From sequence record PQ671644.1: a stretch of 64,000 nucleotides of DNA, one strand, 5' to 3'. Positions 1 to 64,000 of this stretch are shown here, in pieces. This DNA comes from Escherichia phage DCP80. The notes beneath the pieces were generated by a model. It saw only the letters and a program-made list of their open reading frames with translations. It was not told the origin of the DNA and ran no database searches. Positions within the stretch are counted from its first letter, which is position 1, and every line of letters begins with the position of its first letter. The translations under genes and the position numbers were made by a program.

Positions 1-173
1 GCACAAATGATTTCGGTTACATAATCATAGCCGTCTGCACTTGATATTGATTTAACTTCAAACCAACCGCCATTTTCTTGGATGATGTCGACCATACTAG
101 CATTCGATGAACTAATATCAATGAAAGATTTAATACGATGTGGATTGAACTCATATTTTTTGCCGATTTCCAT
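1..173 (-). CDS. hypothetical protein, N-terminal part only (gene runs off the window start)
   Basis: Minus-strand ATG at 171-173 preceded by GAGGAA RBS; open frame to position 1 (MEIGKKYEFNPHRIKSF...). Lies downstream of gene 32 in transcription, where T4 has small frd-side ORFs. Confidence 0.45.
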   Translation of the reverse strand, partial: MEIGKKYEFNPHRIKSFIDISSSNASMVDIIQENGGWFEVKSISSADGYDYVTEIIC

Positions 174-211
174 TTTTATTTCCTCAGTTGTTATCAGTAG
201 TTGATGGAACC

Positions 212-241
212 ATTATGCCTTAGCTCAAGGGACTTGTACAC
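212..241 (-). promoter_or_regulatory. T4-type early promoter (-35 GTGTAC, 18-nt spacer, -10 CATAAT)
   Basis: Minus strand reads GTGTAC-18nt-CATAAT followed by conserved CATCAACTACTGA leader and GAGGA RBS; same architecture recurs at more than 12 sites in the window. Confidence 0.5.
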
Positions 242-250
242 TACTTTTTG

Positions 251-280
251 AAAATAAAAAAGGGACCCGAAGGTCCCCTT
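251..280 (-). terminator. rho-independent terminator after gene 32
   Basis: GGGACC-CGAA-GGTCCC hairpin (CUUCGG loop on the minus strand) followed by a U-run on the minus strand, directly after the gene 32 stop. Confidence 0.6.
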
Positions 281-283
281 ATA

Positions 284-1195
284 TTAAAGGCCAGCCAGAA
301 GGTCGTCAAGACCATCATCAGAAGGCTCTGGAGTGCTTGGAGCAGTCGCAGTGCGTTCAGACTTAGCAGGTTTGCTGGAAGTGAAGTCTTCCATATCTTT
401 ATCAAAATCGTCCAGGTCAGCACCCAGTTTATCGGCTTGCGCAGCAGCTTTAGAAGCAGCACCACCGAGAGCAGCTGTACCCATTACTTTAGAGAATTTC
501 TTCTGATTCTCTTCAAGAGATTTAAATACCAGCAATTCATTCAGGTCAGACATTTCGTCCCAAAGTTTTTTCTGGAATGCTTCATCATTGATGCCAGCGA
601 TTTCAGACTGGTTCATGAATTTGGAATCATCGTAGTTTTTATAACCGGAAACCATTTTAGATTTCAGTACGAAGTTCGCACCTTCAAAAGGACAGGTTAC
701 ATCAATAGCTGTTTCGCCCATGTCAACATCGACTTCAACCATCTGGTTGATTTTGTCCATGATTTTCTTACCAAAGCGATATTTGAATACTTGGCCTTCG
801 TTAGACGGAACAGCAGGGTCTTTAATGACCAGGATGTTAGCCCAGTAAGAAGTATTACGCTTCAGTTTACGATATTCGGATTCGTTTGTGTTGTACAGGT
901 CATTCTTGTTCATGTACGCACACACAGGGCAGTTTTCATAATCGCCGTGGGTAGAAGTACAGTTTTCAATATACCATTGACCGCCATTTTTAAAGCCGTG
1001 GTTAACGAGCTTGATGAACGGAGATGGATTTTCTTCATTCTTAGAAGGTAGGAAACGAATAACCGCAGAGCCGACGCCATCAGTATCTTTCAGTTTCCAT
1101 TCTTTTTTATCGTCAGAAGAGAAACCAGCACCACCTTTAAGAGCGTTAAGGGAAGCGGCGAGGTCAGCTGGGTTTTTACGTTTAAACATAGACAT
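284..1195 (-). CDS. 32: single-stranded DNA-binding protein gp32
   Basis: 303-aa ORF; translation matches T4 gp32 from memory (MFKRK..., [22 protein letters not shown], acidic C-terminus); AAGGA RBS 7 nt upstream; canonical 59-32 order. Confidence 0.92.
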
Positions 1196-1255
1196 ATGAT
1201 TTTCCTTAGATTATTTGATTTTTAGCAGTTGTTTTGATTACGTATTAATTATACT

Positions 1256-1924
1256 TCAAAGTGTTTGAAGCGTTATTTGACAGTTTTTAACGGTCTCGAT
1301 GAACAATTTACGAGCTTCAAGAGAATCTATATTTAAGATTTTCTTATAGGCATTTAGTTTGGTTGAATACTTTTCCCAAACCAAGTCGTTAGTCTGTTCA
1401 TCATGTTTATTTATAATACCTAAAAATGAATCAAGCAAACAAAACGTTTCAAATGAGATAACATTCGATTGGAGAAGTTTGAAAATATAACTTGTATTCA
1501 CTTTAGTATTATATTCGAAAATCTCTTGGAGCGATTTGACTTCGACTTTCTTACTGAAGTAATAGATGTTCTTTATATCATCTTCGTATACTTGTCTAAT
1601 TCTTTTAAGTCTGCCAATGTATTCTCTATAAAATATCAGAGCATCAGCATCACTTATATCGCCTATCCATGCATCCTGGTTTGCGACCAGGTTTGACATG
1701 AATATTAACGTTAATTCTTTAAGAGTGTACTTATCGCTAAGCTTTTCGAAAAAATACTTATCGCGACGTTTTTGATAAGCACTATCGGAGATTCGCATGG
1801 TCCAGTTATATTTGATAATATCATAACGACCCGAAAAATGCTGTTTGATGGATAAGTACAGTTGGTATACTGATTTACCATTTATATATCGGTTGTTATT
1901 TGGAGGCATGCGAATCGTAATCAT
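1256..1924 (-). CDS. 59: helicase loader gp59
   Basis: 222-aa ORF; strong match to T4 gp59 (KSVYKLYL, YNWCMR, FISNLVANQDAWIGDISDADAL, IFKLLQSN); lies between 33 and 32. Confidence 0.9.
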   Translation of the reverse strand: MITIRMPPNNNRYINGKSVYQLYLSIKQHFSGRYDIIKYNWTMRISDSAYQKRRDKYFFEKLSDKYTLKELTLIFMSNLVANQDAWIGDISDADALIFYREYIGRLKRIRQVYEDDIKNIYYFSKKVEVKSLQEIFEYNTKVNTSYIFKLLQSNVISFETFCLLDSFLGIINKHDEQTNDLVWEKYSTKLNAYKKILNIDSLEARKLFIETVKNCQITLQTL

Positions 1925-2214
1925 AACAAAAAGTCCAGCGTATTAGTTTTCTGTGTACGAGACATACTCGGACGAAGCAGGTTATCATCATATGCTTCAT
2001 TCATAATCTTATCGACGATTCCCGCAGGGATATATCGCGCAAAATTGCCCTCAGGAATTCCACGTTCTTCCAACCAGGCAGTTGTAGCTTCCAGATAAGA
2101 CATTTCAGTTGACTCAACCATGGCTTCAATATCAAGCCCGTTTTGCTGCTTACTAATCGCCCCGGAAGGCGATTCAGTTTTCTGTGTATCAAAATTAACT
2201 AAAGAGGACATCAT
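1921..2214 (-). CDS. 33: late transcription coactivator gp33 (start uncertain; ORF extends to 2307)
   Basis: C-terminus ...MSYLEATTAWLEE...NLLRP...KTNTLDFLL matches T4 gp33; ATG at 2214 has GGAG 4 nt upstream; alternative ATGs at 2241 and 2307 would overlap dsbA more. Confidence 0.7.
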   Translation of the reverse strand: MMSSLVNFDTQKTESPSGAISKQQNGLDIEAMVESTEMSYLEATTAWLEERGIPEGNFARYIPAGIVDKIMNEAYDDNLLRPSMSRTQKTNTLDFLL

Positions 2215-2464
2215 AGAGCTCCACAGCTTCGGTTTTTTCATCTTCAAAACGCTCACGGGTGCCTTTATGATACAGGCCGAGCTGTGTATTGAACATCTTA
2301 CCGTCAACGCCTAATTCGGTTTTTGCCTTGTCTTTAAGGTCTTTAATTTCGTCTGCATATGCTTCCATTTTTAATTTGGTATCGGAAGCAGCTTTAATCA
2401 GCTTGGCTAGTTCAGCGCCATGAGTATCAGGACAAAATTCAACTTTCACTTTTTTCTCTTTCAT
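2195..2464 (-). CDS. dsbA: dsDNA-binding protein DsbA
   Basis: 89-aa ORF (T4 DsbA is 89 aa) in the conserved position between rnh and 33; identification mainly by position and size. Confidence 0.75.
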   Translation of the reverse strand: MKEKKVKVEFCPDTHGAELAKLIKAASDTKLKMEAYADEIKDLKDKAKTELGVDGKMFNTQLGLYHKGTRERFEDEKTEAVELYDVLFS

Positions 2465-2472
2465 AATATACC

Positions 2473-3417
2473 TTAATAAAATTCAGCAATGTTTGCAGTT
2501 AGTTTAGACAGACCAGACTTAACAAAGTAAGGATAAACTTTACTTTTGGCTGGGATAACGTAGTTATTATATCGTTCTAAGATTGAAGCAGATATTTCCG
2601 TTGGGATAAAGTCCATATCAATCAACAATTGGTTTTCACAGAATCTATTATATTGCTCTTCTGTTAAAAGCGTTTTCAGCACGTCATGGTCGTAATAGTT
2701 GAGCGCAATTTGTTCAAGCTCGGCGGCACGTGTCGGTGGAGTACGTTCACCTTCTTCGTGAGTGTAATAAAAATCACCACGAACCTTGATGCTCGACACG
2801 TTATCTTTTTTGTCACCTTTAACAACCTTTGTCACGCAATCCATAAGGGCATCGCCTGATTTGGTTTTGACATATTTTTTCTGCATCGGGGACCATTGTT
2901 TCACCCCAGGGAATTTATGTAACTGGGTAAAGTCACCATCTGAAGAAACAACCATAACCGGATGGCCGAGACCAGTGAGCAATTTTGTTAATACCGCAAT
3001 ATGGTCATCAGCCTCGACTTTATCTATATTCATCACGATGTAAGGCATATGTTTTTCCATTTCATCGATGATGATGTGCATGGCAGCATGTAGACCTTCC
3101 CAATCGAATTGAGACTCTTCACGAGCTTTCGCACGGTTTTTCTTATAATAATAAGATTTAGTCCGCCGCCAATAGCCATTCTTCGAGTTATCAACACAAA
3201 TAATTGGAATCGTATAACCGAGCTTCTTGAACTGCACAATATTTTTTCTGATGGAGTTCAGAACCAGGTGTCTGGTCATTGCAGTTGTTACCTTCGGAAA
3301 GCCTGCGTCTTTGCCGAATTCCTGGAAGGCTGCAGCCATGATGAGCTGACTAAAATCGAGTAACTGAAAACCATCTTTTTGACGGTCTTCTTCAGGGAGT
3401 AAAAAATCTAAATTCAT
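2473..3417 (-). CDS. rnh: RNase H (5'-3' exonuclease / flap endonuclease)
   Basis: 314-aa ORF; matches T4 RNase H (GYWRR, YYKKNR.KAREES, DWEG, ADDHIAVL, SSDGDFTQLHK, KGDKKDNV, AGLSKLT). Confidence 0.9.
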   Translation of the reverse strand: MNLDFLLPEEDRQKDGFQLLDFSQLIMAAAFQEFGKDAGFPKVTTAMTRHLVLNSIRKNIVQFKKLGYTIPIICVDNSKNGYWRRTKSYYYKKNRAKAREESQFDWEGLHAAMHIIIDEMEKHMPYIVMNIDKVEADDHIAVLTKLLTGLGHPVMVVSSDGDFTQLHKFPGVKQWSPMQKKYVKTKSGDALMDCVTKVVKGDKKDNVSSIKVRGDFYYTHEEGERTPPTRAAELEQIALNYYDHDVLKTLLTEEQYNRFCENQLLIDMDFIPTEISASILERYNNYVIPAKSKVYPYFVKSGLSKLTANIAEFY

Positions 3418-3474
3418 ATGAACCTCTGTTCAATTAGTTGACTCGATTATATTAGCATAAAATTTTTAAAGCAA

Positions 3475-3482
3475 TATAAATA
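3475..3482 (+). promoter_or_regulatory. late promoter TATAAATA for gene 34
   Basis: Exact TATAAATA about 30 nt upstream of the gene 34 ATG. Confidence 0.6.
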
Positions 3483-3512
3483 CACGTATACCAATCAATA
3501 AGGATAAAGCAC

Positions 3513-4510
3513 ATGGCCGATATTTTAAAACCAGCATTCAGAGCAACATCCGGTCTCGATGCTGCTGGTGAGAAAGTCATTAATGTCGCGAAAGCTGATT
3601 ACTCAGTTTTATCAGACGGCGTTAACGTAGATTTCTTTATAGAAGAAAACACAGTTCAACAATATGATGCGACACGAGGATACAAAAAGAACTTTGCAGT
3701 TATTAACGATAACCGTATTTGGGTTGCTCAACGTGATATCGCGGCTCCGGCAGGAGCATTTACCCCTCAGTATTGGTTAGCAACCCGTACTGACCCGAAA
3801 TGGGAAACTGTTGCATCTCCAACTCGTCAGCTTAGCTCGGGTGAATTTATCGCGGTCGACTCAGCTGCAAGCTTTACCACATTTACATTGCCTCCGAACC
3901 CGACTGATGGTGATACCATCGTTATTAAAGATATCGGTGGCAATACCGGTTATAATGAAATCAAAGTTCAATCGAGCAATGTACCTGGTCAAGGTAACCA
4001 AAAGATTGTTCGTTTCGGTAACCAATTTACTGAAATATTAATCAGTAAGCCGTTCTCTTATAATATGCTTATTTTCTCTAACCGCTTATGGCAGTTCTGG
4101 GAAGCAGGTAACGAAGAACGCGGAATAAGAATTGAACCAAGCTCTGGCAAATATCGTGCACAGGCAGCAGACTTTATTATGCGCCATTACACGACCGCAG
4201 AGAAGATTACATTTGTTCTTCCTAAGTATGCTAACCAAGGCGATATTGTCAAATCAGTAGATATAGATGGATTAGGGCCATTATACCACCTGGATGTTGA
4301 AACGTTTGACGAGTCAAGTTCTCTGGGTAAACAAGGCCAACACAGTATGGAATTCCGTACTACTGGTGATGGTTTCTTCGTTTATAATGCCACCGAAAAA
4401 TTGTGGGTGACCTGGGACGGTGATAATAAAACTCGTTTGCGTGTAATTCGTGACAATGTAAAATTGTTACCAAACGAAAGTATCATCGTGTTCGGTAATG
4501 ATAACAACAC
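3513..4510 (+). CDS. 34: long tail fiber proximal subunit gp34, N-terminal 332 aa (truncated by N-run)
   Basis: Translation matches T4 gp34 N-terminus (DGVNVD, ENTVQQYD.TRGY, PAGAF, IFSNRLWQ, PLYH); AAGGA RBS; divergent to rnh as in T4. Confidence 0.9.
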
Positions 4511-4520
4511 NNNNNNNNNN
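4511..4520. other. N-run (scaffold junction)
   Basis: 10 n; flanking genes (34 fragment vs unrelated minus-strand gene) are not adjacent in T4. Confidence 0.95.
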
Positions 4521-4632
4521 TTAGAAACACGTACAATATCACCAGCTTCAACTTTCATAATTTTCTCTCTTGGTTAATAAGTTTATTCTCCAGCAGGGTC
4601 ATTATACTCTGACCCCAAGAGTTTGTACACAC

Positions 4633-5388
4633 TTAATTAAAAATTTCAACAACCATGGAACGTGGGACGACAGTAAATTCACCAGCATGGACAACGTTCA
4701 GGAGTTCAACACCATCTTCAATCCACTGATCTGTTACCCAACCACAAATGGAACTGTTAAATGGGCGTTTGATTTGAACTGGTTTACATAGCAAGTCAAT
4801 AGGGTCACCCAGTTCGCTAACTTCTTTCAGCAGTACAGATTCACGCGGATAAAGGATAGCTTCAAGATTGTCACCTGATTCATTAACCGCAGTAAATTCA
4901 AAGATGCTTTGGTGATTGTGGTACTTAACTGTTTTAACGGTAAATGGAGCAAATCCAAAAATACCTTTTAGTACACGCCAACCAGCATGCATTGCAACGG
5001 TCTTTCCAAACTGACTGGCATCTTCAATAAGCTGATAGGTTTTACCAACTTTGATAGGAGTTTCTTCAACTTCTTTGAAGAGTTCAATCTCAGCTTCATA
5101 AACCATAATTTTTTCTACTTCATTTGTATCAAGGCGACGTGCATGTAGAATATATGCTTTATCAAACCAGTTACTTTTTACAAAAGTTTCAACAATAAAT
5201 TCACCTTCGCCTAAAGCATCAGTCAGAGTATTATACCCAGAAACCATAGCTGCGTTTTGAATAATAGGTTCAATCAGTTGATAAGTTTTGTTAATTTCAA
5301 TAGTCATATTTTGTTTCTCAAGTTTTAATGGTTTAATTGGACGAACATACATACTTACAATATCAAAGTCAATAAATTCTGGTTTCAT
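4633..5388 (-). CDS. hypothetical protein (251 aa) with internal duplication
   Basis: Long ORF downstream of dexA in the early operon; contains repeated KTYQLIE segments; no family recognised. Confidence 0.5.
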   Translation of the reverse strand: MKPEFIDFDIVSMYVRPIKPLKLEKQNMTIEINKTYQLIEPIIQNAAMVSGYNTLTDALGEGEFIVETFVKSNWFDKAYILHARRLDTNEVEKIMVYEAEIELFKEVEETPIKVGKTYQLIEDASQFGKTVAMHAGWRVLKGIFGFAPFTVKTVKYHNHQSIFEFTAVNESGDNLEAILYPRESVLLKEVSELGDPIDLLCKPVQIKRPFNSSICGWVTDQWIEDGVELLNVVHAGEFTVVPRSMVVEIFN

Positions 5389-5645
5389 TATGCAACCTTA
5401 TTGAACATCGCCAGTTGATTAGGTTGTACAACCATAATTTCACGACGACCTTTTGCGTTTGACACGTTTAGGTAGATGCCTTTGTTCATGTCTGTTTCTT
5501 TATCATATACCGCAATTTTATTGACAGTAAAGATTTTACCACGAATATTTGCAAATGCACATTCAAACGCTTTAGTCAGACCTGCTTCAGCAGCTTGAAG
5601 AGCAGACATTTCATATTGTTGGCCAATTTCAAAAGAAGTAATCAT
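5388..5645 (-). CDS. hypothetical protein (85 aa)
   Basis: ATG at 5645 with GAGGA RBS inside the conserved leader; track ORF starts further upstream at 5693 within the promoter region. Confidence 0.5.
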   Translation of the reverse strand: MITSFEIGQQYEMSALQAAEAGLTKAFECAFANIRGKIFTVNKIAVYDKETDMNKGIYLNVSNAKGRREIMVVQPNQLAMFNKVA

Positions 5646-5676
5646 TTTGTTGTCCTCATCAGTAGTTGATGAGATG

Positions 5677-5706
5677 ATTATGTCTCTTTCCATTGACCTT
5701 GTACAC
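5677..5706 (-). promoter_or_regulatory. T4-type early promoter
   Basis: Minus strand GTGTAC-18nt-CATAAT followed by CATCAACTACTGATGAGGA. Confidence 0.5.
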
Positions 5707-5712
5707 TACTTT

Positions 5713-6396
5713 TTATCGTTTTTTCGGTAAAGATAACGGGTCTGCATCTTCTTCGGAAGGAACTTCATCCAAACCAAGGGCATAGCGCTGGGCATACTTC
5801 AACATCAAAATATCTTTCGCGCAGTCATGTACCGAATCGTGCGCCACGAATCCATCTAAAGCCCCTTTCGGTAATGGGGTTTCACACATCTTACGGACGA
5901 GTGACAAGGCTTCGATTGCCGTCCTGATATCACGCTGGTTCCAGAATACAACCGGCTCCAGGCCATAAGTGTTCAATTCACGCTCAGGAATCCCCTCATT
6001 GCGCTGTAGGTCGCGGATAAGGTCGACAAACAACGGGAAGTCAAAAGACATTCCACGGCACCACATAAGGCTTTCGTATTTGTTAATTCCATTACCGTTC
6101 AGATAGTCAATCGCCTGTTGGATACCGGTCAGAGTATCAACATCATGTGCAGAAGGAGCCAGGTTAACACGAGCTTCTGCTGATTGCTTTTTCCACCAAC
6201 CCATGGTTGTTGTGTCGAACAGACGCTTACCTTTTTGATATTCGAGACTGAACTTAATACGTTTGCCGCGATTAACCAGGGTTTCGAATGATTCCACAAT
6301 AGCAGGGTCAGATTCGAATGTAATCAGAGCCAGGTCAATAACGGCTCCCTTCGAGCCGTTTCCCAGAGTTTCAAAGTCAATAATAGCATCAATCAT
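5713..6396 (-). CDS. dexA: exonuclease A (DexA, DEDD-type)
   Basis: 227 aa (same length as T4 DexA); IIDFETLG motif near N-terminus; position immediately downstream of dda. Confidence 0.75.
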   Translation of the reverse strand: MIDAIIDFETLGNGSKGAVIDLALITFESDPAIVESFETLVNRGKRIKFSLEYQKGKRLFDTTTMGWWKKQSAEARVNLAPSAHDVDTLTGIQQAIDYLNGNGINKYESLMWCRGMSFDFPLFVDLIRDLQRNEGIPERELNTYGLEPVVFWNQRDIRTAIEALSLVRKMCETPLPKGALDGFVAHDSVHDCAKDILMLKYAQRYALGLDEVPSEEDADPLSLPKKR

Positions 6397-6628
6397 CGCA
6401 CATCTCTTTTAATTTCTGAATTTCGCCAGCAACATAGTCGGAGATAAAAATCCCTGGCTCTTCATTGTTAAAATATTCAATCGCGGCCATACGTTTCCGA
6501 ATAAGGTCCAGTTCCAGTAAAACGTAATTGCCCTGTTGGACGATAGTCGGATTATCTTCGAAAAATTCAACGGCATCTTTAATACCGTAGATGAGATTAT
6601 CTAAATCTTCTTTATGTACCTTATACAT
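6389..6628 (-). CDS. hypothetical protein (79 aa; dexA.2 position)
   Basis: Start chosen at the Met shared with the duplicate copy (52561..52800); 8-nt overlap with dda. Confidence 0.5.
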   Translation of the reverse strand: MYKVHKEDLDNLIYGIKDAVEFFEDNPTIVQQGNYVLLELDLIRKRMAAIEYFNNEEPGIFISDYVAGEIQKLKEMCDD

Positions 6629-7949
6629 AATATGCGTCGTACCTCGCTCGTGTGATTCCAACATAAGCCAACTGGCTCGCTAATGAAGCTTCGGCCATAT
6701 GGATGCATGGAGTATAGATGAATGCTTTGTCCACTGAAACGCCCTGGGCCTTGTGGATTGTACTAACCGGAAGAGCACGAACTTTCAAGAAGGTCCGGCG
6801 AGCTTTCCAGAAGTCTTTCCACTCTGGACGTTTACCAGCGGCTTTCATCTGTTTGTATGTGTCAGCAACTTTAGCCAGATATGCCTGGAATTTCGGTTGC
6901 TGGTCTTCTGGTAAAACTTTGATGCGGTCAACCTGATATTCTTCATCTTCATCAATTGACTCAACTTCCAGGTCCCAGTAATTAATCACTAACTGGTGCG
7001 ATTCACCTTTACAACGGAGAATTGTGGAAGTGTATTTGCAATCCTTGATGCGAACCAACTGACCATTATTAAAAATGGTTTCGCTGAATTTCTTGCCTTC
7101 AAATTCCAGCTCTTTCATGTGTGGCTCTTGCATAACCAGGACTTCATACGGTAAAAATGCTTTATCCGTTTCATAGAGCTTGCGACGAATAATATTGTTC
7201 AGTTTTTCAACTGATTTATTCGTGTACGCATACATCCTGTTTTCCATCAACATATCAGCATCTTTTACAATACCGAAATAGTTTACCATGAAATCCTTTA
7301 AAGCGGTTTGTGAGGTAAAACCCTGCACACCATGACCATCATACATACAGTCGCGGAACCAACCACCATTGCGAATTTCTGTCGCCACTTCAATGATAGG
7401 AGCATTGCTTCGCATGACTTCAGTCAGATGAATCTGTTTGAACTTAGGATGCGTAAAGAATGGGCTTATCTTTTGTTGTGTGCTTCCTGGGTCAACTGGC
7501 TGCAGCTGGTGCATATCACCAATCCCAAGAATAGTACACCATTCAGGAACAGAGTTAAGAATAATCTTAAACAGAGCCCCGTCATACATACTTGCTTCAT
7601 CACAAACCAGAACATTGCATTTTGACATGTCAGGCATTTCGCGCTGTTCAAAAACGTTTTGGTCTTCATATGTGGTCGGGTTAATCTTCAGAATACTATG
7701 GATTGTATTCGCCGTTTGACCAGACAATTTAGATAAAACTTTTTTCGCCTGGTGAGTTGGTGCAGCAAGTACAATTCCCATAACTCCATTACGCACTAAA
7801 TGGTCAATGACAAATTTTGTCAGAGTAGTTTTACCTGTACCAGCTGGACCATTCAGAGTGATACATTCCCCTGAACGTCGCTGAATAGCTTCAGTGATAT
7901 AATCAAAAGCTTCTTTTTGTCCTGTGTTCAAGTCTTCAAATTTAATCAT
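6621..7949 (-). CDS. dda: Dda DNA helicase (SF1)
   Basis: 442 aa; matches T4 Dda (GPAGTGKTTLTKF, LAAPTH.AKK.LSKLSG, CDE.SMYD, PFFTH, FNNGQLVRI, TPCIH, YVG.TR.RYD). Confidence 0.92.
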   Translation of the reverse strand: MIKFEDLNTGQKEAFDYITEAIQRRSGECITLNGPAGTGKTTLTKFVIDHLVRNGVMGIVLAAPTHQAKKVLSKLSGQTANTIHSILKINPTTYEDQNVFEQREMPDMSKCNVLVCDEASMYDGALFKIILNSVPEWCTILGIGDMHQLQPVDPGSTQQKISPFFTHPKFKQIHLTEVMRSNAPIIEVATEIRNGGWFRDCMYDGHGVQGFTSQTALKDFMVNYFGIVKDADMLMENRMYAYTNKSVEKLNNIIRRKLYETDKAFLPYEVLVMQEPHMKELEFEGKKFSETIFNNGQLVRIKDCKYTSTILRCKGESHQLVINYWDLEVESIDEDEEYQVDRIKVLPEDQQPKFQAYLAKVADTYKQMKAAGKRPEWKDFWKARRTFLKVRALPVSTIHKAQGVSVDKAFIYTPCIHMAEASLASQLAYVGITRARYDAYYV

Positions 7950-8245
7950 GCCAATTTTACTCGCTTAACATATAAAGTATCTAAAACTAATTTCAATTCT
8001 CGTGCGTGTTCTTCAGTAGGAAAAACAGTTTTTGTTTCCCGCTTATCAAACCACCATTTTCTGGGAATATACCGTGTTTCAATACGTCCCATGCGTAAAT
8101 AGCGGTTTGTAGTATATGAATAGTTGGCAAGTTCATACTCTGCGCCCGGTTTTGTGGTGTATAAGGTAACCTTTCCATCATACTCCAATGGGCGTTCAAA
8201 ACCATCTTTATCTTTGTGGACCAGCACATATGCGTAGTACATCAC
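7946..8245 (-). CDS. hypothetical protein (99 aa; dda.1 position)
   Basis: ORF overlapping dda start by 4 nt; 93% identical to duplicate at 50944..51243. Confidence 0.5.
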   Translation of the reverse strand: MMYYAYVLVHKDKDGFERPLEYDGKVTLYTTKPGAEYELANYSYTTNRYLRMGRIETRYIPRKWWFDKRETKTVFPTEEHARELKLVLDTLYVKRVKLA

Positions 8246-8246
8246 A

Positions 8247-8990
8247 TTAACCTCTAATCAGTTTAAAAATTGACGCGTTCAAAGGTAGACCTTTTTTCAG
8301 TTTAAGGCGGTCAATGAATGACAACTTATCTAAACGCTCCAGACCTTGAATAATTTTATCATACATATCGTAACGCGTTTCAGCGTCAGATGATTTCATT
8401 TTCAGACGCCAGTCAGGACCACCCATAACCATTTTCAGCCCGCGTTGACTAGTTCCGATGGAAGCCATTTGTCCATGGATACGAGCCTTGACTGCAATCA
8501 CAGAAGGGGTGGTATCTTTAGCGCCACTTTTATAAAGCTCTTTTAAATGTTTTTGACGCTTCTTGATTCCACGTTCGGTATCTTTAATATTTTTAACAAT
8601 TTTGCGAATTTTATAATAGTCAGCAGGAGTTACTTTAAAACTATTGGGCATCTTAGAACCGCCATTAATACGCACCGCCAAACGAGTCTGCGCACGTTTA
8701 AGTTCATCAAGAGATAAATCAGCACGTAAACCGTTGTACTTAGTTTTGACAGGGATAACATTGCCTTCAATATAACCTATATCATTGTTAAAGCGTTCAA
8801 AGGAAACTTTATCTTGAGTTGAATTTTCATCAAAACGTTCACCAGAATACGCACAGAATTCTTGTTTCAAAAGATTGGCGATATACTTACTAGACAGATT
8901 GAAATCCTTGTTACGACGTTTTGCAGACGTTTTGGTATGCTCGCGACGTTTGTAAACTTTCAATTCAAACTCTTCTTTTGACATATTCAT
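8247..8990 (-). CDS. hypothetical protein (247 aa) at the srd position
   Basis: ORF with own early promoter; conserved N-terminal block (AKRR.KDFNL, CAYSGE, ERFNNDIGYI.GNVIPV) and C-terminus shared with the diverged copy at 50196..50942. Confidence 0.55.
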   Translation of the reverse strand: MNMSKEEFELKVYKRREHTKTSAKRRNKDFNLSSKYIANLLKQEFCAYSGERFDENSTQDKVSFERFNNDIGYIEGNVIPVKTKYNGLRADLSLDELKRAQTRLAVRINGGSKMPNSFKVTPADYYKIRKIVKNIKDTERGIKKRQKHLKELYKSGAKDTTPSVIAVKARIHGQMASIGTSQRGLKMVMGGPDWRLKMKSSDAETRYDMYDKIIQGLERLDKLSFIDRLKLKKGLPLNASIFKLIRG

Positions 8991-9036
8991 GATATTTTTC
9001 TCATCTTACGGACGATTGAAAACTCAGTATGGATTC

Positions 9037-9065
9037 ATTATACACTATACATCTTTTATGTACAC
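9037..9065 (-). promoter_or_regulatory. T4-type early promoter
   Basis: Minus strand GTGTAC-17nt-TATAAT followed by GATTCATACTGAGTT leader. Confidence 0.5.
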
Positions 9066-9146
9066 TACTTTTTAGCCTTTAACGCTTTTATTTTTACTGT
9101 GTATAATGGTTCTAAGGTCTTTGGCCTTTTGTTAACCCAGAATACT

Positions 9147-9659
9147 TCAGTAAGAAAGAACGGAAAGATTCCATAATTTATAGTCTTCCCATCTATAAAT
9201 GCTCTCAATAGAGTCCACGCGTAGCGTAGTTCCCGCAGGGAACATCATCTCATCTTCATCATTTACTAATTGTAAGTTTGAAGAACGAGTTATTTCAGGA
9301 TATAGTCCGTTGAACTCTTCAGGAGGTGCCGCACAAATCATTTTAAAAATCGCTTCCTGATAATCAAATGCGAATGGTGCATCATTAATACAGAAAATAT
9401 TTTTGGTTCCATAGAAGCTAAAGGAAGCAAAGTTACGCGCAACACTGAAATCTTTGGAGAAACTCATTACACGGTCAAACTCAATCGTAGCACCAACACA
9501 TCCTACGGTTTCAAGATATGCCAAAGTTTTCTTAGAAATCCCGCGATATAACTTACCAGGCACAGCAGAAGTCAAATTCTTACGAATAATTTTGTTCAAA
9601 GTTTCCTGGATAGTGTCTGGCTTATTTTCCATGCACTGCCAGAGTGTACTCTGTTCCAA
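9147..9659 (-). CDS. ADP-ribosyltransferase-like protein (ModA/ModB-like, R-S-E class)
   Basis: 170 aa; candidate catalytic triad pattern: Arg in LYRGISKK, SFSKDFS (S-x-S), and EDE (ExE) near the C-terminus; position upstream of srd/dda as modA/modB in T4. Confidence 0.5.
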   Translation of the reverse strand: MEQSTLWQCMENKPDTIQETLNKIIRKNLTSAVPGKLYRGISKKTLAYLETVGCVGATIEFDRVMSFSKDFSVARNFASFSFYGTKNIFCINDAPFAFDYQEAIFKMICAAPPEEFNGLYPEITRSSNLQLVNDEDEMMFPAGTTLRVDSIESIYRWEDYKLWNLSVLSY

Positions 9660-9759
9660 CTCAGAGTAAATTTCATCAATTTCAATCTGGGTATTTTCGC
9701 GAAAATATTCACATTTAACTGCATTGATGTACTCTGCTAATTGGTGACTTGCGTACAGC

Positions 9760-9800
9760 NNNNNNNNNNNNNNNNNNNNNNNNNNNNNNNNNNNNNNNNN
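9760..9800. other. N-run (scaffold junction)
   Basis: 41 n. Confidence 0.95.
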
Positions 9801-9818
9801 TGGGTCAAAACAAACATA

Positions 9819-10178
9819 TTAACCTCGCTTCATGAAGGCATTAAAAATCTGGTCATCAATATCAGTAGGCGGTTCTTGAGCTTTGACCCAAGCCCCTTCC
9901 AGAATGTCATTTGCTTCAGTAGATATCATGACCCCAATTTCAGGGTTTCCGGTTATCCATACTGCACAATCGCGGACATTCTTTTTATCAAATGGATAAC
10001 CACGATTATCTTCACAAGGCCCATTCATTGTCATAAATGAACGAGCCTTTATGATAACATCATCTTTAACGATAATATAACCAATCGCCTGATTATAACG
10101 AGGCTCACGAAATTCATAGTGAGCATTACCATTATTATTGCTCACCAGTTCAAAATTCAGAAAATTATAATAACTCAT
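9819..10178 (-). CDS. hypothetical protein (119 aa)
   Basis: ORF ending ...DDQIFNAFMKRG; C-terminal 11 aa shared with the upstream neighbour. Confidence 0.5.
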   Translation of the reverse strand: MSYYNFLNFELVSNNNGNAHYEFREPRYNQAIGYIIVKDDVIIKARSFMTMNGPCEDNRGYPFDKKNVRDCAVWITGNPEIGVMISTEANDILEGAWVKAQEPPTDIDDQIFNAFMKRG

Positions 10179-10179
10179 A

Positions 10180-10620
10180 TTAATCTCGCTTCATGAAGGC
10201 ATTAAAAATTTGGTCGTCAACTGAATATACAGGGGTTTCCAGAAGTTTCAAAAGACTGTTTTTAATGTACTTACCCGGGATACCCATATTAACAATACTG
10301 TCATTCAATTCATTATCAGGGTTGATGTCTTTAAATTCAAACCCATCAAATTCAACCTTGTCAGGAATACCATCAGCGAAAAAATAAACCAATTGGTGCA
10401 TTGTATTGCGCGAAAATAATTTAGACTTGACCGCAATAAGTTCTTGCCAATGGTTTAATTCTTTGTTAAGAAGTTTATGAGCAAACGTAATTCTATTATC
10501 ACTATCAACAAGAAAATAACCCAGGTATTGAATGGGTTCGTCGCTCCAAAACATCCTGTATGCTTGTGCATTTTGATTTTTACAACGAAGTTTTTTGATA
10601 ACTAGAGTTCTGTTAATCAT
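10180..10620 (-). CDS. hypothetical protein (147 aa; 61.2 position)
   Basis: ATG at 10620 lies 1 nt after the sp stop (TAAAATG coupling); ends ...DDQIFNAFMKRD. Confidence 0.5.
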   Translation of the reverse strand: MINRTLVIKKLRCKNQNAQAYRMFWSDEPIQYLGYFLVDSDNRITFAHKLLNKELNHWQELIAVKSKLFSRNTMHQLVYFFADGIPDKVEFDGFEFKDINPDNELNDSIVNMGIPGKYIKNSLLKLLETPVYSVDDQIFNAFMKRD

Positions 10621-10621
10621 T

Positions 10622-10915
10622 TTATTCACCTGTAACCCATTGAACAATCTTGCTGTTGTCAAATGAAGCATCGCAATACAGAACATAGTTATACTGCATA
10701 ACATCACCAGAAGTCAATTGGTCAGATACTTCTTTAACCATATCAGGACGGTCACGTTTAGTAATATTCATGATGTCAGCATAAATCTGATGTTCAACAT
10801 CAGCCTGGTCAGCAGTCATGGACCACTCGCAAAGGTCTTTATCAAGTCCAGCAGTAACTGGAGCTGTGCCACATGATGCTACGGTAAGAATTGCTGCGAT
10901 TAATAACTTTTTCAT
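10622..10915 (-). CDS. sp: spackle periplasmic protein (Sp)
   Basis: 97 aa (as T4 Sp) with signal peptide MKKLLIAAILTVASC and DKDLCEWSMTADQ, DIMNI.KRDRP, VMQYNYVLYCD motifs. Confidence 0.85.
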   Translation of the reverse strand: MKKLLIAAILTVASCGTAPVTAGLDKDLCEWSMTADQADVEHQIYADIMNITKRDRPDMVKEVSDQLTSGDVMQYNYVLYCDASFDNSKIVQWVTGE

Positions 10916-10943
10916 TTCAATCTCCTCAGTAGTTGATAGGGAT

Positions 10944-10973
10944 AATATACTGCATTATCCCTATGTTGTACAC
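10944..10973 (-). promoter_or_regulatory. T4-type early promoter
   Basis: Minus strand GTGTAC-18nt-GATAAT, then CTATCAACTACTGAGGAG leader. Confidence 0.45.
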
Positions 10974-11177
10974 TTATTTTTCGTTAGAACGATAATCATA
11001 TTCAAAAACTTTATTGTCATTAACAAAGGCTTTAACCAGTGCATTATTCACTTCTGCATACTGCACTGTAATCCATTCAATCATATTTTTGTCACTGACA
11101 TCTAGCGCGGTTTCTTTGGTAAACATATTACCATTTTCAAACCAACCAATAAACACTACGTTCTCTAATTTATACAT
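10974..11177 (-). CDS. dmd: Dmd (discriminator of mRNA degradation; antitoxin of RnlA/LsoA)
   Basis: 67 aa; matches T4 Dmd (VVFMGWF.N..MFTKE, QYAEVN.ALVKAF.DD.KV). Confidence 0.8.
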   Translation of the reverse strand: MYKLENVVFIGWFENGNMFTKETALDVSDKNMIEWITVQYAEVNNALVKAFVNDNKVFEYDYRSNEK

Positions 11178-11495
11178 TTAGATTTCCTCACAAAACGCCC
11201 AGGCGGCGTGATAAACTGTTGCACCTTTAGTGTCATTTAAACAAACCACGTCAACAGGTGCAATCACACGATAAAGACGGGGTTCTCCTCCATATGAGCG
11301 AGCTGCTCTTCCTGCATAGATACGCGCCAAACCAATATCTTCAGTAAAAAACACACGCCCTAAATTTTTCTTACGCCCAACTTCTGACAGAACACCAGTT
11401 GCATCAGGAGGACAAAGCATATTTTGGATTCCAGCATTAGAGCTTGAGCCATGATAATAAACTTTGTATTCTGCCTTGCAATCAATGGTTTTCAT
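11178..11495 (-). CDS. hypothetical protein (105 aa) with H-G-S / Y / E pattern
   Basis: Stop abuts the dmd start (co-transcribed); GGAG RBS; contains VYYHGSSS, RVFFTED, RLYRV segments loosely reminiscent of H-Y-E-type NAD-binding folds (speculative). Confidence 0.5.
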   Translation of the reverse strand: MKTIDCKAEYKVYYHGSSSNAGIQNMLCPPDATGVLSEVGRKKNLGRVFFTEDIGLARIYAGRAARSYGGEPRLYRVIAPVDVVCLNDTKGATVYHAAWAFCEEI

Positions 11496-11530
11496 TTTAT
11501 TCTCCAGTAGTTGATAGGGTCATTATAACA

Positions 11531-11558
11531 TAAGAAAAAGGGGCTTACAGCCCCTTTG
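11531..11558 (-). terminator. hairpin terminator after the 100-aa gene
   Basis: GGGGC-TTACA-GCCCC hairpin followed by U-run on the minus strand. Confidence 0.5.
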
Positions 11559-11563
11559 TTCAC

Positions 11564-11866
11564 TTACGCCAACTCATAGTTGTGCATAGTCAGACAACGA
11601 ATTTTCCCAGTAGTTGGGTGCATAACAGTCACACTAATTGTGTAATCATCACACACGTTAACAAAAGGTTCGGCGATAACATATACTGCCCCACCTGCCA
11701 ACAGGTACTCACGAAGAGAGCTGCGAACAGATGAAGGTTGAACATCGCTTTTGAGCTTTATTAATTTACCAGTTTGAATGCCTGATGCGATAAGAGCAGC
11801 ACAGTTTTCATCACGGCGAGCGAACTGACCAAAATAGTAACGGTTCATATCGGTTTGATTAAACAT
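11564..11866 (-). CDS. hypothetical protein (100 aa)
   Basis: ORF with early promoter upstream and terminator downstream; no family recognised. Confidence 0.5.
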   Translation of the reverse strand: MFNQTDMNRYYFGQFARRDENCAALIASGIQTGKLIKLKSDVQPSSVRSSLREYLLAGGAVYVIAEPFVNVCDDYTISVTVMHPTTGKIRCLTMHNYELA

Positions 11867-11915
11867 ATGGTTTTCCTTTTAACAGTTGGTTTATTGTGTA
11901 ACTCAGTATGGAATC

Positions 11916-11945
11916 ATTATGTCCTAAGACAAGGGGCTTGTACAC
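11916..11945 (-). promoter_or_regulatory. T4-type early promoter
   Basis: Minus strand GTGTAC-18nt-CATAAT then GATTCCATACTGAGTTAC leader. Confidence 0.5.
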
Positions 11946-12193
11946 TATTTTAATTCATTAATTAAATGAAAATCTTGTGCATTGAAAGTAATGAAAAAAT
12001 AATCATTCCCTTCAACTGAAGCATGACAGGCAACACTACACCAGCGCCTTGCTCTGTTCAAGGAGCAATCCAAAATTTTAAAAGGCTTCAGACCAACAAT
12101 GGCAGCTGTTCTTTTATTATGCTCACAAATATCAGCATACTTTTGGAGAGCTTCTTCAGATTTGAACTGGTAATGCACATTAACTAATAACAT
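11945..12193 (-). CDS. hypothetical protein (82 aa)
   Basis: ORF with GAGGA RBS and own early promoter between gene 41 and dmd. Confidence 0.5.
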   Translation of the reverse strand: MLLVNVHYQFKSEEALQKYADICEHNKRTAAIVGLKPFKILDCSLNRARRWCSVACHASVEGNDYFFITFNAQDFHLINELK

Positions 12194-12224
12194 TTTATTA
12201 TCCTCATCAGTAGTTGATGGGATA

Positions 12225-12254
12225 ATAGTACACCCTTTTTATGGTGATGTAAAC
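12225..12254 (-). promoter_or_regulatory. T4-type early promoter (GTTTAC / TACTAT)
   Basis: Minus strand GTTTAC-18nt-TACTAT then CATCAACTACTGATGAGGA leader. Confidence 0.4.
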
Positions 12255-12261
12255 CTCTAAA

Positions 12262-12286
12262 TGAAAAAGACCCGAAGGTCTTTAGA
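12262..12286 (-). terminator. terminator after gene 41
   Basis: AAGACC-CGAA-GGTCTT hairpin with U-run on the minus strand just past the gene 41 stop. Confidence 0.5.
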
Positions 12287-13721
12287 ATTTCATTTGAGCA
12301 GCAAGGTCGTCCAGGTCGCTCCTGTTGACCCTGGTTTGTCTATTCATTTCAGCCTGACGATTCATCTCACCGGTGGCTTCTTTAACCGTAGGGCCTTGTT
12401 TAGGAGCTGAATCATCATCAACCTCGTACCAGCGCTGATTACCTTTCTTAACACCCATCTTGAATTTATTATAGTAGTTCTTATCGCCATAACGAGACTT
12501 AAGCTGTTTGATTAACTGTAGTCCCATTTGAGCGAATTCTTCGGTCTCAACAACACCCAACATAAAGTCGGCCGTGTGAGCAATACCAAAGGATTCTGCG
12601 ATGTCAGCCATATCAATCTCAGCTGCAACGTTCGCACCCCTGGTTGTCTGCGCTGCAGTCCACAGGACTACATTTTTCTCAACAGCCAGACCACGAAGTT
12701 CTTCTGCAACCATCTTAATCAGGCCGTAACTGTTTTCGGTAAACGTTTTCAGTCTTGAGCTTGCACAGATTGCCAGGTAGTCAACAATAATCACATCCGG
12801 CACAAACCCTTGCTTCAGTTTGTATTCATTCAATAATGCACGGAAGGTATCTGCATGAGCGCCGCCAGTTGGATATTGTTTTATCTTCAGAGTCCCAAGA
12901 GTCCCGGAAGCACGCCACTTTTCCATCTTAGCTTTATATTCCGCCCATGATATATGACCTTCATCAATATCATCCAGAGATACATCCAGCAAGTTGGCAT
13001 CAATACGTTTGGCACATACTTCTTCAGCCATTTCCATGCTTATATAAAGAACATTATGACCAGTCTGAAGATAGTCAGCAGCTAACGAACAAAGTCCAAG
13101 AGATTTACCGACGTTTGTCCCGGCCAGTAAAACGTTCTCTGTACCGTACTCAACCCCACCCTTTGTGATTTTATTCAGGATGTTAATACGGAACGGAACC
13201 TTCTTCGATTTGTTCAGATAAGTCTGGAATCGAGCTTCGTAATCGTTTAACCAGTCATGGCCCAGAGCAGAGTCAAAACAGATAGACAATGCATCGCGCA
13301 TGATGTCGGGGATAGCACCAATATCCGGGATTCGTTTATCACGTTTATCTTTCGGAAGTTCGGCATTACTCTGGATTTCGATAATCCTGGATGTGGCATT
13401 GAACATCGCAGACTTCTGCACATACTTCTCGGTTTCTTTAACCAACCATTCCTGGTCTTCTGGAGTATCGGCCAGGACTCCTAAGAGTTTCTTTGTGCCT
13501 TCATATTCGACTTCAGAAAGGTCAGAACTGTCGAGCGCGATATCAAGTGCAGTCTTAGTTGGTACCGCTTGATATTCTTTTACGTGTTCGTTAATCGTAT
13601 TAAAAAGAGTCTTCGCGGGACCCTTTTCAAAATATGTGTTATTCAGATACGGCCAGACTTTAACAAAATATTCCTTGTTAAAGAGTAGCTGGGATAAAAT
13701 AGTTTCTACCACTTCCACCAC
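12282..13721 (-). CDS. 41: replicative DNA helicase gp41 (DnaB-like)
   Basis: 479 aa; matches T4 gp41 length and motifs (Walker A GTNVGKS, ISMEMAEE); uvsX-40-41 order. Confidence 0.92.
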   Translation of the reverse strand: MVEVVETILSQLLFNKEYFVKVWPYLNNTYFEKGPAKTLFNTINEHVKEYQAVPTKTALDIALDSSDLSEVEYEGTKKLLGVLADTPEDQEWLVKETEKYVQKSAMFNATSRIIEIQSNAELPKDKRDKRIPDIGAIPDIMRDALSICFDSALGHDWLNDYEARFQTYLNKSKKVPFRINILNKITKGGVEYGTENVLLAGTNVGKSLGLCSLAADYLQTGHNVLYISMEMAEEVCAKRIDANLLDVSLDDIDEGHISWAEYKAKMEKWRASGTLGTLKIKQYPTGGAHADTFRALLNEYKLKQGFVPDVIIVDYLAICASSRLKTFTENSYGLIKMVAEELRGLAVEKNVVLWTAAQTTRGANVAAEIDMADIAESFGIAHTADFMLGVVETEEFAQMGLQLIKQLKSRYGDKNYYNKFKMGVKKGNQRWYEVDDDSAPKQGPTVKEATGEMNRQAEMNRQTRVNRSDLDDLAAQMKF

Positions 13722-14050
13722 CTCTTTTTCATTTTAATTTTATCAATTTCATCTTGTATTTGCATTGTAACACACTTTTCTACATGCACAGCAAGCTCCG
13801 CTTTGCGGTCTTCAGAAGGGGTGCCGAAATCAACTGAAACTTTTCCAGATGGTTCAATTTTAATTCCGGTTACGTACACAATGTGACTGGACCCATCAGG
13901 GAGTGATAACAGAATTTCCTGTCGTACGGTTCCCATGGATTGCCGGATAATCTCCAAACTTTTTTCGTAGTAAGGTACAGAAGGAGCCTTAGCTCCCTCC
14001 GCATCTTTCTCGAAATTATCTAAATCAGATAAATCGATATCATTCATCAA
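13706..14050 (-). CDS. 40: gp40-position protein (head vertex assembly factor in T4)
   Basis: 114-aa ORF between uvsX and 41 as in T4; identification by position and size only. Confidence 0.55.
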   Translation of the reverse strand: MMNDIDLSDLDNFEKDAEGAKAPSVPYYEKSLEIIRQSMGTVRQEILLSLPDGSSHIVYVTGIKIEPSGKVSVDFGTPSEDRKAELAVHVEKCVTMQIQDEIDKIKMKKRWWKW

Positions 14051-15030
14051 GGTCTTCCATCATATCTAAATCGTTTTCGATATCTGCCGCAGACGGTTTT
14101 GTCTTACCTTCAGGAGCAGTGTATTTTTCAACCTTGGAGGCAATAAGCGCATCAACTTCGGCATCAACAACAGCATTGCTATCGATTGCACCCAGCTGGT
14201 AATGGCGTTTGATTGCGTCACGGAAAGGTTCGTGCTTGAACAACGGGCCCCAGAATTCGGTGCAGTTAGTATCTTTTGCGCGCCATGATTTTTCTTCGCG
14301 GACCATTTCACCGGTCTCAACATCAAGATATTCACGGTTATACCAACCAACTTTCGGTTTCACCACAAATCCGATTTCCATTGCCATATCAAGCAGGCCA
14401 GAATACGGGTCAATACCGCCATCGAATTTTACATCAATGAAGAATTTACTTTTCTCTTTGACCATACGAGATTTTTCGGCGTTCAGAACAAATTGGAAAC
14501 CTTCAAGTTCTTTACCAGTTTCTTTAATCTGGCGTTTGCCGATAATGAATACGGTGTCTGCGGAATACATAACACCTGTACCACCGGTCATAACGGTTTT
14601 GCTATACATCTCAATCGTCTCGATTGTATGGTTAACCGCGACACAAGGAATATCCTTGATGCTAAAATATGGAGTAACAATACGGAACAGAGATTTCAGG
14701 GATTTGGCACGAGTCATATCGCCAACAACTTTTTCGTTCATCGCATCTTCTGTTTCTTTTTTCGACGCCATGTTACCGATTGAGTCAATAAAGATAATGA
14801 CTTTTTCACCACGCTCAATTGCTTCAAGCTGGTTAACCATATCAACTTTCAATTGTTCAACCGACTGGATTGGTGTGTGGATAACACGTTCCGGGTCAAC
14901 TTTCATTGCACGAAGATAGGCTTCTGTGATACCAAATTCTGAATCATAGAACAAACAGATTGCATCGGGGTATTTGTTCATATATGCAGAGACCATCGTT
15001 AAACCCATATTGGATTTAAAGTGTTTTGAC
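14040..15030 (-). CDS. uvsX: UvsX recombinase (RecA-like), N-terminus lost in N-run
   Basis: RecA-fold core (FIDSIGNMASKKE) and C-terminal acidic tail; frame runs into the gap. Confidence 0.9.
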
Positions 15031-15080
15031 NNNNNNNNNNNNNNNNNNNNNNNNNNNNNNNNNNNNNNNNNNNNNNNNNN
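15031..15080. other. N-run (scaffold junction)
   Basis: 50 n; gene 62 and regA expected after 44 in T4 are absent, so the flanks are not contiguous. Confidence 0.95.
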
Positions 15081-15125
15081 ACGCAACCTCATGTTCGTTT
15101 AATTGAACGTCATCATCAAAGAGAC

Positions 15126-16085
15126 TTACAGCCATTTCATTTCCCCAGCCAGTTGAGCAAACAGATAAGTCAAGTGAACTTCGGTATTGGCCGCAATGCC
15201 ATGATACTGATTGTTCTCACCTACAATCTCATACATGCGGATGATACTTGCACCAGTCAGTTTGCCATACATTTCATCAGCCAGCTTTGCAATGAAGCTT
15301 GAATAATCATTTGCATGTTTAGGAGCCAGACCACGAAGAACTTTAAAGTTACGGTCTTTAAGGGCATCAATCACATCATCAATTGGCGTGCGATTGTTTG
15401 TCACGATACTCAGAATACCAGAATCGATAACACCCTTTGCAGAGTAACGGTCAAGCTCGTTAATTGTCTTACGCAGGTCCGGGAAGTTATGCTTAACCAG
15501 AGCAGCAACAACTTTCAGGTCTTCGATTTCAACGCCTTCGTTTTTACATACCGCAACTGCACGATGAATCATCTCTTTCATCATGGTAGTCTGGTCAGCC
15601 GGAGTTGCTTCACCGAACTTAATGACGCGACAACGAGACTGCAACGGAGTGATAATGCCATCGATATTGTTCGCGGTCATAATGATTGAACAGTTGCTCG
15701 AATAAGCTTCCATAAAGCTACGAAGATGCCGTTGTGATTCGGCCAGACCTGCACGGTCAAACTCATCGATAACGATTACCTTACGGCGACCTTCGATTGA
15801 TTTGGATGATGCAAAGCGAGTCAATTCATTACGCACAAAGTCAATTCGACAATCGGAGCCGTTAACAAACAGCATATCAGAATTCGTATCTGCGCACATA
15901 GCTTTTGCAACTGTTGTCTTACCAGTACCAGGGGAACTACTGACCAGAATCAAGTTAGGAATCAAACCTTTTTTAACAATCGCCTCTAATGTTTCTTTAT
16001 CATGAGCCGGGAGAATACACTCTGATAATGTACCTGGGCGGTATTTTTGTTCCCACATGAATTCTTTGTCATTAACCGTTAACAT
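15126..16085 (-). CDS. 44: clamp loader large subunit gp44 (AAA+)
   Basis: 319 aa (same as T4 gp44); N-terminus EQKYRP..L.ECILPA.DKET and Walker A SPGTGKTTVAKA. Confidence 0.92.
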   Translation of the reverse strand: MLTVNDKEFMWEQKYRPGTLSECILPAHDKETLEAIVKKGLIPNLILVSSSPGTGKTTVAKAMCADTNSDMLFVNGSDCRIDFVRNELTRFASSKSIEGRRKVIVIDEFDRAGLAESQRHLRSFMEAYSSNCSIIMTANNIDGIITPLQSRCRVIKFGEATPADQTTMMKEMIHRAVAVCKNEGVEIEDLKVVAALVKHNFPDLRKTINELDRYSAKGVIDSGILSIVTNNRTPIDDVIDALKDRNFKVLRGLAPKHANDYSSFIAKLADEMYGKLTGASIIRMYEIVGENNQYHGIAANTEVHLTYLFAQLAGEMKWL

Positions 16086-16119
16086 ATATTTTCCTCATAT
16101 TAGTTTCTACTTTGTACTC

Positions 16120-16137
16120 CATGGGGCCGAAGCCCCA
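16120..16137 (-). other. intercistronic C(UUCG)G RNA hairpin between genes 45 and 44
   Basis: GGGGC-UUCG-GCCCC on the minus strand; no following U-run. Confidence 0.5.
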
Positions 16138-16141
16138 TTTA

Positions 16142-16837
16142 TTAATCTTGGAATTCGTGGCTAGAGCCTTGTTCCATTGCAATCACATAGCTTGCTTGTG
16201 TGCCTTCAAACTTCGTAGCAAATTTATCATCTTTCGCCCAAAGCATAACACGGTAATCAGCCGGAATCATTTTCATGTTCAGTTTGTTAATGATAAATTT
16301 AAACGCTGCATCACCTTCGTAATCGCCACACACCAGGGAATACAATGGACGCGCCAATTCTTTATCTTCGAGCTGGTTATAACCATGGATAACAATCTTA
16401 CCGTCTTTGTTGGTGATTGCAAAAGTATCCAGAGACAAACCACCAGCCACACGCAGAAGCTGCTGCAGGTCACTGCCTTTCAGGTCGAAGATAACCTTAG
16501 CTACCGGGAAAGGAATCTTCTTAGCAGGGAACACGATAGTGCTCGGGTCAGCCGCAGGCCAGTGAATCGTTGAACGTTGGTCTTTGATAATGATATTTGA
16601 TGCGTCTTCAGCCAGAGATACTTCAGCTTGGTCAGTTACCAGGCCCAGGATACTTAAGAAGCCGTTCAGGTCATAAATCGCAGCTTCAAAGTCAATTGTA
16701 TCATTGATTTCGGATTCGCCATATGACGCTCCAGTTACAGAACGAGTCAGGATGGTATTACCCGGCTTAAGCATAATGCCAGAGTAAATGGAGGTGAAAT
16801 TTTTCAATACCGCGATTGTGTCCTTTGAGAATTTCAT
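16142..16837 (-). CDS. 45: sliding clamp gp45
   Basis: 231 aa; matches T4 gp45 nearly end to end (SGIMLK, IDF..AIYDLNGFL, WPAADPST, FINMKM.P..Y...LWAK, KFEG). Confidence 0.93.
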   Translation of the reverse strand: MKFSKDTIAVLKNFTSIYSGIMLKPGNTILTRSVTGASYGESEINDTIDFEAAIYDLNGFLSILGLVTDQAEVSLAEDASNIIIKDQRSTIHWPAADPSTIVFPAKKIPFPVAKVIFDLKGSDLQQLLRVAGGLSLDTFAITNKDGKIVIHGYNQLEDKELARPLYSLVCGDYEGDAAFKFIINKLNMKMIPADYRVMLWAKDDKFATKFEGTQASYVIAMEQGSSHEFQD

Positions 16838-16876
16838 GTAATTACCTTTTATTCAATATTCAGTTAATGAGAATTA

Positions 16877-16901
16877 ATTATACAACGTTTGTTAACAAGC
16901 A
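16877..16901 (-). promoter_or_regulatory. middle promoter (MotA box TGCTTGT + -10 TATAAT) for gene 45
   Basis: MotA-box-like TGCTTGT 12 nt upstream of TATAAT on the minus strand; T4 gene 45 is known to have a middle promoter. Confidence 0.5.
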
Positions 16902-16902
16902 G

Positions 16903-17310
16903 TTAAGCAACAACTACCATTTGTTTGCGGATAGCTTCCGGAAGAGATTCAATATACTCTGGAAGTTGCGCAGCAATAATAGAACCAGCTTGCACCAGAT
17001 GGTCGTCCGAGTTAACACAATAATCATCTTCAAGACGTTCGGAACCATCACGGTCGATAACCAGTTTAGCACCAGCGGCCAGTGAATCATTGTAGTGATT
17101 ACGCATCAGTTCAATCCACTTATCAGATACATCAGTATCAATCACACCGTACAGCATGAATTTAATTTCTTGTGGCAGAGACTGCAGACGGGTAGCAGAT
17201 GCTTCATCACATGCCAGGACCCAGGATTTGCGAACACGGTTTTGGTTATGTGGGTTAGCGTCGGTGCGGATGGTTTTAACTTGGATATCTTTAGCAGTTA
17301 CGTTGTTCAT
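16903..17310 (-). CDS. rpbA: RNA polymerase-binding protein RpbA-like (by position)
   Basis: ORF between 46-side genes and 45; start set to ATG 17310 (GAGAG RBS); track ORF starts at TTG 17334. Confidence 0.45.
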   Translation of the reverse strand: MNNVTAKDIQVKTIRTDANPHNQNRVRKSWVLACDEASATRLQSLPQEIKFMLYGVIDTDVSDKWIELMRNHYNDSLAAGAKLVIDRDGSERLEDDYCVNSDDHLVQAGSIIAAQLPEYIESLPEAIRKQMVVVA

Positions 17311-17334
17311 AATATTCTCTCTATTCATTATCAA

Positions 17335-17586
17335 TTAATCAAAGTATTCATATGCGAACCAGGCATTGTGTCTGTTCGCGATTATTTTAACATATTCTTC
17401 GCCGAAAGCGTTTTGTAAGTCACGTTCAGTAACAAGGTGTTCATCTTTCGAAAAGGTATTAACTAACACATACCGTTTAATTTCAGGGACAGCCAGTAAA
17501 TGCTGCCCGGTTAAGAAGTCAGCCATAATAGCCTCTATTATAACATCCTTGTTTAAAGCATTATTCCATAACAGTGAATCGACCAA
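17335..17586 (-). CDS. hypothetical protein (83 aa)
   Basis: ORF overlapping gene 46 3' end; small conserved-position ORF. Confidence 0.45.
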   Translation of the reverse strand: MVDSLLWNNALNKDVIIEAIMADFLTGQHLLAVPEIKRYVLVNTFSKDEHLVTERDLQNAFGEEYVKIIANRHNAWFAYEYFD

Positions 17587-19255
17587 CTTTTTTCATCTGG
17601 AGATGTTGCCCGTATGCTTCCGGGTCATGGTCTCGGTGACTGATAATAAAGATGTTGGTGTCTTCCAATTTGTTCAGGATGGTAGCAATTGCTTTAACAC
17701 CCTCTACATCCGTAGCCGAGTCAAAAACTTCGTCCAGAATCAAGGTGTTAATATTAACACCAGATACTTTCGCAGCAATATCACGCCATGTAAACAGCAA
17801 TGCAATATCGATACGAGCTTTTTCACCCTGGCTAAATGATGCATAGCTGAAGTCTTCACGTCCACGAGATTTAATCGTTTCGTTGAACTCTTCATCTAAC
17901 GTAAAACTATAATCAGCTTCCATAACTTTAAGATAAGCGTTTATCTGCTTATTAAAGATAGGAATATATTTCTTAATAATCGCACCCTTGATACCAGAAT
18001 CTTTCAACATATCCGTTAGGATACCACGTTGATATTTTTCCATCACAAGGTCAGATTTCTGTTTGACTATTTTATCAAGCTGGTCTTGAAGCATTTTAAT
18101 GTCTGCAGCATGGTCAATGAATTCTGACTTGGCTTGCTCGATTAATGCTTTAACCTTTTTAGCTTTTTCGACAGTCTGGACTAAGGTTTGTTTCTTGGTT
18201 TGAATGTCTTGAGCTATTGTACGCTGGTTTTGTCTTGCCTTGGTATACGCATCAAATTGCTCCTGAACAGCGTTCTGGCGAGCTTTATGGTTATCAGCTG
18301 ATACATTACATTCTTCAATCTTTGACTCAATCCTGGCGACAATAGGGTCTCCTGGATGCAACTGACTGGCACAAGTCTGACAGCAACCACCTTTCTCGTA
18401 CAGACCAACAACCTTTCGGTAATCGTCTATCTTCGATTTAATCAGGAATGATTCCTGCTTTAACTTCGTGAGTTCATGCTCAGGGTCTTCTCCCAAGATT
18501 ATCTCGGTCAGTCTTGTCGTTGCTTCTTCGATAGTCGTCTTGATTCCACGTGCTTCTGTGGCAAGTTCATCATACATCGTTTGCAGCCGCAACAGATTAT
18601 CACCTGATAATTTTCTTTGGCGGTCTTCGTTGTCCTGATAGATTTTAATCTGTTGAACAATACCATCATGCTGCACATCCATCACCTGGATTTGACTATT
18701 GACTTCGCGGATAAGAGATTTGTTCAGCTTATCCATATCGGCCAGTACAGAAACCTCTAAAAGGTCTTCGACAAGTTTTCTTCTTGCAGGAGTGGATAGG
18801 CCCATAAAAGGGGTATATCCAGCTGTGCCGAGTACGACAATCTGTTTGAAGCTTGCATAGGACATTCCGATAAGCTGTTCAAATTCCGCTTGGAAGTCTT
18901 TACTGCTGGCAGATTCATCAAGACGTTTACCGCCACAAGAGATTTCAAAAACATTGGGTTTTTGCCCGCGTTTGATATAGTATTCTTTTCCATCATATTC
19001 CATCCACAATTCAACGAGCATATCTTTTTTATTGCTCGAGTTAATCAGCTGGCCTTTCTTTACATCACGGAAAGGCTTACCGAACATAGCAAAGGTAACC
19101 GCTTCAAGGAACGTAGATTTCCCCGCGCCGTTCTTACCGGTGACCAGAGTTTTCTGGACTTTATCCAGTTCAACAGTAATCGGTTTGGCGCCAACCGACA
19201 TAATATTTTTATAGATAACTTTCTTAAGCTTAAAAGTCTTCATCGTAATAAGCAT
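17561..19255 (-). CDS. 46: recombination endonuclease subunit gp46 (Rad50/SbcC-like)
   Basis: 564 aa; Walker A GKNGAGKST at N-terminus, coiled-coil middle with CxxC zinc hook, ABC signature and Walker B (LILDE) at C-terminus. Confidence 0.92.
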   Translation of the reverse strand: MLITMKTFKLKKVIYKNIMSVGAKPITVELDKVQKTLVTGKNGAGKSTFLEAVTFAMFGKPFRDVKKGQLINSSNKKDMLVELWMEYDGKEYYIKRGQKPNVFEISCGGKRLDESASSKDFQAEFEQLIGMSYASFKQIVVLGTAGYTPFMGLSTPARRKLVEDLLEVSVLADMDKLNKSLIREVNSQIQVMDVQHDGIVQQIKIYQDNEDRQRKLSGDNLLRLQTMYDELATEARGIKTTIEEATTRLTEIILGEDPEHELTKLKQESFLIKSKIDDYRKVVGLYEKGGCCQTCASQLHPGDPIVARIESKIEECNVSADNHKARQNAVQEQFDAYTKARQNQRTIAQDIQTKKQTLVQTVEKAKKVKALIEQAKSEFIDHAADIKMLQDQLDKIVKQKSDLVMEKYQRGILTDMLKDSGIKGAIIKKYIPIFNKQINAYLKVMEADYSFTLDEEFNETIKSRGREDFSYASFSQGEKARIDIALLFTWRDIAAKVSGVNINTLILDEVFDSATDVEGVKAIATILNKLEDTNIFIISHRDHDPEAYGQHLQMKKVGRFTVME

Positions 19256-19493
19256 CCTTGATACATGATTCAGCCATATGGATTAATGCCTCTGGGGTAT
19301 CATCTTCCATTACATTAAAGCTAAATTCTACGGCCCAATCGGTGACTACATAGACTTTGATAAGTTGACCAGTTTCCCGGTCAGTGATAGCTTCAAACCA
19401 ATACTTAATAGTATTCGGTTGATTATCGTCGTCAACCACATCACATTCGCGGATATGCTCAAGCCCCGCTTCATTAAAATCATAAAGTCTCAT
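19230..19493 (-). CDS. hypothetical protein (87 aa)
   Basis: ORF between 47 and 46, overlapping both ends. Confidence 0.45.
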   Translation of the reverse strand: MRLYDFNEAGLEHIRECDVVDDDNQPNTIKYWFEAITDRETGQLIKVYVVTDWAVEFSFNVMEDDTPEALIHMAESCIKDAYYDEDF

Positions 19494-20285
19494 GGTTGCA
19501 CCTCAAGATATAATTTGTTGGCCAATGCTTTGAGAGCTTTTGATTCTTTCTCATTGGCGTCAGGTAATGCATCGATATATTCTGCCATCATATCTGTTAA
19601 GCGTTTTATGTCTAACTCTTCATCAGAGTCTGACGTATCAACACTGTTATCAACCTTATTGACAACACGCAATTCGTGCACACGCTTTTCTAATTCAGAT
19701 TCGAACTTGGTCAGGTCTTTATCGACTTTTTCTACAATAACACGGACTGATAAGTCTTTGAAGTCGTCGTAGTTAATAGTTTCGTTTGGATAAAAAATCT
19801 TCCGATGCCAGGTGGTTTCATTCGGAATAAATTTCATCTCTTCGGTTTCTGTATCAAATTCCCAGAATCCGCGCGGGTCATTCTCATCACCTGCTGTTAA
19901 TGTCCATGGCGTTCCTATGTACTTAACGTTCGCAGCTTCTGAAATGGTATGGAAGTGCCCAGACCAAACTTGCTTGTACTTCTTAAGGAAATCAGGCTCA
20001 AGTCCGTGGGATTTCAATCCTTTATAGAAATAAAACCCGGTTAATTCCCAGTGACCGATGCAATATTCGGCACCAGAAGTTTTGATGTGTTGATGAATGT
20101 CAGTCGCGTTCTCGTCACACATCCATGGAATCATATCAATCTGACAACCGTCAAAATCAACAGTCGTTGGCTTATCGTAGATTTTAACATGGTCATACTT
20201 ATTCAGGAGTTCAGTGATAGCATTAGGATGAATCTTATTCTTCAGATTCATGTCATGGTTCCCGACTATCGTGTGCATAGTAATT
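19490..20285 (-). CDS. 47: recombination endonuclease subunit gp47 (Mre11/SbcD-like), N-terminal ~75 aa missing at N-run
   Basis: Matches T4 gp47 (HTIVGNHD, FDGC.ID.IPWMC, GHWEL.GFYFYKG, SGHFHT, GTPWTLTAGDENDPRGFW). Confidence 0.9.
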
Positions 20286-20300
20286 NNNNNNNNNNNNNNN
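20286..20300. other. N-run (scaffold junction)
   Basis: 15 n; gp47 N-terminus is replaced by an unrelated holin fragment after the gap. Confidence 0.95.
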
Positions 20301-20383
20301 TTCCCGGTCGCATTATCTTTAAAAATTCTATCAAGAAGTCCAAAAAGTAGGTCTGATAATGAAAATCCTACTTTTGGTTCCAT
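20301..20383 (-). CDS. t: holin t, N-terminal 27 codons (truncated by N-run)
   Basis: MEPKVGFSLSDLLFGLLDRIFKDNATG matches T4 holin N-terminus (..SFSPSDILFGVLDRLFKDNATG); AAGGAG RBS. Confidence 0.75.
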
Positions 20384-20402
20384 ACTTTTCTCCTTTAAAG
20401 AT

Positions 20403-20410
20403 ATTTATAA
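20403..20410 (-). promoter_or_regulatory. late promoter TATAAATA for gene t
   Basis: Exact TATAAATA on the minus strand 20 nt upstream of the t ATG. Confidence 0.6.
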
Positions 20411-20419
20411 TATGGGGTA

Positions 20420-21220
20420 TTATACTCTGCTTCCGTATATCGTACCAACGTTTTGCCAGTTAGGAGCATTACCGGCGACTGCTGCCCCAGCATTACCACC
20501 AGCACCAACTTTAAGCACTTTACCTCCATCATTCCAAGCGTTTTGGCCTTTAGCACCGACATTCCCACCAGCACCTGAATGCGCGTTACCATAATTATAA
20601 CCACCACCTGCTCCGGTAAGAGATGCCGCCCCACCGGAGTATCCTCCGCCACCAGCTGCACCAAATGGTCTACCGCCGCCAGCGCCTATATCTTGCCAGT
20701 TAGCACCTGAATGGGGTCTATACGCGATGCCACCACCACCGCCACCACCACCGGCTATAGCGCCATTATTACGGATACGAAGTTTAGTTCCGGCATTGTT
20801 TTGTATGGCTATTCCGCCGGCCTCACCATTACCATTGCCGTCGCTATGGGTCCAGCCTCCTCGGCCTCCTCGACCATAAACGGTAACACCGCTATTAATA
20901 TTAAGTTGTATATAAGCATTAGGTAAGTTGCTAGGGAATTCCAGACATGGGTTTCCGCGGTTGTTAGATACCAAGTCACCAGTAATTGTAATAACAACAG
21001 GCGCACTGCCTTGTGCTCTCATCCAGTTTATAAGGGTGTTTTTATCATAGTTATGATTAGCCCCTATAGATAAGTAAATTTCTTTTGATTGGTTAGCCAT
21101 CGAACCCATCCAACCCGGGACAGCTACACGAACATCTCGCATTGCTGCATCCATCCAACGTTGGCCAGTTTCGTCAACTGCAGATTGTCCGACCCAACCA
21201 GGTAATCCTACAATTGCCAT
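20420..21220 (-). CDS. 38: gp38 tail-fiber adhesin, T2/T6 type (glycine-rich motifs)
   Basis: 266 aa; conserved N-terminal attachment domain (VG.PGW.G.SAV.ETGQRWM) and C-terminal polyglycine stretches (GGGGGGGG) separating variable segments, as in T2-type gp38 adhesins. Confidence 0.8.
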   Translation of the reverse strand: MAIVGLPGWVGQSAVDETGQRWMDAAMRDVRVAVPGWMGSMANQSKEIYLSIGANHNYDKNTLINWMRAQGSAPVVITITGDLVSNNRGNPCLEFPSNLPNAYIQLNINSGVTVYGRGGRGGWTHSDGNGNGEAGGIAIQNNAGTKLRIRNNGAIAGGGGGGGGIAYRPHSGANWQDIGAGGGRPFGAAGGGGYSGGAASLTGAGGGYNYGNAHSGAGGNVGAKGQNAWNDGGKVLKVGAGGNAGAAVAGNAPNWQNVGTIYGSRV

Positions 21221-21251
21221 AATAAATCCTTAGGGCCCGAAGGCCCTTTTC

Positions 21252-24200
21252 TTAATTTAATTTAGCTTCAAGTTCTCTAACTTTAGCCGACAGGGTTTTA
21301 ACTGCTTCAATTAACAGAGCAACTTGTGCCTGAGTCGAAACTGTCAGAACCATATTTTCCTGCGAATCTAAAGACTCATGCACCGCTTCAGGTAATACTT
21401 CTTTAAGATTCTGAGCAATAACACCTGCTTCAGTTTGAACCGCTTCACCACCGATATATTCAGCTTTATCATAGATTAAACCGTCGAGCTGTTCAACCTT
21501 TTCAAGAGCATTTTCAATAGGCCTGAAGTTTGATTTCAAACGAATGTCAGAACGAATATAAACGTTTGGAGCATTTATATTTTTATATGAGTACAAATCA
21601 CCGTTTTGGAAACGGAAAGTCTGTACGCCATTCGCATATATGTCTAATAATCCATCGCCATTTTGCTTAATACCGGTATCACTATCGCCAATTGTTATAC
21701 TACTTCCACCGAGTGAGTTAGTTGTATTAACACCAAAGGCACTTGTTTGTGGCATCTGTACTTTACCCGGGCAATCTAAAATGCCATCCATTGTAAATCG
21801 CCATCTTGCTTGTTGGCCGTTAGCGTTATCTCCGCGAATACGAATAATACCTTCTCGCCAACCAGCTGTGGTACCAGAGCCGACCCATCCAAATTCAAAG
21901 GTTTGACGATATCCAGAGGAACCATAGTTGCTGTATGCACCTACAATAGGATAATAACTACCTGAATTAGATAAATCACCATGGTCTGCCATAAAGGTGA
22001 TTTTAGATTTCATTGTATCTGAGGTATCTCCCCAACCAGAGGCACCGCGCCAACCTGCAACCACACGAGACGAGATATTGCCTAAACTAGTATTACCACT
22101 GGTGACATTAAGGCCGCCCGCCACGTTCAGACCACCACCAGTAATATTCAGACCACTGCCCATGCCTACACGACCATCAGCCATGTTGATAGAGAAAGGT
22201 CTTAAGCCATTCCACAACCCGTCAGTTGCATTCGGGTTTTCTTCCGTGTTTTTATCCGTAACTAAAATATGAAAATTTTCACCGTCGTTTCTAATCAAAG
22301 CGGCATTAGAACCTATATCATTACCGCTGGATTTGATACGCATACCTTTTTGGTTATTGGTAACGTATTCACCACGTGTAACAATATCCGATTCGCCGGC
22401 AGCAAACATTCCGTCAATGTTGTTCAGCATTCTTACAGATTTACCTACAACATGACCTTCAGGTAATGTTTCTACCAAAGGCTGGACACCGCTATTAATA
22501 CCCACTACGGTTACTTTACTATTGCTACTGCATGTATATTCTACCGCCAAAGAATTAGAATACCCACCTAAGTAAACGTAAATATCATAGGTATCTTCGC
22601 TTGTATTAACAGAAGCAATCTGAGAAATAGCTTCAGAAGTTCTATTCCACAGCGTAGCATTAAGGCCTTTAGGGTTATTATTGCCGGTTCTAAGGACTAT
22701 TTCGGCTATTGAAGCCTGACCATAACTTTTAAAATTAAATCCAGAACCACCTGATATTTTAAAGGATGCTGTACCCGTCGCTTGTGGAATTTCTACAGTA
22801 GCAAATTTATACCAACCTGTAGTAGCGCCGCCAGCCCAACCGCCTGTGTTAACTTTACGGTCTAACGTTGTGTTCAGGTTTTTAAAGTTATCTAATGCAG
22901 TGCTGCCTGTAATATTACCGTCAGGACCAATACGAACATCGGAACCAATTTTAAGTGCCTTGGTTATATCAACAGTATCAGAGTTTAATGCAATACCATG
23001 GGAGTATGTATAGTTATGTAAACGAACAACGTTGCCGCCGTCGCCAATACCGAGATACCATTTTGTAACATCTGCTTTACGTCCTTGGATAAAGTTGGAT
23101 GATGCCTGGGATGAAGCATTTACCACAATGGCATCAGAATCCATATTAACACGCAGTCTACAGTCGGTCTGGACAAATTTACTTACGTTGTCTACTGTAA
23201 AAAGTGGACCATACCCGGCACTTTTATTCCCCATTATAACCGTGCCGGTGGCTAAATTGATAGATAGCGGACGAAGGTCACTTATTCCACCATTTTCTCC
23301 AGCGTTCTGAAGAGTAGGAATAAGATGGAATGAAGCAGAAGAACCTGTTTCTGAACGACGGAAAATCATACCATATTCGGCATTCCAAATTCTTAATGCA
23401 TCAGCGGTACCGCCTATTTTAACTTGACCGTTAAAAGTGGCGCCACCATTTATATTCAATCCGTTTGCTGAAGTGATACTACCTTCCGATGAAATACTAC
23501 CAGCAGTAGTCAATCCACCATTTACACGGAATTGAATAGAACCTACGGTTTGGGAACTTGTGGGAGCAACGCGTTGTGAATAAAAATGCCAACCCTGTCC
23601 ATCGCCTAATTCAAATACAGTTTCTCTGCTTTTATTAGTGTCATCCTCAAATGCGTTACCCCATACTTTCATGGTCACATAGCTTTTGTTCTGACCCGGG
23701 CGGGTGCCTGCGTTCCAAACAATCGTTTTTGTGCCATTGATAGTGGAAGAAGCGCCGAACTTTATACCTTTATTGTTGTTGTTAGTATTAAAAAATAATT
23801 CGTTATCTAATTTAACTGGTTGGGTCGAGGAAACTGTGCCATCGGCTCTAAGATTCAGTTCATTAACCCCGGTTTTAATATTCAAAATACCTGGTTCAAT
23901 AATCATGCCTTCTGCCATAGAAATGGCTACACGACCTGTACCACGGAAATAATGATAAAGTTTACCATTAGAATTATAACCTAAATGGGTTTGGCCATCC
24001 CCAGAGTTATTACCGTCTATTTCGGTTCTAATAGAAACCATAGAAGAGTTCTGGCCAGGCAGAAGCCAAGTAAGACCTTGGTCATTACTACGGCCAAATA
24101 TGGTTTTACTAGTCCCACGGAAGCCGTCGGAAGTAATAGATGCAACGGAATAACCTCCACCAACTAAATCATAAACACCTTGCTTAATATATTTCAGACC

Positions 24201-25004
24201 GGTTACAGTGTCACCGAGAACAAGATACTTATCGCCCATTACACCGACGTTACCATAATCACTAGACGGGAAACCCGTAGTGAATGTACCTAATGCAAGG
24301 CTATTACGGCCTGCCATTCGTCCGTCATTACGAATGCCATATTGTTTAGATGATGGAGTATTACCTGTCCACCATGACATTTCATCAGCTTGACCTGTCT
24401 GGGCGGTGCAAAGCTCATGCCACATAGTGCCACCAGACTTGGCGCGAACTTTACGAAGATAGTTTACACCATTCGTTTCGCCTGTGCCTGGGTATACATA
24501 ATTAACTAATGAATCTGTATCATATACACCAAAGGCTTTGCCACCGTGGATAACTGTATCGACTGCAATGCGTTTAGTTACTAATGAATCTGATGCTAAA
24601 ATACGGTTGGCCTGAAATTCACCACCATTTATAGAACGGAAATAGAATTCACTATTAGCAGTACCTTCTGTCCCCTGTTTAATCCTAATGCGTAATTCAC
24701 CAGCATTTGTAGTTTGAGGACGTGCATATATAACACCGCGTTCACTGCCATCAGCATTTTCAAACCATAAATGGGCATTTGATGTTGTATCGTTTGAAGC
24801 TCTTGAATAAAACGAGCCTTGCAACGCTCTAAAAGTTTGAGCCGAAATACTAGTGCCTGCTGTAATCGACCCGCTTGTAGAAAAGTTTCCAAAATTGTTT
24901 AATGGGCCGTTAATGCGTAAAGTTCCATTAATAGTTACATCCCCGTCAACCTGCCCACCTTTAGCAAAGCCCAAATCAATAATCTGTCCCTGGTCTGACT
25001 TAGT
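21252..25004 (-). CDS. 37: long tail fiber distal subunit gp37, T2-type with C-terminal intramolecular chaperone domain; N-terminal ~40 aa lost in N-run
   Basis: N-terminal region near-identical to T4 gp37 ([24 protein letters not shown]); C-terminus ...[19 protein letters not shown]...[15 protein letters not shown]... resembles self-cleaving intramolecular chaperone domains of tail fibres. Confidence 0.85.
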
Positions 25005-25040
25005 NNNNNNNNNNNNNNNNNNNNNNNNNNNNNNNNNNNN
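25005..25040. other. N-run (scaffold junction)
   Basis: 36 n. Confidence 0.95.
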
Positions 25041-25056
25041 GCGGAAAGGGGGTGTT

Positions 25057-25224
25057 ATGAAAACATTCAAAGATTTTATCAACGAAGATATGGTTGCAGG
25101 TGATGCAGGTGGAAACCCAACTAATATCACAACAGGTACCACTTCCGGGGCAGTTGTCAATAAAGGCCCTGAACAAATCCCATCAAAAAAGCGTAAGAAC
25201 AAAGACGATAAACCTACAGTATAA
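25057..25224 (+). CDS. hypothetical protein (55 aa)
   Basis: ATG at 25057; short ORF upstream of primase followed by a UUCG hairpin at 25228-25241. Confidence 0.4.
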   Translation: MKTFKDFINEDMVAGDAGGNPTNITTGTTSGAVVNKGPEQIPSKKRKNKDDKPTV

Positions 25225-25256
25225 TGGTCCTTCGGGGCCATTGAAATGAGGAAACT

Positions 25257-26285
25257 ATGTCATATATTGATAAAGAATTTGCAGTCAGAGCTTTATCGTA
25301 TCAACCACGTTATAGAGAAGTCACCGGGAGCACATTTAAAGCAAACTGCAGATGTAAAGTTTGTGGCGACTCCCAGAAAGATTCACATAAAGCCAGATTC
25401 TGGGCGTATACTAATCCGGCTGATGGCGCGGTTTACGTGAAATGTTTTAACTGTGACTACTCCACGCATATAAGCAAATACATAAAAGAGTTTGAGCCGG
25501 ATTTGCACCGGGAATATATGGTTGAGAAGTACAAGGAGAACGCCTTCGGGCGACAACGCACTGAAGTTGTCGAAACTCCGAAAGAACCAGAAAAAACTCC
25601 GGTTATCGAACAGCTTGCTTTTTGTGAAAGACTCGATACTTTACCAGAAGCACATCCGATAGTTAAGTATGTAAAAAGTCGATGTATTCCAAGCAATGTT
25701 TGGAACCGGTTATGGTTTACAAACCAATGGCCCGCATTAGTTAACTCCGTCAATCCTGGGACGTATAAGAATGAAACGAATGAACCACGCTTGGTTATTC
25801 CTATCTTCAACGGCAAAAAAGAAATCGAATCTTTCCAAGGACGAGCTCTTCGCAAAGATGCACCACAAAAATATATCACAATCAAAGCTCACCCAGAAGC
25901 TTCCAAAGTCTATGGCGTAGACAAGATTGATGAGCGTAAACGCGTATGGGTAATGGAAGGTCCAATTGATAGTTTGTTTATCCCTAACAGCATTGCGATA
26001 ACTGGTGGCACATTGTCATTGGAAGCAGTTCCTTATGCTGAAACCAGAGTATGGGTAATGGACAACGAGCCAAGACATCCGGATACGATTAAACGTATGA
26101 AGAAGCTCGTTGAAGCTGGCGAAGCTGTTATGTTCTGGGACAATGCACCATGGCATACGAAAGACATAAATGAGATGGTTAAATCAGAAGGGGCAACCCC
26201 TGAACAAATCGAATCATATATGGCCGATAACGTTGCTCAAGGATTGATGGCGAGAATGCGACTTTCGAAGTACGCAAAAGTTTAG
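25257..26285 (+). CDS. 61: DNA primase gp61
   Basis: 342 aa (as T4 gp61); zinc ribbon CxxCGDS...CxNC, LKEFEPDL.REY, EPRLVIPI, FQGRAL.KDAPQKYITI, MAKMRLSKYAK. Confidence 0.93.
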   Translation: MSYIDKEFAVRALSYQPRYREVTGSTFKANCRCKVCGDSQKDSHKARFWAYTNPADGAVYVKCFNCDYSTHISKYIKEFEPDLHREYMVEKYKENAFGRQRTEVVETPKEPEKTPVIEQLAFCERLDTLPEAHPIVKYVKSRCIPSNVWNRLWFTNQWPALVNSVNPGTYKNETNEPRLVIPIFNGKKEIESFQGRALRKDAPQKYITIKAHPEASKVYGVDKIDERKRVWVMEGPIDSLFIPNSIAITGGTLSLEAVPYAETRVWVMDNEPRHPDTIKRMKKLVEAGEAVMFWDNAPWHTKDINEMVKSEGATPEQIESYMADNVAQGLMARMRLSKYAKV

Positions 26286-26393
26286 GAAGGGATTCCGGTA
26301 AAGTAACCGATGATGGAATGAATATGTTCTATTGTGACCTGGGGTAAGTGCACCCCTTGTGTTGCAGCGATAGGCACAACCAGTAAGTTCCAC

Positions 26394-26591
26394 CTATATA
26401 AGGCCGATTAATGCTAGTGAAACATCTACAACTGATTCGAGCGCGACGACTGGCAATATAACACCATGTGCCAATGCAATAGGGGCAACAATGAAATTCC
26501 AGAGTAGAACAAAACAGAGTATCGAAAGGACCAGAATCGTTCGCTTACGACTGCCTTTGATGGCTTGAATTAGACTAGATAGTTTGAGCAT
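26394..26591 (-). CDS. small membrane protein (65 aa), convergent to gene 61
   Basis: AAGGAGG RBS; hydrophobic segments predicted; conserved in duplicate at 59152..59349. Confidence 0.45.
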   Translation of the reverse strand: MLKLSSLIQAIKGSRKRTILVLSILCFVLLWNFIVAPIALAHGVILPVVALESVVDVSLALIGLI

Positions 26592-26613
26592 ACATCCTCC
26601 TTTCTTGTATTTA

Positions 26614-26637
26614 TGCTTTAAACCAATATGATATAAT
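26614..26637 (+). promoter_or_regulatory. middle promoter (MotA box TGCTTTA + -10 TATAAT) for gene 56
   Basis: ATGCTTTA then 11 nt then TATAAT upstream of the gene 56 RBS. Confidence 0.5.
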
Positions 26638-26675
26638 TAACATACAAACAATATGAATTGATAAGGAAAAATATA

Positions 26676-27194
26676 ATGGCTCATTTTAACGAGTGTTCTC
26701 AACTGATTGCTGGTGTTGATAAAGCGCAAGATGCGTATAATGATGTCCTAAAAGGCAATGATGACCCTCTGCAGATTATGCTTGATATGCAGAAATCTTT
26801 GCAGGTTCGTCTGGCTACAGAAAAACCAGAATATAACGCACATCCAGATGAATTGGCAACCGCAGGCGATGTTGTTGCATGGCTTCGTAACCAGAAAGAT
26901 TATGTCGACGACGAATTCCGTGAACTTCTGACTTCGCTCGGTGGCATGTCTAATGGTGAGAAAGCCGCATCCAGTTGCTGGAAGCCGTGGAAAGCGCAAC
27001 ATGCTGAATATCGTAATCGTCGTATTGATGAACTGTCTCCTGAAGACCAGCTCGAAATTAAATTCGAAATGATTGATATTCTGCACTTCGTTCTGAATAT
27101 GTTTCAAGGTCTGGGTCTTTCTGCTGAAGAAATCTTTAAACTGTATTACTTGAAAAATGCCGAGAACTTTGCTCGCCAAGACCGAGGTTATTAA
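26676..27194 (+). CDS. 56: dCTP pyrophosphatase gp56 (MazG-like)
   Basis: Start at MAHFNE (AAGGA RBS); matches T4 gp56 (VDKAQ, DPLQ.MLDMQ, ETAGDVV.W.R.QKD, DDEFRELLTSLG, SPEDQLEIKFE, EEIFKLYYLKN.ENFARQDRGY). Confidence 0.92.
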   Translation: MAHFNECSQLIAGVDKAQDAYNDVLKGNDDPLQIMLDMQKSLQVRLATEKPEYNAHPDELATAGDVVAWLRNQKDYVDDEFRELLTSLGGMSNGEKAASSCWKPWKAQHAEYRNRRIDELSPEDQLEIKFEMIDILHFVLNMFQGLGLSAEEIFKLYYLKNAENFARQDRGY

Positions 27195-27475
27195 TGGCTC
27201 GTTTAAATAAACGTCAACTTAAGAAAGCTCGTAAGAAGCATATTAATGCTATAATTGAAAACGCTAATGTTGAAATCTTTGTAGAACTCTTAGCCAATCA
27301 ACTAAAAAATTTATCTAAACAAGAAATTGATATGAATACTGAAAATGCTAAAAATGTAATCGAAACTCATAATGTTTTTGCTCAAGCTACAGCCGAATAC
27401 ATTGCCAATCCTACTGCTGAAAATCTAGCTAAAATGACTGAAGCCAATAAAGCAGTCCAAGCCGCCAAATTGTAA
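27194..27475 (+). CDS. hypothetical protein (93 aa)
   Basis: ORF overlapping the gene 56 stop (ATG/TAA overlap); helical, basic N-terminus. Confidence 0.5.
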   Translation: MARLNKRQLKKARKKHINAIIENANVEIFVELLANQLKNLSKQEIDMNTENAKNVIETHNVFAQATAEYIANPTAENLAKMTEANKAVQAAKL

Positions 27476-27516
27476 GTTATAAATACACCTGTAATTAAAC
27501 AACAAAGGAGTTTATT

Positions 27517-27750
27517 ATGGGTGGTTTCGTTAATATCAAAACCTTCACGCATCCAGCTGGTGAAGGTAAAGAAGTTAAAGGCGTTGAAGTATCAGTTCCG
27601 TTTGAAATCTATTCGAACGAGCACCGTATTGCTGATGCGCACTATCAGACTTTCCCTTCGGCCGTTGCAGCATATACTACTGTAGTGACTGATGCAGCCG
27701 ATTGGCGAACTAAGAACGCGGCAATGTTTACGCCTACCCCAGTAGTTTAA
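27517..27750 (+). CDS. soc: small outer capsid protein Soc
   Basis: 77 aa; matches T4 Soc (VNIKTF, AHYQTFPS, AAY.TV); AAGGAG RBS. Confidence 0.8.
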   Translation: MGGFVNIKTFTHPAGEGKEVKGVEVSVPFEIYSNEHRIADAHYQTFPSAVAAYTTVVTDAADWRTKNAAMFTPTPVV

Positions 27751-27754
27751 TTAT

Positions 27755-27780
27755 AGGGAACCTTCGGGTTCCCTTTTTTG
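27755..27780 (+). terminator. rho-independent terminator after soc
   Basis: GGGAACC-UUCG-GGUUCCC hairpin followed by UUUUUU. Confidence 0.65.
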
Positions 27781-27827
27781 CTTTTAATAGAGATGGTATA
27801 ATTATTTCAACTACAGAGGAGAATACT

Positions 27828-28025
27828 ATGTTAAACCGTTGGATTAAACCAAATAAAACTTTAGATGAAGTTATTGCCCATGATGTGCATTTTAAGTATG
27901 GTCTGGGTGTGTTTGACGAGGTTGTCGTGCACTCGTTCATGATGCACGATGATGATTCTTTAGAATTCAATATTGAAATCCGTTATGATGATGGTCAAGT
28001 TGAATTTAAACGAGGTTTCCTATGA
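27828..28025 (+). CDS. hypothetical protein (65 aa)
   Basis: ORF with GAGGAG RBS after a -10 TATAAT and CAACTAC leader. Confidence 0.45.
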   Translation: MLNRWIKPNKTLDEVIAHDVHFKYGLGVFDEVVVHSFMMHDDDSLEFNIEIRYDDGQVEFKRGFL

Positions 28026-28381
28026 TTAGTTGGCTCAAGAATTTATTCAAGACTAAACCTGGTGAAGGGGTGGTTCCTGTTAGCCTGCCAGATGTTAAAC
28101 TAAGAGAATATGTTTACATGGGCGATGGTATGATGGAAGAAGTTCGTCGCCGCCCAGAAAAAGCCGGTAATGTCGGACCAGGCGCATTGCCATTGAATTC
28201 GAAAAAGTTAAAAGAGCATCTGGATTCAAGACGTTCTACAAGCCATGTCGATACTACACCGCATATTGATATGACTCCGATTGTGGTTACTGCGGCCGCT
28301 GTCAGTTCGTGGACTGGTGATTCGTCTTATTCCTCCTATGATTCAGGAAGCTGCGATTCATCTTCCAGCTCGTGTGATTAA
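28022..28381 (+). CDS. hypothetical protein (118 aa), Ser/Cys-rich C-terminus
   Basis: ORF overlapping upstream stop; ends in S/C-rich tail. Confidence 0.5.
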   Translation: MISWLKNLFKTKPGEGVVPVSLPDVKLREYVYMGDGMMEEVRRRPEKAGNVGPGALPLNSKKLKEHLDSRRSTSHVDTTPHIDMTPIVVTAAAVSSWTGDSSYSSYDSGSCDSSSSSCD

Positions 28382-28576
28382 ATGAGAATTACAAGTTGGC
28401 TTAAAGATTGGTTGGTTACCCCGGGGATTGATGATTCCTGGGTGGCCAGAGCCGAGGAAGAAATGCAGCGCGAAGCTGAAGAATGGGCCGCCGCAAGCGT
28501 CAAAGATATGCAGGAAAAGAAGACCGAACGAGCTGTGCTTAAACTGATGCGTGATATCTACGGAGATAAATCATGA
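28382..28576 (+). CDS. hypothetical protein (64 aa)
   Basis: ATG directly after the preceding stop; acidic/helical. Confidence 0.45.
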
Positions 28577-28722
28577 CACAAGAAGAAGCTGAACGTCAGG
28601 CAAAAGAAGCACTGGATTTGCTTTTGAAAATTGGCAGTAAAATGATGGAAGAAAATGAAAAGTACATCAAGGAAAATAAAGTTCCTGATGGTCCATTAGT
28701 TGGTAAGAGGAAAACATTATGA
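28573..28722 (+). CDS. hypothetical small protein (49 aa)
   Basis: Short ORF read from sequence ([17 protein letters not shown]...); fills the gap between neighbours with start/stop overlaps; below ORF-track cutoff. Confidence 0.3.
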
Positions 28723-29207
28723 AAGTATATGAATTAGAATTCTATGTCCGTGATTCTGCTGGGCAAACACGACCTTACGATGCAACAGCCTGTCTTATCT
28801 TTGCATATAATGGCATGGATTCGGTTACTGAGTTGGAAACAAAATTAATGAACCTGACGATGCCAGAAAATGTCATGATGAAGGTATTTCATAACAAAAA
28901 CGTTAATGTGGCTGAAGGGTGTCCGTTTACTGTTTCCGAAGCTCTACACATTAAAGGCTATCGTCACCCGGACCCTTATGCAGAAGGTACTGCGGATATC
29001 TTCTATAAAGATACCGATAGAATTTCAGAAGAACGCCTTAAAGGTCGCACATATCTGATTTCCACTACCGACGACCTTGCTGAAGTTGAACGTCAGATTT
29101 GGAAGCACTTTGATATCGGTCTGCGCTTTACTTTAACAGAAGAAGCTATTCAAGATACTAAAATGCGTGCTCGTATGTATGGTTACGGTCCGATTGGTGG
29201 TTACTAA
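28719..29207 (+). CDS. hypothetical protein (162 aa; mrh position and size)
   Basis: T4 has mrh (161 aa) downstream of soc; assignment by position and length only. Confidence 0.45.
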
Positions 29208-29383
29208 TGGATTTATTTGAACTTTTTGAAGAGCCTAAAGCTCCCACAGAAGCCCGTGTGGACCTAGTTGACGAACTTGATGCGATTATACAGAAGCACG
29301 GTTTTAGTCTCCCATTGGAAGTTCTGCGCGACCTGGCCTCATATTACGACGACCCACCTCCATGGGCACCATGGAAACAGTAG
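29207..29383 (+). CDS. hypothetical small protein (58 aa)
   Basis: Short ORF ([13 protein letters not shown]...) with start overlapping upstream stop; below ORF-track cutoff. Confidence 0.3.
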   Translation: MDLFELFEEPKAPTEARVDLVDELDAIIQKHGFSLPLEVLRDLASYYDDPPPWAPWKQ

Positions 29384-29439
29384 TTTACTTACTCCCCTCC
29401 TAATGACATAATGACCTTTCTTACAACAGAGAGGTCATT

Positions 29440-29505
29440 ATGAACATCATCAAATCTGATACCGAACCCAACCAGTTAAAATTTAGTGAAATGGAGATAG
29501 CTTCA
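29440..29505 (+). CDS. hypothetical protein, N-terminal 22 codons (truncated by N-run)
   Basis: ATG 29440 with GAGAGG RBS embedded in a 10-bp inverted repeat. Confidence 0.35.
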
Positions 29506-29540
29506 NNNNNNNNNNNNNNNNNNNNNNNNNNNNNNNNNNN
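29506..29540. other. N-run (scaffold junction)
   Basis: 35 n. Confidence 0.95.
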
Positions 29541-29756
29541 ACTGAAGGCACAAGCCCCGGTGGCCAAGGTTCAAGTCAATCAGCAGGCCCTTCTAATGGT
29601 TCTGCACATGCATCACATTCTCAAGGTATAGAGAATATTAAATCCAGCTATGTAAATACCACTCACGGTAAAGCACAGGAAGCATGGGCGAAAGGTAGAG
29701 TAGTTACTGATTCTGTTTTCTGTCATATGCCAAAATATGTTGGTTGTAAGAAATAA
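29541..29756 (+). CDS. hypothetical protein, C-terminal 71 codons
   Basis: Stop-free frame from the gap to TAA at 29754 (..SAHASHSQGIENIK..CHMPKYVGCKK); may be the same gene as the 29440 fragment. Confidence 0.5.
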   Translation, partial: TEGTSPGGQGSSQSAGPSNGSAHASHSQGIENIKSSYVNTTHGKAQEAWAKGRVVTDSVFCHMPKYVGCKK

Positions 29757-29761
29757 TCTAA

Positions 29762-29783
29762 GGACCCTTCGGGGTCCTTTTTT
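29762..29783 (+). terminator. rho-independent terminator
   Basis: GGACCC-UUCG-GGGUCC followed by UUUUUU. Confidence 0.65.
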
Positions 29784-29796
29784 ATTTTAAAAAGTA

Positions 29797-29826
29797 GTGT
29801 ACAACCAGATGGTCATAAGACATAAT
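29797..29826 (+). promoter_or_regulatory. T4-type early promoter
   Basis: GTGTAC-18nt-CATAAT then GATTCCATACTGAGTTACC leader and GGAG RBS. Confidence 0.55.
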
Positions 29827-29867
29827 GATTCCATACTGAGTTACCAAATAAACAAACGGAGAATAAA

Positions 29868-30074
29868 ATGTTAGAATTAATCAAAGCTGCTGGTGAAAAA
29901 GGTCTGATGGTTAACACTCGTGACCCTGAGCAACGTCAAGCATTTGGTGAGTTAAAAGCCAAAGGTCTGGTTAAAGCATCCCTTGGTATTGGTAATGCTT
30001 TGCGTGTGACTTTGACCCCTGCAGGTAAAGCAATGTTCTTCCCTAAACCATTACCAAAACGTCGTCGCAAGTGA
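29868..30074 (+). CDS. hypothetical protein (68 aa), basic C-terminal tail
   Basis: ORF with GGAG RBS; ends KPLPKRRRK. Confidence 0.5.
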   Translation: MLELIKAAGEKGLMVNTRDPEQRQAFGELKAKGLVKASLGIGNALRVTLTPAGKAMFFPKPLPKRRRK

Positions 30075-30080
30075 GGAATT

Positions 30081-30383
30081 ATGAAGAAGTATGAACTTGA
30101 CATGATTGAGGCATGTCTGAAATCTGCTGACCATTTTAAGTTGAAAATGCACAAGTTAAGAGGAATGGTCAAAACTCCAGAAGAGAAGAAGCGATATGCT
30201 CTTAAGGAGAAATGTAAAGCTCTTATCATGATGGATAAGCTGCAAATGGTCGCCGCAGAAGCTCACAGGACACGTAAAGCCGAGGCCCTTGGTGTTTATA
30301 TGGCAGAGCAGCTTCATCGTGCACAGCAAGCCGTTAAGAGCGTCTGGTTCAGCGGTGAAAATACTGAAAGAACTTTTAATTAA
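30081..30383 (+). CDS. hypothetical protein (100 aa)
   Basis: ORF with GAGGAA RBS; helical, Lys-rich. Confidence 0.5.
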   Translation: MKKYELDMIEACLKSADHFKLKMHKLRGMVKTPEEKKRYALKEKCKALIMMDKLQMVAAEAHRTRKAEALGVYMAEQLHRAQQAVKSVWFSGENTERTFN

Positions 30384-30385
30384 AT

Positions 30386-30415
30386 GTGTACATAGTATGG
30401 GGATAGACGTATAAT
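30386..30415 (+). promoter_or_regulatory. T4-type early promoter
   Basis: GTGTAC-18nt-TATAAT then GTTCCCATACTGAGTTACC leader. Confidence 0.55.
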
Positions 30416-30451
30416 GTTCCCATACTGAGTTACCAAATACTGGAGAATAAA

Positions 30452-30976
30452 ATGGACGCAAAATCAATCTTTAATCTGATTAATTACAATAATGGTAATT
30501 TTAAATCAGAAGCGCAAAGCAAGTTCTTTAATGATGTTGCTTGTGCAGGTGAGATTACAGTATCAGGTGGTCAGACTTATAAAAACGCCTGGAACTGGAT
30601 TGTGACTGTTGATTCAGTTGGTATTGTTGATGTGTATAAAAACACCAACAAAAACCGCTCTTTGTTCTGGTCAAGAGAGACTAATGCAGAATATCAAGCG
30701 ACAAGAGCGAAGAAAAATATGCCTACTGAATCTGATGTACAAAACATCAAATCAGATATCCAATATTATGATGGTCTGATTGCTGAACAACAAGCGGTGC
30801 TTGATAAGTTCAATGAAATCAAGGCGTGTAAAGAGATTCCTGAATTCATGAGGGAATCAGTTAATGAACAATACAATCTCACTTCAGAGCGTATTGAAAC
30901 CTATACCAAACAAAGAGCAGAGCGCCAGGTACTCCTTCAGAAGTTTGAAGAGCGTTTAAAGACGGTTCTCGCATAA
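30452..30976 (+). CDS. hypothetical protein (174 aa)
   Basis: ORF with GGAG RBS; no family recognised. Confidence 0.55.
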   Translation: MDAKSIFNLINYNNGNFKSEAQSKFFNDVACAGEITVSGGQTYKNAWNWIVTVDSVGIVDVYKNTNKNRSLFWSRETNAEYQATRAKKNMPTESDVQNIKSDIQYYDGLIAEQQAVLDKFNEIKACKEIPEFMRESVNEQYNLTSERIETYTKQRAERQVLLQKFEERLKTVLA

Positions 30977-30978
30977 AC

Positions 30979-31002
30979 GCTTTATACCAAGGATGGTATA
31001 AT
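30979..31002 (+). promoter_or_regulatory. putative middle promoter (MotA-box-like GCTTTA + TATAAT)
   Basis: GCTTTA then 12 nt then TATAAT; shares CCAAGGATGG with the promoter at 32984. Confidence 0.45.
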
Positions 31003-31039
31003 GGTTCTGACCTTTGATTAATCTATTGAGGAAATTATT

Positions 31040-31882
31040 ATGTCACAAGCAATTAATGAAATTCGTTCTGAAGTTAAAAAAGTTATTAAATTTGGTCGTA
31101 TTCCAAGCACTAAAGATGTGGTTGAAAAGGTTCTATATATGATGTGGGACAAGTTCAATGTTTGTACTGTTAAAAATGACTTCACTAAAATCTTTGACAA
31201 GACTAAAGGTTCGTTTACATTAGAAGACCGAGTCATGAAAACTCTTCGTAAAACAGGTATGTTGTCTCGTGCTAATGCCAAAATTATTCTTAAAAAATAT
31301 AACAAAGGCTACGACCTTTATGGTCGTGCGATTAACACCATGACGTTTGATGAAGTGGTTAAAGACCTTCATGCCAACCAACGACGTTTACTAGCACTAG
31401 GTGCTCGCCTTGCAAAAGGTCAAGATAAACAAATGACCTTTAAAACCAATAATTCTTTAGATTATAAAGTATTCAATGTTATTAAAGGTCAAAATGAAGG
31501 CGAATACAGTATTTCTTCTTTTAGTGGTTGTCAATATGACAACTGGAAGTTCCATCTCCGATTGGCCTTGTCTGAATTAGAACAGCACGGTGTTCTTAGT
31601 TTTGGTGATGCCGAAACTGGAGCAGGTCAGCGTATTAAACTTTATAAAATTAAAGACCTGGCTGAAGACTCTTCAGAACAAGCTCCTAAAATGGAACCTG
31701 TTCCAGTGCGAAGCAATGAAAAATATTCAGAGCAAATTGAGCTTTTCACTAAACAGATTGAAGAGCTTAACATCACCATCCAGCAGCAAGATGATGAAAT
31801 TTTCCGCCTGTCAGGACTGAACGGCGCGGCAAAAGCTGAACGTCAGAAACTGATGGACGTTATTAAATTGCTTAAGGCTTAA
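31040..31882 (+). CDS. hypothetical protein (280 aa), coiled-coil C-terminus
   Basis: ORF with GAGGAA RBS; C-terminal heptad-like region. Confidence 0.55.
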   Translation: MSQAINEIRSEVKKVIKFGRIPSTKDVVEKVLYMMWDKFNVCTVKNDFTKIFDKTKGSFTLEDRVMKTLRKTGMLSRANAKIILKKYNKGYDLYGRAINTMTFDEVVKDLHANQRRLLALGARLAKGQDKQMTFKTNNSLDYKVFNVIKGQNEGEYSISSFSGCQYDNWKFHLRLALSELEQHGVLSFGDAETGAGQRIKLYKIKDLAEDSSEQAPKMEPVPVRSNEKYSEQIELFTKQIEELNITIQQQDDEIFRLSGLNGAAKAERQKLMDVIKLLKA

Positions 31883-31883
31883 T

Positions 31884-32099
31884 ATGACCATTTTGATTAT
31901 CAGTATTATTTTTGGTTATCTTGTGACGGGTTTTATTACTACCCTGTTGCTTCACAAGTTTGATAGTCCCTACGAAAGTGGGGACGAGTATGATGCGGTG
32001 TTCACAACATTTTGCTGGCCTATATTCTGGGTAGTCGCTGTTATAATGTGTGTGACCTGGCCTTTTGCTAAACTCTATGAAAAATTATTTGGACTATGA
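31884..32099 (+). CDS. small membrane protein (71 aa)
   Basis: Two hydrophobic helices (ILIISIIFGYLVTGFITTLLL; WPIFWVVAVIMCVTW). Confidence 0.5.
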   Translation: MTILIISIIFGYLVTGFITTLLLHKFDSPYESGDEYDAVFTTFCWPIFWVVAVIMCVTWPFAKLYEKLFGL

Positions 32100-32100
32100 T

Positions 32101-32982
32101 ATGAACATTAAAACACGTAAAGAATATTCTCGATTTGAACAGCGTGAAGGACGTGCAACCCGTCTTATCGCGATGAATTCTCTGGTTAACTTTGGCAAAA
32201 TCAAATCAGGTTCTGCCACCCAGGGGTATGGACAACGTATTGTAAGAATTAACTCTCTGAATGATTACTGCCGCCGCCCGGCGTTTTTGTTTGGTGCCAC
32301 AGTTCGTAAGAGCATCAAGGAAATCCTGGCCGCTGGACTTCGTATTCGTAAAGCTCCAGTTAACATCAAGAACTATAATTTTACCTCCAGTAACTTGATT
32401 ATCAATATCAAGAATGATGGTGTGCAGATTAAGTTCAAGCCAACCACCAAGGGTGATGTTGCTCTTTGTGATACCTTTAAAGAGGTTATGGGTATTGCGC
32501 TGTTTTATATGCGCCATGCTGTTGAAGCATACACGTTTGAAGAAGATACAAATTATATCCACCAAACGGAAAAATTCCTTAAAACTATAACCATTGATAT
32601 TAAATTGACTAAAGAATATCTTTTGTCTTACGCTCCTTATCAGGAGAAAAAGGAACCAGAAATGACAGAACGTATCCCTACCGCATCATATGGCCCAGCA
32701 TTTGCAGGTCAGTTTAAATCTTACGACCAGGCTAAAATTTCACCGTTGGACGTTAAAAACATGTACAAATGGAAAGTTCAACCATCCAGCTCTCTTGAAA
32801 TCTTTAACCCACCAATGAAGCCTATTGAGAGCTATCATGCTGATGCTATCCAGGAATCAGTCAACCGCTTAAATGGTCTGATTGAAGATGAGAAAAAGGG
32901 TATCCAGGATGTTCTGAATCGCATCAAGAACATGGAAACACAACGCAATAAATTGCAGGCGGCGATTTTAGCATTAAAATAA
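32101..32982 (+). CDS. hypothetical protein (293 aa)
   Basis: ATG 1 nt after upstream stop; track ORF starts earlier at 32065 in overlap. Confidence 0.55.
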   Translation: MNIKTRKEYSRFEQREGRATRLIAMNSLVNFGKIKSGSATQGYGQRIVRINSLNDYCRRPAFLFGATVRKSIKEILAAGLRIRKAPVNIKNYNFTSSNLIINIKNDGVQIKFKPTTKGDVALCDTFKEVMGIALFYMRHAVEAYTFEEDTNYIHQTEKFLKTITIDIKLTKEYLLSYAPYQEKKEPEMTERIPTASYGPAFAGQFKSYDQAKISPLDVKNMYKWKVQPSSSLEIFNPPMKPIESYHADAIQESVNRLNGLIEDEKKGIQDVLNRIKNMETQRNKLQAAILALK

Positions 32983-32983
32983 T

Positions 32984-33013
32984 GTTTACTTCCAAGGATG
33001 GAGGGAGTATAAT
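32984..33013 (+). promoter_or_regulatory. T4-type early promoter (consensus GTTTAC / TATAAT)
   Basis: GTTTAC-18nt-TATAAT followed by GAGGAG RBS. Confidence 0.55.
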
Positions 33014-33040
33014 GAATTCCTACTTTATGAGGAGAACACT

Positions 33041-33784
33041 ATGACACGTAACGAATATATCCAGGCCTTTAACGCAACTATCGACACAAAAGTAAAACCA
33101 TTGACAGGCGAATCGGCTATCCTTTTAATTATCAATTATTGGTTAAATCAGATTGATTCGACGATTGTTGCATCTGGTCGCTTCAAGAAAGACATTGCAA
33201 CTATTGCGAGTCGTGCCGGTAATGATGATATCAAGAAAACTTTTAAAGGTTCCAGAGTCCTGGCGTACCTGGTTAATAAAGACCTTCTTCATAAGTTTGG
33301 TGTTGAATCCAACCGCGGTAAAGGTACAATTGGGTATCATTGGTTTGGCGATGTTGAAAAATACTACCTTGATAAACAAGGCTATACTGTTTCTGAATTC
33401 GCACATTGCTGGGCTCGTGAATTCAGAGATAACAAAATGTCTATCATAAAATCAGCGACAAAATTGATGGGCGGTGATTTTCGCACTATCTCCCATTTGG
33501 CTGAGCACATGATAAAGGTTAAAGAGTCTGGTGAAAACCAGGTAATTATTACAGTTAAGCATGAGTTCTTTACGCCGGTGGCTACTCCAGAAAATGTCAA
33601 AAAGTATCTTGATGTTGCCTGTACGCTTTCTCATCAGCTGGTGTGTGCCCTTAACTATATGCGCACTGTTGAAAAAATTAAAGTAGACCCTATCACCAGT
33701 GCTCATGGTTGGAAAGGTTGGAAAATTGTGGTGACATTACCGACGATGAAGATGAGGACGATGAATAATGTTTATTATCCCTGA
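33041..33784 (+). CDS. hypothetical protein (247 aa) at the position of T4 genes 20/67
   Basis: ORF overlapping the gene 68 start by 17 nt; no resemblance to portal gp20 or gp67 noticed. Confidence 0.55.
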
Positions 33785-34196
33785 TGATTACGAATTAACT
33801 CTTGAAAACATTGAAAGTGTTTCCGAAGAAGCTCAGGGACAATTTGATTCATTATCTGAAGCCTTAGAAAAAGACGATATAAATATTATTGTAGAAAACA
33901 TGTTTGCAGCCGGTGAATACGAAAAAGCAACGGTTATCGGCGCTCTGAATGAAGGTGTTCAGCTTAACGAATTTATCGTTAAACATGTATCGTCTCGCGG
34001 TGAGTTAACCCGCACAAAAGACCGAGCTACTCGTAAGCGTAATGCTTTCCAAACAACTGGTCTTTCTAAAGCTAAACGTCGTCAAATTGCCCGTCTGGCT
34101 ACTAAAACGAAAAGAGCAAACCCATCTACGCAAATCAGAGCAGAGCGCAAGCGCAAAAAAGCTCGAGCTAAGCGTAAAGCATTCGGACTTGATTAA
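33768..34196 (+). CDS. 68: prohead core protein gp68
   Basis: 142 aa (T4 gp68 is 141 aa), basic C-terminal tail; immediately upstream of gene 21 as in T4. Confidence 0.7.
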
Positions 34197-34834
34197 TGGA
34201 ACAGAAACCAGAGTTACTAATCGAACACTGGGGTCAACCGGGCGAAATTAAAGATGGTGTACCGATGTTGGAATCTCATGATGGTTCCAGCAGCGGTTTA
34301 AAGCCAGGACTTTATATTGAAGGTATTTTCCTACAAGCTGAAGTTGTTAACCGTAATAAACGACTTTATCCTAAACATATTTTGGAAAAAGCCGTTGCGG
34401 ACTATATCGCCGAACAGGTTGAAACCAAGCAGTCTCTTGGAGAATTAAACCATCCACCTCGCGCAAACGTTGACCCTATGCAGGCAGCAATTATTATCGA
34501 GGAAATGTGGTGGAAAGGGAATGATGTATATGGCCGCGCGCGTATTATCGAAGGCGACCATGGCCCAGGTGATAAACTTGCTGCGAATATAAGAGCAGGT
34601 TGGATTCCTGGTGTATCTAGTCGTGGACTTGGTTCCTTGACTAAATCAGCAAAAGGTTATAGCATCGTTAATGAAGGTTTTAAATTGACGGTTGGAGTAG
34701 ATGCAGTATGGGGGCCAAGTGCTCCGGACGCTTGGGTCAAACCAAAGCAGATTACAGAATCACAAACGGCAGTTGCCGATACCAGTGCCGATGACGCCTT
34801 TATGGCTCTCGCAGAGGCTTTAAAGACGTTATAA
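34196..34834 (+). CDS. 21: prohead protease gp21
   Basis: 212 aa; matches T4 gp21 closely (GQPGEI.DGVPMLESHDG, LKPGLYIEGIF.QAEVVNRNKRLYPK, GELNHPPRANVDP, GDHGPGDKLAANIRAGWIPGVSSRGLGSL). Confidence 0.93.
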   Translation: MEQKPELLIEHWGQPGEIKDGVPMLESHDGSSSGLKPGLYIEGIFLQAEVVNRNKRLYPKHILEKAVADYIAEQVETKQSLGELNHPPRANVDPMQAAIIIEEMWWKGNDVYGRARIIEGDHGPGDKLAANIRAGWIPGVSSRGLGSLTKSAKGYSIVNEGFKLTVGVDAVWGPSAPDAWVKPKQITESQTAVADTSADDAFMALAEALKTL

Positions 34835-34837
34835 ATA
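34830..34837 (+). promoter_or_regulatory. late promoter TATAAATA for gene 22
   Basis: Exact TATAAATA overlapping the gene 21 stop, 30 nt upstream of the gene 22 ATG. Confidence 0.55.
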
Positions 34838-34866
34838 AATGTATATCTTAACAACAGGACTACAAA

Positions 34867-35685
34867 ATGCTTAAAGAACAACTCATTTCTGAAGCTCAGA
34901 ATATCGATGCTTCCGTTGCTCTTGATAGTATTTTCGAATCAGTTAATTTGTCCCCGGAAGCGAAAGCTACCTTCGGCACTGTATTCGAAGCTACCGTCAA
35001 GCAACACGCCATCAAACTGGCAGAATCTCACATTCACGCCATCGCTGAAAAAGCTGAAGAAGAAGTCGAAAAGAATAAAGAAGAAGCCGACGAAAAAGCA
35101 GAGAAAAAACTGAAAGAATCTGCAGCTAAATTCCTGGACCACGTTGCTAAAGAATGGCTCGCTGAAAATAAACTGGCTGTCGACCGCGGCATTAAAGCTG
35201 ACCTGTTCGAATCCATGTTCACCGGCATGAAAGAACTGTTCGTTGAGCACAACGTTGTTGTTCCAGAAGAATCTGTCGATGTTGTTGCAGAAATGCAGGA
35301 AGAACTGGCTGAACAGAAAGAAGAAACCGCTAATCTGTTCGAAGAAGTTGCTAAGCGTGATGCTTATATCAATTATGTCCAACGTGAAGTTGCGTTGACT
35401 GAAGCGACTAAAGACCTGACTGAATCCCAAAAAGAAAAAGTTGGTTCTCTGGTAGAAGGCATGGAATACTCTGATGCATTCGGTACCAAAATTGGCGCTA
35501 TCGTTGAAATGGTTAAAGGTCAGGTAGAACCCACCAACAAACCAATCACCGAAGCCGCTATAAATAAAAATGTAGACGATGCTGCGGCACTGAATTACAT
35601 TTCAGAAGCAGTTGAAGAAAAAGGCGCCAAGCCTACCCTGTCCTTCGCGGACTTGTCTGCTCTCGCAGCATCACGAATTTCTTAA
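34867..35685 (+). CDS. 22: prohead core scaffold protein gp22
   Basis: 272 aa, acidic helical protein between 21 and 23 (T4 gp22 269 aa). Confidence 0.85.
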   Translation: MLKEQLISEAQNIDASVALDSIFESVNLSPEAKATFGTVFEATVKQHAIKLAESHIHAIAEKAEEEVEKNKEEADEKAEKKLKESAAKFLDHVAKEWLAENKLAVDRGIKADLFESMFTGMKELFVEHNVVVPEESVDVVAEMQEELAEQKEETANLFEEVAKRDAYINYVQREVALTEATKDLTESQKEKVGSLVEGMEYSDAFGTKIGAIVEMVKGQVEPTNKPITEAAINKNVDDAAALNYISEAVEEKGAKPTLSFADLSALAASRIS

Positions 35686-35706
35686 TTTAATAAGGTTATA
35701 CAACAC

Positions 35707-37266
35707 ATGAAAAAGAATGCATTAGTTCAAAAATGGTCCGCTCTGTTGGAAAACGAAGCTCTTCCGGAAATCGTTGGTGCTTCTAAACAAGCTATCATCG
35801 CTAAAATCTTTGAAAACCAGGAACAAGATATTCTGACCGCTCCTGAATACCGTGACGAAAAAATCTCCGAGGCATTTGGTTCTTTCCTGACCGAAGCTGA
35901 AATCGGTGGTGACCATGGTTATGATGCTACCAATATCGCTGCTGGCCAGACCTCTGGTGCAGTAACTCAGATTGGGCCGGCAGTTATGGGCATGGTTCGT
36001 CGTGCTATCCCGCATCTGATTGCGTTTGATATTTGTGGCGTACAGCCTCTGAACAACCCGACTGGCCAGGTATTTGCCCTGCGTGCAGTATACGGTAAAG
36101 ACCCTGTAGCTGCTGGTGCTAAAGAAGCTTTCCACCCGATGTATGCTCCGAACGCTATGTTCTCTGGTCAGGGCGCTGCTGAAGCTTTTGAAGCACTGGC
36201 TGCAAGCAAAGTTCTGGAAGTTGGTAAAATTTATTCTCACTTCTTCGAAGCAACCGGTTCTGCACACTTCCAGGCTGTTGAAGCTGTAACTGTTGATGCT
36301 GCTGCTACTGATGCCGCTAAACTTGACGCCGAAGTTACCAAACTGCTCGAAGCTGGTAAGCTGGCCGAAATCGCTGAAGGTATGGCTACCTCTATCGCCG
36401 AATTGCAGGAAGGCTTCAACGGTTCTACTGATAACCCGTGGAACGAAATGGGCTTCCGTATCGATAAACAAGTTATCGAAGCTAAATCCCGTCAGCTGAA
36501 AGCAAGTTACTCCATCGAACTGGCACAGGACCTGCGCGCTGTTCATGGTATGGATGCTGATGCCGAATTGAGTGGTATTCTGGCTACCGAAATTATGCTG
36601 GAAATCAACCGCGAAGTTATCGATTGGATTAACTACTCCGCACAGGTTGGTAAATCTGGTATGACCAACACCGTTGGCGCTAAAGCTGGTGTGTTTGACT
36701 TCCAGGACCCGATTGATATCCGTGGCGCTCGTTGGGCTGGTGAAAGCTTCAAAGCCTTACTGTTCCAGATTGATAAAGAAGCCGCTGAAATCGCTCGTCA
36801 GACTGGCCGTGGTGCAGGTAACTTCATCATCGCTTCCCGTAACGTAGTTAACGTGCTGGCTGCTGTTGATACTTCTGTTAGTTATGCTGCTCAGGGTCTG
36901 GGTAAAGATTTCAACGTTGACACCACTAAAGCTGTGTTCGCCGGTGTTCTGGGTGGCAAATACCGTGTATACATCGACCAGTATGCTCGTGCAGACTATT
37001 TCACCATCGGTTATAAAGGCGCTAACGAAATGGATGCTGGTATCTACTACGCACCATATGTTGCACTGACCCCGCTGCGTGGCTCTGACCCGAAAAACTT
37101 CCAGCCGGTTATGGGCTTCAAAACCCGTTACGGTATCGGTATCAACCCGTTTGCTGACCCTGCTGCTCAGGCTCCGACCAAGCGCATTCAGAACGGCATG
37201 CCGGACATCGTTAACAGCCTTGGCTTGAACGGTTACTTTAGACGTGTATATGTTAAGGGAATTTAA
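35707..37266 (+). CDS. 23: major capsid protein gp23
   Basis: 519 aa; near-identical to T4 gp23 over most of its length (GASKQAIIAKIFENQE, GQTSGAVTQIGPAVMGMVRRAIP, ...FRRVYVKGI). Confidence 0.97.
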   Translation: MKKNALVQKWSALLENEALPEIVGASKQAIIAKIFENQEQDILTAPEYRDEKISEAFGSFLTEAEIGGDHGYDATNIAAGQTSGAVTQIGPAVMGMVRRAIPHLIAFDICGVQPLNNPTGQVFALRAVYGKDPVAAGAKEAFHPMYAPNAMFSGQGAAEAFEALAASKVLEVGKIYSHFFEATGSAHFQAVEAVTVDAAATDAAKLDAEVTKLLEAGKLAEIAEGMATSIAELQEGFNGSTDNPWNEMGFRIDKQVIEAKSRQLKASYSIELAQDLRAVHGMDADAELSGILATEIMLEINREVIDWINYSAQVGKSGMTNTVGAKAGVFDFQDPIDIRGARWAGESFKALLFQIDKEAAEIARQTGRGAGNFIIASRNVVNVLAAVDTSVSYAAQGLGKDFNVDTTKAVFAGVLGGKYRVYIDQYARADYFTIGYKGANEMDAGIYYAPYVALTPLRGSDPKNFQPVMGFKTRYGIGINPFADPAAQAPTKRIQNGMPDIVNSLGLNGYFRRVYVKGI

Positions 37267-37280
37267 TCCTTAATAAATTT

Positions 37281-37310
37281 AAGGGACTCTTCGGAGTCCC
37301 TTTCTTGTTT
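37281..37310. terminator. bidirectional terminator between gene 23 and convergent small gene
   Basis: GGGACUC-UUCG-GAGUCCC hairpin with U-runs on both strands. Confidence 0.6.
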
Positions 37311-37592
37311 TCATACCATACCATTTAAATGAACTTCTACCCGGCGCTTGATGAGGTCTCTGAAGTTAACATTGTTTTCTTGAAGTTTCAACCAATTACC
37401 ATTTTTATCTTTAGTGTGAGTAGAATAATTACCATTCCACCAGAAATCAGTGTCATATGCTAAGTTTTCATATTTTTTAACTAGTTTGTTCAGAGCATTA
37501 CCATTAACACCATTTGGGTATTTGTTGACCAATGCAATAACTTCAATTTCCAGATTTTTAAAGGTGTTCAGAAGGAAAGTTGATTTGTTCAT
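37311..37592 (-). CDS. hypothetical protein (93 aa), early gene antisense to the late capsid operon
   Basis: ORF with GGAG RBS and own early promoter between genes 23 and 24 (segD position in T4, but no GIY-YIG motif). Confidence 0.5.
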   Translation of the reverse strand: MNKSTFLLNTFKNLEIEVIALVNKYPNGVNGNALNKLVKKYENLAYDTDFWWNGNYSTHTKDKNGNWLKLQENNVNFRDLIKRRVEVHLNGMV

Positions 37593-37629
37593 TTTTAAAC
37601 TCCATTGTTTGGTAACTCAGTATGGAATC

Positions 37630-37659
37630 ATTATGTCTTATCTTAATCTGGTTGTAAAC
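37630..37659 (-). promoter_or_regulatory. T4-type early promoter
   Basis: Minus strand GTTTAC-18nt-CATAAT then GATTCCATACTGAGTTACC leader. Confidence 0.5.
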
Positions 37660-37665
37660 AACTTT

Positions 37666-37673
37666 TATAAATA
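37666..37673 (+). promoter_or_regulatory. late promoter TATAAATA for gene 24
   Basis: Exact TATAAATA about 27 nt upstream of the gene 24 ATG. Confidence 0.6.
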
Positions 37674-37699
37674 AAGTATATCACAAAAGGAAAGCGCAA

Positions 37700-37899
37700 A
37701 TGGCAAAGATTAACAAATTACTGCGCGAGTCAACTACCACTACCAGCAACTCCTTGGGCCGCCCGAATCTTGTTGCTTTGACCCGCGCTACAACCAAATT
37801 GATTTACCGCGATATTATCGCTGAACAACGTACAAGCCAGCCAGTTGCGGCGCTGTATGGTGTTAAATATCTTACTCCTGATAATGAATTCAGTTTCCA
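37700..37899 (+). CDS. 24: head vertex protein gp24, N-terminal 66 codons (truncated by N-run)
   Basis: MAKINKLLRESTTT.SNS.GRPNLVALTRATTKLIY.DI matches the T4 gp24 N-terminus. Confidence 0.88.
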
Positions 37900-37940
37900 N
37901 NNNNNNNNNNNNNNNNNNNNNNNNNNNNNNNNNNNNNNNN
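37900..37940. other. N-run (scaffold junction)
   Basis: 41 n. Confidence 0.95.
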
Positions 37941-38023
37941 TTCCCGGTCGCATTATCTTTAAAAATTCTATCAAGAAGTCCAAAAAGTAGGTCTGATAAT
38001 GAAAATCCTACTTTTGGTTCCAT
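37941..38023 (-). CDS. t: holin t, N-terminal 27 codons (second copy, truncated by N-run)
   Basis: Identical to 20301..20383. Confidence 0.75.
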
Positions 38024-38042
38024 ACTTTTCTCCTTTAAAGAT

Positions 38043-38050
38043 ATTTATAA
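38043..38050 (-). promoter_or_regulatory. late promoter TATAAATA for gene t
   Basis: Identical to 20403..20410. Confidence 0.6.
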
Positions 38051-38063
38051 TGCTTTTGCGCTA

Positions 38064-38615
38064 CTATTTTTTAAACCATCTTTTGAAGAATGATTTTTTC
38101 TCTTTTTCTGGCCAAGCCGGGAATTCACCACCGAGGTGTTCGTGTTTTTCTAAAAGAGCAAAGAAACGTTTAAGATTCTGGTGATAGAATTTTTCTTTCT
38201 TATCGGCGACTGAGGCTTCAACCATATTACTTAATACCTGGAATTCTTTATACAAATCGTCAATTTTTCGATTGCGAATCATTACTCGTTTATATGTTTC
38301 ATCTTCTTTCCAGCCATCATCTGTCCATATATCAAACTCGCCAGGTTTATCGAAAGTTATACCGACTGGGCTTCCTATGTCATTTATTAAGATTTCTTCT
38401 TTATTAAAAGTCCATGCACGTTTGCCTCGATGGTCTTCTTCATAAATCCAATCTTGAATGCGTTCGTCAAATACAACGGCATACCCTTCTTTAGGTTCTA
38501 AAGGTTTTTTAGCTGTTGAATGGGCCGGAAGGCCAAGGCCTTTAATGGGTTTATAATTTTCTTCTTTGTAGAATTCTTTTGTGTCAAAATAAAAATGATA
38601 AATTTTCATATTCAA
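38064..38615 (-). CDS. 38: gp38, T4 type (tail-fiber assembly chaperone, not a virion adhesin)
   Basis: 183 aa (as T4 gp38); near-identical to T4 gp38 (KIYH.YFDTKEFYKEENYKP.KGLGLPAHST.KKPLEPKEGYAVVFDER.QDWIYEEDHRGKRAWTFNKEEI). Confidence 0.9.
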   Translation of the reverse strand: MNMKIYHFYFDTKEFYKEENYKPIKGLGLPAHSTAKKPLEPKEGYAVVFDERIQDWIYEEDHRGKRAWTFNKEEILINDIGSPVGITFDKPGEFDIWTDDGWKEDETYKRVMIRNRKIDDLYKEFQVLSNMVEASVADKKEKFYHQNLKRFFALLEKHEHLGGEFPAWPEKEKKSFFKRWFKK

Positions 38616-38636
38616 AAGGGGCCGAAGCCCCTCTCC

Positions 38637-41600
38637 TTATGCTAAACGAACGATATAGTTAAAAGCAATGTTTTTAACCGTGTTTTCTGTATTACCTGTA
38701 CTATTTACGGTAATGGTATGCCCATGTGAACCAATCGCTACAGTATGAGTGTGAGCACCGATACCTACCGTATGCGTGTGAGCACCAATACCTACAGTAT
38801 GAGCGTGGTTACCTGTGGCACTTGTGGTCCCTGACCAACTATGAGTATGAGCACCGTCTGAAGAAGTTTTGGCTATATTCGACCCTGCAGTAGCACCGCT
38901 CACGGTTCCAGTGATTTTAGCGTTGGCGTTTGCACCTACACTATTATATCCGTCATAGAATATGTTATTGGGTACGCCGGCTTGCATCTGAGGGCCTGAA
39001 CGCGCGTGTTGGTGTGCTCCGGCTGAACTGGTAGTACCACTCACTGTATGGTTATGGTTACCGGTGGTATTACTGGTCTTAGTACCATAATCAAAGCTTG
39101 AAGATGTTTTAGTGCCATAATCAAAGCTTGATGTGGTTTTAGTACCCAAGTCAGTACTCGAAGCAGATGCGCCATGGTTATGAGACTTAATACCATCAGC
39201 TTCTGCACTCAACACTGCGCGGCCACTTGGTTTACCCTTGATAGTTTGTCCACGCATATCAGGAATAGTACCAGAAGGATATGCAACAGCAAGCTTAGGA
39301 TAAGCACCTGTATCAAAGGTCTGACCTTCCATCAAAGCATAACCATTAGGAGGAGTATCCGTTGGCCATGGAATTGGGGCTCCAATAGGATAACTTGAAA
39401 CAATATCAGTTTTAAGTGATTCAATTGTACTGTTTAAGTTAGCAAAGTTACCAGAGCCACCGGTGATATTACCATCAGTTCCTAAAGTTGTGTTGCCTAC
39501 AATAATTTTACCAGGTAAGCGGAAGTCACCGGTGCGGCGGAATTCCCAACTTAAATCAGTTCCGGTAGTACTATTGCCCTGGTGATAATGAACGCGGAAG
39601 TCTCCTTGAGAAATTAAGGTGCCAATAGAATAAGTGCTATCACCATTTACATACCGTTGTTTAACAATAGGAATGTATTCAGAAGTAGCAGTACGCTCTA
39701 TATTCATATAAATTGGAGCCCTGACATCTGCGTAATTCTGAGATGCAAACGAACCAGCTCCTGCTGGGCGTACCGTATCAGTACATTCGGCCTCAATATA
39801 TGTCGACTGCCCCAATTTCATTCTAAAATTGGCATTAATGCGAGAGTTACTGTTTATCGTAGTTAAAGCATTATTTTGATCTACTATAAAAGAATCTCTT
39901 CCTAATCCAACCATACCATCGTTTAATCCTATTCTCACAGGTCTCAAAGAGCTGTGAATGTCTCCACTTTCGCCTTCATTTTGATTGGTTGGAAGAATAT
40001 AAAAGTTACTTTCTGAACGACGGAAAATAGCGCCATATTCAGCATTCCAAATTCTTAATGCATCTGCTGTTCCACCAATTTTTACTTGTCCGGTAATAGA
40101 AGAACCACCTTGGACAAACAAACCGTTAGACATAGTAACATTGCCACCAAAAGAACCTGTACCGGAGGCACTTATATTTCCAAGGCCTATGATATGGTCT
40201 GTTTCAACAGCTCCGTTAAATTTAAAGTTAACTGGACCTACTGTTTGACCTGACGCAGGATTAGTACGTTGAGCGTAGAAATAATAACCTTGTGAATCTG
40301 AAACTTCGAATACAGTTTCTCTATTACCGCCACCTGTATTAAATGAATTACCCCACGCTTTAATAGATATATAGTTTTTATTCTGTCCTGCGCGAGTACC
40401 AGCGCCCCACAGTATAGTTTTAGTGCCATCTAATGATGTAGGTGCATCAAGTTGAATACCGTCAGCTCTAGCCCCGGTAAGAAGTACCCCGTTATCAAAT
40501 TTAATTCTTTGAATAGAAGAAATAGTGCCGTCAGCATAAAGCTGTACATTATTAGCGCCGGTTACCAGTTTAAGAATACCTGGGTTAAGTTCCATGCCTT
40601 CTTGGGTGTTAATATTGGTTTGACCTCTACCGCGGAAATAGTGCGACATTTTTCCGCCAGAGTTATAACCAATATGCGTCTGACCATCGCCAGCTGTATT
40701 CCCGTCAGCCTGAGTTTGAGCTGATAAAAATGCAGCATTGGTTCCAGGCATAATCCATGTGGTGCCTTGGTCTTCTGAACGACCAAATAAACCTTTACGA
40801 GTACTACGGAAACTATCTGGAGTAATAGAAGCAACTGAATTCCCTGAACCAACTAAATCATAAACACCGGTTTTTTTGTATGACAGCCCCGTCCCGTTAT
40901 CGCCTAGAGCTAAATAAACACCGAATCCTAAAGCGGCACCATTACCATAGTCGCTTGACGGGTATCCTTCAGTCACAGTACCAATGGCCAAGCTATTGCG
41001 AACAATCATTCTGCCGTCATTACGAATACCATATAGTTTATATGTTGGTGTATTACCAGACCACCAAGAAACCTCATCAGCTTGGCCTAATTGGGCCGTA
41101 CAAATTTCATGATACATTGTACCACCAGACTTGGCGCGAACTTTACGAAGATAGTTTACACCATTCGTTTCGCCTGTGCCTGGGTATGTATATTTAACTA
41201 ATGAATCAGTGTCATATACACCAAATGCTTTGGCATCGTGAATAACTGTATCAGCTGCAATGCGTTTTGTTAATAACGCATCCGAAGCTAAAATACGGTT
41301 AGCCTGAAATTCACCGCCGTTTATAGAACGGAAATAGAATTCACTATTAGCAGTGCCTTCTGTCCCCTGTTTAAGCCTAATGCGTAATTCACCAGCATTT
41401 GTAGTTTGAGGGCGAGTATATATAACACCACGTTCAGTGCCATCGGCATTTTCAAACCAAAGGTGGGCATTTGACGTATCGTTTGTTGCTCTTGAATAAA
41501 ACGAACCCTGTAATGCTCTAAAAGTTTGAGCCGAAATACTCGTGCCTGCTGTAATCGACCCGCTTGTGGAAAAGTTTCCAAAATTGTTTAATGGGCCATT

Positions 41601-41810
41601 AATGCGTAAAGTTCCAGTAATAGTTACATCGCCATCAACTTGTCCACCTTTTGCAAAGCCCAAATCAATAATCTGTCCCTGGTCGGACTTGGTAAAAATA
41701 GTGCGGTCACGCAAGTTAATAGCCAGTTCGCCTTCATCTAACTGAGCTGCAGTAGGCTTGGCTCCTGGTGTTTTACTTCTTTTAAATTGTATCGATTTTA
41801 AAGTAGCCAT
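38637..41810 (-). CDS. 37: long tail fiber distal subunit gp37, T4 type (His-x-His C-terminal tip)
   Basis: 1057 aa; matches T4 gp37 from MATLK.IQFKRSK to the [48 protein letters not shown]-terminus. Confidence 0.95.
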
Positions 41811-41818
41811 AATGCCTC

Positions 41819-42023
41819 TTAATAATATCCAAAATCTTCAGATGTACCTCTAAGAACAACCTGGTCAATACGAGGAACGTGTTCGTTCAATGTTCCTGGG
41901 TTCCTAGATATGAAATTCGGGGCTGAAAGAACACCAGCCATAGATTGTATGTTACTATTATTTATTTGGACCTGTTTTGCGTTATCCACATCACTTAATC
42001 CAACTTGTGCTTTTGTCGGGGTA
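41819..42023 (-). CDS. 36: tail fiber protein gp36, C-terminal fragment
   Basis: Stop-free frame from the N-run to a stop 8 nt upstream of the gene 37 start; assignment by position. Confidence 0.6.
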
Positions 42024-42080
42024 NNNNNNNNNNNNNNNNNNNNNNNNNNNNNNNNNNNNNNNNNNNNNNNNNNNNNNNNN
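42024..42080. other. N-run (scaffold junction)
   Basis: 57 n. Confidence 0.95.
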
Positions 42081-42254
42081 ATTAACCCAGCCAAAGACCA
42101 TCCGGTTTGGCGTGAATGTGTTGAGCAAGGGTTTATCTATGTTCACTTTATGTCTAAGTTTAAACCAGATGGGCGAATGAGATTTGTGTTCACTTATCAC
42201 AAACGCCTGGATTTGCTTTTGGAAGATGTGGCATATAATAGAGCCAACGACTAA
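42081..42254 (+). CDS. hypothetical protein, C-terminal fragment (gene upstream of ligase)
   Basis: Stop-free frame from the gap to a stop at 42254, 3 nt before the ligase ATG. Confidence 0.4.
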   Translation: MNPAKDHPVWRECVEQGFIYVHFMSKFKPDGRMRFVFTYHKRLDLLLEDVAYNRAND

Positions 42255-42257
42255 GAG

Positions 42258-43796
42258 GTGATTATGATTTTAGATATTTTAAATGAAATTGCTGCAACCG
42301 ATTCCACTAAAGAGAAACAAGCTATCCTGGAATCGTATTCTGACAATGAAACCCTTAAACGCGTGTATCGTTTGACATATTCCAAAGGCATCCAGTTCTA
42401 TATTAAGAAATGGCCTAAACCTGGGGCAACGACACAAAGCTTTGGTATGCTGAATATCGATGATATGCTTGACTTTATCGAATTCACATTGGCCTCTCGC
42501 AAATTGACAGGTAATGCTGCAATCGAGGAATTATCTGGCTATATTGCAGATGGTAAAAAGGCTGATGTTGAAGTTCTTCGCCGTGTGATGATGCGTGACC
42601 TGGAATGCGGAGCATCCGTATCAATTGCGAATAAGGTTTGGAAAGGTTTAATTCCTGAACAACCACAGATGCTCGCTTCTTCCTATGATGAAGCCGGTAT
42701 TGCCAAGAACATTAAGTTCCCGGCCTTTGCACAATTGAAAGCCGACGGCGCTCGGTGTTTTGCAGAAGTTCGTGGCGATGAGTTGGATGATGTTCGATTG
42801 TTATCCCGAGCTGGCAACGAATACCTCAAGCTTGACCTCCTTAAAAAGGAATTGATTGAAGCTACCCGTGAAGCGCGTGAGAGACATCCTGAGGGCGTTT
42901 TGATTGACGGCGAGTTAGTATACCATGAACAGAAAGTAGCTCCCCAGAATGACGGTTTGGGTTTCCTTTTTGACGATTCAGATGAGATTGCTCCTGCAAA
43001 AGAAACCGCAGAATCAAGAACATTTTCGAATGGTATGGCAAACAAATCATTAAAAGGAACCATTTCTGCAACAGAAGCTTCTTGCATGAAATTCCAGGTT
43101 TGGGATTATGTTCCGCTGATTGAAGTCTATTCTGATGTTAAGATTCTCAATCCGTTGAAATACGATGTGCGTTTTGCTGTTCTGGAAAAGATGATTGCAG
43201 ATAACGTGGTGTTGCATGGTTTCGACCGCATGATTCTGATTGAAAACCATGTTGTTAACAATCTCGATGAAGCGAAGGTTATCTATAAGAAATATGTGGA
43301 TGAAGGTCTTGAAGGTATTATCCTTAAGAACATGGCATCGATTTGGGAAAACAAGCGCTCAAAGAACTTGTATAAGTTCAAAGAAGTAATTGACATCGCA
43401 ATGGAAATCATTGGATATTACGAGCACGATAAAGACCCGAATAAGATTGGTGGTGTTGTGCTTCGTTCTTCTTGTGGTAAGATTACAAATAACTGTGGTT
43501 CTGGTTTTAAAGACACAACTCAAGTTAAAGATAAGAAAACCAAAAAATGGGTTACTATTCCGATTGAGGAGCGTCATAAACTAGACCGTGAAGCCTTGAT
43601 GGTTAAAGCCCGCAAAGGTGAATTGGTTGGAATGATTGCTGACTGTGAATGCAATGGTTGGTTGACTTCCGAGACTCGTAAAGATAATACGGTTGCATTG
43701 TTCCTGCCGATTATCAAAGGGTTCCGTTTCGATAAAGACCATGCAGACACATTCGAAGATGTATTTGGTGACTGGTCAAAGACTGGACTAAACTAA
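42258..43796 (+). CDS. 30: ATP-dependent DNA ligase gp30
   Basis: 512 aa; matches T4 ligase (STK.KQAILE, KRVYRLTYS, YIKKWPKPG, FPAFAQLKADGARCFAEVRGDELDDVRLLSRAGNEY with active-site Lys in KADG, FEDVFGD). Confidence 0.93.
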   Translation: MIMILDILNEIAATDSTKEKQAILESYSDNETLKRVYRLTYSKGIQFYIKKWPKPGATTQSFGMLNIDDMLDFIEFTLASRKLTGNAAIEELSGYIADGKKADVEVLRRVMMRDLECGASVSIANKVWKGLIPEQPQMLASSYDEAGIAKNIKFPAFAQLKADGARCFAEVRGDELDDVRLLSRAGNEYLKLDLLKKELIEATREARERHPEGVLIDGELVYHEQKVAPQNDGLGFLFDDSDEIAPAKETAESRTFSNGMANKSLKGTISATEASCMKFQVWDYVPLIEVYSDVKILNPLKYDVRFAVLEKMIADNVVLHGFDRMILIENHVVNNLDEAKVIYKKYVDEGLEGIILKNMASIWENKRSKNLYKFKEVIDIAMEIIGYYEHDKDPNKIGGVVLRSSCGKITNNCGSGFKDTTQVKDKKTKKWVTIPIEERHKLDREALMVKARKGELVGMIADCECNGWLTSETRKDNTVALFLPIIKGFRFDKDHADTFEDVFGDWSKTGLN

Positions 43797-43797
43797 T

Positions 43798-43820
43798 AAA
43801 AGGGCTTCGGCCTTTTTTTC
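43798..43820 (+). terminator. rho-independent terminator after gene 30
   Basis: AAAGGGC-UUCG-GCCUUU hairpin followed by a U-run. Confidence 0.6.
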
Positions 43821-43821
43821 G

Positions 43822-43829
43822 TATAAATA
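43822..43829 (+). promoter_or_regulatory. late promoter TATAAATA for alt
   Basis: Exact TATAAATA 25 nt upstream of the alt ATG; Alt is a late, packaged protein in T4. Confidence 0.6.
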
Positions 43830-43854
43830 CATCATATTTTATAAGGAAAACAAT

Positions 43855-45732
43855 ATGACCGAATTATTGTCAGAGGTTTTTGAAGGGGAATCTAATATCC
43901 CGGCCATTAACCTTTCAAAGTCAAAAGTTCCACAGATTTGGAATATTCAGGTCCCTGGGAACGATAATCTTATTGCTCGTATGGTTTCTTACGCATCCGA
44001 AGGCGATGCTATCAAACAGGTCAAAACTGGTGATAAGTATGCTCACGTTATTTTGATGTCGTTAAATTCAAACGGTACTCCAGCTATTCTTAAAGGGGGT
44101 CTTGGTGATAACCCGATTGGAGCAATTAAATCCATTTTTGATGTAGTTTACGAACAAGTAAAACTGATGAAAATGGATGCAATTATGTTCCGCTTCCCGA
44201 CCCGTAAAATGAAGGGGCAAGAACGAACCATTCAGCGTGTTCTTGCTCGACTTATTATGGCTCGCGCGGGTGGCCAATTCAAAGTCCTGGATGATATGTA
44301 TCAATACACAGGTAAACATACTTACGTATTGATTTATCGTAAATCCAAACCGATTGAATCTATCGCCGGAATTCCAGGCATCAACACTGAGCTATACACA
44401 AAAGTGGAATCGAAAGTTGGTGATGTTTATGTGGATAAAGCCAGCGGTGAAACTGTTACCAAAAATGAAGCTATTGCAGCATCCATTGCAAAGGTTGAAG
44501 AAAAACGTACAGACCAGGCAGTTGTTGTTAAAACCAAGTTTTCTAAACGCGCGGCTATTAATGCGTTGTATTCGGGGAACGAACCAACTGGGCTTGCTAA
44601 ATTCTCGCCAGAACATAAAGAGATTTATACAAAGCTCTCGACTACCAGCGCAGTGCATTCAACAGATGATGCCAGAGAAAGTCAGATAGCTAAAGCTTCG
44701 ATAAAAGTAATCGACCGAGCAGGTGATGAATATGCAGATTATTTTGATTTAGTCGCGCAAGGCGATGTCGGTGAAGATAAGACAAAAACTCGTGTAGCTA
44801 TGGATGTGCTTAATGCTCTTAAAGAAGTCGGCATGGAACACAAAATAAGTGAGTTTTCGAACGTCCTGCGAGCCTCAAAGAATCCTGTTGATACATTGCG
44901 CAGGATTGCGGATATGTTGCTCGACGACTCCATTGTGGGGACCTGGGCTCGCGAAGATAAGACTAAAGAAGCTATTCGTATTATTGCGGATGAAATTTAT
45001 ACCAAGGCAATCCAACCGTTATTCCATATCTCCGATAACCCTGAAATAACCGACGACCAGGCCGAAGCAATTAAGGCATATACTCGCGGAAAATATACTG
45101 CAATCAATAATTTCCTTTTAGGGAAAGCTGATGCAAAAGAAAGCGAAATCAAAATGATTTCCGATATGGATAAAGTGTTTGAAAACGGTGTTAAGCTTCC
45201 GAAAGGAACTATTATCTACCGTGCTCAAGTTATGCCAACTGACATGGCGATTAATTCCATCAAAAATAAAACGATGTATCTTCCTATGTTTGCAAGTACA
45301 TCTCTTGCGCCAAATATTTTTGGTCGTATGGGCCATACTGCAGCAAACCTTGACCCGAATGCATTATCAAGTGATATCGATGACGGGGCAATTGATGCAA
45401 CTATTAAGAGTGCAACTGGTTCAGCAAAGCCTACAATCAAGATTGGTATGATTATCAAAGGTGCAGAAAATATCAAGGTAGTTATCCCTGGTGACTTGGC
45501 AAACTGGTCCGTTGAAACCGAAGTTATTCTTCCTCGTGGAACGATGCTTAAGATTGATAAGGTCTATGGTGCTACTGCTGGCATGATGGGTTCGATGGGT
45601 AAATACATTCTTGTTGAATGCTCTATCTTAGAAAATGACCAGATAGACGAATCAAATTCGCTTTTGAAAAAATATGACAGAATCTCTTATGATTTGTCTA
45701 TGGAAAAACTTGTACACCTTCTTAATTATTAA
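43855..45732 (+). CDS. alt: Alt-like ADP-ribosyltransferase (packaged internal protein)
   Basis: 625 aa next to gene 30 as in T4; R-S-E motifs (YTRGKY, MFASTSL, ETEVILP) in the C-terminal half. Confidence 0.8.
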   Translation: MTELLSEVFEGESNIPAINLSKSKVPQIWNIQVPGNDNLIARMVSYASEGDAIKQVKTGDKYAHVILMSLNSNGTPAILKGGLGDNPIGAIKSIFDVVYEQVKLMKMDAIMFRFPTRKMKGQERTIQRVLARLIMARAGGQFKVLDDMYQYTGKHTYVLIYRKSKPIESIAGIPGINTELYTKVESKVGDVYVDKASGETVTKNEAIAASIAKVEEKRTDQAVVVKTKFSKRAAINALYSGNEPTGLAKFSPEHKEIYTKLSTTSAVHSTDDARESQIAKASIKVIDRAGDEYADYFDLVAQGDVGEDKTKTRVAMDVLNALKEVGMEHKISEFSNVLRASKNPVDTLRRIADMLLDDSIVGTWAREDKTKEAIRIIADEIYTKAIQPLFHISDNPEITDDQAEAIKAYTRGKYTAINNFLLGKADAKESEIKMISDMDKVFENGVKLPKGTIIYRAQVMPTDMAINSIKNKTMYLPMFASTSLAPNIFGRMGHTAANLDPNALSSDIDDGAIDATIKSATGSAKPTIKIGMIIKGAENIKVVIPGDLANWSVETEVILPRGTMLKIDKVYGATAGMMGSMGKYILVECSILENDQIDESNSLLKKYDRISYDLSMEKLVHLLNY

Positions 45733-45740
45733 GGGTAAAA

Positions 45741-46130
45741 ATGTCTGAACAATTAAATGAACTCTTTGACAAATATATCGAAGCCTTCGGTTATCCTGTC
45801 ATTAATATGAATCCAAAATACAAGGTCCCGCAGGTTTGGCAATTCGGTGTTCCTGGGACCAATTCTCTTATGGCCCGTTTGATGCAATTCACGGGCAAAG
45901 AAACAGTTAAACAATATAAACGTGGTGATGCAATTGCCGAGGTATTCCTGCTCTCCGGGACTTCACACGGCCACGCTGTTCCTCTGAAGGGTGGTCTAGG
46001 TGAAAAACCTCTTGATGCAATTAACCTGATTTTTGTTACAGTCTGGGAAAGCATTAAACTAGGCAAACCTGATGTAGTCTTGTTCCGTTTCCCATCCAAA
46101 AAGATGAAAGGACAAGACCAAGCTGTTATT
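45741..46130 (+). CDS. Alt-like paralog, N-terminal 130 codons (truncated by N-run)
   Basis: N-terminal region about 45% identical to Alt (KVPQ.W...VPG.N.L.AR, LKGGLG..P..AI, FRFP..KMKGQ). Confidence 0.65.
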
Positions 46131-46160
46131 NNNNNNNNNNNNNNNNNNNNNNNNNNNNNN
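46131..46160. other. N-run (scaffold junction)
   Basis: 30 n. Confidence 0.95.
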
Positions 46161-46246
46161 CAGTAAACTATTCCTGCATAATGATGACCCCGGAGATTTG
46201 AAACTTTGATGTCACGGTCTGACACATTGAAATGCTTAATCATAAT

Positions 46247-46444
46247 TTATTCACCAAAATAAGAGATACGAACTGCCAGTACATGAGCATAAGCGCCCAT
46301 CGCGTCTAGTTGTGCAATCAAAAGACCTTGTTGACGAGCATCGAGAGTTTCAAAAACACCGCCCTTAATAAATTCTTCAAGAGCATTGATTTTCAAAACC
46401 AGCTGGTCATGTTCTTCAACTGCACGTGCTTGGAAACCTAACAT
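46247..46444 (-). CDS. hypothetical protein (65 aa) downstream of rIIB
   Basis: ORF following a GGGGC-UUCG-GCCCC hairpin (46456-46469). Confidence 0.4.
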   Translation of the reverse strand: MLGFQARAVEEHDQLVLKINALEEFIKGGVFETLDARQQGLLIAQLDAMGAYAHVLAVRISYFGE

Positions 46445-46477
46445 AAAGCCTCATTAGGGGCCGAAGCCCCGATTAAT

Positions 46478-47452
46478 TTAGAATTGTTCAGTTACATCAT
46501 CAAGAACCAGGTAACCACAAACCCTCATCTTACTATCACCATAATCCACCGGGATGCTTACAACATCACGCGGGTGAACTTTACAGGATACGATGCGGCC
46601 ATCACCATGGCCAAAGCCACTTCCGATATAACCTTTAGAACAAACGTGCAGCCCAGTTGAACAGGTCTGTTCGTCATTGTCATTCACACGAGAGCGCGGC
46701 ATTTTAACATATTGGCCAGGGCTGTTGTCGAATGTGTTTGAGTGGCAATCTTTGTAGGTTGAACGAACCATTTTCCATGCGATGAAATGACCGTCTTCGG
46801 TGATTTCGATATCGTTTGCAACCAGGAAGTCAAACAAACGCTGTACAGCTTTCTCACTCGGGTTCTCAAGGAGATTCTCAAGGAACGGCAGATAGAATTC
46901 AAAGTCTTCGCCATTTTGCATTGAATCAATGATACGAGTAACCAGGCCGGAGCGCAGTTCAATTCCCTGATAGAACAGACTACCACCTTCAATACGCACA
47001 TCGCCTTTCACATATTTTTGTACTGCAGCTTTGATTGAAATAAACTCGATAGCATCTTCATAACGGAATTCAATCAATGCCTGAATAATATCATCAAAGT
47101 GTTTATGGTCTTTTGTTGCGTTCCAGACTGTACGACCTTCAGTGATGGAAACGAATTTGCTTGATGCGTTCCATACGATTTCTGGACGGCTGCCGCCGAT
47201 TGTATCTTCAACAACCGGAACTTCAACCGTTACTGTCACTGGAGCATTAATCGCCACCCCGACAGCGGCTTTCAATGATGCAGAAATGGTTTTAGCTAAT
47301 TTTGATTCTTTATCATTTTTCAAAACGCGGCGAATGGTGTCAACGGACACAGCAAAATATTCTGCCAATTCAGGCTGGGTATAATTGCCAGTTGAATACA
47401 TCTGGACCACATCAGCTTGTTCGGCTTTAGACATACATTTGATATTAAACAT
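46478..47452 (-). CDS. rIIB: rIIB protein
   Basis: 324 aa; matches T4 rIIB (NIKC..K.EQA..V..YS.GNYTQ.ELA, VSVDTIRRVLKN, DVRIEGGSLFYQ.IELRSGLV.RI.DSM, FLENLLENPS.KAV.RLFDFLVANDIEITEDG, HPRDVVSIP.DY). Confidence 0.92.
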   Translation of the reverse strand: MFNIKCMSKAEQADVVQMYSTGNYTQPELAEYFAVSVDTIRRVLKNDKESKLAKTISASLKAAVGVAINAPVTVTVEVPVVEDTIGGSRPEIVWNASSKFVSITEGRTVWNATKDHKHFDDIIQALIEFRYEDAIEFISIKAAVQKYVKGDVRIEGGSLFYQGIELRSGLVTRIIDSMQNGEDFEFYLPFLENLLENPSEKAVQRLFDFLVANDIEITEDGHFIAWKMVRSTYKDCHSNTFDNSPGQYVKMPRSRVNDNDEQTCSTGLHVCSKGYIGSGFGHGDGRIVSCKVHPRDVVSIPVDYGDSKMRVCGYLVLDDVTEQF

Positions 47453-47453
47453 A

Positions 47454-49688
47454 TTATTCCTTATTGGCCGCTTCCACGGCCTTCATGATTTGAGCAACGT
47501 TCTGTACTTGTTCAGTTGACATAGCGTTACGGTTATATAAAAAGTGTGAAACAATCGGGTGATTCTTTTCAAATTCAAAAACCATTTTATCGCTTGTTAC
47601 CGAAGCGTTTTTGGTCAGGTCGTCATAAATCTTATTACAAAGGACCAGCGTTTCCTGCATGGTCTTATCAACCGTTCCACTGTTATATGCGTTATAAGCA
47701 AAGAACTTATTGAACTGCATTAGTTCGGCATAGTCAGTATTCACATCTTTCTGAACATCTTTCGCATAAAAATACTTGAACATAAAATTCAGTTCTGCAT
47801 ATTCAGACAGGATAGGAATATAATAACGCGAACGGCTTGAAGCGGCAATGTACTGGTCCGCATCAACCGCATCAATCAATTCCACATAACGATTGACTGC
47901 AGCTTCAATCAGACAATCACATTGCGCCAGCTTGGTAACCTTTTTCTGAAGCTGTGGACGAATAACACAGAATTCATTGATTTCCAACAGGTTTGCCAGT
48001 TTACACAATGTCTGGGTCCCGAAGGTCGTGGTGCCATATTCCTGATTCAACGGGGAAATGCTACTGCGGTTAATGAATACAGCATAACCATCGATTTCCT
48101 CTGCATCAGCTGCACATGTAAATTCTTCAACAGACTGCCATTTGCCATTAGTTTTAGTCCAACGAATCAATGATGGAGTCTTTGACTTAACGCGCGCTTT
48201 CGGGTCAGCAACCGGAATCCAGTCTTTTACAAGGGCAATCAGTTCAGATGTACGATAGATATTAACCGTATCGCCTTCAAATCGTTCCTGGAGTTGAACC
48301 ATCAGACGTGTTTGAATTTCGCTGGTTGGGTCAACGAACAATAGACTACTACCTTGTACAGTCGGAACTTTACCAGATGCTTTGAGCTTTTTGGCTTTCG
48401 CGCTGGTGTCATACAGCATTGAACTGATACCACGAATCATCGCAATTCGCCCTTTAGCATCGTCAATAACAATATTCAAGGTATCATTATGAATACCAAA
48501 CATGCTTGTCAGGCTTGCAGTATTCGTGTTCGAGCTTGAGTTACGCAGACGTTTCAGACGGGTGGTGCTATAGATATCATAGACAACCCCGGCATTAATA
48601 AGGTCTTTGTCCAGCTCAAACATTTCGTACATCTGGTTAAAAGTCAATTGTGATTTTGTAAATTTCGTTTCAGCATTACGAGCTTTCAGAAAATTACGAG
48701 CTTCATAATTCAGATTCTGTAATTCGCGATACGTGTGGCGGATACATTCTGATTCCTGCCATTTCTTACAATCATCTTCCATAACTTTCTTATCAAGGGA
48801 TTCAATACGTTCAACGATATTTGCGACCGTACGTTTGTCCAGCGATAATGCTTCACGAGAAGGAGCGATATCCAGCGAACCCATCGGGAACTTAATAAAG
48901 ACAACATCATTTTTGGCAGTCATCCAGGTTTTCTTTGTATAACCGTCGGCAATTGGATAAACAATTCCACCGTAAATTGCATAAAGACCATAACGTTCTG
49001 GGCTACTATAATTAATACGCTCTGGAGCATAATAATCATCAAATTCTGGGAAGTAATTAATTTCGCCTACGCCTTGTACTTCAGCCAGTCCGGCAAATGG
49101 GCGCATGATATATGCAATCTCGTGGCGGAACTTACCAAAATCATTACTATCAACCGGGACAACAACTTCAATCCCCGTCCGGTCACCAGGTTTCATTGGT
49201 TCGCTAAAGGTTGGCTTAATCTGTGGGCCATCGCCGTCCATATAAGCGACATAACCATTAACTTGACCATCGTGATATGAAATCAGGCTAAACGTCTCTG
49301 TATAACTAAACGGAGATTTAGAACCCAGACCAAAGCCACCAATAAAATCATTGGATTCTGCCTTGGATGATGCAAAGAAACTGTTATACAGACCTGGGGT
49401 ATTTTCATCACCACGAATCTGGAAATCACTCATACCCGGACCAAAGTCACGACATACAAAACGTGGGTCCAGTTCACCAGGAGCTTGCACAATGAATTTA
49501 TCCTGACAGCCATTGAGCATATGAGCATCAATCATATTGGTAATCAGCTCACGGACAACCGCGCGCACCTTGTTTGTATAAAGGTCGCTGGTCAGAATCT
49601 TAAACACCTTCGGAGATGCCTGGATTGTGAATGCTGACGCCTTGGCACCATTACCAAGGATTGTTTCCTTTTCAGTTTCTAAAATCAT
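47454..49688 (-). CDS. rIIA: rIIA protein
   Basis: 744 aa; matches T4 rIIA (ETEKETILGNG.K..AF.I.ASPKVFKIL.SDLYTNK.RAVVRELITNMIDAH, FVCRDFGPGMSDF, GGFGLGSKSPFSYT, MGSLDIAPSREALSLD). Confidence 0.93.
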   Translation of the reverse strand: MILETEKETILGNGAKASAFTIQASPKVFKILTSDLYTNKVRAVVRELITNMIDAHMLNGCQDKFIVQAPGELDPRFVCRDFGPGMSDFQIRGDENTPGLYNSFFASSKAESNDFIGGFGLGSKSPFSYTETFSLISYHDGQVNGYVAYMDGDGPQIKPTFSEPMKPGDRTGIEVVVPVDSNDFGKFRHEIAYIMRPFAGLAEVQGVGEINYFPEFDDYYAPERINYSSPERYGLYAIYGGIVYPIADGYTKKTWMTAKNDVVFIKFPMGSLDIAPSREALSLDKRTVANIVERIESLDKKVMEDDCKKWQESECIRHTYRELQNLNYEARNFLKARNAETKFTKSQLTFNQMYEMFELDKDLINAGVVYDIYSTTRLKRLRNSSSNTNTASLTSMFGIHNDTLNIVIDDAKGRIAMIRGISSMLYDTSAKAKKLKASGKVPTVQGSSLLFVDPTSEIQTRLMVQLQERFEGDTVNIYRTSELIALVKDWIPVADPKARVKSKTPSLIRWTKTNGKWQSVEEFTCAADAEEIDGYAVFINRSSISPLNQEYGTTTFGTQTLCKLANLLEINEFCVIRPQLQKKVTKLAQCDCLIEAAVNRYVELIDAVDADQYIAASSRSRYYIPILSEYAELNFMFKYFYAKDVQKDVNTDYAELMQFNKFFAYNAYNSGTVDKTMQETLVLCNKIYDDLTKNASVTSDKMVFEFEKNHPIVSHFLYNRNAMSTEQVQNVAQIMKAVEAANKE

Positions 49689-49695
49689 GTTTTTC

Positions 49696-49905
49696 TCACT
49701 TTATGCTACGTTTGATTAATTCTGCAACTTCAAGAAGTTCATCCTTTGTTGCGGTGTCTGAAGCTATTTTATTACGGATTTCTTTGAAGCGTTCTTTAAA
49801 CTCTTCGGCTTCTCTTATATCAAAAAATCGTTGGATAACGCGGTATTCTTTATGAACAGCTTTATCAAACAGTTCCATATTAACTTTGAAGTTCGTCATT
49901 TCCAA
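49696..49905 (-). CDS. hypothetical protein (69 aa; rIIA.1 position)
   Basis: Small ORF immediately upstream of rIIA. Confidence 0.45.
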   Translation of the reverse strand: MEMTNFKVNMELFDKAVHKEYRVIQRFFDIREAEEFKERFKEIRNKIASDTATKDELLEVAELIKRSIK

Positions 49906-49972
49906 TCTCCTGTAATATTTTTCTCATACTACGCATGGTAGCTTTATGTTCTTGGTCATGGTATATCAATGC

Positions 49973-50000
49973 NNNNNNNNNNNNNNNNNNNNNNNNNNNN
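49973..50000. other. N-run (scaffold junction)
   Basis: 28 n. Confidence 0.95.
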
Positions 50001-50119
50001 GACTATAAATTATGGAATCTTTCCGTTCTTTCTTACTGAAGTATTCTGGGTTAACAAAAGGCCAAAGACCTTAGAACCATTATACACAGTAAAAATAAAA
50101 GCGTTAAAGGCAAAAAGTA

Positions 50120-50148
50120 GTGTACATAAAAGATGAATAGTATATAAT
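50120..50148 (+). promoter_or_regulatory. T4-type early promoter (second copy of 9037..9065)
   Basis: GTGTAC-17nt-TATAAT then GATTCCGTACTGAGTT leader. Confidence 0.5.
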
Positions 50149-50195
50149 GATTCCGTACTGAGTTATTCAATCGTCCGTAAGATGAGAAAAATATC

Positions 50196-50942
50196 ATGAC
50201 TTTATCAAAAACCAAAACGCTGAAAGTTAAACGTCGTCTGGAACACACTCAAGCTTCCGCTAAACGTCGCGGTAAGGACTTTAACCTGGATTTTGATTAT
50301 CTGGTTAACATTCTTGACCAAAAAGTTTGTGCTTATTCTGGTGAGACATTTAATAACTCTATTGAAGGTGAGAAGTTATCATTAGAGCGTTTTAACAATG
50401 ATATTGGTTATATCAAGGGTAATGTTATTCCTGTTAAAAAGAAATACAATACCATGCGTTCTGATTGGACCCTGGATGAGCTTAAACAACGCCGTGATGA
50501 TGTTGCTGTAAAAATTGCTCGCCCTTCTGCCAAGAAGATTGATAAGTTAAATCTGACTGCAGAGAAATGGGAACAGATTAAAAAGTCATATACTCATATC
50601 AAGAACATCCAGCATAAACGTGATAATCGCGTTAAGCATTATGCTCAAATGAGTAAATCAGAGCAGTCCAAAGAAAACCAATTAAAAATGGTTGCTCTGA
50701 AGGCTCGCATTGATGGTTCCCGTGTTGCGGAAGGTCATGAGCTTACTAAATTGAACGTTTTGCTCAAAGGCAATGACTGGAAAGTTACCAAGAAATTAAC
50801 TGATGCTGAAACGCTTTTTGATTGCTATGATAAAATCATTCAAGGTCTTGAGCGTTTTGAGAAGATTGGTTTTATTGGTAAATTAAAACTGAAACGTGGT
50901 CTGCCTTTGAACGCGTCAATTTTTAAACTGATTAGAGGTTAA
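50196..50942 (+). CDS. hypothetical protein (248 aa) at the srd position, diverged copy
   Basis: About 55% identical to 8247..8990 with identical last ~25 aa; flanks near-identical. Confidence 0.55.
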   Translation: MTLSKTKTLKVKRRLEHTQASAKRRGKDFNLDFDYLVNILDQKVCAYSGETFNNSIEGEKLSLERFNNDIGYIKGNVIPVKKKYNTMRSDWTLDELKQRRDDVAVKIARPSAKKIDKLNLTAEKWEQIKKSYTHIKNIQHKRDNRVKHYAQMSKSEQSKENQLKMVALKARIDGSRVAEGHELTKLNVLLKGNDWKVTKKLTDAETLFDCYDKIIQGLERFEKIGFIGKLKLKRGLPLNASIFKLIRG

Positions 50943-50943
50943 T

Positions 50944-51243
50944 GTGATGTACTACGCATATGTGCTAGTCTACAAAGATAAAGATGGTTTTGAACATCCA
51001 TTGGAGTATGATGGAAAGGTGACCTTATACACCACAAAAGTGGGCGCAGAATATGAACTTGCCAACTATTCATATACTACAAAACGCTATTTAAGTATGG
51101 GACGTATTGAAACACGGTATATTCCCAGAAAATGGTGGTTTGATAAGCGTGAAACAAAAACAGTTTTTCCTACTGAAGAACGTGCCCGCGAACTGAAATT
51201 AATTTTAGATACTTTATATGTTAAGCGAGTAAAATTGGCATGA
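50944..51243 (+). CDS. hypothetical protein (99 aa; dda.1 position), second copy
   Basis: 93% identical to 7946..8245. Confidence 0.5.
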   Translation: MMYYAYVLVYKDKDGFEHPLEYDGKVTLYTTKVGAEYELANYSYTTKRYLSMGRIETRYIPRKWWFDKRETKTVFPTEERARELKLILDTLYVKRVKLA

Positions 51244-52568
51244 TTAAATTTGAAGACTTGAACACAGGACAAAAAGAAGCTTTTGATTATATCACTGAAG
51301 CTATTCAGCGACGTTCGGGGGAATGTATCACTCTGAATGGCCCAGCTGGCACAGGTAAGACCACTCTGACAAAATTTGTCATTGACCACTTAGTGCGTAA
51401 TGGAGTTATGGGAATTGTGCTTGCTGCACCAACTCACCAGGCGAAAAAAGTTTTATCTAAATTGTCTGGTCAAACGGCGAATACAATCCATAGTATTCTG
51501 AAGATTAACCCGACCACATATGAAGACCAAAACGTTTTTGAACAGCGCGAAATGCCTGACATGTCAAAATGCAATGTTCTGGTTTGTGATGAAGCAAGTA
51601 TGTATGACGGGGCTCTGTTTAAGATTATTCTTAACTCTGTTCCTGAATGGTGTACTATTCTTGGGATTGGTGATATGCACCAGCTGCAACCAGTTGACCC
51701 AGGAAGTACACAACAAAAGATAAGCCCATTCTTTACGCATCCTAAGTTCAAACAGATTCATCTGACTGAGGTCATGCGAAGCAATGCTCCTATCATTGAA
51801 GTGGCGACAGAAATTCGTAATGGTGGCTGGTTCCGTGACTGTATGTATGATGGTCATGGTGTGCAGGGTTTTACCTCACAAACCGCTTTAAAGGATTTCA
51901 TGATAAACTATTTCGGTATTGTAAAAGATGCTGATATGTTGATGGAAAACCGGATGTATGCGTACACGAATAAATCAGTTGAAAAACTGAACAATATCAT
52001 TCGCCGTAAGCTCTATGAAACAGATAAAGCATTTTTACCGTATGAAGTCCTGGTTATGCAAGAGCCACACATGAAAGAGCTGGAATTTGAAGGCAAGAAA
52101 TTCAGCGAAACCATTTTTAATAATGGTCAGTTGGTTCGCATCAAGGATTGCAAATACACTTCCACAATTCTCCGTTGTAAAGGCGAATCGCACCAGTTGG
52201 TGATTAATTACTGGGACCTGGAAGTTGAGTCAATTGATGAAGATGAAGAATATCAGGTTGACCGCATCAAAGTTTTACCAGAAGACCAGCAACCAAAATT
52301 CCAGGCATACCTGGCTAAAGTTGCTGACACATACAAACAGATGAAAGCCGCTGGTAAACGTCCAGAGTGGAAAGACTTCTGGAAAGCTCGCCGGACCTTC
52401 TTGAAAGTTCGTGCTCTTCCGGTCAGTACAATCCATAAGGCACAGGGTGTTTCAGTGGACAAAGCATTCATCTATACTCCATGCATCCATATGGCCGAAG
52501 CTTCATTAGCGAGCCAGTTGGCTTATGTAGGAATCACACGAGCGAGGTACGACGCATATTATGTATAA
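51240..52568 (+). CDS. dda: Dda DNA helicase, second copy
   Basis: Differs from 6621..7949 by a single residue (V to I). Confidence 0.92.
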   Translation: MIKFEDLNTGQKEAFDYITEAIQRRSGECITLNGPAGTGKTTLTKFVIDHLVRNGVMGIVLAAPTHQAKKVLSKLSGQTANTIHSILKINPTTYEDQNVFEQREMPDMSKCNVLVCDEASMYDGALFKIILNSVPEWCTILGIGDMHQLQPVDPGSTQQKISPFFTHPKFKQIHLTEVMRSNAPIIEVATEIRNGGWFRDCMYDGHGVQGFTSQTALKDFMINYFGIVKDADMLMENRMYAYTNKSVEKLNNIIRRKLYETDKAFLPYEVLVMQEPHMKELEFEGKKFSETIFNNGQLVRIKDCKYTSTILRCKGESHQLVINYWDLEVESIDEDEEYQVDRIKVLPEDQQPKFQAYLAKVADTYKQMKAAGKRPEWKDFWKARRTFLKVRALPVSTIHKAQGVSVDKAFIYTPCIHMAEASLASQLAYVGITRARYDAYYV

Positions 52569-52800
52569 GGTACATAAAGAAGATTTAGATAATCTCATCT
52601 ATGGTATTCAGGACGCGGTTGAATTTTTCGAAGATAATCCGACTATCGTCGTGCAGGGTAATTACGTTTTACTGGAACTGAATCTTATTCGGAAACGTAT
52701 GGCCGCGATTGAATATTTTAACAATGAAGAGCCAGGGATTTTTATCTCCGACTATGTTGCTGGTGAAATTCAGAAATTAAAAGAGATGTGCGATGATTGA
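52561..52800 (+). CDS. hypothetical protein (79 aa), second copy
   Basis: Matches 6389..6628. Confidence 0.5.
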   Translation: MYKVHKEDLDNLIYGIQDAVEFFEDNPTIVVQGNYVLLELNLIRKRMAAIEYFNNEEPGIFISDYVAGEIQKLKEMCDD

Positions 52801-53476
52801 TGCTATTATTGACTTTGAAACTCTGGGAAACGGCTCGAAGGGAGCCGTTATTGACCTGGCCCTGATTACATTCGAATCTGACCCTGCTATTGTGGAATCG
52901 TTCGAAACCCTGGTTAATCGCGGCAAACGCATTAAGTTCAGCCTTGAATATCAAAAAGGTAAGCGGCTGTTCGACACAACAACTATGGGTTGGTGGAAAA
53001 AGCAATCAGCCGAAGCACGTGTTAACCTGGTCCCTTCTGCGCAAGATGTTGATACTCTGACTGGTATCCAACAAGCAATTGACTATCTGAATGACAATGG
53101 AATTAACAAATACGAAAGCCTTATGTGGTGCCGTGGAATGTCTTTTGACTTCCCGTTGTTTGTCGACCTTATCCGCGACCTGCAGCGCAATGAGGGGATT
53201 CCTGAGCGCGAATTGAATACCTATAACCTGGAGCCGGTTGTATTCTGGAACCAGCGAGATATCAGAACAGCAATCGAAGCCCTGTCACTCGTCCGTAAAA
53301 TGTGTGAAACTCCATTACCAAAGGGGACTTTAGATGGATTCGTGGCGCACGATTCGGTACATGACTGTGCGAAAGATATTTTGATGCTTAAGTACGCCCA
53401 GCGCTATGCCCTTGGTTTAGATGAAGTTCCTTCCGAAGAAGATGCAGACCCATTATCTTTGCCGAAAAAACGATAA
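52793..53476 (+). CDS. dexA: exonuclease A (DexA), second copy
   Basis: 227 aa, a few substitutions relative to 5713..6396. Confidence 0.75.
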   Translation: MIDAIIDFETLGNGSKGAVIDLALITFESDPAIVESFETLVNRGKRIKFSLEYQKGKRLFDTTTMGWWKKQSAEARVNLVPSAQDVDTLTGIQQAIDYLNDNGINKYESLMWCRGMSFDFPLFVDLIRDLQRNEGIPERELNTYNLEPVVFWNQRDIRTAIEALSLVRKMCETPLPKGTLDGFVAHDSVHDCAKDILMLKYAQRYALGLDEVPSEEDADPLSLPKKR

Positions 53477-53482
53477 AAAGTA

Positions 53483-53512
53483 GTGTACAAGGCCAATGGA
53501 AAGAGACATAAT
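53483..53512 (+). promoter_or_regulatory. T4-type early promoter (second copy of 5677..5706)
   Basis: GTGTAC-18nt-CATAAT then CATCAACTACTGATGAGGA. Confidence 0.5.
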
Positions 53513-53543
53513 CATCTCATCAACTACTGATGAGGACAACAAA

Positions 53544-53696
53544 ATGATTACTTCTTTTGAAATTGGCCAACAATATGAAATGTCCGCTCTTCAAGCTGCT
53601 GAAGCAGGTCTGACTAAAGCGTTTGAATGTGCATTTGCAAATATTCGTGGTAAAATCTTTACTGTCAATAAAATTGCGGTATATGATAAAGAAACA
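53544..53696 (+). CDS. hypothetical protein, N-terminal fragment (copy of 5388..5645)
   Basis: ATG 53544 after GAGGA RBS; truncated by N-run. Confidence 0.45.
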
Positions 53697-53720
53697 NNNN
53701 NNNNNNNNNNNNNNNNNNNN
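53697..53720. other. N-run (scaffold junction)
   Basis: 24 n. Confidence 0.95.
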
Positions 53721-53721
53721 T

Positions 53722-54180
<459 letters not shown>

Positions 54181-54209
54181 AAGTAAAGCAAACTATTAGA
54201 GGACTCAAA

Positions 54210-56189
54210 ATGGCTTTATTATCCCCGGGCATTGAGCTCAAAGAAACAACGGTCCAAAGCACTGTTGTTCGTAACGCGACGGGTCGTGCGGCGCTGGTTG
54301 GTAAATTCCAGTGGGGCCCAGCTTTCCAGGTAACTCAGATTACAAACGAAGTGGAACTTGTCGATTTGTTTGGTGGCCCGAACAATATCACGGCTGACTA
54401 CTTTATGAGTGGAATGAACTTCCTTCAATATGGTAATGACCTGCGCACTGTTCGTGTTGTTAACCGTGATTTTGCTAAAAACGCATCTCCGGTAGCAGGG
54501 AACATCGAAAGTACAATCGCTACTGCTGGTTCTAACTATGCAGTCGGTGACGCTATCCAGGTTAAATACAACCAGACTGTTGTTGAAACTTCTGGCCGTA
54601 TCACCAAGGTTGACGTTGACGGGAAAATCCTCGCGGTCTTCATTCCGTCTGACAAAATTATTTCCTTTGCAAAATCTGTAAACCAGTATCCTGCTTTAGG
54701 CCCGGCTTGGGCTGCTGAAATCCTGACCACTTCTTCAGGTGTGTCTGGCACGATTACCCTCGGGAAAATTGTTACCGATTCTGGTATCCTGTTGACCGAA
54801 GCAGAAAATAGTGAAGAAGCTATTACCTCTCTGGAATTCCAGGCTTCCCTGCAGAAATATGCAATGCCGGGTGTTGTTGCTCTTTATCCTGGTGAAATCG
54901 GTTCGACTCTCGAAGTTGAAATCGTTTCCAAAGCTGCTTATGATGCTGGCTCTTCAAAGATGCTTGACATCTATCCGAATGGCGGTTCCCGTGCTTCTGT
55001 AGCTCGTGCAGTGTTTAACTATGGCCCACAGTCTGACGACCAGTATGCAATCATCGTTCGCCGTGATGGTGCTATCGTTGAAAACGTCGTTCTGTCAACT
55101 AAAGAAGGCGATAAAGACGTTTACGGCAACAACATTTATCTGGATGACTACTTTGCAAAAGGTACTTCCAATTACATCTATGCAACTTCTCTGAACTGGC
55201 CAAAAGGTTTTGCAGGCATCATCAATCTGATGGGCGGTATTTCTGCAAACGACCAGGTGACCGCTGGTGATTTGATGCAAGGTTGGGACCTGTTTGCTGA
55301 CCGTGAAGCACTGCATATTAACCTGCTTATTGCTGGTGCTTGTGCTGGTGAAGGTGATGCGACTGCTTCCACTGTTCAGAAGCACGTAGTTTCTATCGCT
55401 GACGAACGTCAGGATTGCTTGGCATTTATCTCTCCACCGAAAGGTCTGTTGGTTAACGTTCCACTGACCCGCGCAGTGGATAACCTGATTGACTGGCGTA
55501 CAGGTAGTGGTGCATTTGATACTGATAACATGAATATCAGCACGACTTATGCAGCGATTGATGGCAACTATAAATATCAGTATGATAAATATAACGACGT
55601 TAACCGTTGGGTTCCTCTGGCAGCTGATATGGCTGGTCTGTGTGCTCGTACTGATGATGTTTCTCAGCCTTGGATGTCTCCGGCCGGCTATAACCGTGGT
55701 CAGATTCTGAACGTTCTGAAATTGGCAATCGAACCACGTCAGACTCAACGTGACCGCATGTATCAGGAAGCTATCAACCCGGTTGTTGGTTTCGCAGGTG
55801 GCGATGGTTTTGTTCTGTACGGTGATAAGACTGCAACTAAAGTTCCATCTCCGATGGACCATATCAACGTTCGCCGTCTTACGAATATGCTGAAGAAAAA
55901 TATCGGTGACGCATCCAAATATAAACTGTTTGAGCTTAACGATAACTTCACTCGTGCATCATTCCGTATGGAAACTTCTCAATACTTGGATGGTATTCGT
56001 GCGCTCGGTGGCATTTATGAAGGTCGTGTAGTTTGTGATACTACTAACAACACCCCAGCGGTCATAGACCGAAATGAGTTTGTTGCTAGTATATATTTTA
56101 AACCGGCAAGGGCGATAAATTATATCACACTTAATTTCGTAGCAACAAGCACGGGCGCTGATTTCGATGAGCTGATTGGACCACAATAA
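54210..56189 (+). CDS. 18: tail sheath protein gp18
   Basis: 659 aa (identical length to T4 gp18); N-terminus LLSPGIELKETTVQSTVV...GKFQWGPAFQ and FMS.MNFLQYGNDLR match T4. Confidence 0.95.
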   Translation: MALLSPGIELKETTVQSTVVRNATGRAALVGKFQWGPAFQVTQITNEVELVDLFGGPNNITADYFMSGMNFLQYGNDLRTVRVVNRDFAKNASPVAGNIESTIATAGSNYAVGDAIQVKYNQTVVETSGRITKVDVDGKILAVFIPSDKIISFAKSVNQYPALGPAWAAEILTTSSGVSGTITLGKIVTDSGILLTEAENSEEAITSLEFQASLQKYAMPGVVALYPGEIGSTLEVEIVSKAAYDAGSSKMLDIYPNGGSRASVARAVFNYGPQSDDQYAIIVRRDGAIVENVVLSTKEGDKDVYGNNIYLDDYFAKGTSNYIYATSLNWPKGFAGIINLMGGISANDQVTAGDLMQGWDLFADREALHINLLIAGACAGEGDATASTVQKHVVSIADERQDCLAFISPPKGLLVNVPLTRAVDNLIDWRTGSGAFDTDNMNISTTYAAIDGNYKYQYDKYNDVNRWVPLAADMAGLCARTDDVSQPWMSPAGYNRGQILNVLKLAIEPRQTQRDRMYQEAINPVVGFAGGDGFVLYGDKTATKVPSPMDHINVRRLTNMLKKNIGDASKYKLFELNDNFTRASFRMETSQYLDGIRALGGIYEGRVVCDTTNNTPAVIDRNEFVASIYFKPARAINYITLNFVATSTGADFDELIGPQ

Positions 56190-56227
56190 GGCTTTACATC
56201 TGATTTAATTTGGGCTATAATGCGCGT

Positions 56228-56878
56228 ATGTTAATAAATACGCGCAAGGATTTACAAGTGATTATAGATAAATTTGTTGAAGTTAAAATCATGTACTGTA
56301 ATTATCAGTATTTTTTGGATTTGGGATACGACTTGAAACCATTAGGTGCCGCTAAGTGGGGCTATAAATCACAAGTGATTATGGCTAAAGTTGAAGATAT
56401 GCTCCCGGGTTCAAACAAATATGTCAATTGTCAATGTGATAAATGTGGTGCTACATTTAAACAAAGAATTGCCAGGAACACAGATGTGTGCTATCCATGC
56501 CGCAAAAATTCTTTTATGAAGGGAAATAAATTAGGCGAAGCAAATAAAGGAAAGGTTATTTCCTGTATGCAAGGTGATAAACATCCAAGATGGAATCCTA
56601 ACAAAAAAGAATTTGATGCATATGGAAGACGTGTTAGATGGTTAACTCTCAAACAAAAAGATATTTGGTCAAAATGGGAAAATGCAGATAAGATAGGAAA
56701 ATGTGGTGTAGAAGGTGCATATCAACTTGACCACAAAGTTTCTATTGCATATGGATTTTATAATCACATACCAGAGACTGTTATCGCTTCGCTCAACAAT
56801 TTATCTATAGTCACTTGGGAATCTAATAGGTCCAAAGGAAAATCAAATAGTATTGACTTATGGGATATATTATCCTGA
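56228..56878 (+). CDS. HNH homing endonuclease (free-standing, inserted between genes 18 and 19)
   Basis: Zinc knuckles CQCDKCG / CYPCRK, then HNH core (GDKHPRWNPN ... YQLDHKVSIAYGF ... NLSIVTWESNRSKG); first in-frame ATG at 56228 (track ORF begins at TTG 56210); weak RBS. Confidence 0.7.
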   Translation: MLINTRKDLQVIIDKFVEVKIMYCNYQYFLDLGYDLKPLGAAKWGYKSQVIMAKVEDMLPGSNKYVNCQCDKCGATFKQRIARNTDVCYPCRKNSFMKGNKLGEANKGKVISCMQGDKHPRWNPNKKEFDAYGRRVRWLTLKQKDIWSKWENADKIGKCGVEGAYQLDHKVSIAYGFYNHIPETVIASLNNLSIVTWESNRSKGKSNSIDLWDILS

Positions 56879-56902
56879 CAGTAAATGTAATTAAGCAGTA
56901 AA

Positions 56903-56955
56903 CCGTAGAACCATTATACAATGCTATAAATAAAAGCATATCATCGGTTCTACGG
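56903..56955. repeat. 10-bp perfect inverted repeat (CCGTAGAACC / GGTTCTACGG) enclosing a late promoter
   Basis: Arms at 56903-56912 and 56946-56955; 33-nt loop contains TATAAATA at 56925-56932. Confidence 0.6.
56925..56932 (+). promoter_or_regulatory. late promoter TATAAATA (distal, upstream of gene 19)
   Basis: Exact TATAAATA inside the inverted-repeat loop. Confidence 0.45.
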
Positions 56956-57013
56956 ACTCCTCAGAGCTCCTCCAGCGACCTAAATACATTTATTGATGAA
57001 TCATATTACCTAG

Positions 57014-57021
57014 TATAAATA
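57014..57021 (+). promoter_or_regulatory. late promoter TATAAATA (proximal, for gene 19)
   Basis: Exact TATAAATA 52 nt upstream of the gene 19 ATG. Confidence 0.55.
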
Positions 57022-57073
57022 CATGCATCAGGGACGCGTTCGCGCGACCTGTGTCTATAAAGAGGATTCCTTA

Positions 57074-57104
57074 ATGGAGTTGACCGATATCACACGCGCT
57101 TTCG
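57074..57104 (+). CDS. 19: tail tube protein gp19, first 10 codons (truncated by N-run)
   Basis: MELTDITRAF resembles the T4 gp19 N-terminus (..DDVTRAFESGDF); GAGGA RBS; follows gene 18. Confidence 0.55.
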
Positions 57105-57140
57105 NNNNNNNNNNNNNNNNNNNNNNNNNNNNNNNNNNNN
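57105..57140. other. N-run (scaffold junction)
   Basis: 36 n. Confidence 0.95.
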
Positions 57141-57170
57141 CTTTTGCCTGACGTTCAGCTTCTTCTTGTG

Positions 57171-57365
57171 TCATGATTTATCTCCGTAGATATCACGCAT
57201 CAGTTTAAGCACAGCTCGTTCGGTCTTCTTTTCCTGCATATCTTTGACGCTGGCGGCGGCCCATTCTTCAGCTTCGCGCTGCATTTCTTCCTCGGCTCTG
57301 GCTACCCAGGAATCATCAATCCCTGGAGTAACCAACCAATCTTTAAGCCAACTTGTAATTCTCAT
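57171..57365 (-). CDS. hypothetical protein (64 aa), copy of 28382..28576
   Basis: Identical translation. Confidence 0.45.
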   Translation of the reverse strand: MRITSWLKDWLVTPGIDDSWVARAEEEMQREAEEWAAASVKDMQEKKTERAVLKLMRDIYGDKS

Positions 57366-57722
57366 TTAATCACACGAGCTGGAAGACGAATCGCAGCTTC
57401 CTGAATCATAGGAGGAATAAGACGAATCACCAGTCCACGAACTGACGGCAGCAGCGACTACAATCGGAGTCATATCAATATGCGGTGTAGTATCGACATG
57501 GCTTGTAGAACGTCTTGAATCCAGATGCTCTTTTAACTTTTTCGAATTCAATGGCAATGCACCTGGTCCGACATTACCGGCTTTTTCTGGTCGGCGACGA
57601 ACTTCTTCCATCATACCATCGCCCATGTAAACATATTCTCTTAGCTTGACATCTGGTAGGCTAACAGGAACCACGCCCTCGTTTGGTTTGGTCTTGAATA
57701 AATTCTTGAGCCAACTAATCAT
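57366..57722 (-). CDS. hypothetical protein (118 aa), copy of 28022..28381
   Basis: Near-identical translation (a few substitutions). Confidence 0.5.
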   Translation of the reverse strand: MISWLKNLFKTKPNEGVVPVSLPDVKLREYVYMGDGMMEEVRRRPEKAGNVGPGALPLNSKKLKEHLDSRRSTSHVDTTPHIDMTPIVVAAAVSSWTGDSSYSSYDSGSCDSSSSSCD

Positions 57723-57916
57723 AGGAAACCTCGTTTAAATTCAACTTGACCATCATCATAACGGATTTCAATATTGAATTCTAAAGAATCATCATCGTGC
57801 ATCATGAACGAGTGCACGACAACCTCATCAAACACACCCAGACCATACTTAAAATGTACATCATGGGCAATAACTTCGTCTAAAGTTTTGTTCGGTTTAA
57901 TCCAACGGTTTAACAT
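57719..57916 (-). CDS. hypothetical protein (65 aa), copy of 27828..28025
   Basis: Identical translation. Confidence 0.45.
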   Translation of the reverse strand: MLNRWIKPNKTLDEVIAHDVHFKYGLGVFDEVVVHSFMMHDDDSLEFNIEIRYDDGQVEFKRGFL

Positions 57917-57964
57917 AGTATTCTCCTCTGTAGTTGAGATAATTATACCATCTCTATTAAAAGC

Positions 57965-57987
57965 AAAAAGGGAACCCGAAGGTTCCC
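57965..57987 (-). terminator. rho-independent terminator after soc (second copy)
   Basis: GGGAACC-UUCG-GGUUCCC with U-run on the minus strand. Confidence 0.65.
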
Positions 57988-57992
57988 TATAA

Positions 57993-58226
57993 TTAAACTA
58001 CTGGGGTAGGCGTAAACATCGCCGCGTTCTTAGTTCGCCAATCGGCTGCATCAGTCACTACAGTAGTATAGGCTGCAACGGCCGAAGGGAAAGTCTGATA
58101 ATGAGCATCCGCAATACGGTGCTCGTTTGAATAGATTTCAAACGGAACAGATACTTCAACACCTTTAACTTCTTTACCTTCACCAGCTGGATGCGTAAAG
58201 GTTTTGATATTAACGAAACCACCCAT
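57993..58226 (-). CDS. soc: small outer capsid protein Soc, second copy
   Basis: Identical translation to 27517..27750. Confidence 0.8.
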   Translation of the reverse strand: MGGFVNIKTFTHPAGEGKEVKGVEVSVPFEIYSNEHRIADAHYQTFPSAVAAYTTVVTDAADWRTKNAAMFTPTPVV

Positions 58227-58267
58227 AATAAACTCCTTTGTTGTTTAATTACAGGTGTATTTATAAC

Positions 58268-58549
58268 TTACAATTTGGCGGCTTGGACTGCTTTATTGGC
58301 TTCAGTCATTTTAGCTAGATTTTCAGCAGTAGGATTGGCAATGTATTCGGCTGTAGCTTTAGCAAAAACATTATGAGTTTCGATTACATTTTTAGCATTT
58401 TCAATATTCATATCAATTTCTTGTTTAGATAAATTTTTTAGTTGATTGGCTAAGAGTTCTACAAAGATTTCAACATTAGCGTTTTCAATTATATCATTAA
58501 TATGCTTCTTACGAGCTTTCTTAAGCTGACGTTTATTTAAACGAGGCAT
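58268..58549 (-). CDS. hypothetical protein (93 aa), copy of 27194..27475
   Basis: Near-identical translation. Confidence 0.5.
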   Translation of the reverse strand: MPRLNKRQLKKARKKHINDIIENANVEIFVELLANQLKNLSKQEIDMNIENAKNVIETHNVFAKATAEYIANPTAENLAKMTEANKAVQAAKL

Positions 58550-59067
58550 TAATAACCTCGGTCCTGACGAGCAAAGTTCTCGGCATTTTTCAGGTAATAC
58601 AGTTTAAAGATTTCTTCTGCTGTCAGACCAAGACCATGGAACATGTTCAGAACGAAATGGAGAATATCAATCATTTCGAATTTAATTTCGAGCTGGTCTT
58701 CAGGAGAGAGTTCGTCAATACGACGGTTACGGAATTCGCCATGTTGAGCTTTCCAAGGCTTCCAACAACTTGATGCAGCTTTCTCGCCATTAGACATACC
58801 ACCGAGAGAAGTCAGAAGTTCACGGAATTCGTCGTCAACATAATCTTTCTGGTTGCGAAGCCATGCAACAACATCGCCTGCGGTTGCCAATTCATCTGGA
58901 TGTGCGTTATATTCTGGTTTTTCTGTAGCCAGACGAACCTGCAAAGATTTCTGCATATCAAGCATAATCTGCAGAGGGTCATCATTGCCTTTTAGGACAT
59001 CATTATACGCATCTTGCGCTTTATCAACACCAGCAATCAGTTGAGAACACTCGTTAAAATGAGCCAT
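58549..59067 (-). CDS. 56: dCTP pyrophosphatase gp56, second copy
   Basis: Near-identical to 26676..27194 (a few substitutions). Confidence 0.92.
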   Translation of the reverse strand: MAHFNECSQLIAGVDKAQDAYNDVLKGNDDPLQIMLDMQKSLQVRLATEKPEYNAHPDELATAGDVVAWLRNQKDYVDDEFRELLTSLGGMSNGEKAASSCWKPWKAQHGEFRNRRIDELSPEDQLEIKFEMIDILHFVLNMFHGLGLTAEEIFKLYYLKNAENFARQDRGY

Positions 59068-59105
59068 TATATTTTTCCTTATCAATTCATGTTGTTTGTA
59101 TGTTA

Positions 59106-59129
59106 ATTATATCATATTGGTTTAAAGCA
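59106..59129 (-). promoter_or_regulatory. middle promoter (MotA box + TATAAT) for gene 56, second copy
   Basis: Reverse complement of 26614..26637. Confidence 0.5.
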
Positions 59130-59151
59130 TAAATACAAGAAAGGAGGATGT

Positions 59152-59349
59152 ATGCTCAAACTATCTAGTCTAATTCAAGCCATCAAAGGCAGTCGTAAGC
59201 GAACGATTCTGGTCCTTTCGATACTCTGTTTTGTTCTACTCTGGAATTTCATTGTTGTCCCTATTGCATTGGCACATGGTGTTATATTGCCAGTCGTCGC
59301 GCTCGAATCAGTTGTAGATGTTTCACTAGCATTAATCGGCCTTATATAG
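59152..59349 (+). CDS. small membrane protein (65 aa), second copy
   Basis: One substitution relative to 26394..26591. Confidence 0.45.
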   Translation: MLKLSSLIQAIKGSRKRTILVLSILCFVLLWNFIVVPIALAHGVILPVVALESVVDVSLALIGLI

Positions 59350-59457
59350 GTGGAACTTACTGGTTGTGCCTATCGCTGCAACACAAGGGGTGCACTTACC
59401 CCAGGTCACAATGGAACATATTCATTCCATCATCGGTTACTTTACCGGAATCCCTTC

Positions 59458-60486
59458 CTAAACTTTTGCGTACTTCGAAAGTCGCATTCTCGCCATCAAT
59501 CCTTGAGCAACGTTATCGGCCATATATGATTCGATTTGTTCAGGGGTTGCCCCTTCTGATTTAACCATCTCATTTATGTCTTTCGTATGCCATGGTGCAT
59601 TGTCCCAGAACATAACAGCTTCGCCCGCTTCAACGAGCTTCTTCATACGTTTAATCGTATCTTTATGTCGCGGTTCATGGTCCATCACCCATACTCTGGT
59701 TTCTGGATAAGGAACAGCTTCCAATGCCAATGTGCCACCGGTTATCGCAATGCTGTTAGGGATAAACAAACTATCAATTGGACCTTCCATTACCCATACG
59801 CGTTTACGCTCATCAATCTTGTCTACGCCATAGACTTTGGAAGCTTCTGGGTGAGCTTTGATTGTGATATATTTTTGTGGTGCATCTTTGCGAAGAGCTC
59901 GTCCTTGGAAAGATTCGATTTCTTTTTTGCCGTTGAAGATAGGAATAACCAAGCGTGGTTCATTCGTTTCATTCTTATACGTCCCAGGATTGACGGAGTT
60001 AACTAATGCAGGCCATTTGTTTGTAAACCATAACCGGTTCCAAACATTGCTAGGAATACACCGACTTTTTACATACTTAATTATCGGATGTGCTTCTGGT
60101 AAAGTATCGAGTCTTTCACAAAAAGCAAGCTGCTCGATAACCGGAGTTTTTTCTGGTTCTTTCGGAGTTTCTGCAACTTCATTGCGCTGTCTGCCAAAGG
60201 CATTCTCCTTATACTTCTCAACCATATATTCCCGGTGTAAATCCGGCTCAAACTCTTTTATGTATTTGCTTATATGCGTGGAGTAGTCACAGTTAAAACA
60301 TTTCACGTAAACCGCGCCATCAGACGGATTGGTATACGCCCAGAATCGAGCTTTATGTGAATCTTTCTGGGAGTCGCCACAAACTTTACATCTGCAGTTT
60401 GCCTTAAATGTGCTCCCGGTGACTTCTCTATAACGTGGTTGATACGATAAAGCTCTGACTGCAAATTCTTTATCAATATATGACAT
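59458..60486 (-). CDS. 61: DNA primase gp61, second copy
   Basis: About 97% identical to 25257..26285. Confidence 0.93.
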   Translation of the reverse strand: MSYIDKEFAVRALSYQPRYREVTGSTFKANCRCKVCGDSQKDSHKARFWAYTNPSDGAVYVKCFNCDYSTHISKYIKEFEPDLHREYMVEKYKENAFGRQRNEVAETPKEPEKTPVIEQLAFCERLDTLPEAHPIIKYVKSRCIPSNVWNRLWFTNKWPALVNSVNPGTYKNETNEPRLVIPIFNGKKEIESFQGRALRKDAPQKYITIKAHPEASKVYGVDKIDERKRVWVMEGPIDSLFIPNSIAITGGTLALEAVPYPETRVWVMDHEPRHKDTIKRMKKLVEAGEAVMFWDNAPWHTKDINEMVKSEGATPEQIESYMADNVAQGLMARMRLSKYAKV

Positions 60487-60514
60487 AGTTTCCTCATTTC
60501 AATGGCCCCGAAGG

Positions 60515-60560
60515 NNNNNNNNNNNNNNNNNNNNNNNNNNNNNNNNNNNNNNNNNNNNNN
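60515..60560. other. N-run (scaffold junction)
   Basis: 46 n. Confidence 0.95.
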
Positions 60561-60561
60561 A

Positions 60562-60691
60562 GCGGACGAACGTTTGGAACGAGCTATCAAACAAGAAGCT
60601 ATTGCCAAACGAGCATTGATGAAGTCTCTTTATCTCTGCCTTCATGTCATTAATGCGCTGGAAGCTATTCGGTTTTATGTTTCATTTGCGT
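60562..60691 (+). CDS. nrdB: ribonucleotide reductase beta subunit NrdB, exon 1 (3' part only)
   Basis: Frame ...LYLCLHVINALEAIRFYVSFA aligns with the conserved R2 helix (E. coli ..LSLFLCGLMAEAIRFYVSFAC..); exon ends at U60691. Confidence 0.8.
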
Positions 60692-61000
60692 AAATTGCGC
60701 CTTTAAGTGGTAACACTTATCGAAAACTCCTTTAATTGCTGGAAAATCCGGAAACGGAAAACTAGCAGCCAAGGTTTTGCTTGCGCCTTTAATTAGTATC
60801 ATATTATAAATATGATTATACTTTTAAGAGGATGCACAATTGCAAAACAAGGTTCAACGACTAGTCTTCGGACGTAGGGCCAAGCGGCTCGAAATGGGGA
60901 GAATCCTTCTGGGATTGTGATATAGTCTGGTCTGCATGGTAACATGCAGCAGTTCATAAGAGAACGGGATAAGAAATAGCGAGCTTATTCGAACATAACG
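60692..61000 (+). ncRNA. group I self-splicing intron in nrdB (309 nt, no homing-endonuclease ORF)
   Basis: Interrupts the conserved FYVSFA|C..MEGNAK region exactly where a Cys codon is reconstituted (U + GU); exon U before 5' splice site, intron ends in G; P1-like pairing UUGCGU/GCGC; catalytic-core-like segments (UCAACGACUAGUC ... AUAGUCUGG); T4 nrdB is known to carry a group I intron. Confidence 0.7.
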
Positions 61001-61503
61001 GTACATTTAATTTCCATAAGAACATGGAAATCATGGAAGGTAATGCGAAGATAATGAAGTTCATCGCCCGTGATGAACAGCTCCACCTTAAGGGGACCCA
61101 ATATATTCTTCGTCAGTTGCAGACTGGTACTGACGGTGACGAATGGGTTAAAATCGCACATGAATGTGAAGCAGAAGCCGCAGCCATTTTCATGGAAGTT
61201 AATCGCCAGGAAAAAGAATGGGCCGTGCATCTGTTTAAAGATGGTGGACTCCCCGGGCTGAGCGTCGAGATTCTTAACCGGTTCATCGATTACCTGACGG
61301 TTTCTCGTATGAAGCAATGTGGTCTCCCGTGTGAAATCGTGTTAGAATCTACTAAGCACCCGATTCCATGGATTCGTGAATATCTTAACTCTGATAATGT
61401 GCAATCAGCACCACAAGAAGTTGAGTTGTCTGCTTACCTGGTAGCCCAGATTGACAATGACGTCGATGAGAATGTTCTTGCTGGTTTCCGTAAATATCTA
61501 TAA
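61001..61503 (+). CDS. nrdB: NrdB exon 2
   Basis: ..(C)TFNFHKNMEIMEGNAKIMKFIARDEQLHL...VELSAYLVAQIDNDVDENVLAGF matches the R2 C-terminal half and C-terminal tail. Confidence 0.85.
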
Positions 61504-61505
61504 GG

Positions 61506-61526
61506 AAAGGGCTTCGGCCCTTTTTG
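61506..61526 (+). terminator. rho-independent terminator after nrdB
   Basis: AAAGGGC-UUCG-GCCCUUUUU. Confidence 0.65.
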
Positions 61527-61529
61527 TCT

Positions 61530-61940
61530 ATGAAACAAATCGCTGACGAATACAGTTTTATAAAATACGCGGAGTTAGAGTTAGTCGATGGTAAAATCCC
61601 TATTCTTACTCTCGCAAACAAGAAAAATGTTATCTATGCTATTTCAGTTGATGATGAACTAGTGTATATTGGTAAGACGAACAACCTTAAGAAGCGTATC
61701 AACTATTACCGGACTGCAATTAACCGAATCGAACAGACGAGTGATTCAAACAAATCCCGGATGATACATGAAGCTTTACAAGAAGGTAAAAAGGTGGTAT
61801 TCTATGCACGACAATGTTTCAATCTGTCAATGACCAATGAACTTGGCACAATGTCAGTCGAAACGATGTCTCTAGAAGAGCCGATGTTCATCAAGCTTTT
61901 TAATCCCCCGTGGAATTACCAACATAAGGTGAAGAAATGA
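61530..61940 (+). CDS. denA: endonuclease II (DenA, GIY-YIG family)
   Basis: Start at ATG 61530 (track starts at TTG 61524); MKQIADEYSFIKY...VIYAISVDDELVYIGKTNNLKKRINYYRTAINR...FYARQCFNLSMTNELGT matches T4 EndoII. Confidence 0.9.
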   Translation: MKQIADEYSFIKYAELELVDGKIPILTLANKKNVIYAISVDDELVYIGKTNNLKKRINYYRTAINRIEQTSDSNKSRMIHEALQEGKKVVFYARQCFNLSMTNELGTMSVETMSLEEPMFIKLFNPPWNYQHKVKK

Positions 61941-63073
61941 TTGAATTATATGATAACTTAATGAAGCTTTGCGCCGAATCCGATAAAGGTAAGTTTTTCT
62001 ATACGGATTTTGTTTCTCCATTTGAAACCAAGTTCCGCATCTTTAGCTATAACTATGCTTCCTATAGTGATTGGCTTCTTGATGACGCACTGGAGTGCCG
62101 CGGCATTATGTTTGAAATGGATGACAATGGTCCAGTTCGCATTGCTGCCCGTCCTATGGAAAAATTCTTTAATCTGGGTGAGAACCCAATGACCATGGAC
62201 CTTAACCTTGATGAGGTTGTCCTGGTTACTGCAAAAGCTGATGGTAGCTTGGTTTCTACTTATATGGACCAGACTAATATTGCTTTTAAATCCAAAGGGT
62301 CAATCAAAAGCTCCCAGGCTGCTGAATCTCTGCAGGTGTTTAAACAACCGCACCGTGAAGCGTTCAGGGCTCGCGTAACTGAAATCACTGAAGCTGGTTA
62401 TACATGCAATATGGAATATGTTGCACCAACCAACCGCATTGTTTTGCCTTACCAGGAACGTGACCTGATTTTACTGAACGTTCGTCATAATGAAACTGGC
62501 GAATATATCCCATACCAGGAACTGTTCAAAGATGCTGCACTCCGTCCTTTCCTGGTTGAAGCATATGACCTGGTGAGCATTGAGAATGTTCGTGGCATGA
62601 AAGAGATTGAAGGCTTCGTCTACGAGCTGGCAAGTGGTCAGAAGTTCAAGCTGAAAACAGAATGGTATTGTGCTCTGCACCATACTAAAGACTCCATTAA
62701 TAATAATGAGCGTTTGTTTGAAGTTGTTGTTGCCGGCGGGGCTGATGATGTTATTGCCATGTTTACTGGTGATGATTATGCTCGCGAAAAAGTTAATGCC
62801 TTTACCATTGTACATCTGGATTATCTGTCCAATACGCTGGGATTGTTGCTTGACGCCCAGAAACAACTGGCAGGAAAAGACCGTCGCGAGTTTGCGATTA
62901 AAGGTCAAGAGTTGTGTAAACCGTACCCGGGATTGTTCTCCGTATTAATGAACACCTATCAACGCCCCCAGGAAACCGAACAAACGATTGCTCAAATCAA
63001 TAAAGTTTTCCTTAAAAATCATAAACTTTACATTCCGTCGGACTACCAAGCGGAAGTAATCCTTCCTGAATAA
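61937..63073 (+). CDS. rnlA: RNA ligase 1 (gp63; also tail-fiber attachment)
   Basis: 378 aa; matches T4 Rnl1 (FRIFSYNYASYSDWLL.DALECRGIMFEMD, PMEKFFNL.ENP, EDGSLVSTY with active-site Lys in TAKADG/TKEDG region, FKSKGSIKS, APTNRIVL.YQE, LLNVR.NETGEYI). Confidence 0.92.
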   Translation: MIELYDNLMKLCAESDKGKFFYTDFVSPFETKFRIFSYNYASYSDWLLDDALECRGIMFEMDDNGPVRIAARPMEKFFNLGENPMTMDLNLDEVVLVTAKADGSLVSTYMDQTNIAFKSKGSIKSSQAAESLQVFKQPHREAFRARVTEITEAGYTCNMEYVAPTNRIVLPYQERDLILLNVRHNETGEYIPYQELFKDAALRPFLVEAYDLVSIENVRGMKEIEGFVYELASGQKFKLKTEWYCALHHTKDSINNNERLFEVVVAGGADDVIAMFTGDDYAREKVNAFTIVHLDYLSNTLGLLLDAQKQLAGKDRREFAIKGQELCKPYPGLFSVLMNTYQRPQETEQTIAQINKVFLKNHKLYIPSDYQAEVILPE

Positions 63074-63082
63074 TAAAAAGGG

Positions 63083-63112
63083 GTGTACAAGCCCCTTCTT
63101 TCTATACATAAT
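63083..63112 (+). promoter_or_regulatory. T4-type early promoter
   Basis: GTGTAC-18nt-CATAAT then GGTTCCATCAACTACTGATGAGGA; -35 lies in the loop of the post-63 hairpin. Confidence 0.5.
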
Positions 63113-63143
63113 GGTTCCATCAACTACTGATGAGGACTAAAAC

Positions 63144-63377
63144 ATGTTAAACTTAATTACAAATGAAAGAGTTACACAGGCATATGGTGACAGAAATGAT
63201 GGAATCTATGTCTACAAGGGAGACCGCCGGATTGGTTTCATTACTGACCTGAAGGCCAAATTGTTAAAAGAATTGAAAGCTCAAACAGGTGATTCTGGGT
63301 TTAGAGCAAGAGCCAAAAAGAAAGATGAACGCCTGGGTGCCAACTCTTTTGGTCCTAGAGGTTACAACCGCTACTAA
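63144..63377 (+). CDS. hypothetical protein (77 aa), N-terminal paralog of the following gene
   Basis: ATG after GAGGA RBS; residues 6-42 about 65% identical to the N-terminus of 63391..63894. Confidence 0.5.
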   Translation: MLNLITNERVTQAYGDRNDGIYVYKGDRRIGFITDLKAKLLKELKAQTGDSGFRARAKKKDERLGANSFGPRGYNRY

Positions 63378-63390
63378 TGAGGAAAATATT

Positions 63391-63894
63391 ATGAATATGC
63401 AACTGATTTCAAATGAAATGATTGTTGATGTATATGGTGACCGCCATGACGGAATCTATGTTTATAAAGGTTCCAAAAATGTTGGGTTCCTTACTGACTT
63501 AAGAAAGAAACTGGCGTCTGATAATAAGTTGAAGGCGAAACAAAAAGAATATCGTGATAAGAAATCAGAAGAGCGGAAAGAAGCACTGCATGAATCTGTT
63601 CCTGAAATGGTTGACTTCTTAAAGAACCATTTGGTTAAATATGATGCAGAAGTGTTCATCAATCAGACCCAACCTAATGTGCATATCAATGGATGTGTTT
63701 GTTATGTTGTGGTTGAACCCCTGACACTTCAACACCGCCTGGGAATTAAACACCCAGTGTTAACCCAGGATGATATGGCGGATGAAGTTGGTAATCAGTT
63801 CCGCATTTCAGCATCTGACAGTACAAATCACATCCTCCTGAATGGTTTATCCCAGGATGATATTGTTGAGGTAATCATCAAGTTATGCAAATAA
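63391..63894 (+). CDS. alc: Alc-like protein (by position after gene 63 and length 167 aa)
   Basis: ATG 63391 with GAGGA RBS, 13 nt after upstream stop; T4 alc follows gene 63 and encodes 167 aa; no sequence recall to confirm. Confidence 0.5.
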   Translation: MNMQLISNEMIVDVYGDRHDGIYVYKGSKNVGFLTDLRKKLASDNKLKAKQKEYRDKKSEERKEALHESVPEMVDFLKNHLVKYDAEVFINQTQPNVHINGCVCYVVVEPLTLQHRLGIKHPVLTQDDMADEVGNQFRISASDSTNHILLNGLSQDDIVEVIIKLCK

Positions 63895-63922
63895 GTAATC
63901 TCACCACAGGGCTTATGCTCGC

Positions 63923-63980
63923 NNNNNNNNNNNNNNNNNNNNNNNNNNNNNNNNNNNNNNNNNNNNNNNNNNNNNNNNNN
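63923..63980. other. N-run (scaffold junction)
   Basis: 58 n. Confidence 0.95.
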
Positions 63981-64000
63981 AAAAATGGTTATACCTTCCT

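What the first reader, a model, noticed from the sequence alone, without database searches (positions are those of the whole stretch)
56210..56955. HNH homing endonuclease inserted between tail sheath (18) and tail tube (19) genes, followed by an inverted repeat around a late promoter
T4 has genes 18 and 19 adjacent. Here a 217-aa zinc-knuckle HNH protein sits between them, with a weak RBS, followed by a perfect 10-bp inverted repeat whose loop carries a TATAAATA, and a second TATAAATA closer to gene 19. This is the signature of a free-standing homing endonuclease that has invaded a conserved structural operon; the duplicated late promoter may restore gene 19 expression.
Basis: partly seen in the sequence, partly recalled or inferred. 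Interest (0 to 1): 0.6.

Follow-up and report, generated by a model that had tools for sequence, protein, structure and literature searches.

The report
Mobile HNH nuclease gene between sheath and tube
A selfish, mobile nuclease gene (the uncharacterised "19.1" family) sits between the tail sheath and tail tube genes of this T4-like coliphage; this is an ordinary kind of element, and the hairpin and two late promoters behind it are native to the phage, not products of the insertion.

Summary
An ORF fills the gap between gene 18 (sheath) and gene 19 (tube). A perfect 10-bp inverted repeat lies at 56903-56955 with TATAAATA in its loop, and a second TATAAATA lies at 57014.

- **Start codon:** the conserved start is GTG 56258 behind an AAGGA ribosome-binding site, giving 206 aa, not 217.
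- **Protein:** an N-terminal CxxC...CxxC zinc ribbon and a C-terminal HNH-like fold with invariant D158-H159...N181...N190. No Pfam HNH model matches it.
- **Mobility:** the window is an unordered draft of a Gaprivervirus (VR7/SP18-like). Close relatives either carry this ~700-bp cassette (VR7, annotated "gp19.1") or lack it (VR20, SP18). The family sits at this junction in all 34 occupied loci checked with sizeable matches, down to phages whose sheath is ~45% identical. It is under purifying selection. Together this is the pattern of a free-standing homing endonuclease gene.
- **Not supported:** the inverted repeat and both late promoters also occur in insert-free genomes, so they are native.
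- **New leads:** an early-type promoter plus leader hairpin, a chimeric allele with a swapped N-terminal domain, and insert-linked synonymous changes in gene 18 that may mark the target site.

The parts
54210..56189 (+). Gene 18, tail sheath (659 aa). The cassette begins directly after its TAA stop codon.
   Evidence: ORF. Five gp18/sheath Pfam domains. 97-99% amino-acid identity to VR7, VR20 and SP18 gp18.
56103..56125 (+). Cluster of synonymous differences in gene 18 (codons P-A-R-A/S-I-N-Y-I) that tracks whether the site is occupied. Candidate recognition or cleavage site, or co-conversion tract.
   Evidence: The allele AGC-ATY-AAC is in 12 of 14 empty-site genomes and 0 of 11 occupied ones. 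Fisher p = 2e-5, not corrected for relatedness. Occupied genomes from several genera share ...ATA AAT TAT AT....
56193..56221 (+). Sigma-70 / T4-early-type promoter carried by the cassette (TTTACA, 17 nt, TATAAT).
   Evidence: Matches 11 of 12 consensus positions. Only 2 such sites occur in the 64-kb window, and the chance is about 0.0015 per 120 nt. Also present in VR7, RZ, TH57, QL01 and the inverted copy L018.
56221..56246 (+). Leader hairpin (TGCGCGTAT, 8 nt, ATACGCGCA). Its loop holds AATAAATA (56233-56240), a one-mismatch late-promoter box that is a perfect TATAAATA in VR7 and RZ.
   Evidence: Hairpins of different sequence sit at this position in other lineages.
56246..56260 (+). Ribosome-binding site AAGGA (56246-56250) and the conserved GTG start codon (56258-56260).
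   Evidence: In read-through RNA the start region is predicted to pair with sequence upstream of the -10 box.
56258..56878 (+). Nuclease gene of the 19.1 family (PHROG 5104), 206 aa plus stop codon.
   Evidence: PHROG 5104, E = 6e-81. 239 phage records carry the family. dN/dS is 0.04-0.44. Predicted structure has mean pLDDT 89.9.
56435..56500 (+). Zinc ribbon CxxC...CxxC (C60, C63, C78, C81) in the N-terminal, presumably DNA-binding, domain.
   Evidence: The four cysteines are invariant. Weak DUF4379 treble-clef match, E = 6e-4, below the Pfam cut-off. PDB sequence matches are to zinc ribbons only.
56729..56836 (+). HNH / beta-beta-alpha-metal motif (D158-H159 ... N181 ... N190-R-x-K193).
56903..56955 (+). 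Native hairpin of the 18-19 spacer (10-bp perfect arms plus an inner 5-bp stem) with late promoter TATAAATA (56925-56932) in the loop.
   Evidence: Present in all 15 Gaprivervirus genomes that could be aligned here, with or without the cassette.
56962..56993 (+). 32-nt patch replaced in all six A/B-type occupied Gaprivervirus genomes relative to all nine empty ones. It is linked to the cassette and marks the right end of the transferred block.
   Evidence: It is not seen in Tequatrovirus, where the right flank is identical in both states.
57014..57021 (+). Second native late promoter TATAAATA, proximal to gene 19.
   Evidence: Identical in insert-free genomes.
57074..57104 (+). Start of gene 19 (tail tube), cut by a contig boundary.
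   Evidence: The 99%-identical Logan contig L047 continues into full gp19, gp20, gp67 and gp68.

Best explanation
This is a free-standing homing endonuclease gene of the uncharacterised '19.1' family (PHROG 5104), lodged in the spacer between gene 18 and gene 19.

**Shown.**
- A ~700-bp cassette lies directly after the gene 18 stop codon. It carries its own promoter-like site, a leader hairpin, a ribosome-binding site with a GTG start, and a 206-aa ORF.
- The cassette is present or absent among near-identical phages. The family occupies this same junction across very divergent T4-like phages.
- The protein is under purifying selection. It has a zinc-ribbon N-terminal half and a C-terminal half with an HNH-like fold and an invariant D-H...N...N motif.

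**Inferred.**
- In a mixed infection the enzyme nicks or cuts the empty allele near the junction. Recombinational repair from the occupied genome then copies in the cassette together with flanking markers.
- The most likely recognition region is the conserved gene 18 segment about 65-85 nt upstream of the insertion point (equivalent to window 56103-56125). Empty genomes there read AGC-ATY-AAC-TAC, and occupied genomes always carry other synonymous codons.
- Expression is probably gated. Late read-through RNA from gene 18 would contain the hairpin and pair the GUG region with upstream sequence. RNA started at the cassette's own promoter would lack that partner.
- The downstream inverted repeat and both late promoters are native gene 19 signals that the insertion left intact.
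For: **Presence/absence at one site.**
- VR7, TH57, RZ and DK-13 span 3368 bp against 2704 bp in VR20, SP18, P896 and VR25, at 90-97% flank identity. The boundaries are seen.
- In Tequatrovirus the insertion is precise, replacing about 9 nt after the TAA. T4, RB14 and RB51 are empty, while the pSs-1 and NBG2 types are occupied.

**Site fidelity.** All 6 annotated phage loci checked and 28 IMG/VR loci (L011-L038) have the gene next to gp18 and/or gp19, between the two wherever both lie on the fetched stretch. This holds down to about 45% gp18 and about 30-37% gp19 identity. One copy, L018, is inverted and has its own TTTACA-17-TATAAT.

**Nuclease identity.**
- D158, H159, N181 and N190 are invariant and sit on a beta-beta-alpha element in a model with mean pLDDT 89.9.
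- The top 14 Foldseek matches of the C-terminal domain model are all HNH/beta-beta-alpha-metal nucleases.
- Relatives also match PHROGs named homing or HNH endonuclease, and three match NUMOD3.

**Functional gene.** dN/dS is 0.04-0.44 and the ORFs are intact.

**Flank linkage.** A right-hand 32-nt patch plus loop variants associate perfectly with occupancy in 15 Gaprivervirus genomes. The left-hand gene 18 wobble cluster associates with occupancy in two genera.

**Mosaic alleles.** The window and VR7 are 93-100% identical over the 3' part of the ORF and downstream, but only 58-66% over the middle. N-half versus C-half identities are discordant in several pairs, for example P0002/P0009 at 48% against 97%.

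**Promoter and hairpin.**
Against: - No Pfam or NCBIfam HNH profile matches, and a PDB sequence search finds only zinc ribbons.
- No cleavage, target site or homing has been demonstrated for any family member that I could find.
- The flank associations are not corrected for shared ancestry, and hitch-hiking alone could produce them. RB14 and RB51 are empty yet carry the occupied-type gene 18 codons.
- The right-hand patch does not recur in Tequatrovirus.
- In this window the loop's late-promoter box is imperfect (AATAAATA), and the promoter and RNA gating are predictions only.
- Retention at one junction across deep divergence could also mean the gene benefits the phage.
Confidence: 0.8

Rival explanations
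1. The gene is a retained accessory nuclease that benefits the phage rather than a purely selfish element. It could exclude markers of competing T4-like phages, or assist DNA packaging like the HNH proteins that sit beside terminase and portal genes in HK97- or GVE2-type phages.
For: - The gene lies within the 17-18-[X]-19-20 packaging and tail block.
- It stays at the same junction down to about 30-45% identity of its neighbours.
- It is under purifying selection.
Against: - The gene is dispensable. It is absent from relatives ~95-97% identical in the flanks and from T4.
- From general knowledge, T4-type phages package by a headful mechanism using gp17's own nuclease.
- Several unrelated alleles replace one another at the site (window type, VR7 type, VR26 type at 34% identity), which fits turnover of a selfish element.
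Confidence: 0.1
2. The protein is an inactive or non-nucleolytic remnant, for example a DNA-binding regulator of the gene 18/19 late transcription unit built from a zinc ribbon and a degenerate HNH-like fold.
For: No curated HNH profile recognises it. The strongest Pfam and PDB sequence signals are to the zinc ribbon. According to the review read, T4 I-TevI doubles as an autorepressor.
Against: The only four columns invariant across 40 distant relatives are exactly the D-H...N...N catalytic set. They are placed on a beta-beta-alpha element. A decaying gene would not show dN/dS of 0.04-0.4.
Confidence: 0.06
3. One reading: the inverted repeat around a late promoter and the second TATAAATA were created or duplicated by the insertion in order to restore gene 19 expression.
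For: Both features lie immediately downstream of the inserted ORF. Occupied genomes do differ in the hairpin loop (one A/G change and an extra TC) and in the 32-nt patch.
Against: All nine insert-free Gaprivervirus genomes have the same hairpin, the same loop TATAAATA and the same second TATAAATA. Insert-free T4-type phages have a hairpin plus two late promoters as well.
Confidence: 0.03

Closest known systems
gp19.1 of phage T6-type and VR7-type genomes (PHROG 5104)
   Same: It is the same family at the same site. VR7 and DK-13 annotate the ORF as 'gp19.1 hypothetical protein, similar to T6 gp19.1'. The window protein matches PHROG 5104 at E = 6e-81. The 3' third of the gene and the downstream spacer are 93-100% identical to VR7 and RZ.
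   Different: The window allele is a chimera. The middle of the gene, which encodes the N-terminal zinc-ribbon domain, is only 58-66% identical in nucleotides to VR7. The best GenBank phage protein match is 67.5% (QL01). Only a Logan metagenome contig is 99% identical. The family has no described function; a few annotation pipelines call it homing, HNH or type II restriction endonuclease.
T4 MobE (and the Mob / I-TevIII / I-HmuI style of phage HNH homing endonucleases)
   Same: Both are free-standing HNH-type genes inserted between conserved phage genes in the orientation of their neighbours. A NUMOD3 motif is present in MobE and in three distant relatives of this family.
   Different: MobE has its HNH domain (PF01844) at the N-terminus followed by NUMOD3. 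Here the zinc ribbon is N-terminal and the HNH-like motif is C-terminal. hhalign of the family profile against MobE gives 1% probability. I-TevIII and I-HmuI were not compared directly.
[quoted passage not shown]
   Same: The inferred mechanism is the same: cleavage in a conserved neighbouring gene some tens to hundreds of bases from the insertion point, with flanking polymorphisms carried along. Those papers are cited in the review read. The flank linkage here is seen.
   Different: SegF and SegG are GIY-YIG enzymes. For this family the target and the co-conversion are inferred from comparative sequence only.
Hairpin and promoter control of I-TevI, segB and Aeh1 mobE; the seg43(25) hairpin of Aeromonas phage 25
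   Same: A stem-loop lies just upstream of the start with a late-promoter box inside it. It is a perfect TATAAATA in VR7 and RZ. Only transcripts started inside the structure would be translatable. seg43(25) likewise has a hairpin abutting but not covering the RBS (review; structures here).
   Different: The window copy also carries an 11/12 sigma-70 / early-type promoter. The review states that no T4 endonuclease-specific promoter is of the early class. In the window copy the loop box is degenerate (AATAAATA). None of this has been tested.
Small HNH nucleases Gme HNH (4h9d) and GVE2 HNH (5h0o); Cas9 HNH domain
   Same: These are the best structural matches to the C-terminal domain. The Asp-His ... 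Asn ... Asn arrangement resembles the Cas9 HNH catalytic residues (the Cas9 comparison is from memory).

Membership tests
HNH (beta-beta-alpha-metal) nuclease superfamily | Conserved catalytic His (general base, usually preceded by Asp), a structural Asn, and a metal-binding Asn or His | tested here: met
   D158, H159, N181 and N190 are invariant in 31 close relatives and are the only invariant columns in 40 distant ones.
HNH (beta-beta-alpha-metal) nuclease superfamily | Two antiparallel strands followed by a helix that carry those residues, with structural similarity to solved HNH nucleases | tested here: met
HNH (beta-beta-alpha-metal) nuclease superfamily | Match to a curated HNH sequence profile (Pfam PF01844 and relatives, or NCBIfam) | tested here: not met
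   There is no HNH hit for the window protein. One of 32 relatives matches HNH_4 at E = 0.078. There are indirect links only: 8 of 40 relatives match phrog_12131 'homing endonuclease', and others match HNH-named PHROGs.
HNH (beta-beta-alpha-metal) nuclease superfamily | Metal-dependent DNA nicking or cleavage | not testable with these tools
   This needs purified protein.
Free-standing homing endonuclease gene | Sporadic presence or absence at one locus among closely related genomes | tested here: met
   In Gaprivervirus, 7 loci are occupied and 9 empty. In Tequatrovirus, two occupied types coexist with many empty genomes, including T4.
Free-standing homing endonuclease gene | Discrete insertion in an intergenic spacer that leaves the neighbouring genes intact | tested here: met
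   The cassette starts directly after the gene 18 TAA. Gene 19 and its signals are intact.
Free-standing homing endonuclease gene | Flanking polymorphisms linked to the element (co-conversion, or a cleavage-resistant target variant) | tested here: inconclusive
   The right patch and the gene 18 wobble cluster show perfect or near-perfect association (p = 2e-5). The test is uncorrected for phylogeny. RB14 and RB51 are exceptions, and the patch is absent in Tequatrovirus.
Free-standing homing endonuclease gene | Site-specific cleavage of the element-free allele and super-Mendelian inheritance in mixed infection | not testable with these tools
   This needs cleavage assays and phage crosses.
T4 Mob-type HNH homing endonucleases (MobA-E, I-TevIII) | N-terminal PF01844 HNH domain followed by NUMOD-type DNA-binding modules, with sequence similarity to Mob proteins | tested here: not met
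   MobE has PF01844 at residues 21-44 and NUMOD3 at 106-122. hhalign of the family profile against MobE gives 1% probability. The domain order is reversed here. Only MobE was tested.
Packaging-associated HNH proteins (HK97 gp74 / GVE2 type) | Conserved, required partner of the terminase in its phage lineage | tested here: not met
PHROG 5104 / gene 19.1 | Full-length profile match and position between gp18 and gp19 | tested here: met
   E = 6e-81 over residues 17-221 of the 222-aa ORF. The position is confirmed.

The most novel reading that the evidence does not exclude
The 19.1 family would be an old lineage of HNH homing endonucleases specialised on a single target in the conserved C-terminal coding region of the tail sheath gene (...P-A-R-S-I-N-Y-I...).
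- It has followed the 18/19 junction across the whole T4 superfamily by repeated homing.
- It carries the last ~100 nt of gene 18 with it between genera.
- It changes specificity by swapping its N-terminal zinc-ribbon domain.
- In the Gaprivervirus and Dhakavirus lineages it would be expressed from its own early-type promoter, with late read-through RNA kept silent by start-codon pairing. That timing differs from the endonuclease-specific promoters listed for T4, which are middle or late.
Probability: 0.3. Interest if true: 0.5.

Novelty: new member of a known kind. Interest (0 to 1): 0.35.

Why it matters
- It assigns a likely function (mobile HNH nuclease) to a gene that most of the sampled records among the 239 carrying it label 'hypothetical protein'.
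- It corrects the reading of the 18-19 spacer. The hairpin and the two late promoters are native gene 19 signals, not scars of invasion.
- It provides testable material: a candidate target site inside the sheath gene, natural occupied/empty strain pairs for homing crosses (for example VR7 and VR20), natural domain-swapped alleles for studying how such nucleases change specificity, and a possible case of early-promoter-driven endonuclease expression.
- None of this overturns current understanding of phage homing endonucleases.

Tried and rejected
- **Curated sequence profiles.** Pfam was run on the window protein, on 32 close relatives and on 40 distant relatives. It gave no HNH model hit, only a sub-threshold DUF4379 zinc-ribbon match. 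NCBIfam gave nothing relevant.
- **PDB by sequence profile.** Only zinc ribbons matched (mS66, zinc-finger proteins).
- **hhalign against T4 MobE.** No similarity, so the Mob-type assignment was dropped.
- **Literature.** Searches for gp19.1 and for a homing endonuclease between sheath and tube genes, plus two Virology Journal reviews, gave no description of this family. The T6 and T2 'other HNH' entries in the 2010 table may or may not be this gene; I could not verify that.
- **Exact-pattern scan of IMG/VR with the gene 19 leader.** It returned only VR20 and VR25.
- **Rfam and tRNA scans of 56100-57104.** Nothing found.
- **Inverted repeat as a terminator.** The scan finds no T-run terminator on the + strand in 56100-57104.
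- **Right-hand 32-nt patch as a general target site.** Rejected as general, because Tequatrovirus right flanks are identical in occupied and empty genomes.
Full report
**What the window is.** The 64-kb window contains 14 runs of N, each ending on a multiple of 20. The segment holding the finding is 53721-57104. It matches Gaprivervirus phages (the VR7/SP18 group of T-even-like coliphages) at 90-97% identity. The two neighbouring segments map tens of kilobases away in the same genomes. They carry dda/srd/dexA and primase/dCTPase/soc. The window is therefore a set of unordered contigs of one phage. Gene 19 is cut at 57104 for that reason only. A 99%-identical Logan contig (L047) continues into complete gp19, gp20, gp67 and gp68.

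**Checking the observation.** The features are real.
- Gene 18 (tail sheath, five gp18 Pfam domains) ends at 56189.
- An ORF in frame from 56210 ends at 56878.
- A perfect 10-bp inverted repeat lies at 56903-56912 / 56946-56955.
- TATAAATA occurs in its loop (56925-56932) and again at 57014-57021.
- Gene 19 starts at ATG 57074.
- The hairpin folds better than 199 of 200 shuffles.

Two details need correcting. First, every family member begins 'MIIxK', which corresponds to GTG 56258. That codon is preceded by AAGGA seven bases upstream. In VR7 the upstream ATG runs into a stop after two codons. The protein is therefore 206 aa with a good ribosome-binding site, not 217 aa with a weak one. Second, 'HNH' cannot be read from any curated profile (see the protein section below).

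**The element is mobile.**
- Megablast of the segment finds relatives in two states. VR7, TH57, RZ and DK-13 span 3368 bp. VR20, SP18, P896, VR25 and many others span about 2704 bp.
- Alignment shows that the extra ~700 bp begins directly after the gene 18 stop codon.
- VR7 and DK-13 annotate the ORF as 'gp19.1 hypothetical protein, similar to T6 gp19.1'.
- tblastn finds the family in 239 phage records. Hosts include Escherichia, Klebsiella, Shigella, Acinetobacter, Salmonella, Serratia, Sinorhizobium and Shewanella.
- In every annotated case inspected it lies between sheath and tube: VR7, RZ, QL01, a Klebsiella phage, pSs-1 and Shewanella phage Thanatos-2.
- Among the IMG/VR loci with sizeable matches, 28 (L011-L038) have the gene next to gp18 and/or gp19, between the two wherever both lie on the fetched stretch. 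This includes environmental phages whose sheath is only ~45% and tube ~30-37% identical to this one. In L018 the gene is inverted relative to its neighbours.
- In Tequatrovirus there are two occupied types (pSs-1-like and NBG2-like) and a majority of empty genomes, including T4, RB14 and RB51. The insertion there replaces about 9 nt after the TAA.
- Within Gaprivervirus alone, three alleles occupy the site: the window type, the VR7 type, and the VR26 type at 34% identity.
- dN/dS is 0.04 between VR7 and RZ and 0.1-0.44 for more distant pairs, so the gene is kept functional.

**The protein.**
- PHROG 5104 ('unknown function') matches at E = 6e-81.
- Pfam gives only a sub-threshold DUF4379 treble-clef match over the CxxC...CxxC region. 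NCBIfam gives nothing. A PDB sequence-profile search finds only zinc ribbons.
- An exhaustive profile search finds 6050 cluster representatives at E <= 0.001, often sharing only the C-terminal ~100 residues.
- Across 40 of these distant relatives the only invariant columns are D158, H159, N181 and N190.
- The AlphaFold model (mean pLDDT 89.9) puts D158-H159 at the end of strand 155-159, N181 before strand 182-186, and N190 in helix 187-193. That is a beta-beta-alpha-metal arrangement.
- The top 14 Foldseek matches to a C-terminal-domain model are all HNH/beta-beta-alpha-metal nucleases, though none is significant.
- Relatives also match PHROGs named homing endonuclease or HNH endonuclease, and three carry NUMOD3.

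I take HNH-superfamily membership as supported by motif and fold, with the caveat that the curated sequence profiles fail. It is not a Mob-type enzyme. MobE has its HNH at the N-terminus followed by NUMOD3, and the profile comparison gives 1% probability.

**The inverted repeat and late promoters are native.** All nine insert-free Gaprivervirus genomes aligned have the same hairpin 31-36 nt after the gene 18 stop, the same TATAAATA in its loop, and the same second TATAAATA before gene 19. Insert-free T4-type phages have an equivalent hairpin and two late-promoter boxes. These are annotated as such in SA21RB, and the T4T sequence shows the same. Nothing was duplicated, and the insertion simply left gene 19's signals in place.

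**What the cassette brings with it.**
- Directly after the gene 18 stop lies TTTACA-17 nt-TATAAT (56193-56221), matching 11 of 12 consensus positions.
- Only two such sites exist in the whole window. The chance of one in a 120-nt stretch is about 0.0015.
- The same promoter-like site is present in VR7, RZ, TH57, QL01 and the inverted copy L018.
- From memory, GTTTAC is the T4 early-promoter -35 consensus, and QL01 has exactly that.
- The site is followed by a 9-bp hairpin (56221-56246). Its loop holds a perfect TATAAATA in VR7 and RZ, but AATAAATA here.
- In read-through RNA the GUG region is predicted to pair with sequence upstream of the -10 box. The partner sequences differ in VR7, QL01 and the Klebsiella phage yet still pair.
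- Other lineages have hairpins of unrelated sequence at the same place, several with TATAAATA in or beside them.

This resembles the hairpin and promoter control described for I-TevI, segB and mobE in the review read. That review also states that no T4 endonuclease-specific promoter is of the early class, so an early-type promoter here would be a departure. All of this is prediction.

**Flanking footprints.**
- *Right side.* All six A/B-type occupied Gaprivervirus genomes differ from all nine empty ones in three ways: one loop base, an extra TC in the loop, and a completely replaced 32-nt patch at 56962-56993. The transferred block therefore runs from 56190 to about 56993, with the native hairpin inside it. 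Tequatrovirus shows no such patch.
- *Left side.* The window's gene 18 is 97-100% identical to VR20 and SP18 until about 56020, and then drops to 84-92% against every relative.
- *Codon cluster.* The differences cluster in codons P-A-R-A/S-I-N-Y-I (56103-56125). Empty genomes read AGC-ATC/ATT-AAC-TAC in 12 of 14 cases, including T4. None of 11 occupied genomes does. Fisher p = 2e-5, uncorrected for relatedness.
- *Shared wobble bases.* Occupied genomes from Gaprivervirus, Dhakavirus, Klebsiella, Tequatrovirus, Shewanella and Acinetobacter phages mostly share ...ATA-AAT-TAT/TTT-AT... at the wobble positions.
- *Exceptions.* RB14 and RB51 are empty but have the occupied-type codons. That would fit loss of the element or conversion without it.

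I read this as a co-conversion tract and the most likely location of the recognition site. Hitch-hiking alone cannot be excluded.

**Mosaic allele.** Against VR7 and RZ the window is 80-93% identical over the leader and first codons, 58-66% (VR7; 49-61% for RZ) over 56321-56620, and 93-100% from 56721 through the downstream spacer. The best GenBank phage protein is 67.5% identical (QL01). Family-wide, the N-halves are far more divergent than the C-halves (median 31% against 57%). Some pairs are sharply discordant, such as P0002/P0009 at 48% against 97%. Exchange of the zinc-ribbon half between alleles is the simplest explanation.

**Verdict.** This is an ordinary kind of element: a free-standing homing-endonuclease-type gene in a T4-like phage. 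It belongs to a widespread family that is named (19.1) but uncharacterised. The window carries a new chimeric allele. The candidate target site in gene 18, the cassette's own early-type promoter and the domain swapping are leads worth a bench test, not established facts.

Noticed in passing
window 1-64000 (N runs at 4511-4520, 9760-9800, ... 53697-53720, 57105-57140, ... 63923-63980): The window is a chain of about 15 fragments separated by 14 N runs that all end on multiples of 20. Adjacent fragments come from distant parts of a Gaprivervirus genome. The fragment before the finding carries dda/srd/dexA. The one after it carries primase/dCTPase/soc on the opposite strand.
   Followed up: partly
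L005:3885-4466 (Escherichia phage QL01, KT176190.1 99307-99888): QL01 has a second extra ORF (193 aa, 'hypothetical') between gene 19 and gene 20. It gives a weak, sub-threshold match to the SegE GIY-YIG domain (E = 0.0046). It may be another free-standing endonuclease one gene further on.
   Followed up: partly
L018:1501-2079 (IMGVR_UViG_3300009563_000455): In this distant T4-like contig the family member lies between gp18 and gp19 but in the opposite orientation. It is preceded by its own TTTACA-17-TATAAT site.
   Followed up: partly
L025:1501-2052 (Escherichia phage VR26, NC_028957.1 98254-98805): VR26, of the same genus, carries a third and very different allele (34% identity) at the same junction. 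It has a different leader hairpin (GGGGA-TGAAAG-TCCCC) and lacks the CCGTAGAACC arm of the native hairpin in the fetched stretch.
   Followed up: partly
L057 and L058 (RB14 NC_012638.1, RB51 NC_012635.1), last ~90 nt of gene 18: These two empty-site phages carry the gene 18 codon variant otherwise seen in occupied genomes (AGT ATA AAT TAT). That would fit past loss of the element or conversion without it.
   Followed up: no
window 33101-33129: This is the only other site in the window matching the sigma-70 consensus at 11 of 12 positions (TTGACA-17-TTTAAT, + strand). It was not examined further.
   Followed up: no
MG010123.1 9098-9712 ('Staphylococcus phage SAJK-IND', 32 kb record): A record labelled as a Staphylococcus phage contains a 57%-identical copy of this T4-like gene. 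It is probably a mislabelled or contaminated entry.
   Followed up: no
window 54173-54180: A TATAAATA box lies 30 nt upstream of the gene 18 ATG. It is the likely late promoter whose transcripts would read through into the cassette.
   Followed up: no

What the first reader, a model, noticed from the sequence alone, without database searches (positions are those of the whole stretch)
60692..61000. Compact ORF-less group I intron splitting nrdB, with an internal TATAAATA
The NrdB reading frame stops after ...FYVSFA and resumes 309 nt later so that U + GU rebuilds the conserved Cys codon, giving FYVSFA-C-TFNFHKNMEIMEGNAK. The interval has a U before the 5' splice site, a terminal G, P1-like pairing and core-like segments. 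T4 nrdB carries a group I intron with a defective I-TevIII ORF; this one is much shorter and has no ORF, yet keeps a late-promoter-like TATAAATA at 60805-60812, possibly a relic of endonuclease expression signals.
Basis: partly seen in the sequence, partly recalled or inferred. Interest (0 to 1): 0.6.

Follow-up and report, generated by a model that had tools for sequence, protein, structure and literature searches.

The report
ORF-less nrdB group I intron
The 309-base interruption of the phage ribonucleotide reductase gene nrdB is a real self-splicing group I intron of the well-known phage T4 nrdB family that has lost its homing-endonuclease gene but kept that gene's promoter and ribosome-binding site, so it is an ordinary member of a known family with an instructive mosaic history.

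Summary
Rfam's group I intron model matches at 74 bits (E 6e-17). Removing the 309 nt rebuilds FYVSFA-C-TFNFHK, the same sequence as in intronless NrdB. The intron is a homologue of the T4/RB3 nrdB intron at the same insertion site, about 92% identical to the T4 core. Its fold is kept by compensatory changes: 99.5% of cells pair and 9 pairs covary. The I-TevIII gene is missing exactly between two ACAATTG repeats. The same scar occurs in five unannotated GenBank phages. TATAAATA 60805-60812 aligns with the I-TevIII late promoter of T4/RB3, and the Shine-Dalgarno-sequestering hairpin and TTG start are also retained.

Three things are new. The backbone is a Gaprivervirus, and every sequenced isolate of that genus has an intronless nrdB. 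A metagenome contig has identical exons and an identical ribozyme core, but its P6 arm carries an intact, divergent I-TevIII homologue. The window's intron therefore looks like a mosaic of a lineage-specific core and a T4-type, ORF-deleted P6 arm.

Two caveats apply. The window is a concatenation of strain-mixed contigs, and nrdB exon 1 is cut 131 nt upstream of the intron. This is a known kind of element of modest interest.

The parts
60561..60691 (+). nrdB exon 1, last 131 nt only. It is cut by the fragment boundary (N run 60515-60560) and ends with U60691, the first base of the Cys codon.
   Evidence: It is identical (0/131 mismatches) to the full-length exon 1 on sister contig L016.
60692..61000 (+). 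Group I intron, 309 nt, subgroup IA2-like (P7.1 and P7.2 present). The 5' splice site follows U60691 and the terminal G is G61000.
   Evidence: Rfam RF00028 at 74.1 bits. Same junctions as T4. A 92-pair model is supported by covariation. The fold z-score is -3.2.
60688..60700 (+). P1 hairpin. Exon GCGU plus A1 (60688-60692) pairs with UGCGC (60696-60700), with the U60691-G60697 wobble at the splice site.
   Evidence: Invariant in 7 introns. G60690 (-2) is required for P1. It is the state of all intron-bearing alleles, whereas intronless Gapriverviruses have A or T there.
60704..60770 (+). P2 (60704-60709/60714-60719), P3 5' strand (60727-60732), P4 (60737-60742/60762-60767), P5 (60747-60750/60755-60758) and P6 5' strand (60768-60770).
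   Evidence: Compensatory changes occur in P2 (3 pairs) and P5 (1 pair), including changes unique to the window.
60774..60848 (+). P6a/P6b/P6c arm, the 'P6 module'. It is of T4/CJY920/S16 type and is where the I-TevIII gene sits in ORF-bearing copies. The inferred recombination crossovers lie in 60756-60773 and 60849-60879.
   Evidence: This arm has 2 substitutions against CJY920, versus 18 in the rest of the intron. The rest of the intron is 100% identical to contig L016, whose own P6 arm is different and carries a 269-aa HNH ORF.
60805..60812 (+). TATAAATA, the T4-type late promoter -10 element, a relic of I-TevIII expression. It lies in the loop and 3' strand of the tip hairpin (60798-60804/60810-60816). 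The predicted start is about A60818 (inference).
   Evidence: It aligns with the TATAAATA of T4/RB3. The promoter and hairpin logic are described in PMC2988022. The motif is absent from L016 and from intronless relatives.
60826..60842 (+). Shine-Dalgarno AAGAGG (60826-60831), paired with 60782-60790 in the full-length pre-mRNA. ACAATTG (60836-60842) is the deletion scar, and its last three bases are the I-TevIII TTG start codon.
   Evidence: The RB3 I-TevIII CDS starts at this TTG. A second ACAATTG lies 785 nt downstream, and deleting between the two gives this junction.
60840..60920 (+). A 26-codon remnant reading frame: the TTG start fused out of frame to the 3' end of the former ORF. It is probably meaningless.
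   Evidence: No Pfam match.
60849..60990 (+). P6 3' strand (60851-60853), P7 (60859-60863/60923-60927, pseudoknotted with P3), P7.1 (60864-60873), P7.2 (60877-60890), P3 3' strand (60896-60901), P8 (60902-60916), P9 (60932-60949), P9.1 (60952-60965) and P9.2 (60967-60990).
   Evidence: Compensatory changes occur in P7.2, P9 and P9.2, and there are no disrupted pairs in the window.
61001..61503 (+). nrdB exon 2, from GU completing the Cys codon through the stop codon.
   Evidence: It is 96% identical to Gaprivervirus nrdB against 75% to T4-type, and 0/503 mismatches to L016.
60641..61011 (+). Intron-associated exon haplotype. Synonymous substitutions cluster from -50 to +11 around the insertion site, which overlaps the I-TevIII homing site.
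   Evidence: There are 12 differences from P896 in 63 nt against 16 in 571 nt, Fisher p 3e-6. The haplotype is shared with L016 and absent from intronless relatives that have an identical RnlA. The +5/+8/+11 states are shared with phage S16.

Best explanation
The interval is a self-splicing group I intron (IA2-like) of the T-even phage nrdB intron family, inserted at the family's canonical site inside the Cys codon of FYVSFAC.

Mechanism (inferred from the family):
- The nrdB pre-mRNA folds into P1-P9.2.
- Exogenous guanosine attacks after U60691, which forms a U-G wobble in P1.
- The freed exon 1 then attacks after G61000. The exons are ligated, the UGU codon is restored and full-length NrdB can be made. 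Unspliced RNA stops at UAA.

The intron no longer encodes the HNH homing endonuclease I-TevIII. The 785-nt gene body is missing exactly between two 7-nt ACAATTG repeats. What remains is the gene's late promoter (TATAAATA), the hairpin that hides its Shine-Dalgarno sequence in long transcripts, the Shine-Dalgarno sequence itself and the TTG start. These are non-functional leftovers.

The host backbone is a Gaprivervirus. In this lineage the intron core and about 60 nt of flanking exon form a distinct haplotype. That haplotype is also found, with an intact divergent I-TevIII homologue, on a metagenome contig. The most likely history is that an ORF-bearing intron of this lineage had its P6 arm replaced, by recombination within the conserved core, with the already ORF-deleted P6 arm of a T4/S16-type intron. 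Without an endonuclease the intron cannot home by itself. It can spread only by ordinary recombination or by trans-acting or free-standing endonucleases.
For: Shown:
- Rfam hit at 74.1 bits, E 6e-17.
- Splice junctions identical to T4's, and exon ligation restores an NrdB 209/211 identical to intronless P896.
- 91.7-93.5% identity to T4 and CJY920 nrdB introns.
- A 92-pair structural model with 99.5% of cells paired and 9 covarying pairs, against 34-45% paired and 0 covarying in the slid controls.
- Of 14 substitutions unique to this copy, 10 form 5 compensatory pairs, 1 is C-G to U-G, 3 are unpaired and none is disruptive.
- The deletion junction lies between ACAATTG repeats, one of which overlaps the annotated TTG start of RB3 I-TevIII.
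- The same junction occurs in CJY920, BYEP01, PD112, CE1 and SP21535. SP21535 is 100% identical to the ORF-bearing U5 core, and PD112 equals RB3 except for a 2-nt deletion. The ORF is therefore lost recurrently and recently.
- TATAAATA aligns with the T4/RB3 promoter (PMC2988022).
- The backbone is 96-98.5% identical to Gapriverviruses, and their nrdB is intronless.
- Sister contig L016 has exons and intron core with 0 mismatches, but a different P6 arm with a 269-aa HNH_3 ORF 75% identical to I-TevIII.
- The window's P6 arm differs from CJY920 at 2 sites, against 18 in the core.

Inferred: catalytic activity, the direction of the module swap, and the promoter being a neutral relic.
Against: - No RNA data exist. 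Splicing is inferred from homology and covariation only.
- Exon 1 is truncated by a contig end, so an intact nrdB in this genome is not demonstrated. It is only demonstrated in the sister contig.
- The mosaic rests on one contig from a strain-mixed assembly: the window holds overlapping fragments at 95-97% identity. I found no independent contig with the same mosaic.
- The contrast of 2/75 against 18/226 differences from CJY920 is not significant on its own. The case for a mosaic rests mainly on the comparison with L016.
- The crossover intervals are short (18 and 31 nt).
Confidence: 0.85

Rival explanations
1. The intron is real, but its mosaic structure (lineage-specific core plus T4-type ORF-less P6 arm) is an assembly or library artefact from a sample that contained several T4-like phages.
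For: - The window is a concatenation of 14 contigs.
- Pairs of fragments cover the same genes at 95-97% identity, and two fragments share an identical 111-nt start, typical of graph branching.
- The intron contig begins only 131 nt upstream of the intron.
- No second contig with this mosaic was found.
Against: - The exact identity shared by the two parental types at the junctions is only 18 and 31 nt. That is shorter than the k-mers of usual assemblers, so a graph chimera is unlikely.
- The P6 arm is not identical to any known T4-type copy. It has 2 differences from CJY920, one of them unique.
- Both strands of each P6 helix come from the same parent, so the fold is intact.
- All sampled window fragments are Gaprivervirus-like, and no Tequatrovirus fragment was seen in the window.
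Confidence: 0.15
2. The ORF-less form is the ancestral, never-invaded intron, and the ACAATTG repeats in ORF-bearing copies are the footprint of endonuclease-gene insertion.
For: - ORF-less group I introns are thought to predate invasion by endonuclease genes (reviewed in PMC2988022).
- The ORF is flanked by 7-nt direct repeats.
Against: - The ORF-less copies retain a late promoter, a Shine-Dalgarno sequence at the correct spacing and the TTG start. These serve only the missing gene.
- ORF-less SP21535 and PD112 are identical or nearly identical to the cores of ORF-bearing U5 and RB3, and lie on three different haplotype backgrounds. That means recent, repeated loss.
- The promoter is decaying in several ORF-less copies.
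Confidence: 0.05
3. The TATAAATA is kept because it works as a late promoter for downstream genes (nrdB exon 2, denA, and rnlA whose product also attaches tail fibres late), rather than being a neutral relic.
For: - It is the only consensus late promoter on the + strand of the fragment.
- It is also the only one in the homologous 6.8 kb of T4.
- The -10 element and the downstream bases are identical to those of the T4/RB3 promoter.
Against: - Intronless Gapriverviruses and the sister contig L016 have no TATAAATA anywhere in this region and evidently manage without one.
- The motif is mutated or deleted in BYEP01, PD112, SP21535, SG1 and even in ORF-bearing U5.
Confidence: 0.08
4. nrdB is a pseudogene here and the intervening sequence is a dead intron remnant.
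For: Exon 1 is incomplete in the window, and the intron lacks its endonuclease gene.
Against: - Exon differences from relatives are 26 synonymous to 2 non-synonymous.
- All intron changes preserve pairing.
- The truncation coincides with an N-run contig boundary, and the sister contig has a complete exon 1.
Confidence: 0.02

Closest known systems
Phage T4 / RB3 nrdB group I intron with I-TevIII (T4: 598 nt with a defective ORF; RB3: 1091 nt with an intact 269-aa HNH endonuclease)
   Same: - Same gene and same insertion site (within the Cys codon of FYVSFAC).
- Same helices P1-P9.2, including P7.1 and P7.2.
- About 92% core identity.
- Same TATAAATA, Shine-Dalgarno sequence, TTG and sequestering hairpin in the P6 arm.
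   Different: - The whole ORF is missing (309 nt).
- The core is the most divergent copy seen, with 20-26 substitutions from every other copy and 14 unique ones.
- The host is a Gaprivervirus rather than a Tequatrovirus.
Unannotated ORF-less nrdB introns in GenBank phages CJY920 (309 nt), BYEP01, PD112 and CE1 (304 nt) and SP21535 (300 nt)
   Same: - Identical ACAATTG deletion junction.
- CJY920 has the same length, the same 3-nt insertion next to the promoter and an intact TATAAATA.
   Different: - Those are Tequatroviruses with T4-type exons and cores.
- Here only the P6 arm is of that type, while the core and flanking exon haplotype belong to another lineage.
- In the records whose annotation was inspected, nrdB is annotated as two separate CDS (BYEP01, PD112, SP21535) or the record carries no annotation at all (CJY920). 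No intron feature is listed.
ENA metagenome contig ERZ27235507 k119_2606 (locus L016): Gaprivervirus-type nrdB with a 1085-nt intron
   Same: Exons (131 + 503 nt) and intron positions 1-82 and about 166-309 are identical to the window.
   Different: - Its P6 arm is diverged, lacks TATAAATA and the upstream ACAATTG, and carries an intact 269-aa HNH_3 ORF with an ATG start that is 75% identical to I-TevIII.
- It diverges from the window by about 2% from 61577 onwards.
Endonuclease-lacking phage introns mobilised in trans (T4 mobE 'trans homing' of the defunct nrdB intron; 'collaborative homing' by free-standing endonucleases)
   Same: It is an intron with no endonuclease of its own in an endonuclease-rich neighbourhood. 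The sister contig and some Gapriverviruses carry a NUMOD1 free-standing endonuclease gene between nrdA and nrdB (PMC2790892).
   Different: The window does not include the region upstream of nrdB, so the presence of such a helper here is unknown. No T4-type co-conversion tract is visible in the 131 nt of exon 1.
Salmonella phage S16 (Gelderlandvirus) nrdB intron, 1093 nt with an intact ORF
   Same: - Same family and site.
- Its P6 arm is 96% identical, including a 3-nt insertion.
- It shares the exon-2 flank states ACA TTT AAT with the window.
   Different: It bears the ORF, has 26 core differences, and has different exon 1 flanks.

Membership tests
Group I self-splicing intron (Rfam RF00028) | Sequence-plus-structure match to the family covariance model above the curated threshold | tested here: met
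   74.1 bits against a gathering score of 50, E 5.9e-17, model positions 1-253 of 253.
Group I self-splicing intron (Rfam RF00028) | U-G wobble pair at the 5' splice site in P1 and a terminal G at the 3' end | tested here: met
   U60691 pairs with G60697 in a 5-bp P1 that is invariant in 7 homologues. G61000 precedes exon 2.
Group I self-splicing intron (Rfam RF00028) | Conserved core P3-P8 with the P3/P7 pseudoknot, supported by covariation | tested here: met
   92 pairs, 99.5% of cells paired, 9 pairs with changes on both sides, and 0 in all six slid controls. P3, P4, P6 and P7 themselves are invariant and so uninformative. The covariation is in P2, P5, P6c, P7.2, P9 and P9.2.
Group I self-splicing intron (Rfam RF00028) | Guanosine-dependent self-splicing that yields ligated exons | not testable with these tools
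   In silico ligation restores an NrdB identical at the junction to intronless homologues.
Subgroup IA2 (as the T4 introns are classed; from my own knowledge of Michel and Westhof 1990) | Extra hairpins P7.1 and P7.2 between P7 and the 3' strand of P3 | tested here: met
   P7.1 is 60864-60873 (UUCG loop). P7.2 is 60877-60890, with a compensatory U-A to C-G change.
T-even phage nrdB intron family | Same insertion site in nrdB and alignable intron sequence | tested here: met
   The same anchors give the 598-nt T4 intron and the 1091-nt RB3 intron. The core is 91.7% identical to T4.
Mobile (homing) group I intron | Encodes a homing endonuclease (I-TevIII, HNH family) | tested here: not met
   There is no + strand ORF of 30 aa or more. 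The ORF is deleted between the ACAATTG repeats. The remnant and antisense ORFs have no Pfam hit.
T4 late promoter | TATAAATA -10 element on the transcribed strand | tested here: met
   Located at 60805-60812 on the + strand. The window is enriched for the motif, 16 against 4.85 expected.
T4 late promoter | Homologous in position to an experimentally mapped late promoter | tested here: met
   It aligns with the T4/RB3 TATAAATA upstream of I-TevIII. The mapping is reported in the literature, summarised in PMC2988022.
T4 late promoter | Late transcripts initiating about 6 nt downstream during infection | not testable with these tools
   A predicted start near A60818 is an inference only.

The most novel reading that the evidence does not exclude
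The window captures, next to its ORF-bearing sibling (identical exons and ribozyme core), a natural module swap inside a ribozyme. A functional homing-endonuclease gene and its P6 arm were purged by recombination with an already ORF-deleted P6 arm from a different intron lineage. This would be loss of the endonuclease gene by inter-intron gene conversion, in a phage genus (Gaprivervirus) whose sequenced isolates all lack the intron. The swap also imported the only consensus late promoter in the nrdB-denA-rnlA region.
Probability: 0.5. Interest if true: 0.45.

Novelty: new member of a known kind. Interest (0 to 1): 0.3.

Why it matters
[quoted passage not shown] This copy and its relatives show all of those stages.

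- About 126 phage records carry a T4-type intron. Roughly 85 have a full-length gene, about 35 a truncated one, and 6 none.
- Complete loss happens repeatedly by one precise microhomology deletion.
- The ORF-less arm may itself spread by recombination into other intron lineages.
- The window and L016 differ only in the P6 arm. They are a ready-made pair for measuring the cost or benefit of an intron-borne endonuclease, and the effect of a large P6 insert on splicing.

There is also a practical point. In the ORF-less GenBank records whose annotation I inspected, nrdB is given as two separate CDS or not annotated at all. Annotation pipelines would benefit from recognising this intron.

Tried and rejected
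1. **Pseudogene or frameshift.** Rejected on the 26:2 synonymous-to-non-synonymous ratio and the exact restoration of the junction.

2. **Coding potential inside the intron.** The three antisense ORFs and the 26-codon remnant have no Pfam hit and no record as called genes.

3. **Search for the donor of the unique exon flank.**
   - The exon-intron junction query gave 85% at best.
   - A spliced 331-nt query found only intronless Gapriverviruses at 96% or less.
   - A spliced 80-nt query found nothing above 90% in more than 1000 records.
   - Only S16 shares the three exon-2 states.

4. **Exact-pattern scans.**
   - The deletion junction gave 0 hits in IMG/VR, JGI metagenomes and GTDB genomes.
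   - The 5' junction gave 0 hits in IMG/VR.
   - A lineage-specific core 25-mer found only unrelated IA2 introns in cyanobacterial MAGs and uncultivated viral contigs.

5. **MobE/Hef-style long co-conversion tract.** None is visible. Exon 1 from -131 to -53 is Gaprivervirus-type. The partial ORF upstream of nrdB on L016 is not Hef, but it has a NUMOD1 domain.

6. **Other split Gaprivervirus nrdB genes.** I tried to look at the roughly 20 public contigs that encode other 156/159-aa exon-2 products of Gaprivervirus type, to see their intron state.
   - Look-ups with the window's DenA returned only intronless relatives.
   - Look-ups with the window's RnlA returned only intronless relatives.

7. 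**Sandegren and Sjöberg 2004 (JBC).** The paper is not held. Statements about it come from my memory and from citations in the reviews.

8. **P10 pairing.** I found no convincing P10 pairing by eye and make no claim about it.

Full report
**What is in the sequence**

The nrdB reading frame ...EAIRFYVSFA ends at 60690. U60691 is followed by AA, so an unspliced message terminates at UAA. After 309 nt (60692-61000, last base G) the sequence resumes with GU ACA UUU AAU..., giving Cys-Thr-Phe-Asn-Phe-His-Lys-Asn-Met-Glu-Ile-Met-Glu-Gly-Asn-Ala-Lys.

Joining 60561-60691 to 61001-61503 gives a 211-residue product. It is 209/211 identical to residues 183-393 of the uninterrupted NrdB of Gaprivervirus P896, and the junction peptide FYVSFACTFNFHK is the same as in T4 NrdB. 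The nucleotide differences from P896 are 26 synonymous to 2 non-synonymous, so the gene is under purifying selection.

Rfam's group I intron model matches 60666-60949 on the + strand at 74.1 bits (gathering score 50, E 5.9e-17). It is the only Rfam family found in the window. The RNA folds better than all 100 shuffles, z = -3.2.

**A caveat about the window**

The window is not one stretch of DNA. It holds 14 fragments of 3.4-8.4 kb separated by N runs that all end on multiples of 20.
- Two pairs of fragments cover the same genes at 95.6% and 96.6% identity.
- Two fragments share an identical 111-nt start.
- The fragment to the left of the intron fragment (gp61 primase, minus strand) lies about 42 kb away in relatives.

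The window is therefore a set of contigs from a strain-mixed assembly. The intron contig is 60561-63922, so nrdB exon 1 is cut 131 nt before the intron. The fragments are 95-98.5% identical to Gapriverviruses such as P896, SP18 and phage 212.

**Family**

The intron is a homologue of the T4/RB3 nrdB intron.
- It is 91.7% identical to T4 over the two core halves.
- It is 93.5% identical to a 309-nt copy in phage CJY920.
- With the same exon anchors, T4 gives its known 598 nt, RB3 1091 nt, U5 1083 nt, SG1 420 nt, BYEP01 and PD112 304 nt, and SP21535 300 nt.

I wrote a 92-pair model and counted it on an alignment of seven copies with the ORF removed. The model covers P1, P2, P3, P4, P5, P6, P6a-c, P7 as a pseudoknot, P7.1, P7.2, P8, P9, P9.1 and P9.2.
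- 99.5% of cells pair and 9 pairs change on both sides.
- The six slid controls give 34-45% pairing and no double changes.

This copy is the most divergent, with 20-26 substitutions from every other copy. Of its 14 unique substitutions, 10 form five compensatory pairs (P2, P5, P7.2 and two in P9.2). One turns C-G into U-G, three are unpaired and none breaks a helix. That is the signature of a ribozyme still under selection. Catalysis itself is inferred, not shown.

**How the ORF was lost**

In RB3 the annotated I-TevIII CDS (269 aa) starts at a TTG that forms the last three bases of an ACAATTG at intron positions 142-148. A second ACAATTG lies at 927-933, 22 nt before the stop codon. All ORF-less copies, including the window (scar at 60836-60842), have exactly one ACAATTG and lack the 785 nt in between.

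ORF-less SP21535 is 100% identical to the core of ORF-bearing U5. PD112 equals RB3 apart from a 2-nt deletion. CJY920 and the window sit on a third background. The same microhomology deletion has therefore happened recently and more than once.

In the phage collection:
- 126 records carry the T4-type P6 arm, and 6 of them (5 phages) are ORF-less.
- About 85 records hold a full-length ORF.
- 379 records are intronless at this site.

In the ORF-less records I inspected, nrdB is annotated as two CDS (BYEP01, PD112, SP21535) or the record has no annotation (CJY920). I found no paper describing an ORF-less nrdB intron. A 2010 review states that the three T-even introns all encode their endonucleases (PMC2993671).

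**The TATAAATA**

It aligns with the TATAAATA upstream of I-TevIII in T4 and RB3. The review PMC2988022 describes the arrangement for the intron endonucleases:
- a late promoter lies just upstream of the ORF;
- late transcripts start inside the hairpin and free the site.

All of these parts survive here:
- The tip hairpin is 60798-60804/60810-60816, with the promoter in its loop and 3' strand.
- Helix 60782-60790/60827-60836 covers the Shine-Dalgarno AAGAGG (60826-60831).
- The TTG is at 60840.

What follows the TTG is a meaningless 26-codon frame.

In other decayed copies the motif is mutated or gone: TATAAATG in BYEP01 and PD112, and lost in SP21535, SG1 and even ORF-bearing U5.

I could not exclude that the promoter still fires. 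It is the only consensus late promoter on this strand of the fragment and of the homologous T4 region. However, intronless Gapriverviruses have none there at all.

**Host and history**

All Gaprivervirus records have an uninterrupted nrdB. So do two public contigs that encode exactly the window's RnlA.

The window's exons are Gaprivervirus-type throughout, except for a cluster of synonymous changes between -50 and +11 of the insertion site. There are 12 differences in 63 nt there, against 16 in the other 571 nt (p = 3e-6).
- G at -2 completes P1 (GCGU/GCGC). Intronless Gapriverviruses have A or T at that position.
- Nothing in more than 1000 phage nrdB records matches the tract better than 90%.
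- Phage S16 (Gelderlandvirus, ORF-bearing intron) shares the three exon-2 states.

**The sister contig**

Looking up the exact exon-2 ORF product found one contig, ENA ERZ27235507 k119_2606 (L016).
- Its exons (131 + 503 nt) and its intron positions 1-82 and about 166-309 are identical to the window.
- Its intron is 1085 nt. The P6 arm is diverged, has no TATAAATA and no upstream ACAATTG. It carries an intact 269-aa HNH_3 ORF with an ATG start that is 75% identical to RB3 I-TevIII.
- Nothing in the phage collection is closer than 79% to this intron.
- The two contigs diverge by about 2% from 61577 onwards.

The window's P6 arm (60774-60848) is instead of the T4/CJY920/S16 type. It has 2 substitutions against CJY920, versus 18 in the rest of the intron.

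The deletion scar can only arise in a T4-type arm, because L016 has just one ACAATTG. The simplest history is therefore that an L016-type intron had its ORF-bearing arm replaced by an already ORF-deleted T4-type arm. The crossovers would lie in the conserved stretches 60756-60773 and 60849-60879. Both strands of P6a-c come from the same parent, so the fold is preserved.

The alternative is an assembly artefact. It is disfavoured because the shared identity at the junctions (18 and 31 nt) is below usual k-mer sizes. I nevertheless found no independent contig with the same mosaic.

The protein cluster of the exon-2 product contains at least eight further 156/159-aa variants on about 20 public contigs of up to 169 kb. 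Split nrdB genes are therefore not rare in uncultured Gaprivervirus-like phages.

**Verdict**

The finding is real and correctly interpreted. It is a new member of a very well-known family, the T-even nrdB group I intron, in a state (endonuclease gene lost, expression signals left behind) that already exists unrecognised in GenBank. The Gaprivervirus host, the distinct intron lineage with its own I-TevIII homologue, and the probable arm swap are modestly new evolutionary details. None of them is a new kind of element.

Noticed in passing
whole window; N runs at 4511-4520, 9760-9800, 15031-15080, 20286-20300, 25005-25040, 29506-29540, 37900-37940, 42024-42080, 46131-46160, 49973-50000, 53697-53720, 57105-57140, 60515-60560, 63923-63980: The window is a concatenation of 14 contig-like fragments padded with N so that each N run ends on a multiple of 20. 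Neighbouring fragments are not neighbours in the genome. For example, the primase fragment 57141-60514 lies about 42 kb from nrdB in relatives.
   Followed up: yes
window 25041-29505 vs 57141-60514; 4521-9759 vs 50001-53696; 20301-25004 vs 37941-42023: Pairs of fragments cover the same phage genes at 96.6%, 95.6% and 87% identity, and two fragments share an identical 111-nt start. At least two related Gaprivervirus strains are therefore mixed in the source assembly.
   Followed up: partly
L016 2-352 (ENA ERZ27235507 k119_2606); also L029 2071-2799 and L031 2374-2796: A free-standing NUMOD1-domain gene, the tail of a homing-endonuclease-like protein, sits between nrdA and nrdB and overlaps the nrdB start. 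It is present in the sister contig and in some Gapriverviruses (e.g. DK-13) and absent in P896 and SP18. It is not similar to U5 Hef. It could mobilise the ORF-less intron in trans.
   Followed up: partly
L016 1164-1973: An intact 269-aa HNH_3 endonuclease, 75% identical to RB3 I-TevIII, lies inside the Gaprivervirus-type nrdB intron. It is a divergent I-TevIII lineage with no close relative among sequenced phages; the best match for the whole intron is 79% nt.
   Followed up: partly
L017-L022 (IMG/VR UViGs 3300042272_000023, 3300042276_000234, 3300042257_000036; ERZ808274 NODE-1257; Snowella MAGs JANNLO010000313, QBMS01000004): Unrelated IA2-type group I introns share a 25-nt exact core stretch (GGGCCAAGCGGCTCGAAATGGGGAG) with the window. 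Several appear to carry an ORF that runs into P7. The window's P7.2 state (GCC/GGC) is the widespread one, and the T4 state (GUC/GAC) is the exception.
   Followed up: no
window 63144-63377 and 63289-63894: Two tandem, overlapping alc-like ORFs lie downstream of rnlA. Both begin ...GDR.DGIYVYKG... This matches the alcb/alca pair annotated in SP18 and the two PF17527 genes in other Gapriverviruses.
   Followed up: no
window, both strands: There are 16 exact TATAAATA motifs against 4.85 expected from shuffles, and 12 of them are on the + strand. This is consistent with T4-type late promoters scattered through the fragments.
   Followed up: no
L023 (Salmonella phage S16, NC_020416) 1051-3322: S16 (genus Gelderlandvirus) carries the nrdB intron with a full-length endonuclease ORF and a free-standing endonuclease gene between nrdA and nrdB. 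The intron family therefore already spans more than the T-even (Tequatrovirus) cluster. nrdB is annotated there as two separate CDS.
   Followed up: partly

What the first reader, a model, noticed from the sequence alone, without database searches (positions are those of the whole stretch)
63083..63894. Small early gene that duplicates the N-terminus of the Alc-position protein
The 77-aa ORF with its own early promoter shares a 37-residue block (YGDR.DGIYVYKG...GF.TDL.KKL) with the start of the following 167-aa protein, which occupies the alc position after gene 63. A truncated paralog of a host transcription-shutoff factor could act as a decoy or modulator.
Basis: partly seen in the sequence, partly recalled or inferred. 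Interest (0 to 1): 0.4.

Follow-up and report, generated by a model that had tools for sequence, protein, structure and literature searches.

The report
Small upstream paralog of phage Alc
A T4-like phage carries, just ahead of its host-transcription shutoff gene alc, a small, conserved gene that copies only Alc's N-terminal module and adds its own basic tail; databases already list it as "alcb", but nobody has studied what it does.

Summary
ORF 63144-63377 (77 aa) and ORF 63391-63894 (167 aa) share 47% identity over 62 residues (E=7e-18). The 167-aa protein is Alc (Pfam PF17527, E=1e-50) and lies directly after rnlA (gene 63). The window is a Gaprivervirus (SP18/VR7 group).

The pair is not new. 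SP18's 2010 GenBank record names the genes alcb and alca, and PHROG 17715 is a 77-residue family for the small protein.

New here:
- The small gene is intact in 15/15 genomes checked, with dN/dS 0.10, the same as alc.
- Three divergent uncultured lineages (45-58% identity) have the same rnlA-small gene layout; alc is seen after it in two, and the third contig ends there.
- All copies share a basic tail ending R-x-G-x-N-[ST]-F-G-P-x3-N-[KR]-[FY], which Alc lacks.
- AlphaFold gives both proteins the same N-terminal module. The small protein lacks Alc's acidic C-terminal domain.
- The upstream promoter corresponds in position and sequence to T4's alc upstream region, and the gap to alc is 13 nt, so the two genes probably form one operon.

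It is a selected gene, not a remnant. My best inference, untested, is that it uses Alc's N-terminal module to bind Alc's partner, probably RNA polymerase, and modulates or supplements shutoff. Interest is modest.

The parts
61937..63073 (+). rnlA (gene 63, RNA ligase 1); the upstream neighbour that fixes the alc position
   Evidence: Pfam T4_Rnl1_C E=7.4e-42 and RNA_lig_T4_1 E=2.1e-23; PHROG 562 E=2e-137
63078..63097 (+). Terminator-like GC hairpin followed by a T-run, just after the rnlA stop; it overlaps the -35 element
   Evidence: Scan. The hairpin is invariant in 14 of 15 Gaprivervirus sequences, one having a single base change in the stem. I saw no comparable GC hairpin in the upstream sequences of the divergent lineages
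63084..63112 (+). Early-promoter-like site TGTACA-17-CATAAT, at the position of the promoter-like site upstream of T4 alc
   Evidence: 9/12 match. T4 has GTTTAC-17-TATAGT at the same place upstream of alc. GTTTAC(A) plus a TAnnAT-type -10 element follows the rnlA stop in L016, L018, L019, L020, L021 and L022
63113..63138 (+). Predicted leader hairpin pairing the 5' end of the presumed transcript with the Shine-Dalgarno sequence (GAGGA, 63132-63136) of the small gene
   Evidence: MFE -9.3 kcal/mol, z=-3.2 against shuffles. Analogous hairpins occur in L016 (-12.2, z -4.8) and L019 (-10.5, z -4.5) and are weak in T4, L018, L021 and L022. RNAalifold found no consensus structure
63144..63377 (+). 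alcB-type gene, 77 aa, a paralog of the Alc N-terminal module (stop codon included)
   Evidence: PHROG 17715 matches 1-77/77, E=1.6e-53. Intact in 15/15 genomes, dN/dS 0.10
63144..63284 (+). Residues 1-47: the N-terminal module shared with Alc (helix 7-14, beta-hairpin 22-32, start of the long helix)
   Evidence: AlphaFold model, blocks 11-40 at pLDDT 90-92. The elements match those of Alc. The residues invariant across Alc and the small paralogs are kept: I5 G15 D19 G20 I21 G31, with D35 and L36 nearly invariant
63285..63374 (+). Residues 48-77: basic Gly/aromatic tail ending in R-x-G-x-N-[ST]-F-G-P-x3-N-[KR]-[FY]; absent from Alc
   Evidence: The motif is shared by four lineages at 45-58% overall identity. 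No nonsynonymous change in the last 14 codons among 15 Gapriverviruses, despite dS 0.35. Tail charge +3.5 to +4.8. Tail pLDDT about 51
63379..63383 (+). Shine-Dalgarno GAGGA of alc, 1 nt after the small gene's stop codon; the gap between the two genes is 13 nt
   Evidence: Read directly from the sequence. The layout TGAGGAA..ATG is conserved in all lineages
63391..63894 (+). alc, 167 aa, host-transcription shutoff factor
   Evidence: Pfam ALC E=1.4e-50 over the full length. 55% identical to T4-type Alc. AlphaFold pLDDT 93.3: N-terminal module, helix 34-80, alpha/beta domain 87-166

Best explanation
The 77-aa gene is a real, selected protein-coding gene of the type SP18's record calls alcb. It is the first cistron of a two-gene early operon: promoter, leader, small gene, alc. 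It arose from an ancient partial tandem duplication of alc. Its product keeps Alc's N-terminal module (short helix, beta-hairpin, first ~20 residues of the long helix). In place of Alc's acidic C-terminal alpha/beta domain it has a ~30-residue basic tail with a conserved C-terminal motif. These points are shown here: the paralogy, conservation, purifying selection, shared fold, shared promoter region and tail motif. The rest is inferred. Because the N-terminal module is what selection preserves, the small protein most likely binds the same partner as Alc's N-terminal module. The best candidate is host RNA polymerase, since genetics in the literature implicates dispensable region I of the beta subunit for Alc. 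Made at the same time as Alc, it would then tune or supplement host-transcription shutoff. It could do so either by competing with Alc for the docking site or by bringing its own basic tail to that site.
For: Paralogy: 47% identity over 62 aa, E=7e-18, and Pfam ALC above cut-off for both proteins. A full-length match to a dedicated 77-residue family, PHROG 17715, E=1.6e-53. Selection: intact in 15/15 sequences, with variable sites by codon position 5/1/17 and dN/dS 0.10, against 0.106 for alc. Age: paralog nucleotide identity is about 57%, third-position identity 0.31-0.46, and the longest exact run is 8-11 nt, so there has been no recent gene conversion. The same rnlA-small gene layout is found in divergent uncultured relatives. 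In L016 the small protein is 45% identical while Alc is 79% and RnlA 56%. L019 and L020 also show alc after the small gene; in L018 the contig ends just after an ATG that follows the small gene. The tail motif is conserved across all four lineages. The N-terminal module has the same predicted secondary-structure elements in both proteins, and the residues invariant across the family are retained. The promoter-like site and leader correspond to the region upstream of T4 alc, and the intergenic gap is 10-13 nt with a Shine-Dalgarno sequence at the stop codon. The link between Alc and the RNA polymerase beta subunit comes from the literature (PMC2988021, read).
Against: No binding partner of Alc's N-terminal module is known. 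The cited review states that Alc's mechanism is unknown. The invariant residues shared by the two proteins (Gly, Asp, Ile, Leu) could be structural rather than an interface. The small paralog evolves faster than Alc (45% against 79% between the same two lineages), which could mean that its target differs or is changing. There are no expression or interaction data. The promoter scan alone is not above chance. The family is confined to one narrow clade, so it is dispensable for Alc function in general: T4, L021 and L022 lack it.
Confidence: 0.45

Rival explanations
1. The small protein binds Alc itself, through the N-terminal module and long helix, in the manner of a microProtein. It would form mixed complexes that restrain or assemble Alc, rather than binding Alc's target.
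For: It keeps the N-terminal module and the first ~20 residues of Alc's 47-residue helix. It is made from the same transcript immediately before Alc. It is strongly basic (pI ~10, net charge +6 to +7.5), whereas Alc's C-terminal domain is acidic (pI 5.1, net charge -4.9), so an electrostatic interaction is conceivable.
Against: Nothing shows that Alc oligomerises. The middle of the helix is highly charged (KLKAKQKEYRDKKSEERKE), which by my reading looks more like a single stable helix than a coiled-coil interface. No multimer prediction was possible with these tools.
Confidence: 0.2
2. Subfunctionalisation: the small protein has an activity of its own, carried by the basic Gly/aromatic tail, and does not act through Alc or compete with it. 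One candidate is nucleic-acid or nucleoid binding. From my own knowledge rather than any paper read here, T4 alc is also the unf (nucleoid-unfolding) gene.
For: The tail is the most distinctive conserved feature. It has no nonsynonymous change among 15 Gapriverviruses despite dS 0.35, and its motif is conserved across lineages. It is basic, with Gly, Phe, Trp and Arg typical of nucleic-acid-binding tails. The N-terminal module diverges faster than Alc's.
Against: The tail alone finds only the Gaprivervirus small proteins plus hits that look like noise (E 2-9) among cultured phages, so there is no precedent to lean on. The strict linkage to alc suggests functional coupling. The tail is modelled at low confidence.
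Confidence: 0.2
3. It is a non-functional remnant of a duplicated alc, or merely a leader ORF whose translation matters for alc expression while its sequence does not.
For: It is short, lacks the C-terminal domain, sits 13 nt upstream of alc with the alc Shine-Dalgarno sequence at its stop codon, and is absent from most Alc-encoding phages. One metagenomic variant, P0002, is frameshifted after residue 55.
Against: dN/dS is 0.10, with 17 of 23 variable sites at third codon positions. Length stays at 77-78 aa across lineages as far apart as 45% identity, and these lineages share a C-terminal motif encoded by different codons. The N-terminal module is predicted with confidence.
Confidence: 0.05

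Closest known systems
T4 Alc (Pfam PF17527, PHROG 1253): terminates host transcription on cytosine-containing DNA
   Same: The first ~60 residues are homologous: 54.5% identity to T4 Alc residues 2-56 and 47% to the neighbouring Alc. The predicted N-terminal module is the same. The locus after rnlA and the promoter-like region and leader are the same.
   Different: It lacks residues ~64-167 of Alc: the rest of the long helix and the alpha/beta domain carrying the invariant Q-P-N-V block. It has a basic tail motif that Alc does not. Its pI is ~10 against 6.15 for Alc.
SP18 alcb (ADO19581), VR7 ORF243c (ADR32618), PHROG 17715
   Same: This is the same gene. SP18's region is 99.1% identical in DNA, and its copy sits at the same position, with the GenBank note 'similar to N-terminal region of bacteriophage JS98 Alc'. 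The window protein matches the 77-residue PHROG profile end to end.
   Different: Nothing structural differs. None of the papers I searched discusses this gene or assigns it a function. The label 'inhibitor of host transcription' is carried over from Alc by similarity.
microProteins and truncated dominant-negative paralogs (a concept recalled from my own knowledge, e.g. the Tn5 inhibitor protein and plant LITTLE ZIPPER or ID proteins)
   Same: It is a small single-module protein homologous to one module of a larger multi-module protein, and it appears to be expressed together with that protein.
   Different: No interaction or titration has been shown. Unlike typical microProteins, it has an added conserved tail, which suggests a function of its own.
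T4 MotA (an N-terminal domain that binds RNA polymerase sigma, plus a C-terminal 'double-wing' DNA-binding domain)
   Different: The scores are marginal (Foldseek E ~0.02). A profile search shows no sequence signal. Alc's C-terminal domain is acidic. The review read says Alc does not appear to bind DNA or RNA.

Membership tests
Alc family (Pfam PF17527) | Significant match to the ALC profile above the curated cut-off | tested here: met
   The 77-aa protein scores 41.5 bits against a 25-bit cut-off, E=1.4e-10. The 167-aa protein scores 171.8 bits.
Alc family (Pfam PF17527) | Full-length architecture: N-terminal module, long helix, and C-terminal alpha/beta domain with the invariant Q-P-N-V block | tested here: not met
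   The 77-aa protein covers only profile positions 3-62 of 177. Its model has no C-terminal domain. The 167-aa neighbour meets this feature.
Alc family (Pfam PF17527) | Gene located directly downstream of rnlA (gene 63), behind an early-type promoter | tested here: met
   The small gene takes the first position, and alc follows 13 nt later.
Alc family (Pfam PF17527) | Terminates RNA polymerase elongation on cytosine DNA but not on modified DNA, and depends on dispensable region I of the beta subunit | not testable with these tools
   This is a biochemical property, known only for T4 Alc (literature; PMC2988021).
alcB-type small Alc paralogs (PHROG 17715) | End-to-end match to the 77-residue family profile | tested here: met
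   Residues 1-77 match profile positions 1-77 of 77, E=1.6e-53.
alcB-type small Alc paralogs (PHROG 17715) | Position between rnlA and a full-length alc | tested here: met
   Met in the window, SP18, ten further phage records and the uncultured contigs L016, L019 and L020. In L018 the contig ends just after the small gene.
alcB-type small Alc paralogs (PHROG 17715) | C-terminal motif R-x-G-x-N-[ST]-F-G-P-x3-N-[KR]-[FY] (a feature proposed here) | tested here: met
   Window: RLGANSFGPRGYNRY. L016: RLGRNSFGPDGLNKF. L018: RGQANTFGPNGENKF. L019: RHGANSFGPGTENKF.
microProtein-like modulators | A small protein consisting of one module of a larger multi-module relative | tested here: met
microProtein-like modulators | Binds the larger relative or its partner and alters its activity | not testable with these tools
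   This needs interaction assays or a multimer structure prediction. Neither was available.

The most novel reading that the evidence does not exclude
The small paralog is an adaptation tied to this clade's unusual DNA chemistry. Gapriverviruses keep alc, denB and dCTPase but lack the dCMP hydroxymethylase gene 42. Two papers report this (PMC12115623 and PMC8056088), and SP18 has no gene 42 annotated between uvsX and imm, where I recall T4 carrying it. The small protein could retune or restrain Alc at RNA polymerase so that a phage without hydroxymethylcytosine can still use Alc without shutting off its own genes. That would make it a natural tool for separating Alc's docking function from its modification-sensing function.
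Probability: 0.08. Interest if true: 0.7.

Novelty: already known. Interest (0 to 1): 0.3.

Why it matters
Alc's mechanism has stayed unknown since its description as a termination factor in 1993: how does a 167-residue protein make RNA polymerase terminate only on unmodified cytosine DNA? The 2010 review read here still calls the mechanism unknown, and my searches of the held paper library and the PDB found no later mechanistic or structural work. A naturally occurring, selected, stand-alone copy of Alc's N-terminal module splits Alc into two testable halves. It also gives a ready reagent for asking what the N-terminal module binds. The gene is catalogued but unstudied, so the value here is a sharper hypothesis rather than a discovery. 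The new elements are the conserved tail motif, the operon layout, the modular fold, and the restriction to a clade that lacks the hydroxymethylcytosine pathway.

Tried and rejected
1. Recent gene conversion between the two copies. Rejected: nucleotide identity is ~57% in every genome, the longest exact run is 8-11 nt, and third-position identity is 0.31-0.46.
2. Programmed frameshift fusing the small ORF to alc. The alc frame is open for 37-38 codons upstream in the window, VR7, L019 and L020, but for only 7 codons in L016, so this is not conserved. That open stretch explains the over-long Alc annotations of 188-201 aa.
3. Pseudogene or pure leader ORF. Rejected on dN/dS and the conserved tail.
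4. Searching with the tail alone for relatives in cultured phages. Only the small proteins themselves appeared, at E 2-9, alongside hits that look like noise.
5. PADLOC and NCBIfam gave no hits. PDB sequence searches with the single sequence and with a profile found nothing relevant.
6. A BFVD fold search with the small-protein model found only Alc-family proteins.
7. RNAalifold on the leader sequences gave no consensus structure, probably because the hairpin registers differ between sequences. Folds of single sequences are reported instead.
8. Literature searches for any study of alcb, for Alc domain mapping or for an Alc structure found none. Drivdahl & Kutter 1990 is not held in the library. 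One search was wasted on 'alcohol' hits.
9. Large Bacteroidetes-type repeat proteins hit by the exhaustive HMMER search (P0004-P0006, P0009, P0010). I treated these as summed scores from a repeated hairpin-like motif, not as homologs, and did not pursue them.

Full report
OBSERVATION. The two ORFs are as described: 63144-63377 (77 aa) and 63391-63894 (167 aa), both on the + strand. BLASTP between them gives 29/62 identities (47%), E=7e-18. Both proteins pass the Pfam ALC (PF17527) cut-off. The small one covers only profile positions 3-62 of 177 (41.5 bits). The large one covers the whole profile (171.8 bits, E=1.4e-50). The preceding genes are denA (GIY-YIG) and rnlA/gene 63 (named). The 167-aa protein is therefore Alc at the canonical position, 55% identical to T4-type Alc.

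SOURCE AND PRIOR KNOWLEDGE. The region is 94.5-99.7% identical in DNA to 33 phage records of the genus Gaprivervirus (SP18, VR7, VR20, VR25, VR26, P896 and others). The arrangement is already annotated. SP18's GenBank record GQ981382 names the genes alcb ('similar to N-terminal region of bacteriophage JS98 Alc') and alca. VR7 lists ORF243c as 'similar to T4 Alc'. RefSeq labels both 'inhibitor of host transcription'. PHROG 17715 is a 77-residue family that the window protein matches end to end (E=1.6e-53). No paper I could search discusses the small gene.

IS IT A REAL GENE? The ORF is intact at 77 aa in all 15 sequences examined: the window, 11 GenBank records and 3 IMG/VR contigs that appear to duplicate VR20, VR25 and VR26. 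tblastn covers at least 80% of it in 34 phage records. Variable sites fall 5/1/17 by codon position, and dN/dS is 0.10, the same as alc at 0.106. The last 14 codons have no nonsynonymous change despite dS 0.35. The two copies are old. Nucleotide identity is ~57% in every genome, third-position identity is 0.31-0.46, and the longest exact run is 8-11 nt, so there has been no recent gene conversion.

WIDER DISTRIBUTION.
- A word-indexed search of 5.8 billion proteins found only the Gaprivervirus cluster and one frameshifted variant.
- An exhaustive HMMER search and a profile search then found divergent small paralogs: P0003 (78 aa, 45% identity) and P0012 (78 aa, 50% identity).
- Tracing Alc homologs of 78% identity found two more small paralogs, on contigs L019 and L020.
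- In every case the small gene follows rnlA. Alc follows it in L016, L019 and L020. In L018 the contig ends just after an ATG that follows the small gene.
- Between the window and L016, Alc is 79% identical, RnlA 56% and the small protein 45%. The duplication therefore predates these lineages, and the small copy evolves faster.
- Lineages whose Alc is 62-64% identical (L021, L022) go straight from rnlA to alc, as does T4.
- All small paralogs share a tail that Alc lacks: a Gly/aromatic/basic stretch ending R-x-G-x-N-[ST]-F-G-P-x3-N-[KR]-[FY], encoded by different codons in different lineages.
- This protein-level conservation rules out a decaying remnant.

EXPRESSION SIGNALS. Right after the rnlA stop there is a terminator-like hairpin (63078-63097) that overlaps a promoter-like site, TGTACA-17-CATAAT (63084-63112). 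T4 has GTTTAC-17-TATAGT at the same place upstream of alc. All related lineages have GTTTAC(A) plus a TAnnAT-type -10 element there, followed by a similar leader and a GAGGA Shine-Dalgarno sequence. The small gene therefore sits between what looks like alc's own promoter and alc. Alc starts 10-13 nt after the small gene's stop, with its Shine-Dalgarno sequence at that stop (TGAGGAA). No promoter-like or terminator-like site on the + strand lies between the genes. The most economical reading is one early operon. In the window, L016 and L019 the leader is predicted to fold into a stable hairpin that sequesters the first Shine-Dalgarno sequence (dG -9.3 to -12.2, z -3.2 to -4.8). This hairpin is weak in L018 and in the lineages without the small gene. 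RNAalifold did not recover a consensus structure, so this remains a lead.

MECHANISM. Shown: this is a selected, co-located, probably co-transcribed paralog consisting of Alc's N-terminal module plus a tail motif of its own. Inferred: since selection preserves the N-terminal module, the protein most likely binds what Alc's N-terminal module binds. The best candidate is host RNA polymerase. Mutations in dispensable region I of the beta subunit block Alc action, although Alc's mechanism is otherwise unknown (PMC2988021). It would then modulate or supplement shutoff, by competing for the site or by acting there with a different effector tail (confidence 0.45). Three rivals remain:
- It binds Alc itself, microProtein-style (0.2).
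- It has a separate, tail-driven function such as nucleic-acid or nucleoid binding (0.2).
- It is a remnant or leader ORF (0.05, largely refuted).

CONTEXT THAT MAY MATTER. Two papers report that Gapriverviruses have alc, denA, denB and dCTPase but no dCMP hydroxymethylase (PMC12115623 and PMC8056088). In SP18 the interval between uvsX and imm, where I recall T4 carrying gene 42, holds only two small hypothetical ORFs. The cultured phages with the small paralog all belong to this genus, so a link between the small gene and a different DNA modification is possible. That link is untested, and the co-occurrence may simply reflect shared ancestry.

VERDICT. The feature is already catalogued but functionally unstudied, so its interest is modest.

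Noticed in passing
window 1-64000; N-runs ending at 4520, 9800, 15080, 20300, 25040, 29540, 37940, 42080, 46160, 50000, 53720, 57140, 60560 and 63980: The window is broken by 14 N-runs of 10-58 bases, each ending on a multiple of 20. Segment 57141-60514 (primase, dCTPase) maps about 45 kb away, and on the opposite strand, from segment 60561-63922 in phage P896. The window is therefore not colinear with reference genomes. The finding lies wholly within one segment.
   Followed up: partly
window 60666-60949 (+): A group I intron (Rfam RF00028, 74.1 bits, E=3e-18) interrupts nrdB. SP18's nrdB is an uninterrupted 1179-nt CDS, so intron presence varies within the genus.
   Followed up: partly
[not shown]
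   Followed up: partly
window 63426-63525 (alc codons ~12-45) and the same stretch in L004, L006, L008-L013: Among Gapriverviruses, the N-terminal module of alc occurs as two sharply different haplotypes. They differ by about 9 amino acids and many synonymous sites within ~100 nt, while the rest of alc is nearly identical. dS is 0.42 in the first 63 codons against 0.07 in the remainder. This looks like a recombined mosaic patch in the module that the small gene duplicates. It does not come from the small copy.
   Followed up: partly
window 63113-63138 (+); L016 1019-1042; L019 2726-2751: A predicted leader hairpin pairs the start of the presumed transcript with the Shine-Dalgarno sequence of the first cistron. 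The sequences downstream of AGG differ between lineages, and the 5' arms differ to match (GGT/ACT, GTT/AAC, GA/TC). It is stable in three lineages that have the small gene. It is weak in L018 and in T4, L021 and L022.
   Followed up: partly
window 63277-63390 (alc reading frame upstream of the ATG at 63391): The alc frame stays open for 38 codons upstream and overlaps the 3' end of the small gene. This has led several records and gene callers to annotate Alc as 188-201 aa. The frame is closed in L016, so the extension is probably an annotation artefact.
   Followed up: yes
P0008 (63 aa) and A0A3S7GSC5 of Escherichia phage vB_EcoM-G28 (63 aa): Two 63-aa proteins look like truncated alc genes. 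P0008 reads as T4 Alc for about 48 residues and then diverges, as a frameshift would produce. The G28 protein was seen only as a short fold-search hit. Neither shows the tail motif where I could read the sequence. They may be natural or laboratory alc-defective alleles, or sequencing errors, and they are distinct from the alcB-type gene.
   Followed up: no
P0004, P0005, P0006 and P0010 (645-1414 aa): The exhaustive HMMER search with the 77-aa protein also hit long repeat proteins, three of which have units such as TNNGDGTYTYVNERGVSVIIDVPADV that resemble the Alc hairpin (NDGIYVYKGDRRIGFITDL). E-values run from 1e-12 to 1e-5, summed over 6-12 repeats. This is probably a convergent hairpin motif, but I did not examine it.
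   Followed up: no
L025 (SP18 19000-33000), locus coordinates 4131-4788: In SP18, only two small hypothetical ORFs lie between uvsX and imm, where I recall T4 carrying beta-gt and gene 42 (dCMP hydroxymethylase). This agrees with published statements that Gapriverviruses lack the hydroxymethylcytosine pathway while keeping alc, denB and dCTPase.
   Followed up: partly
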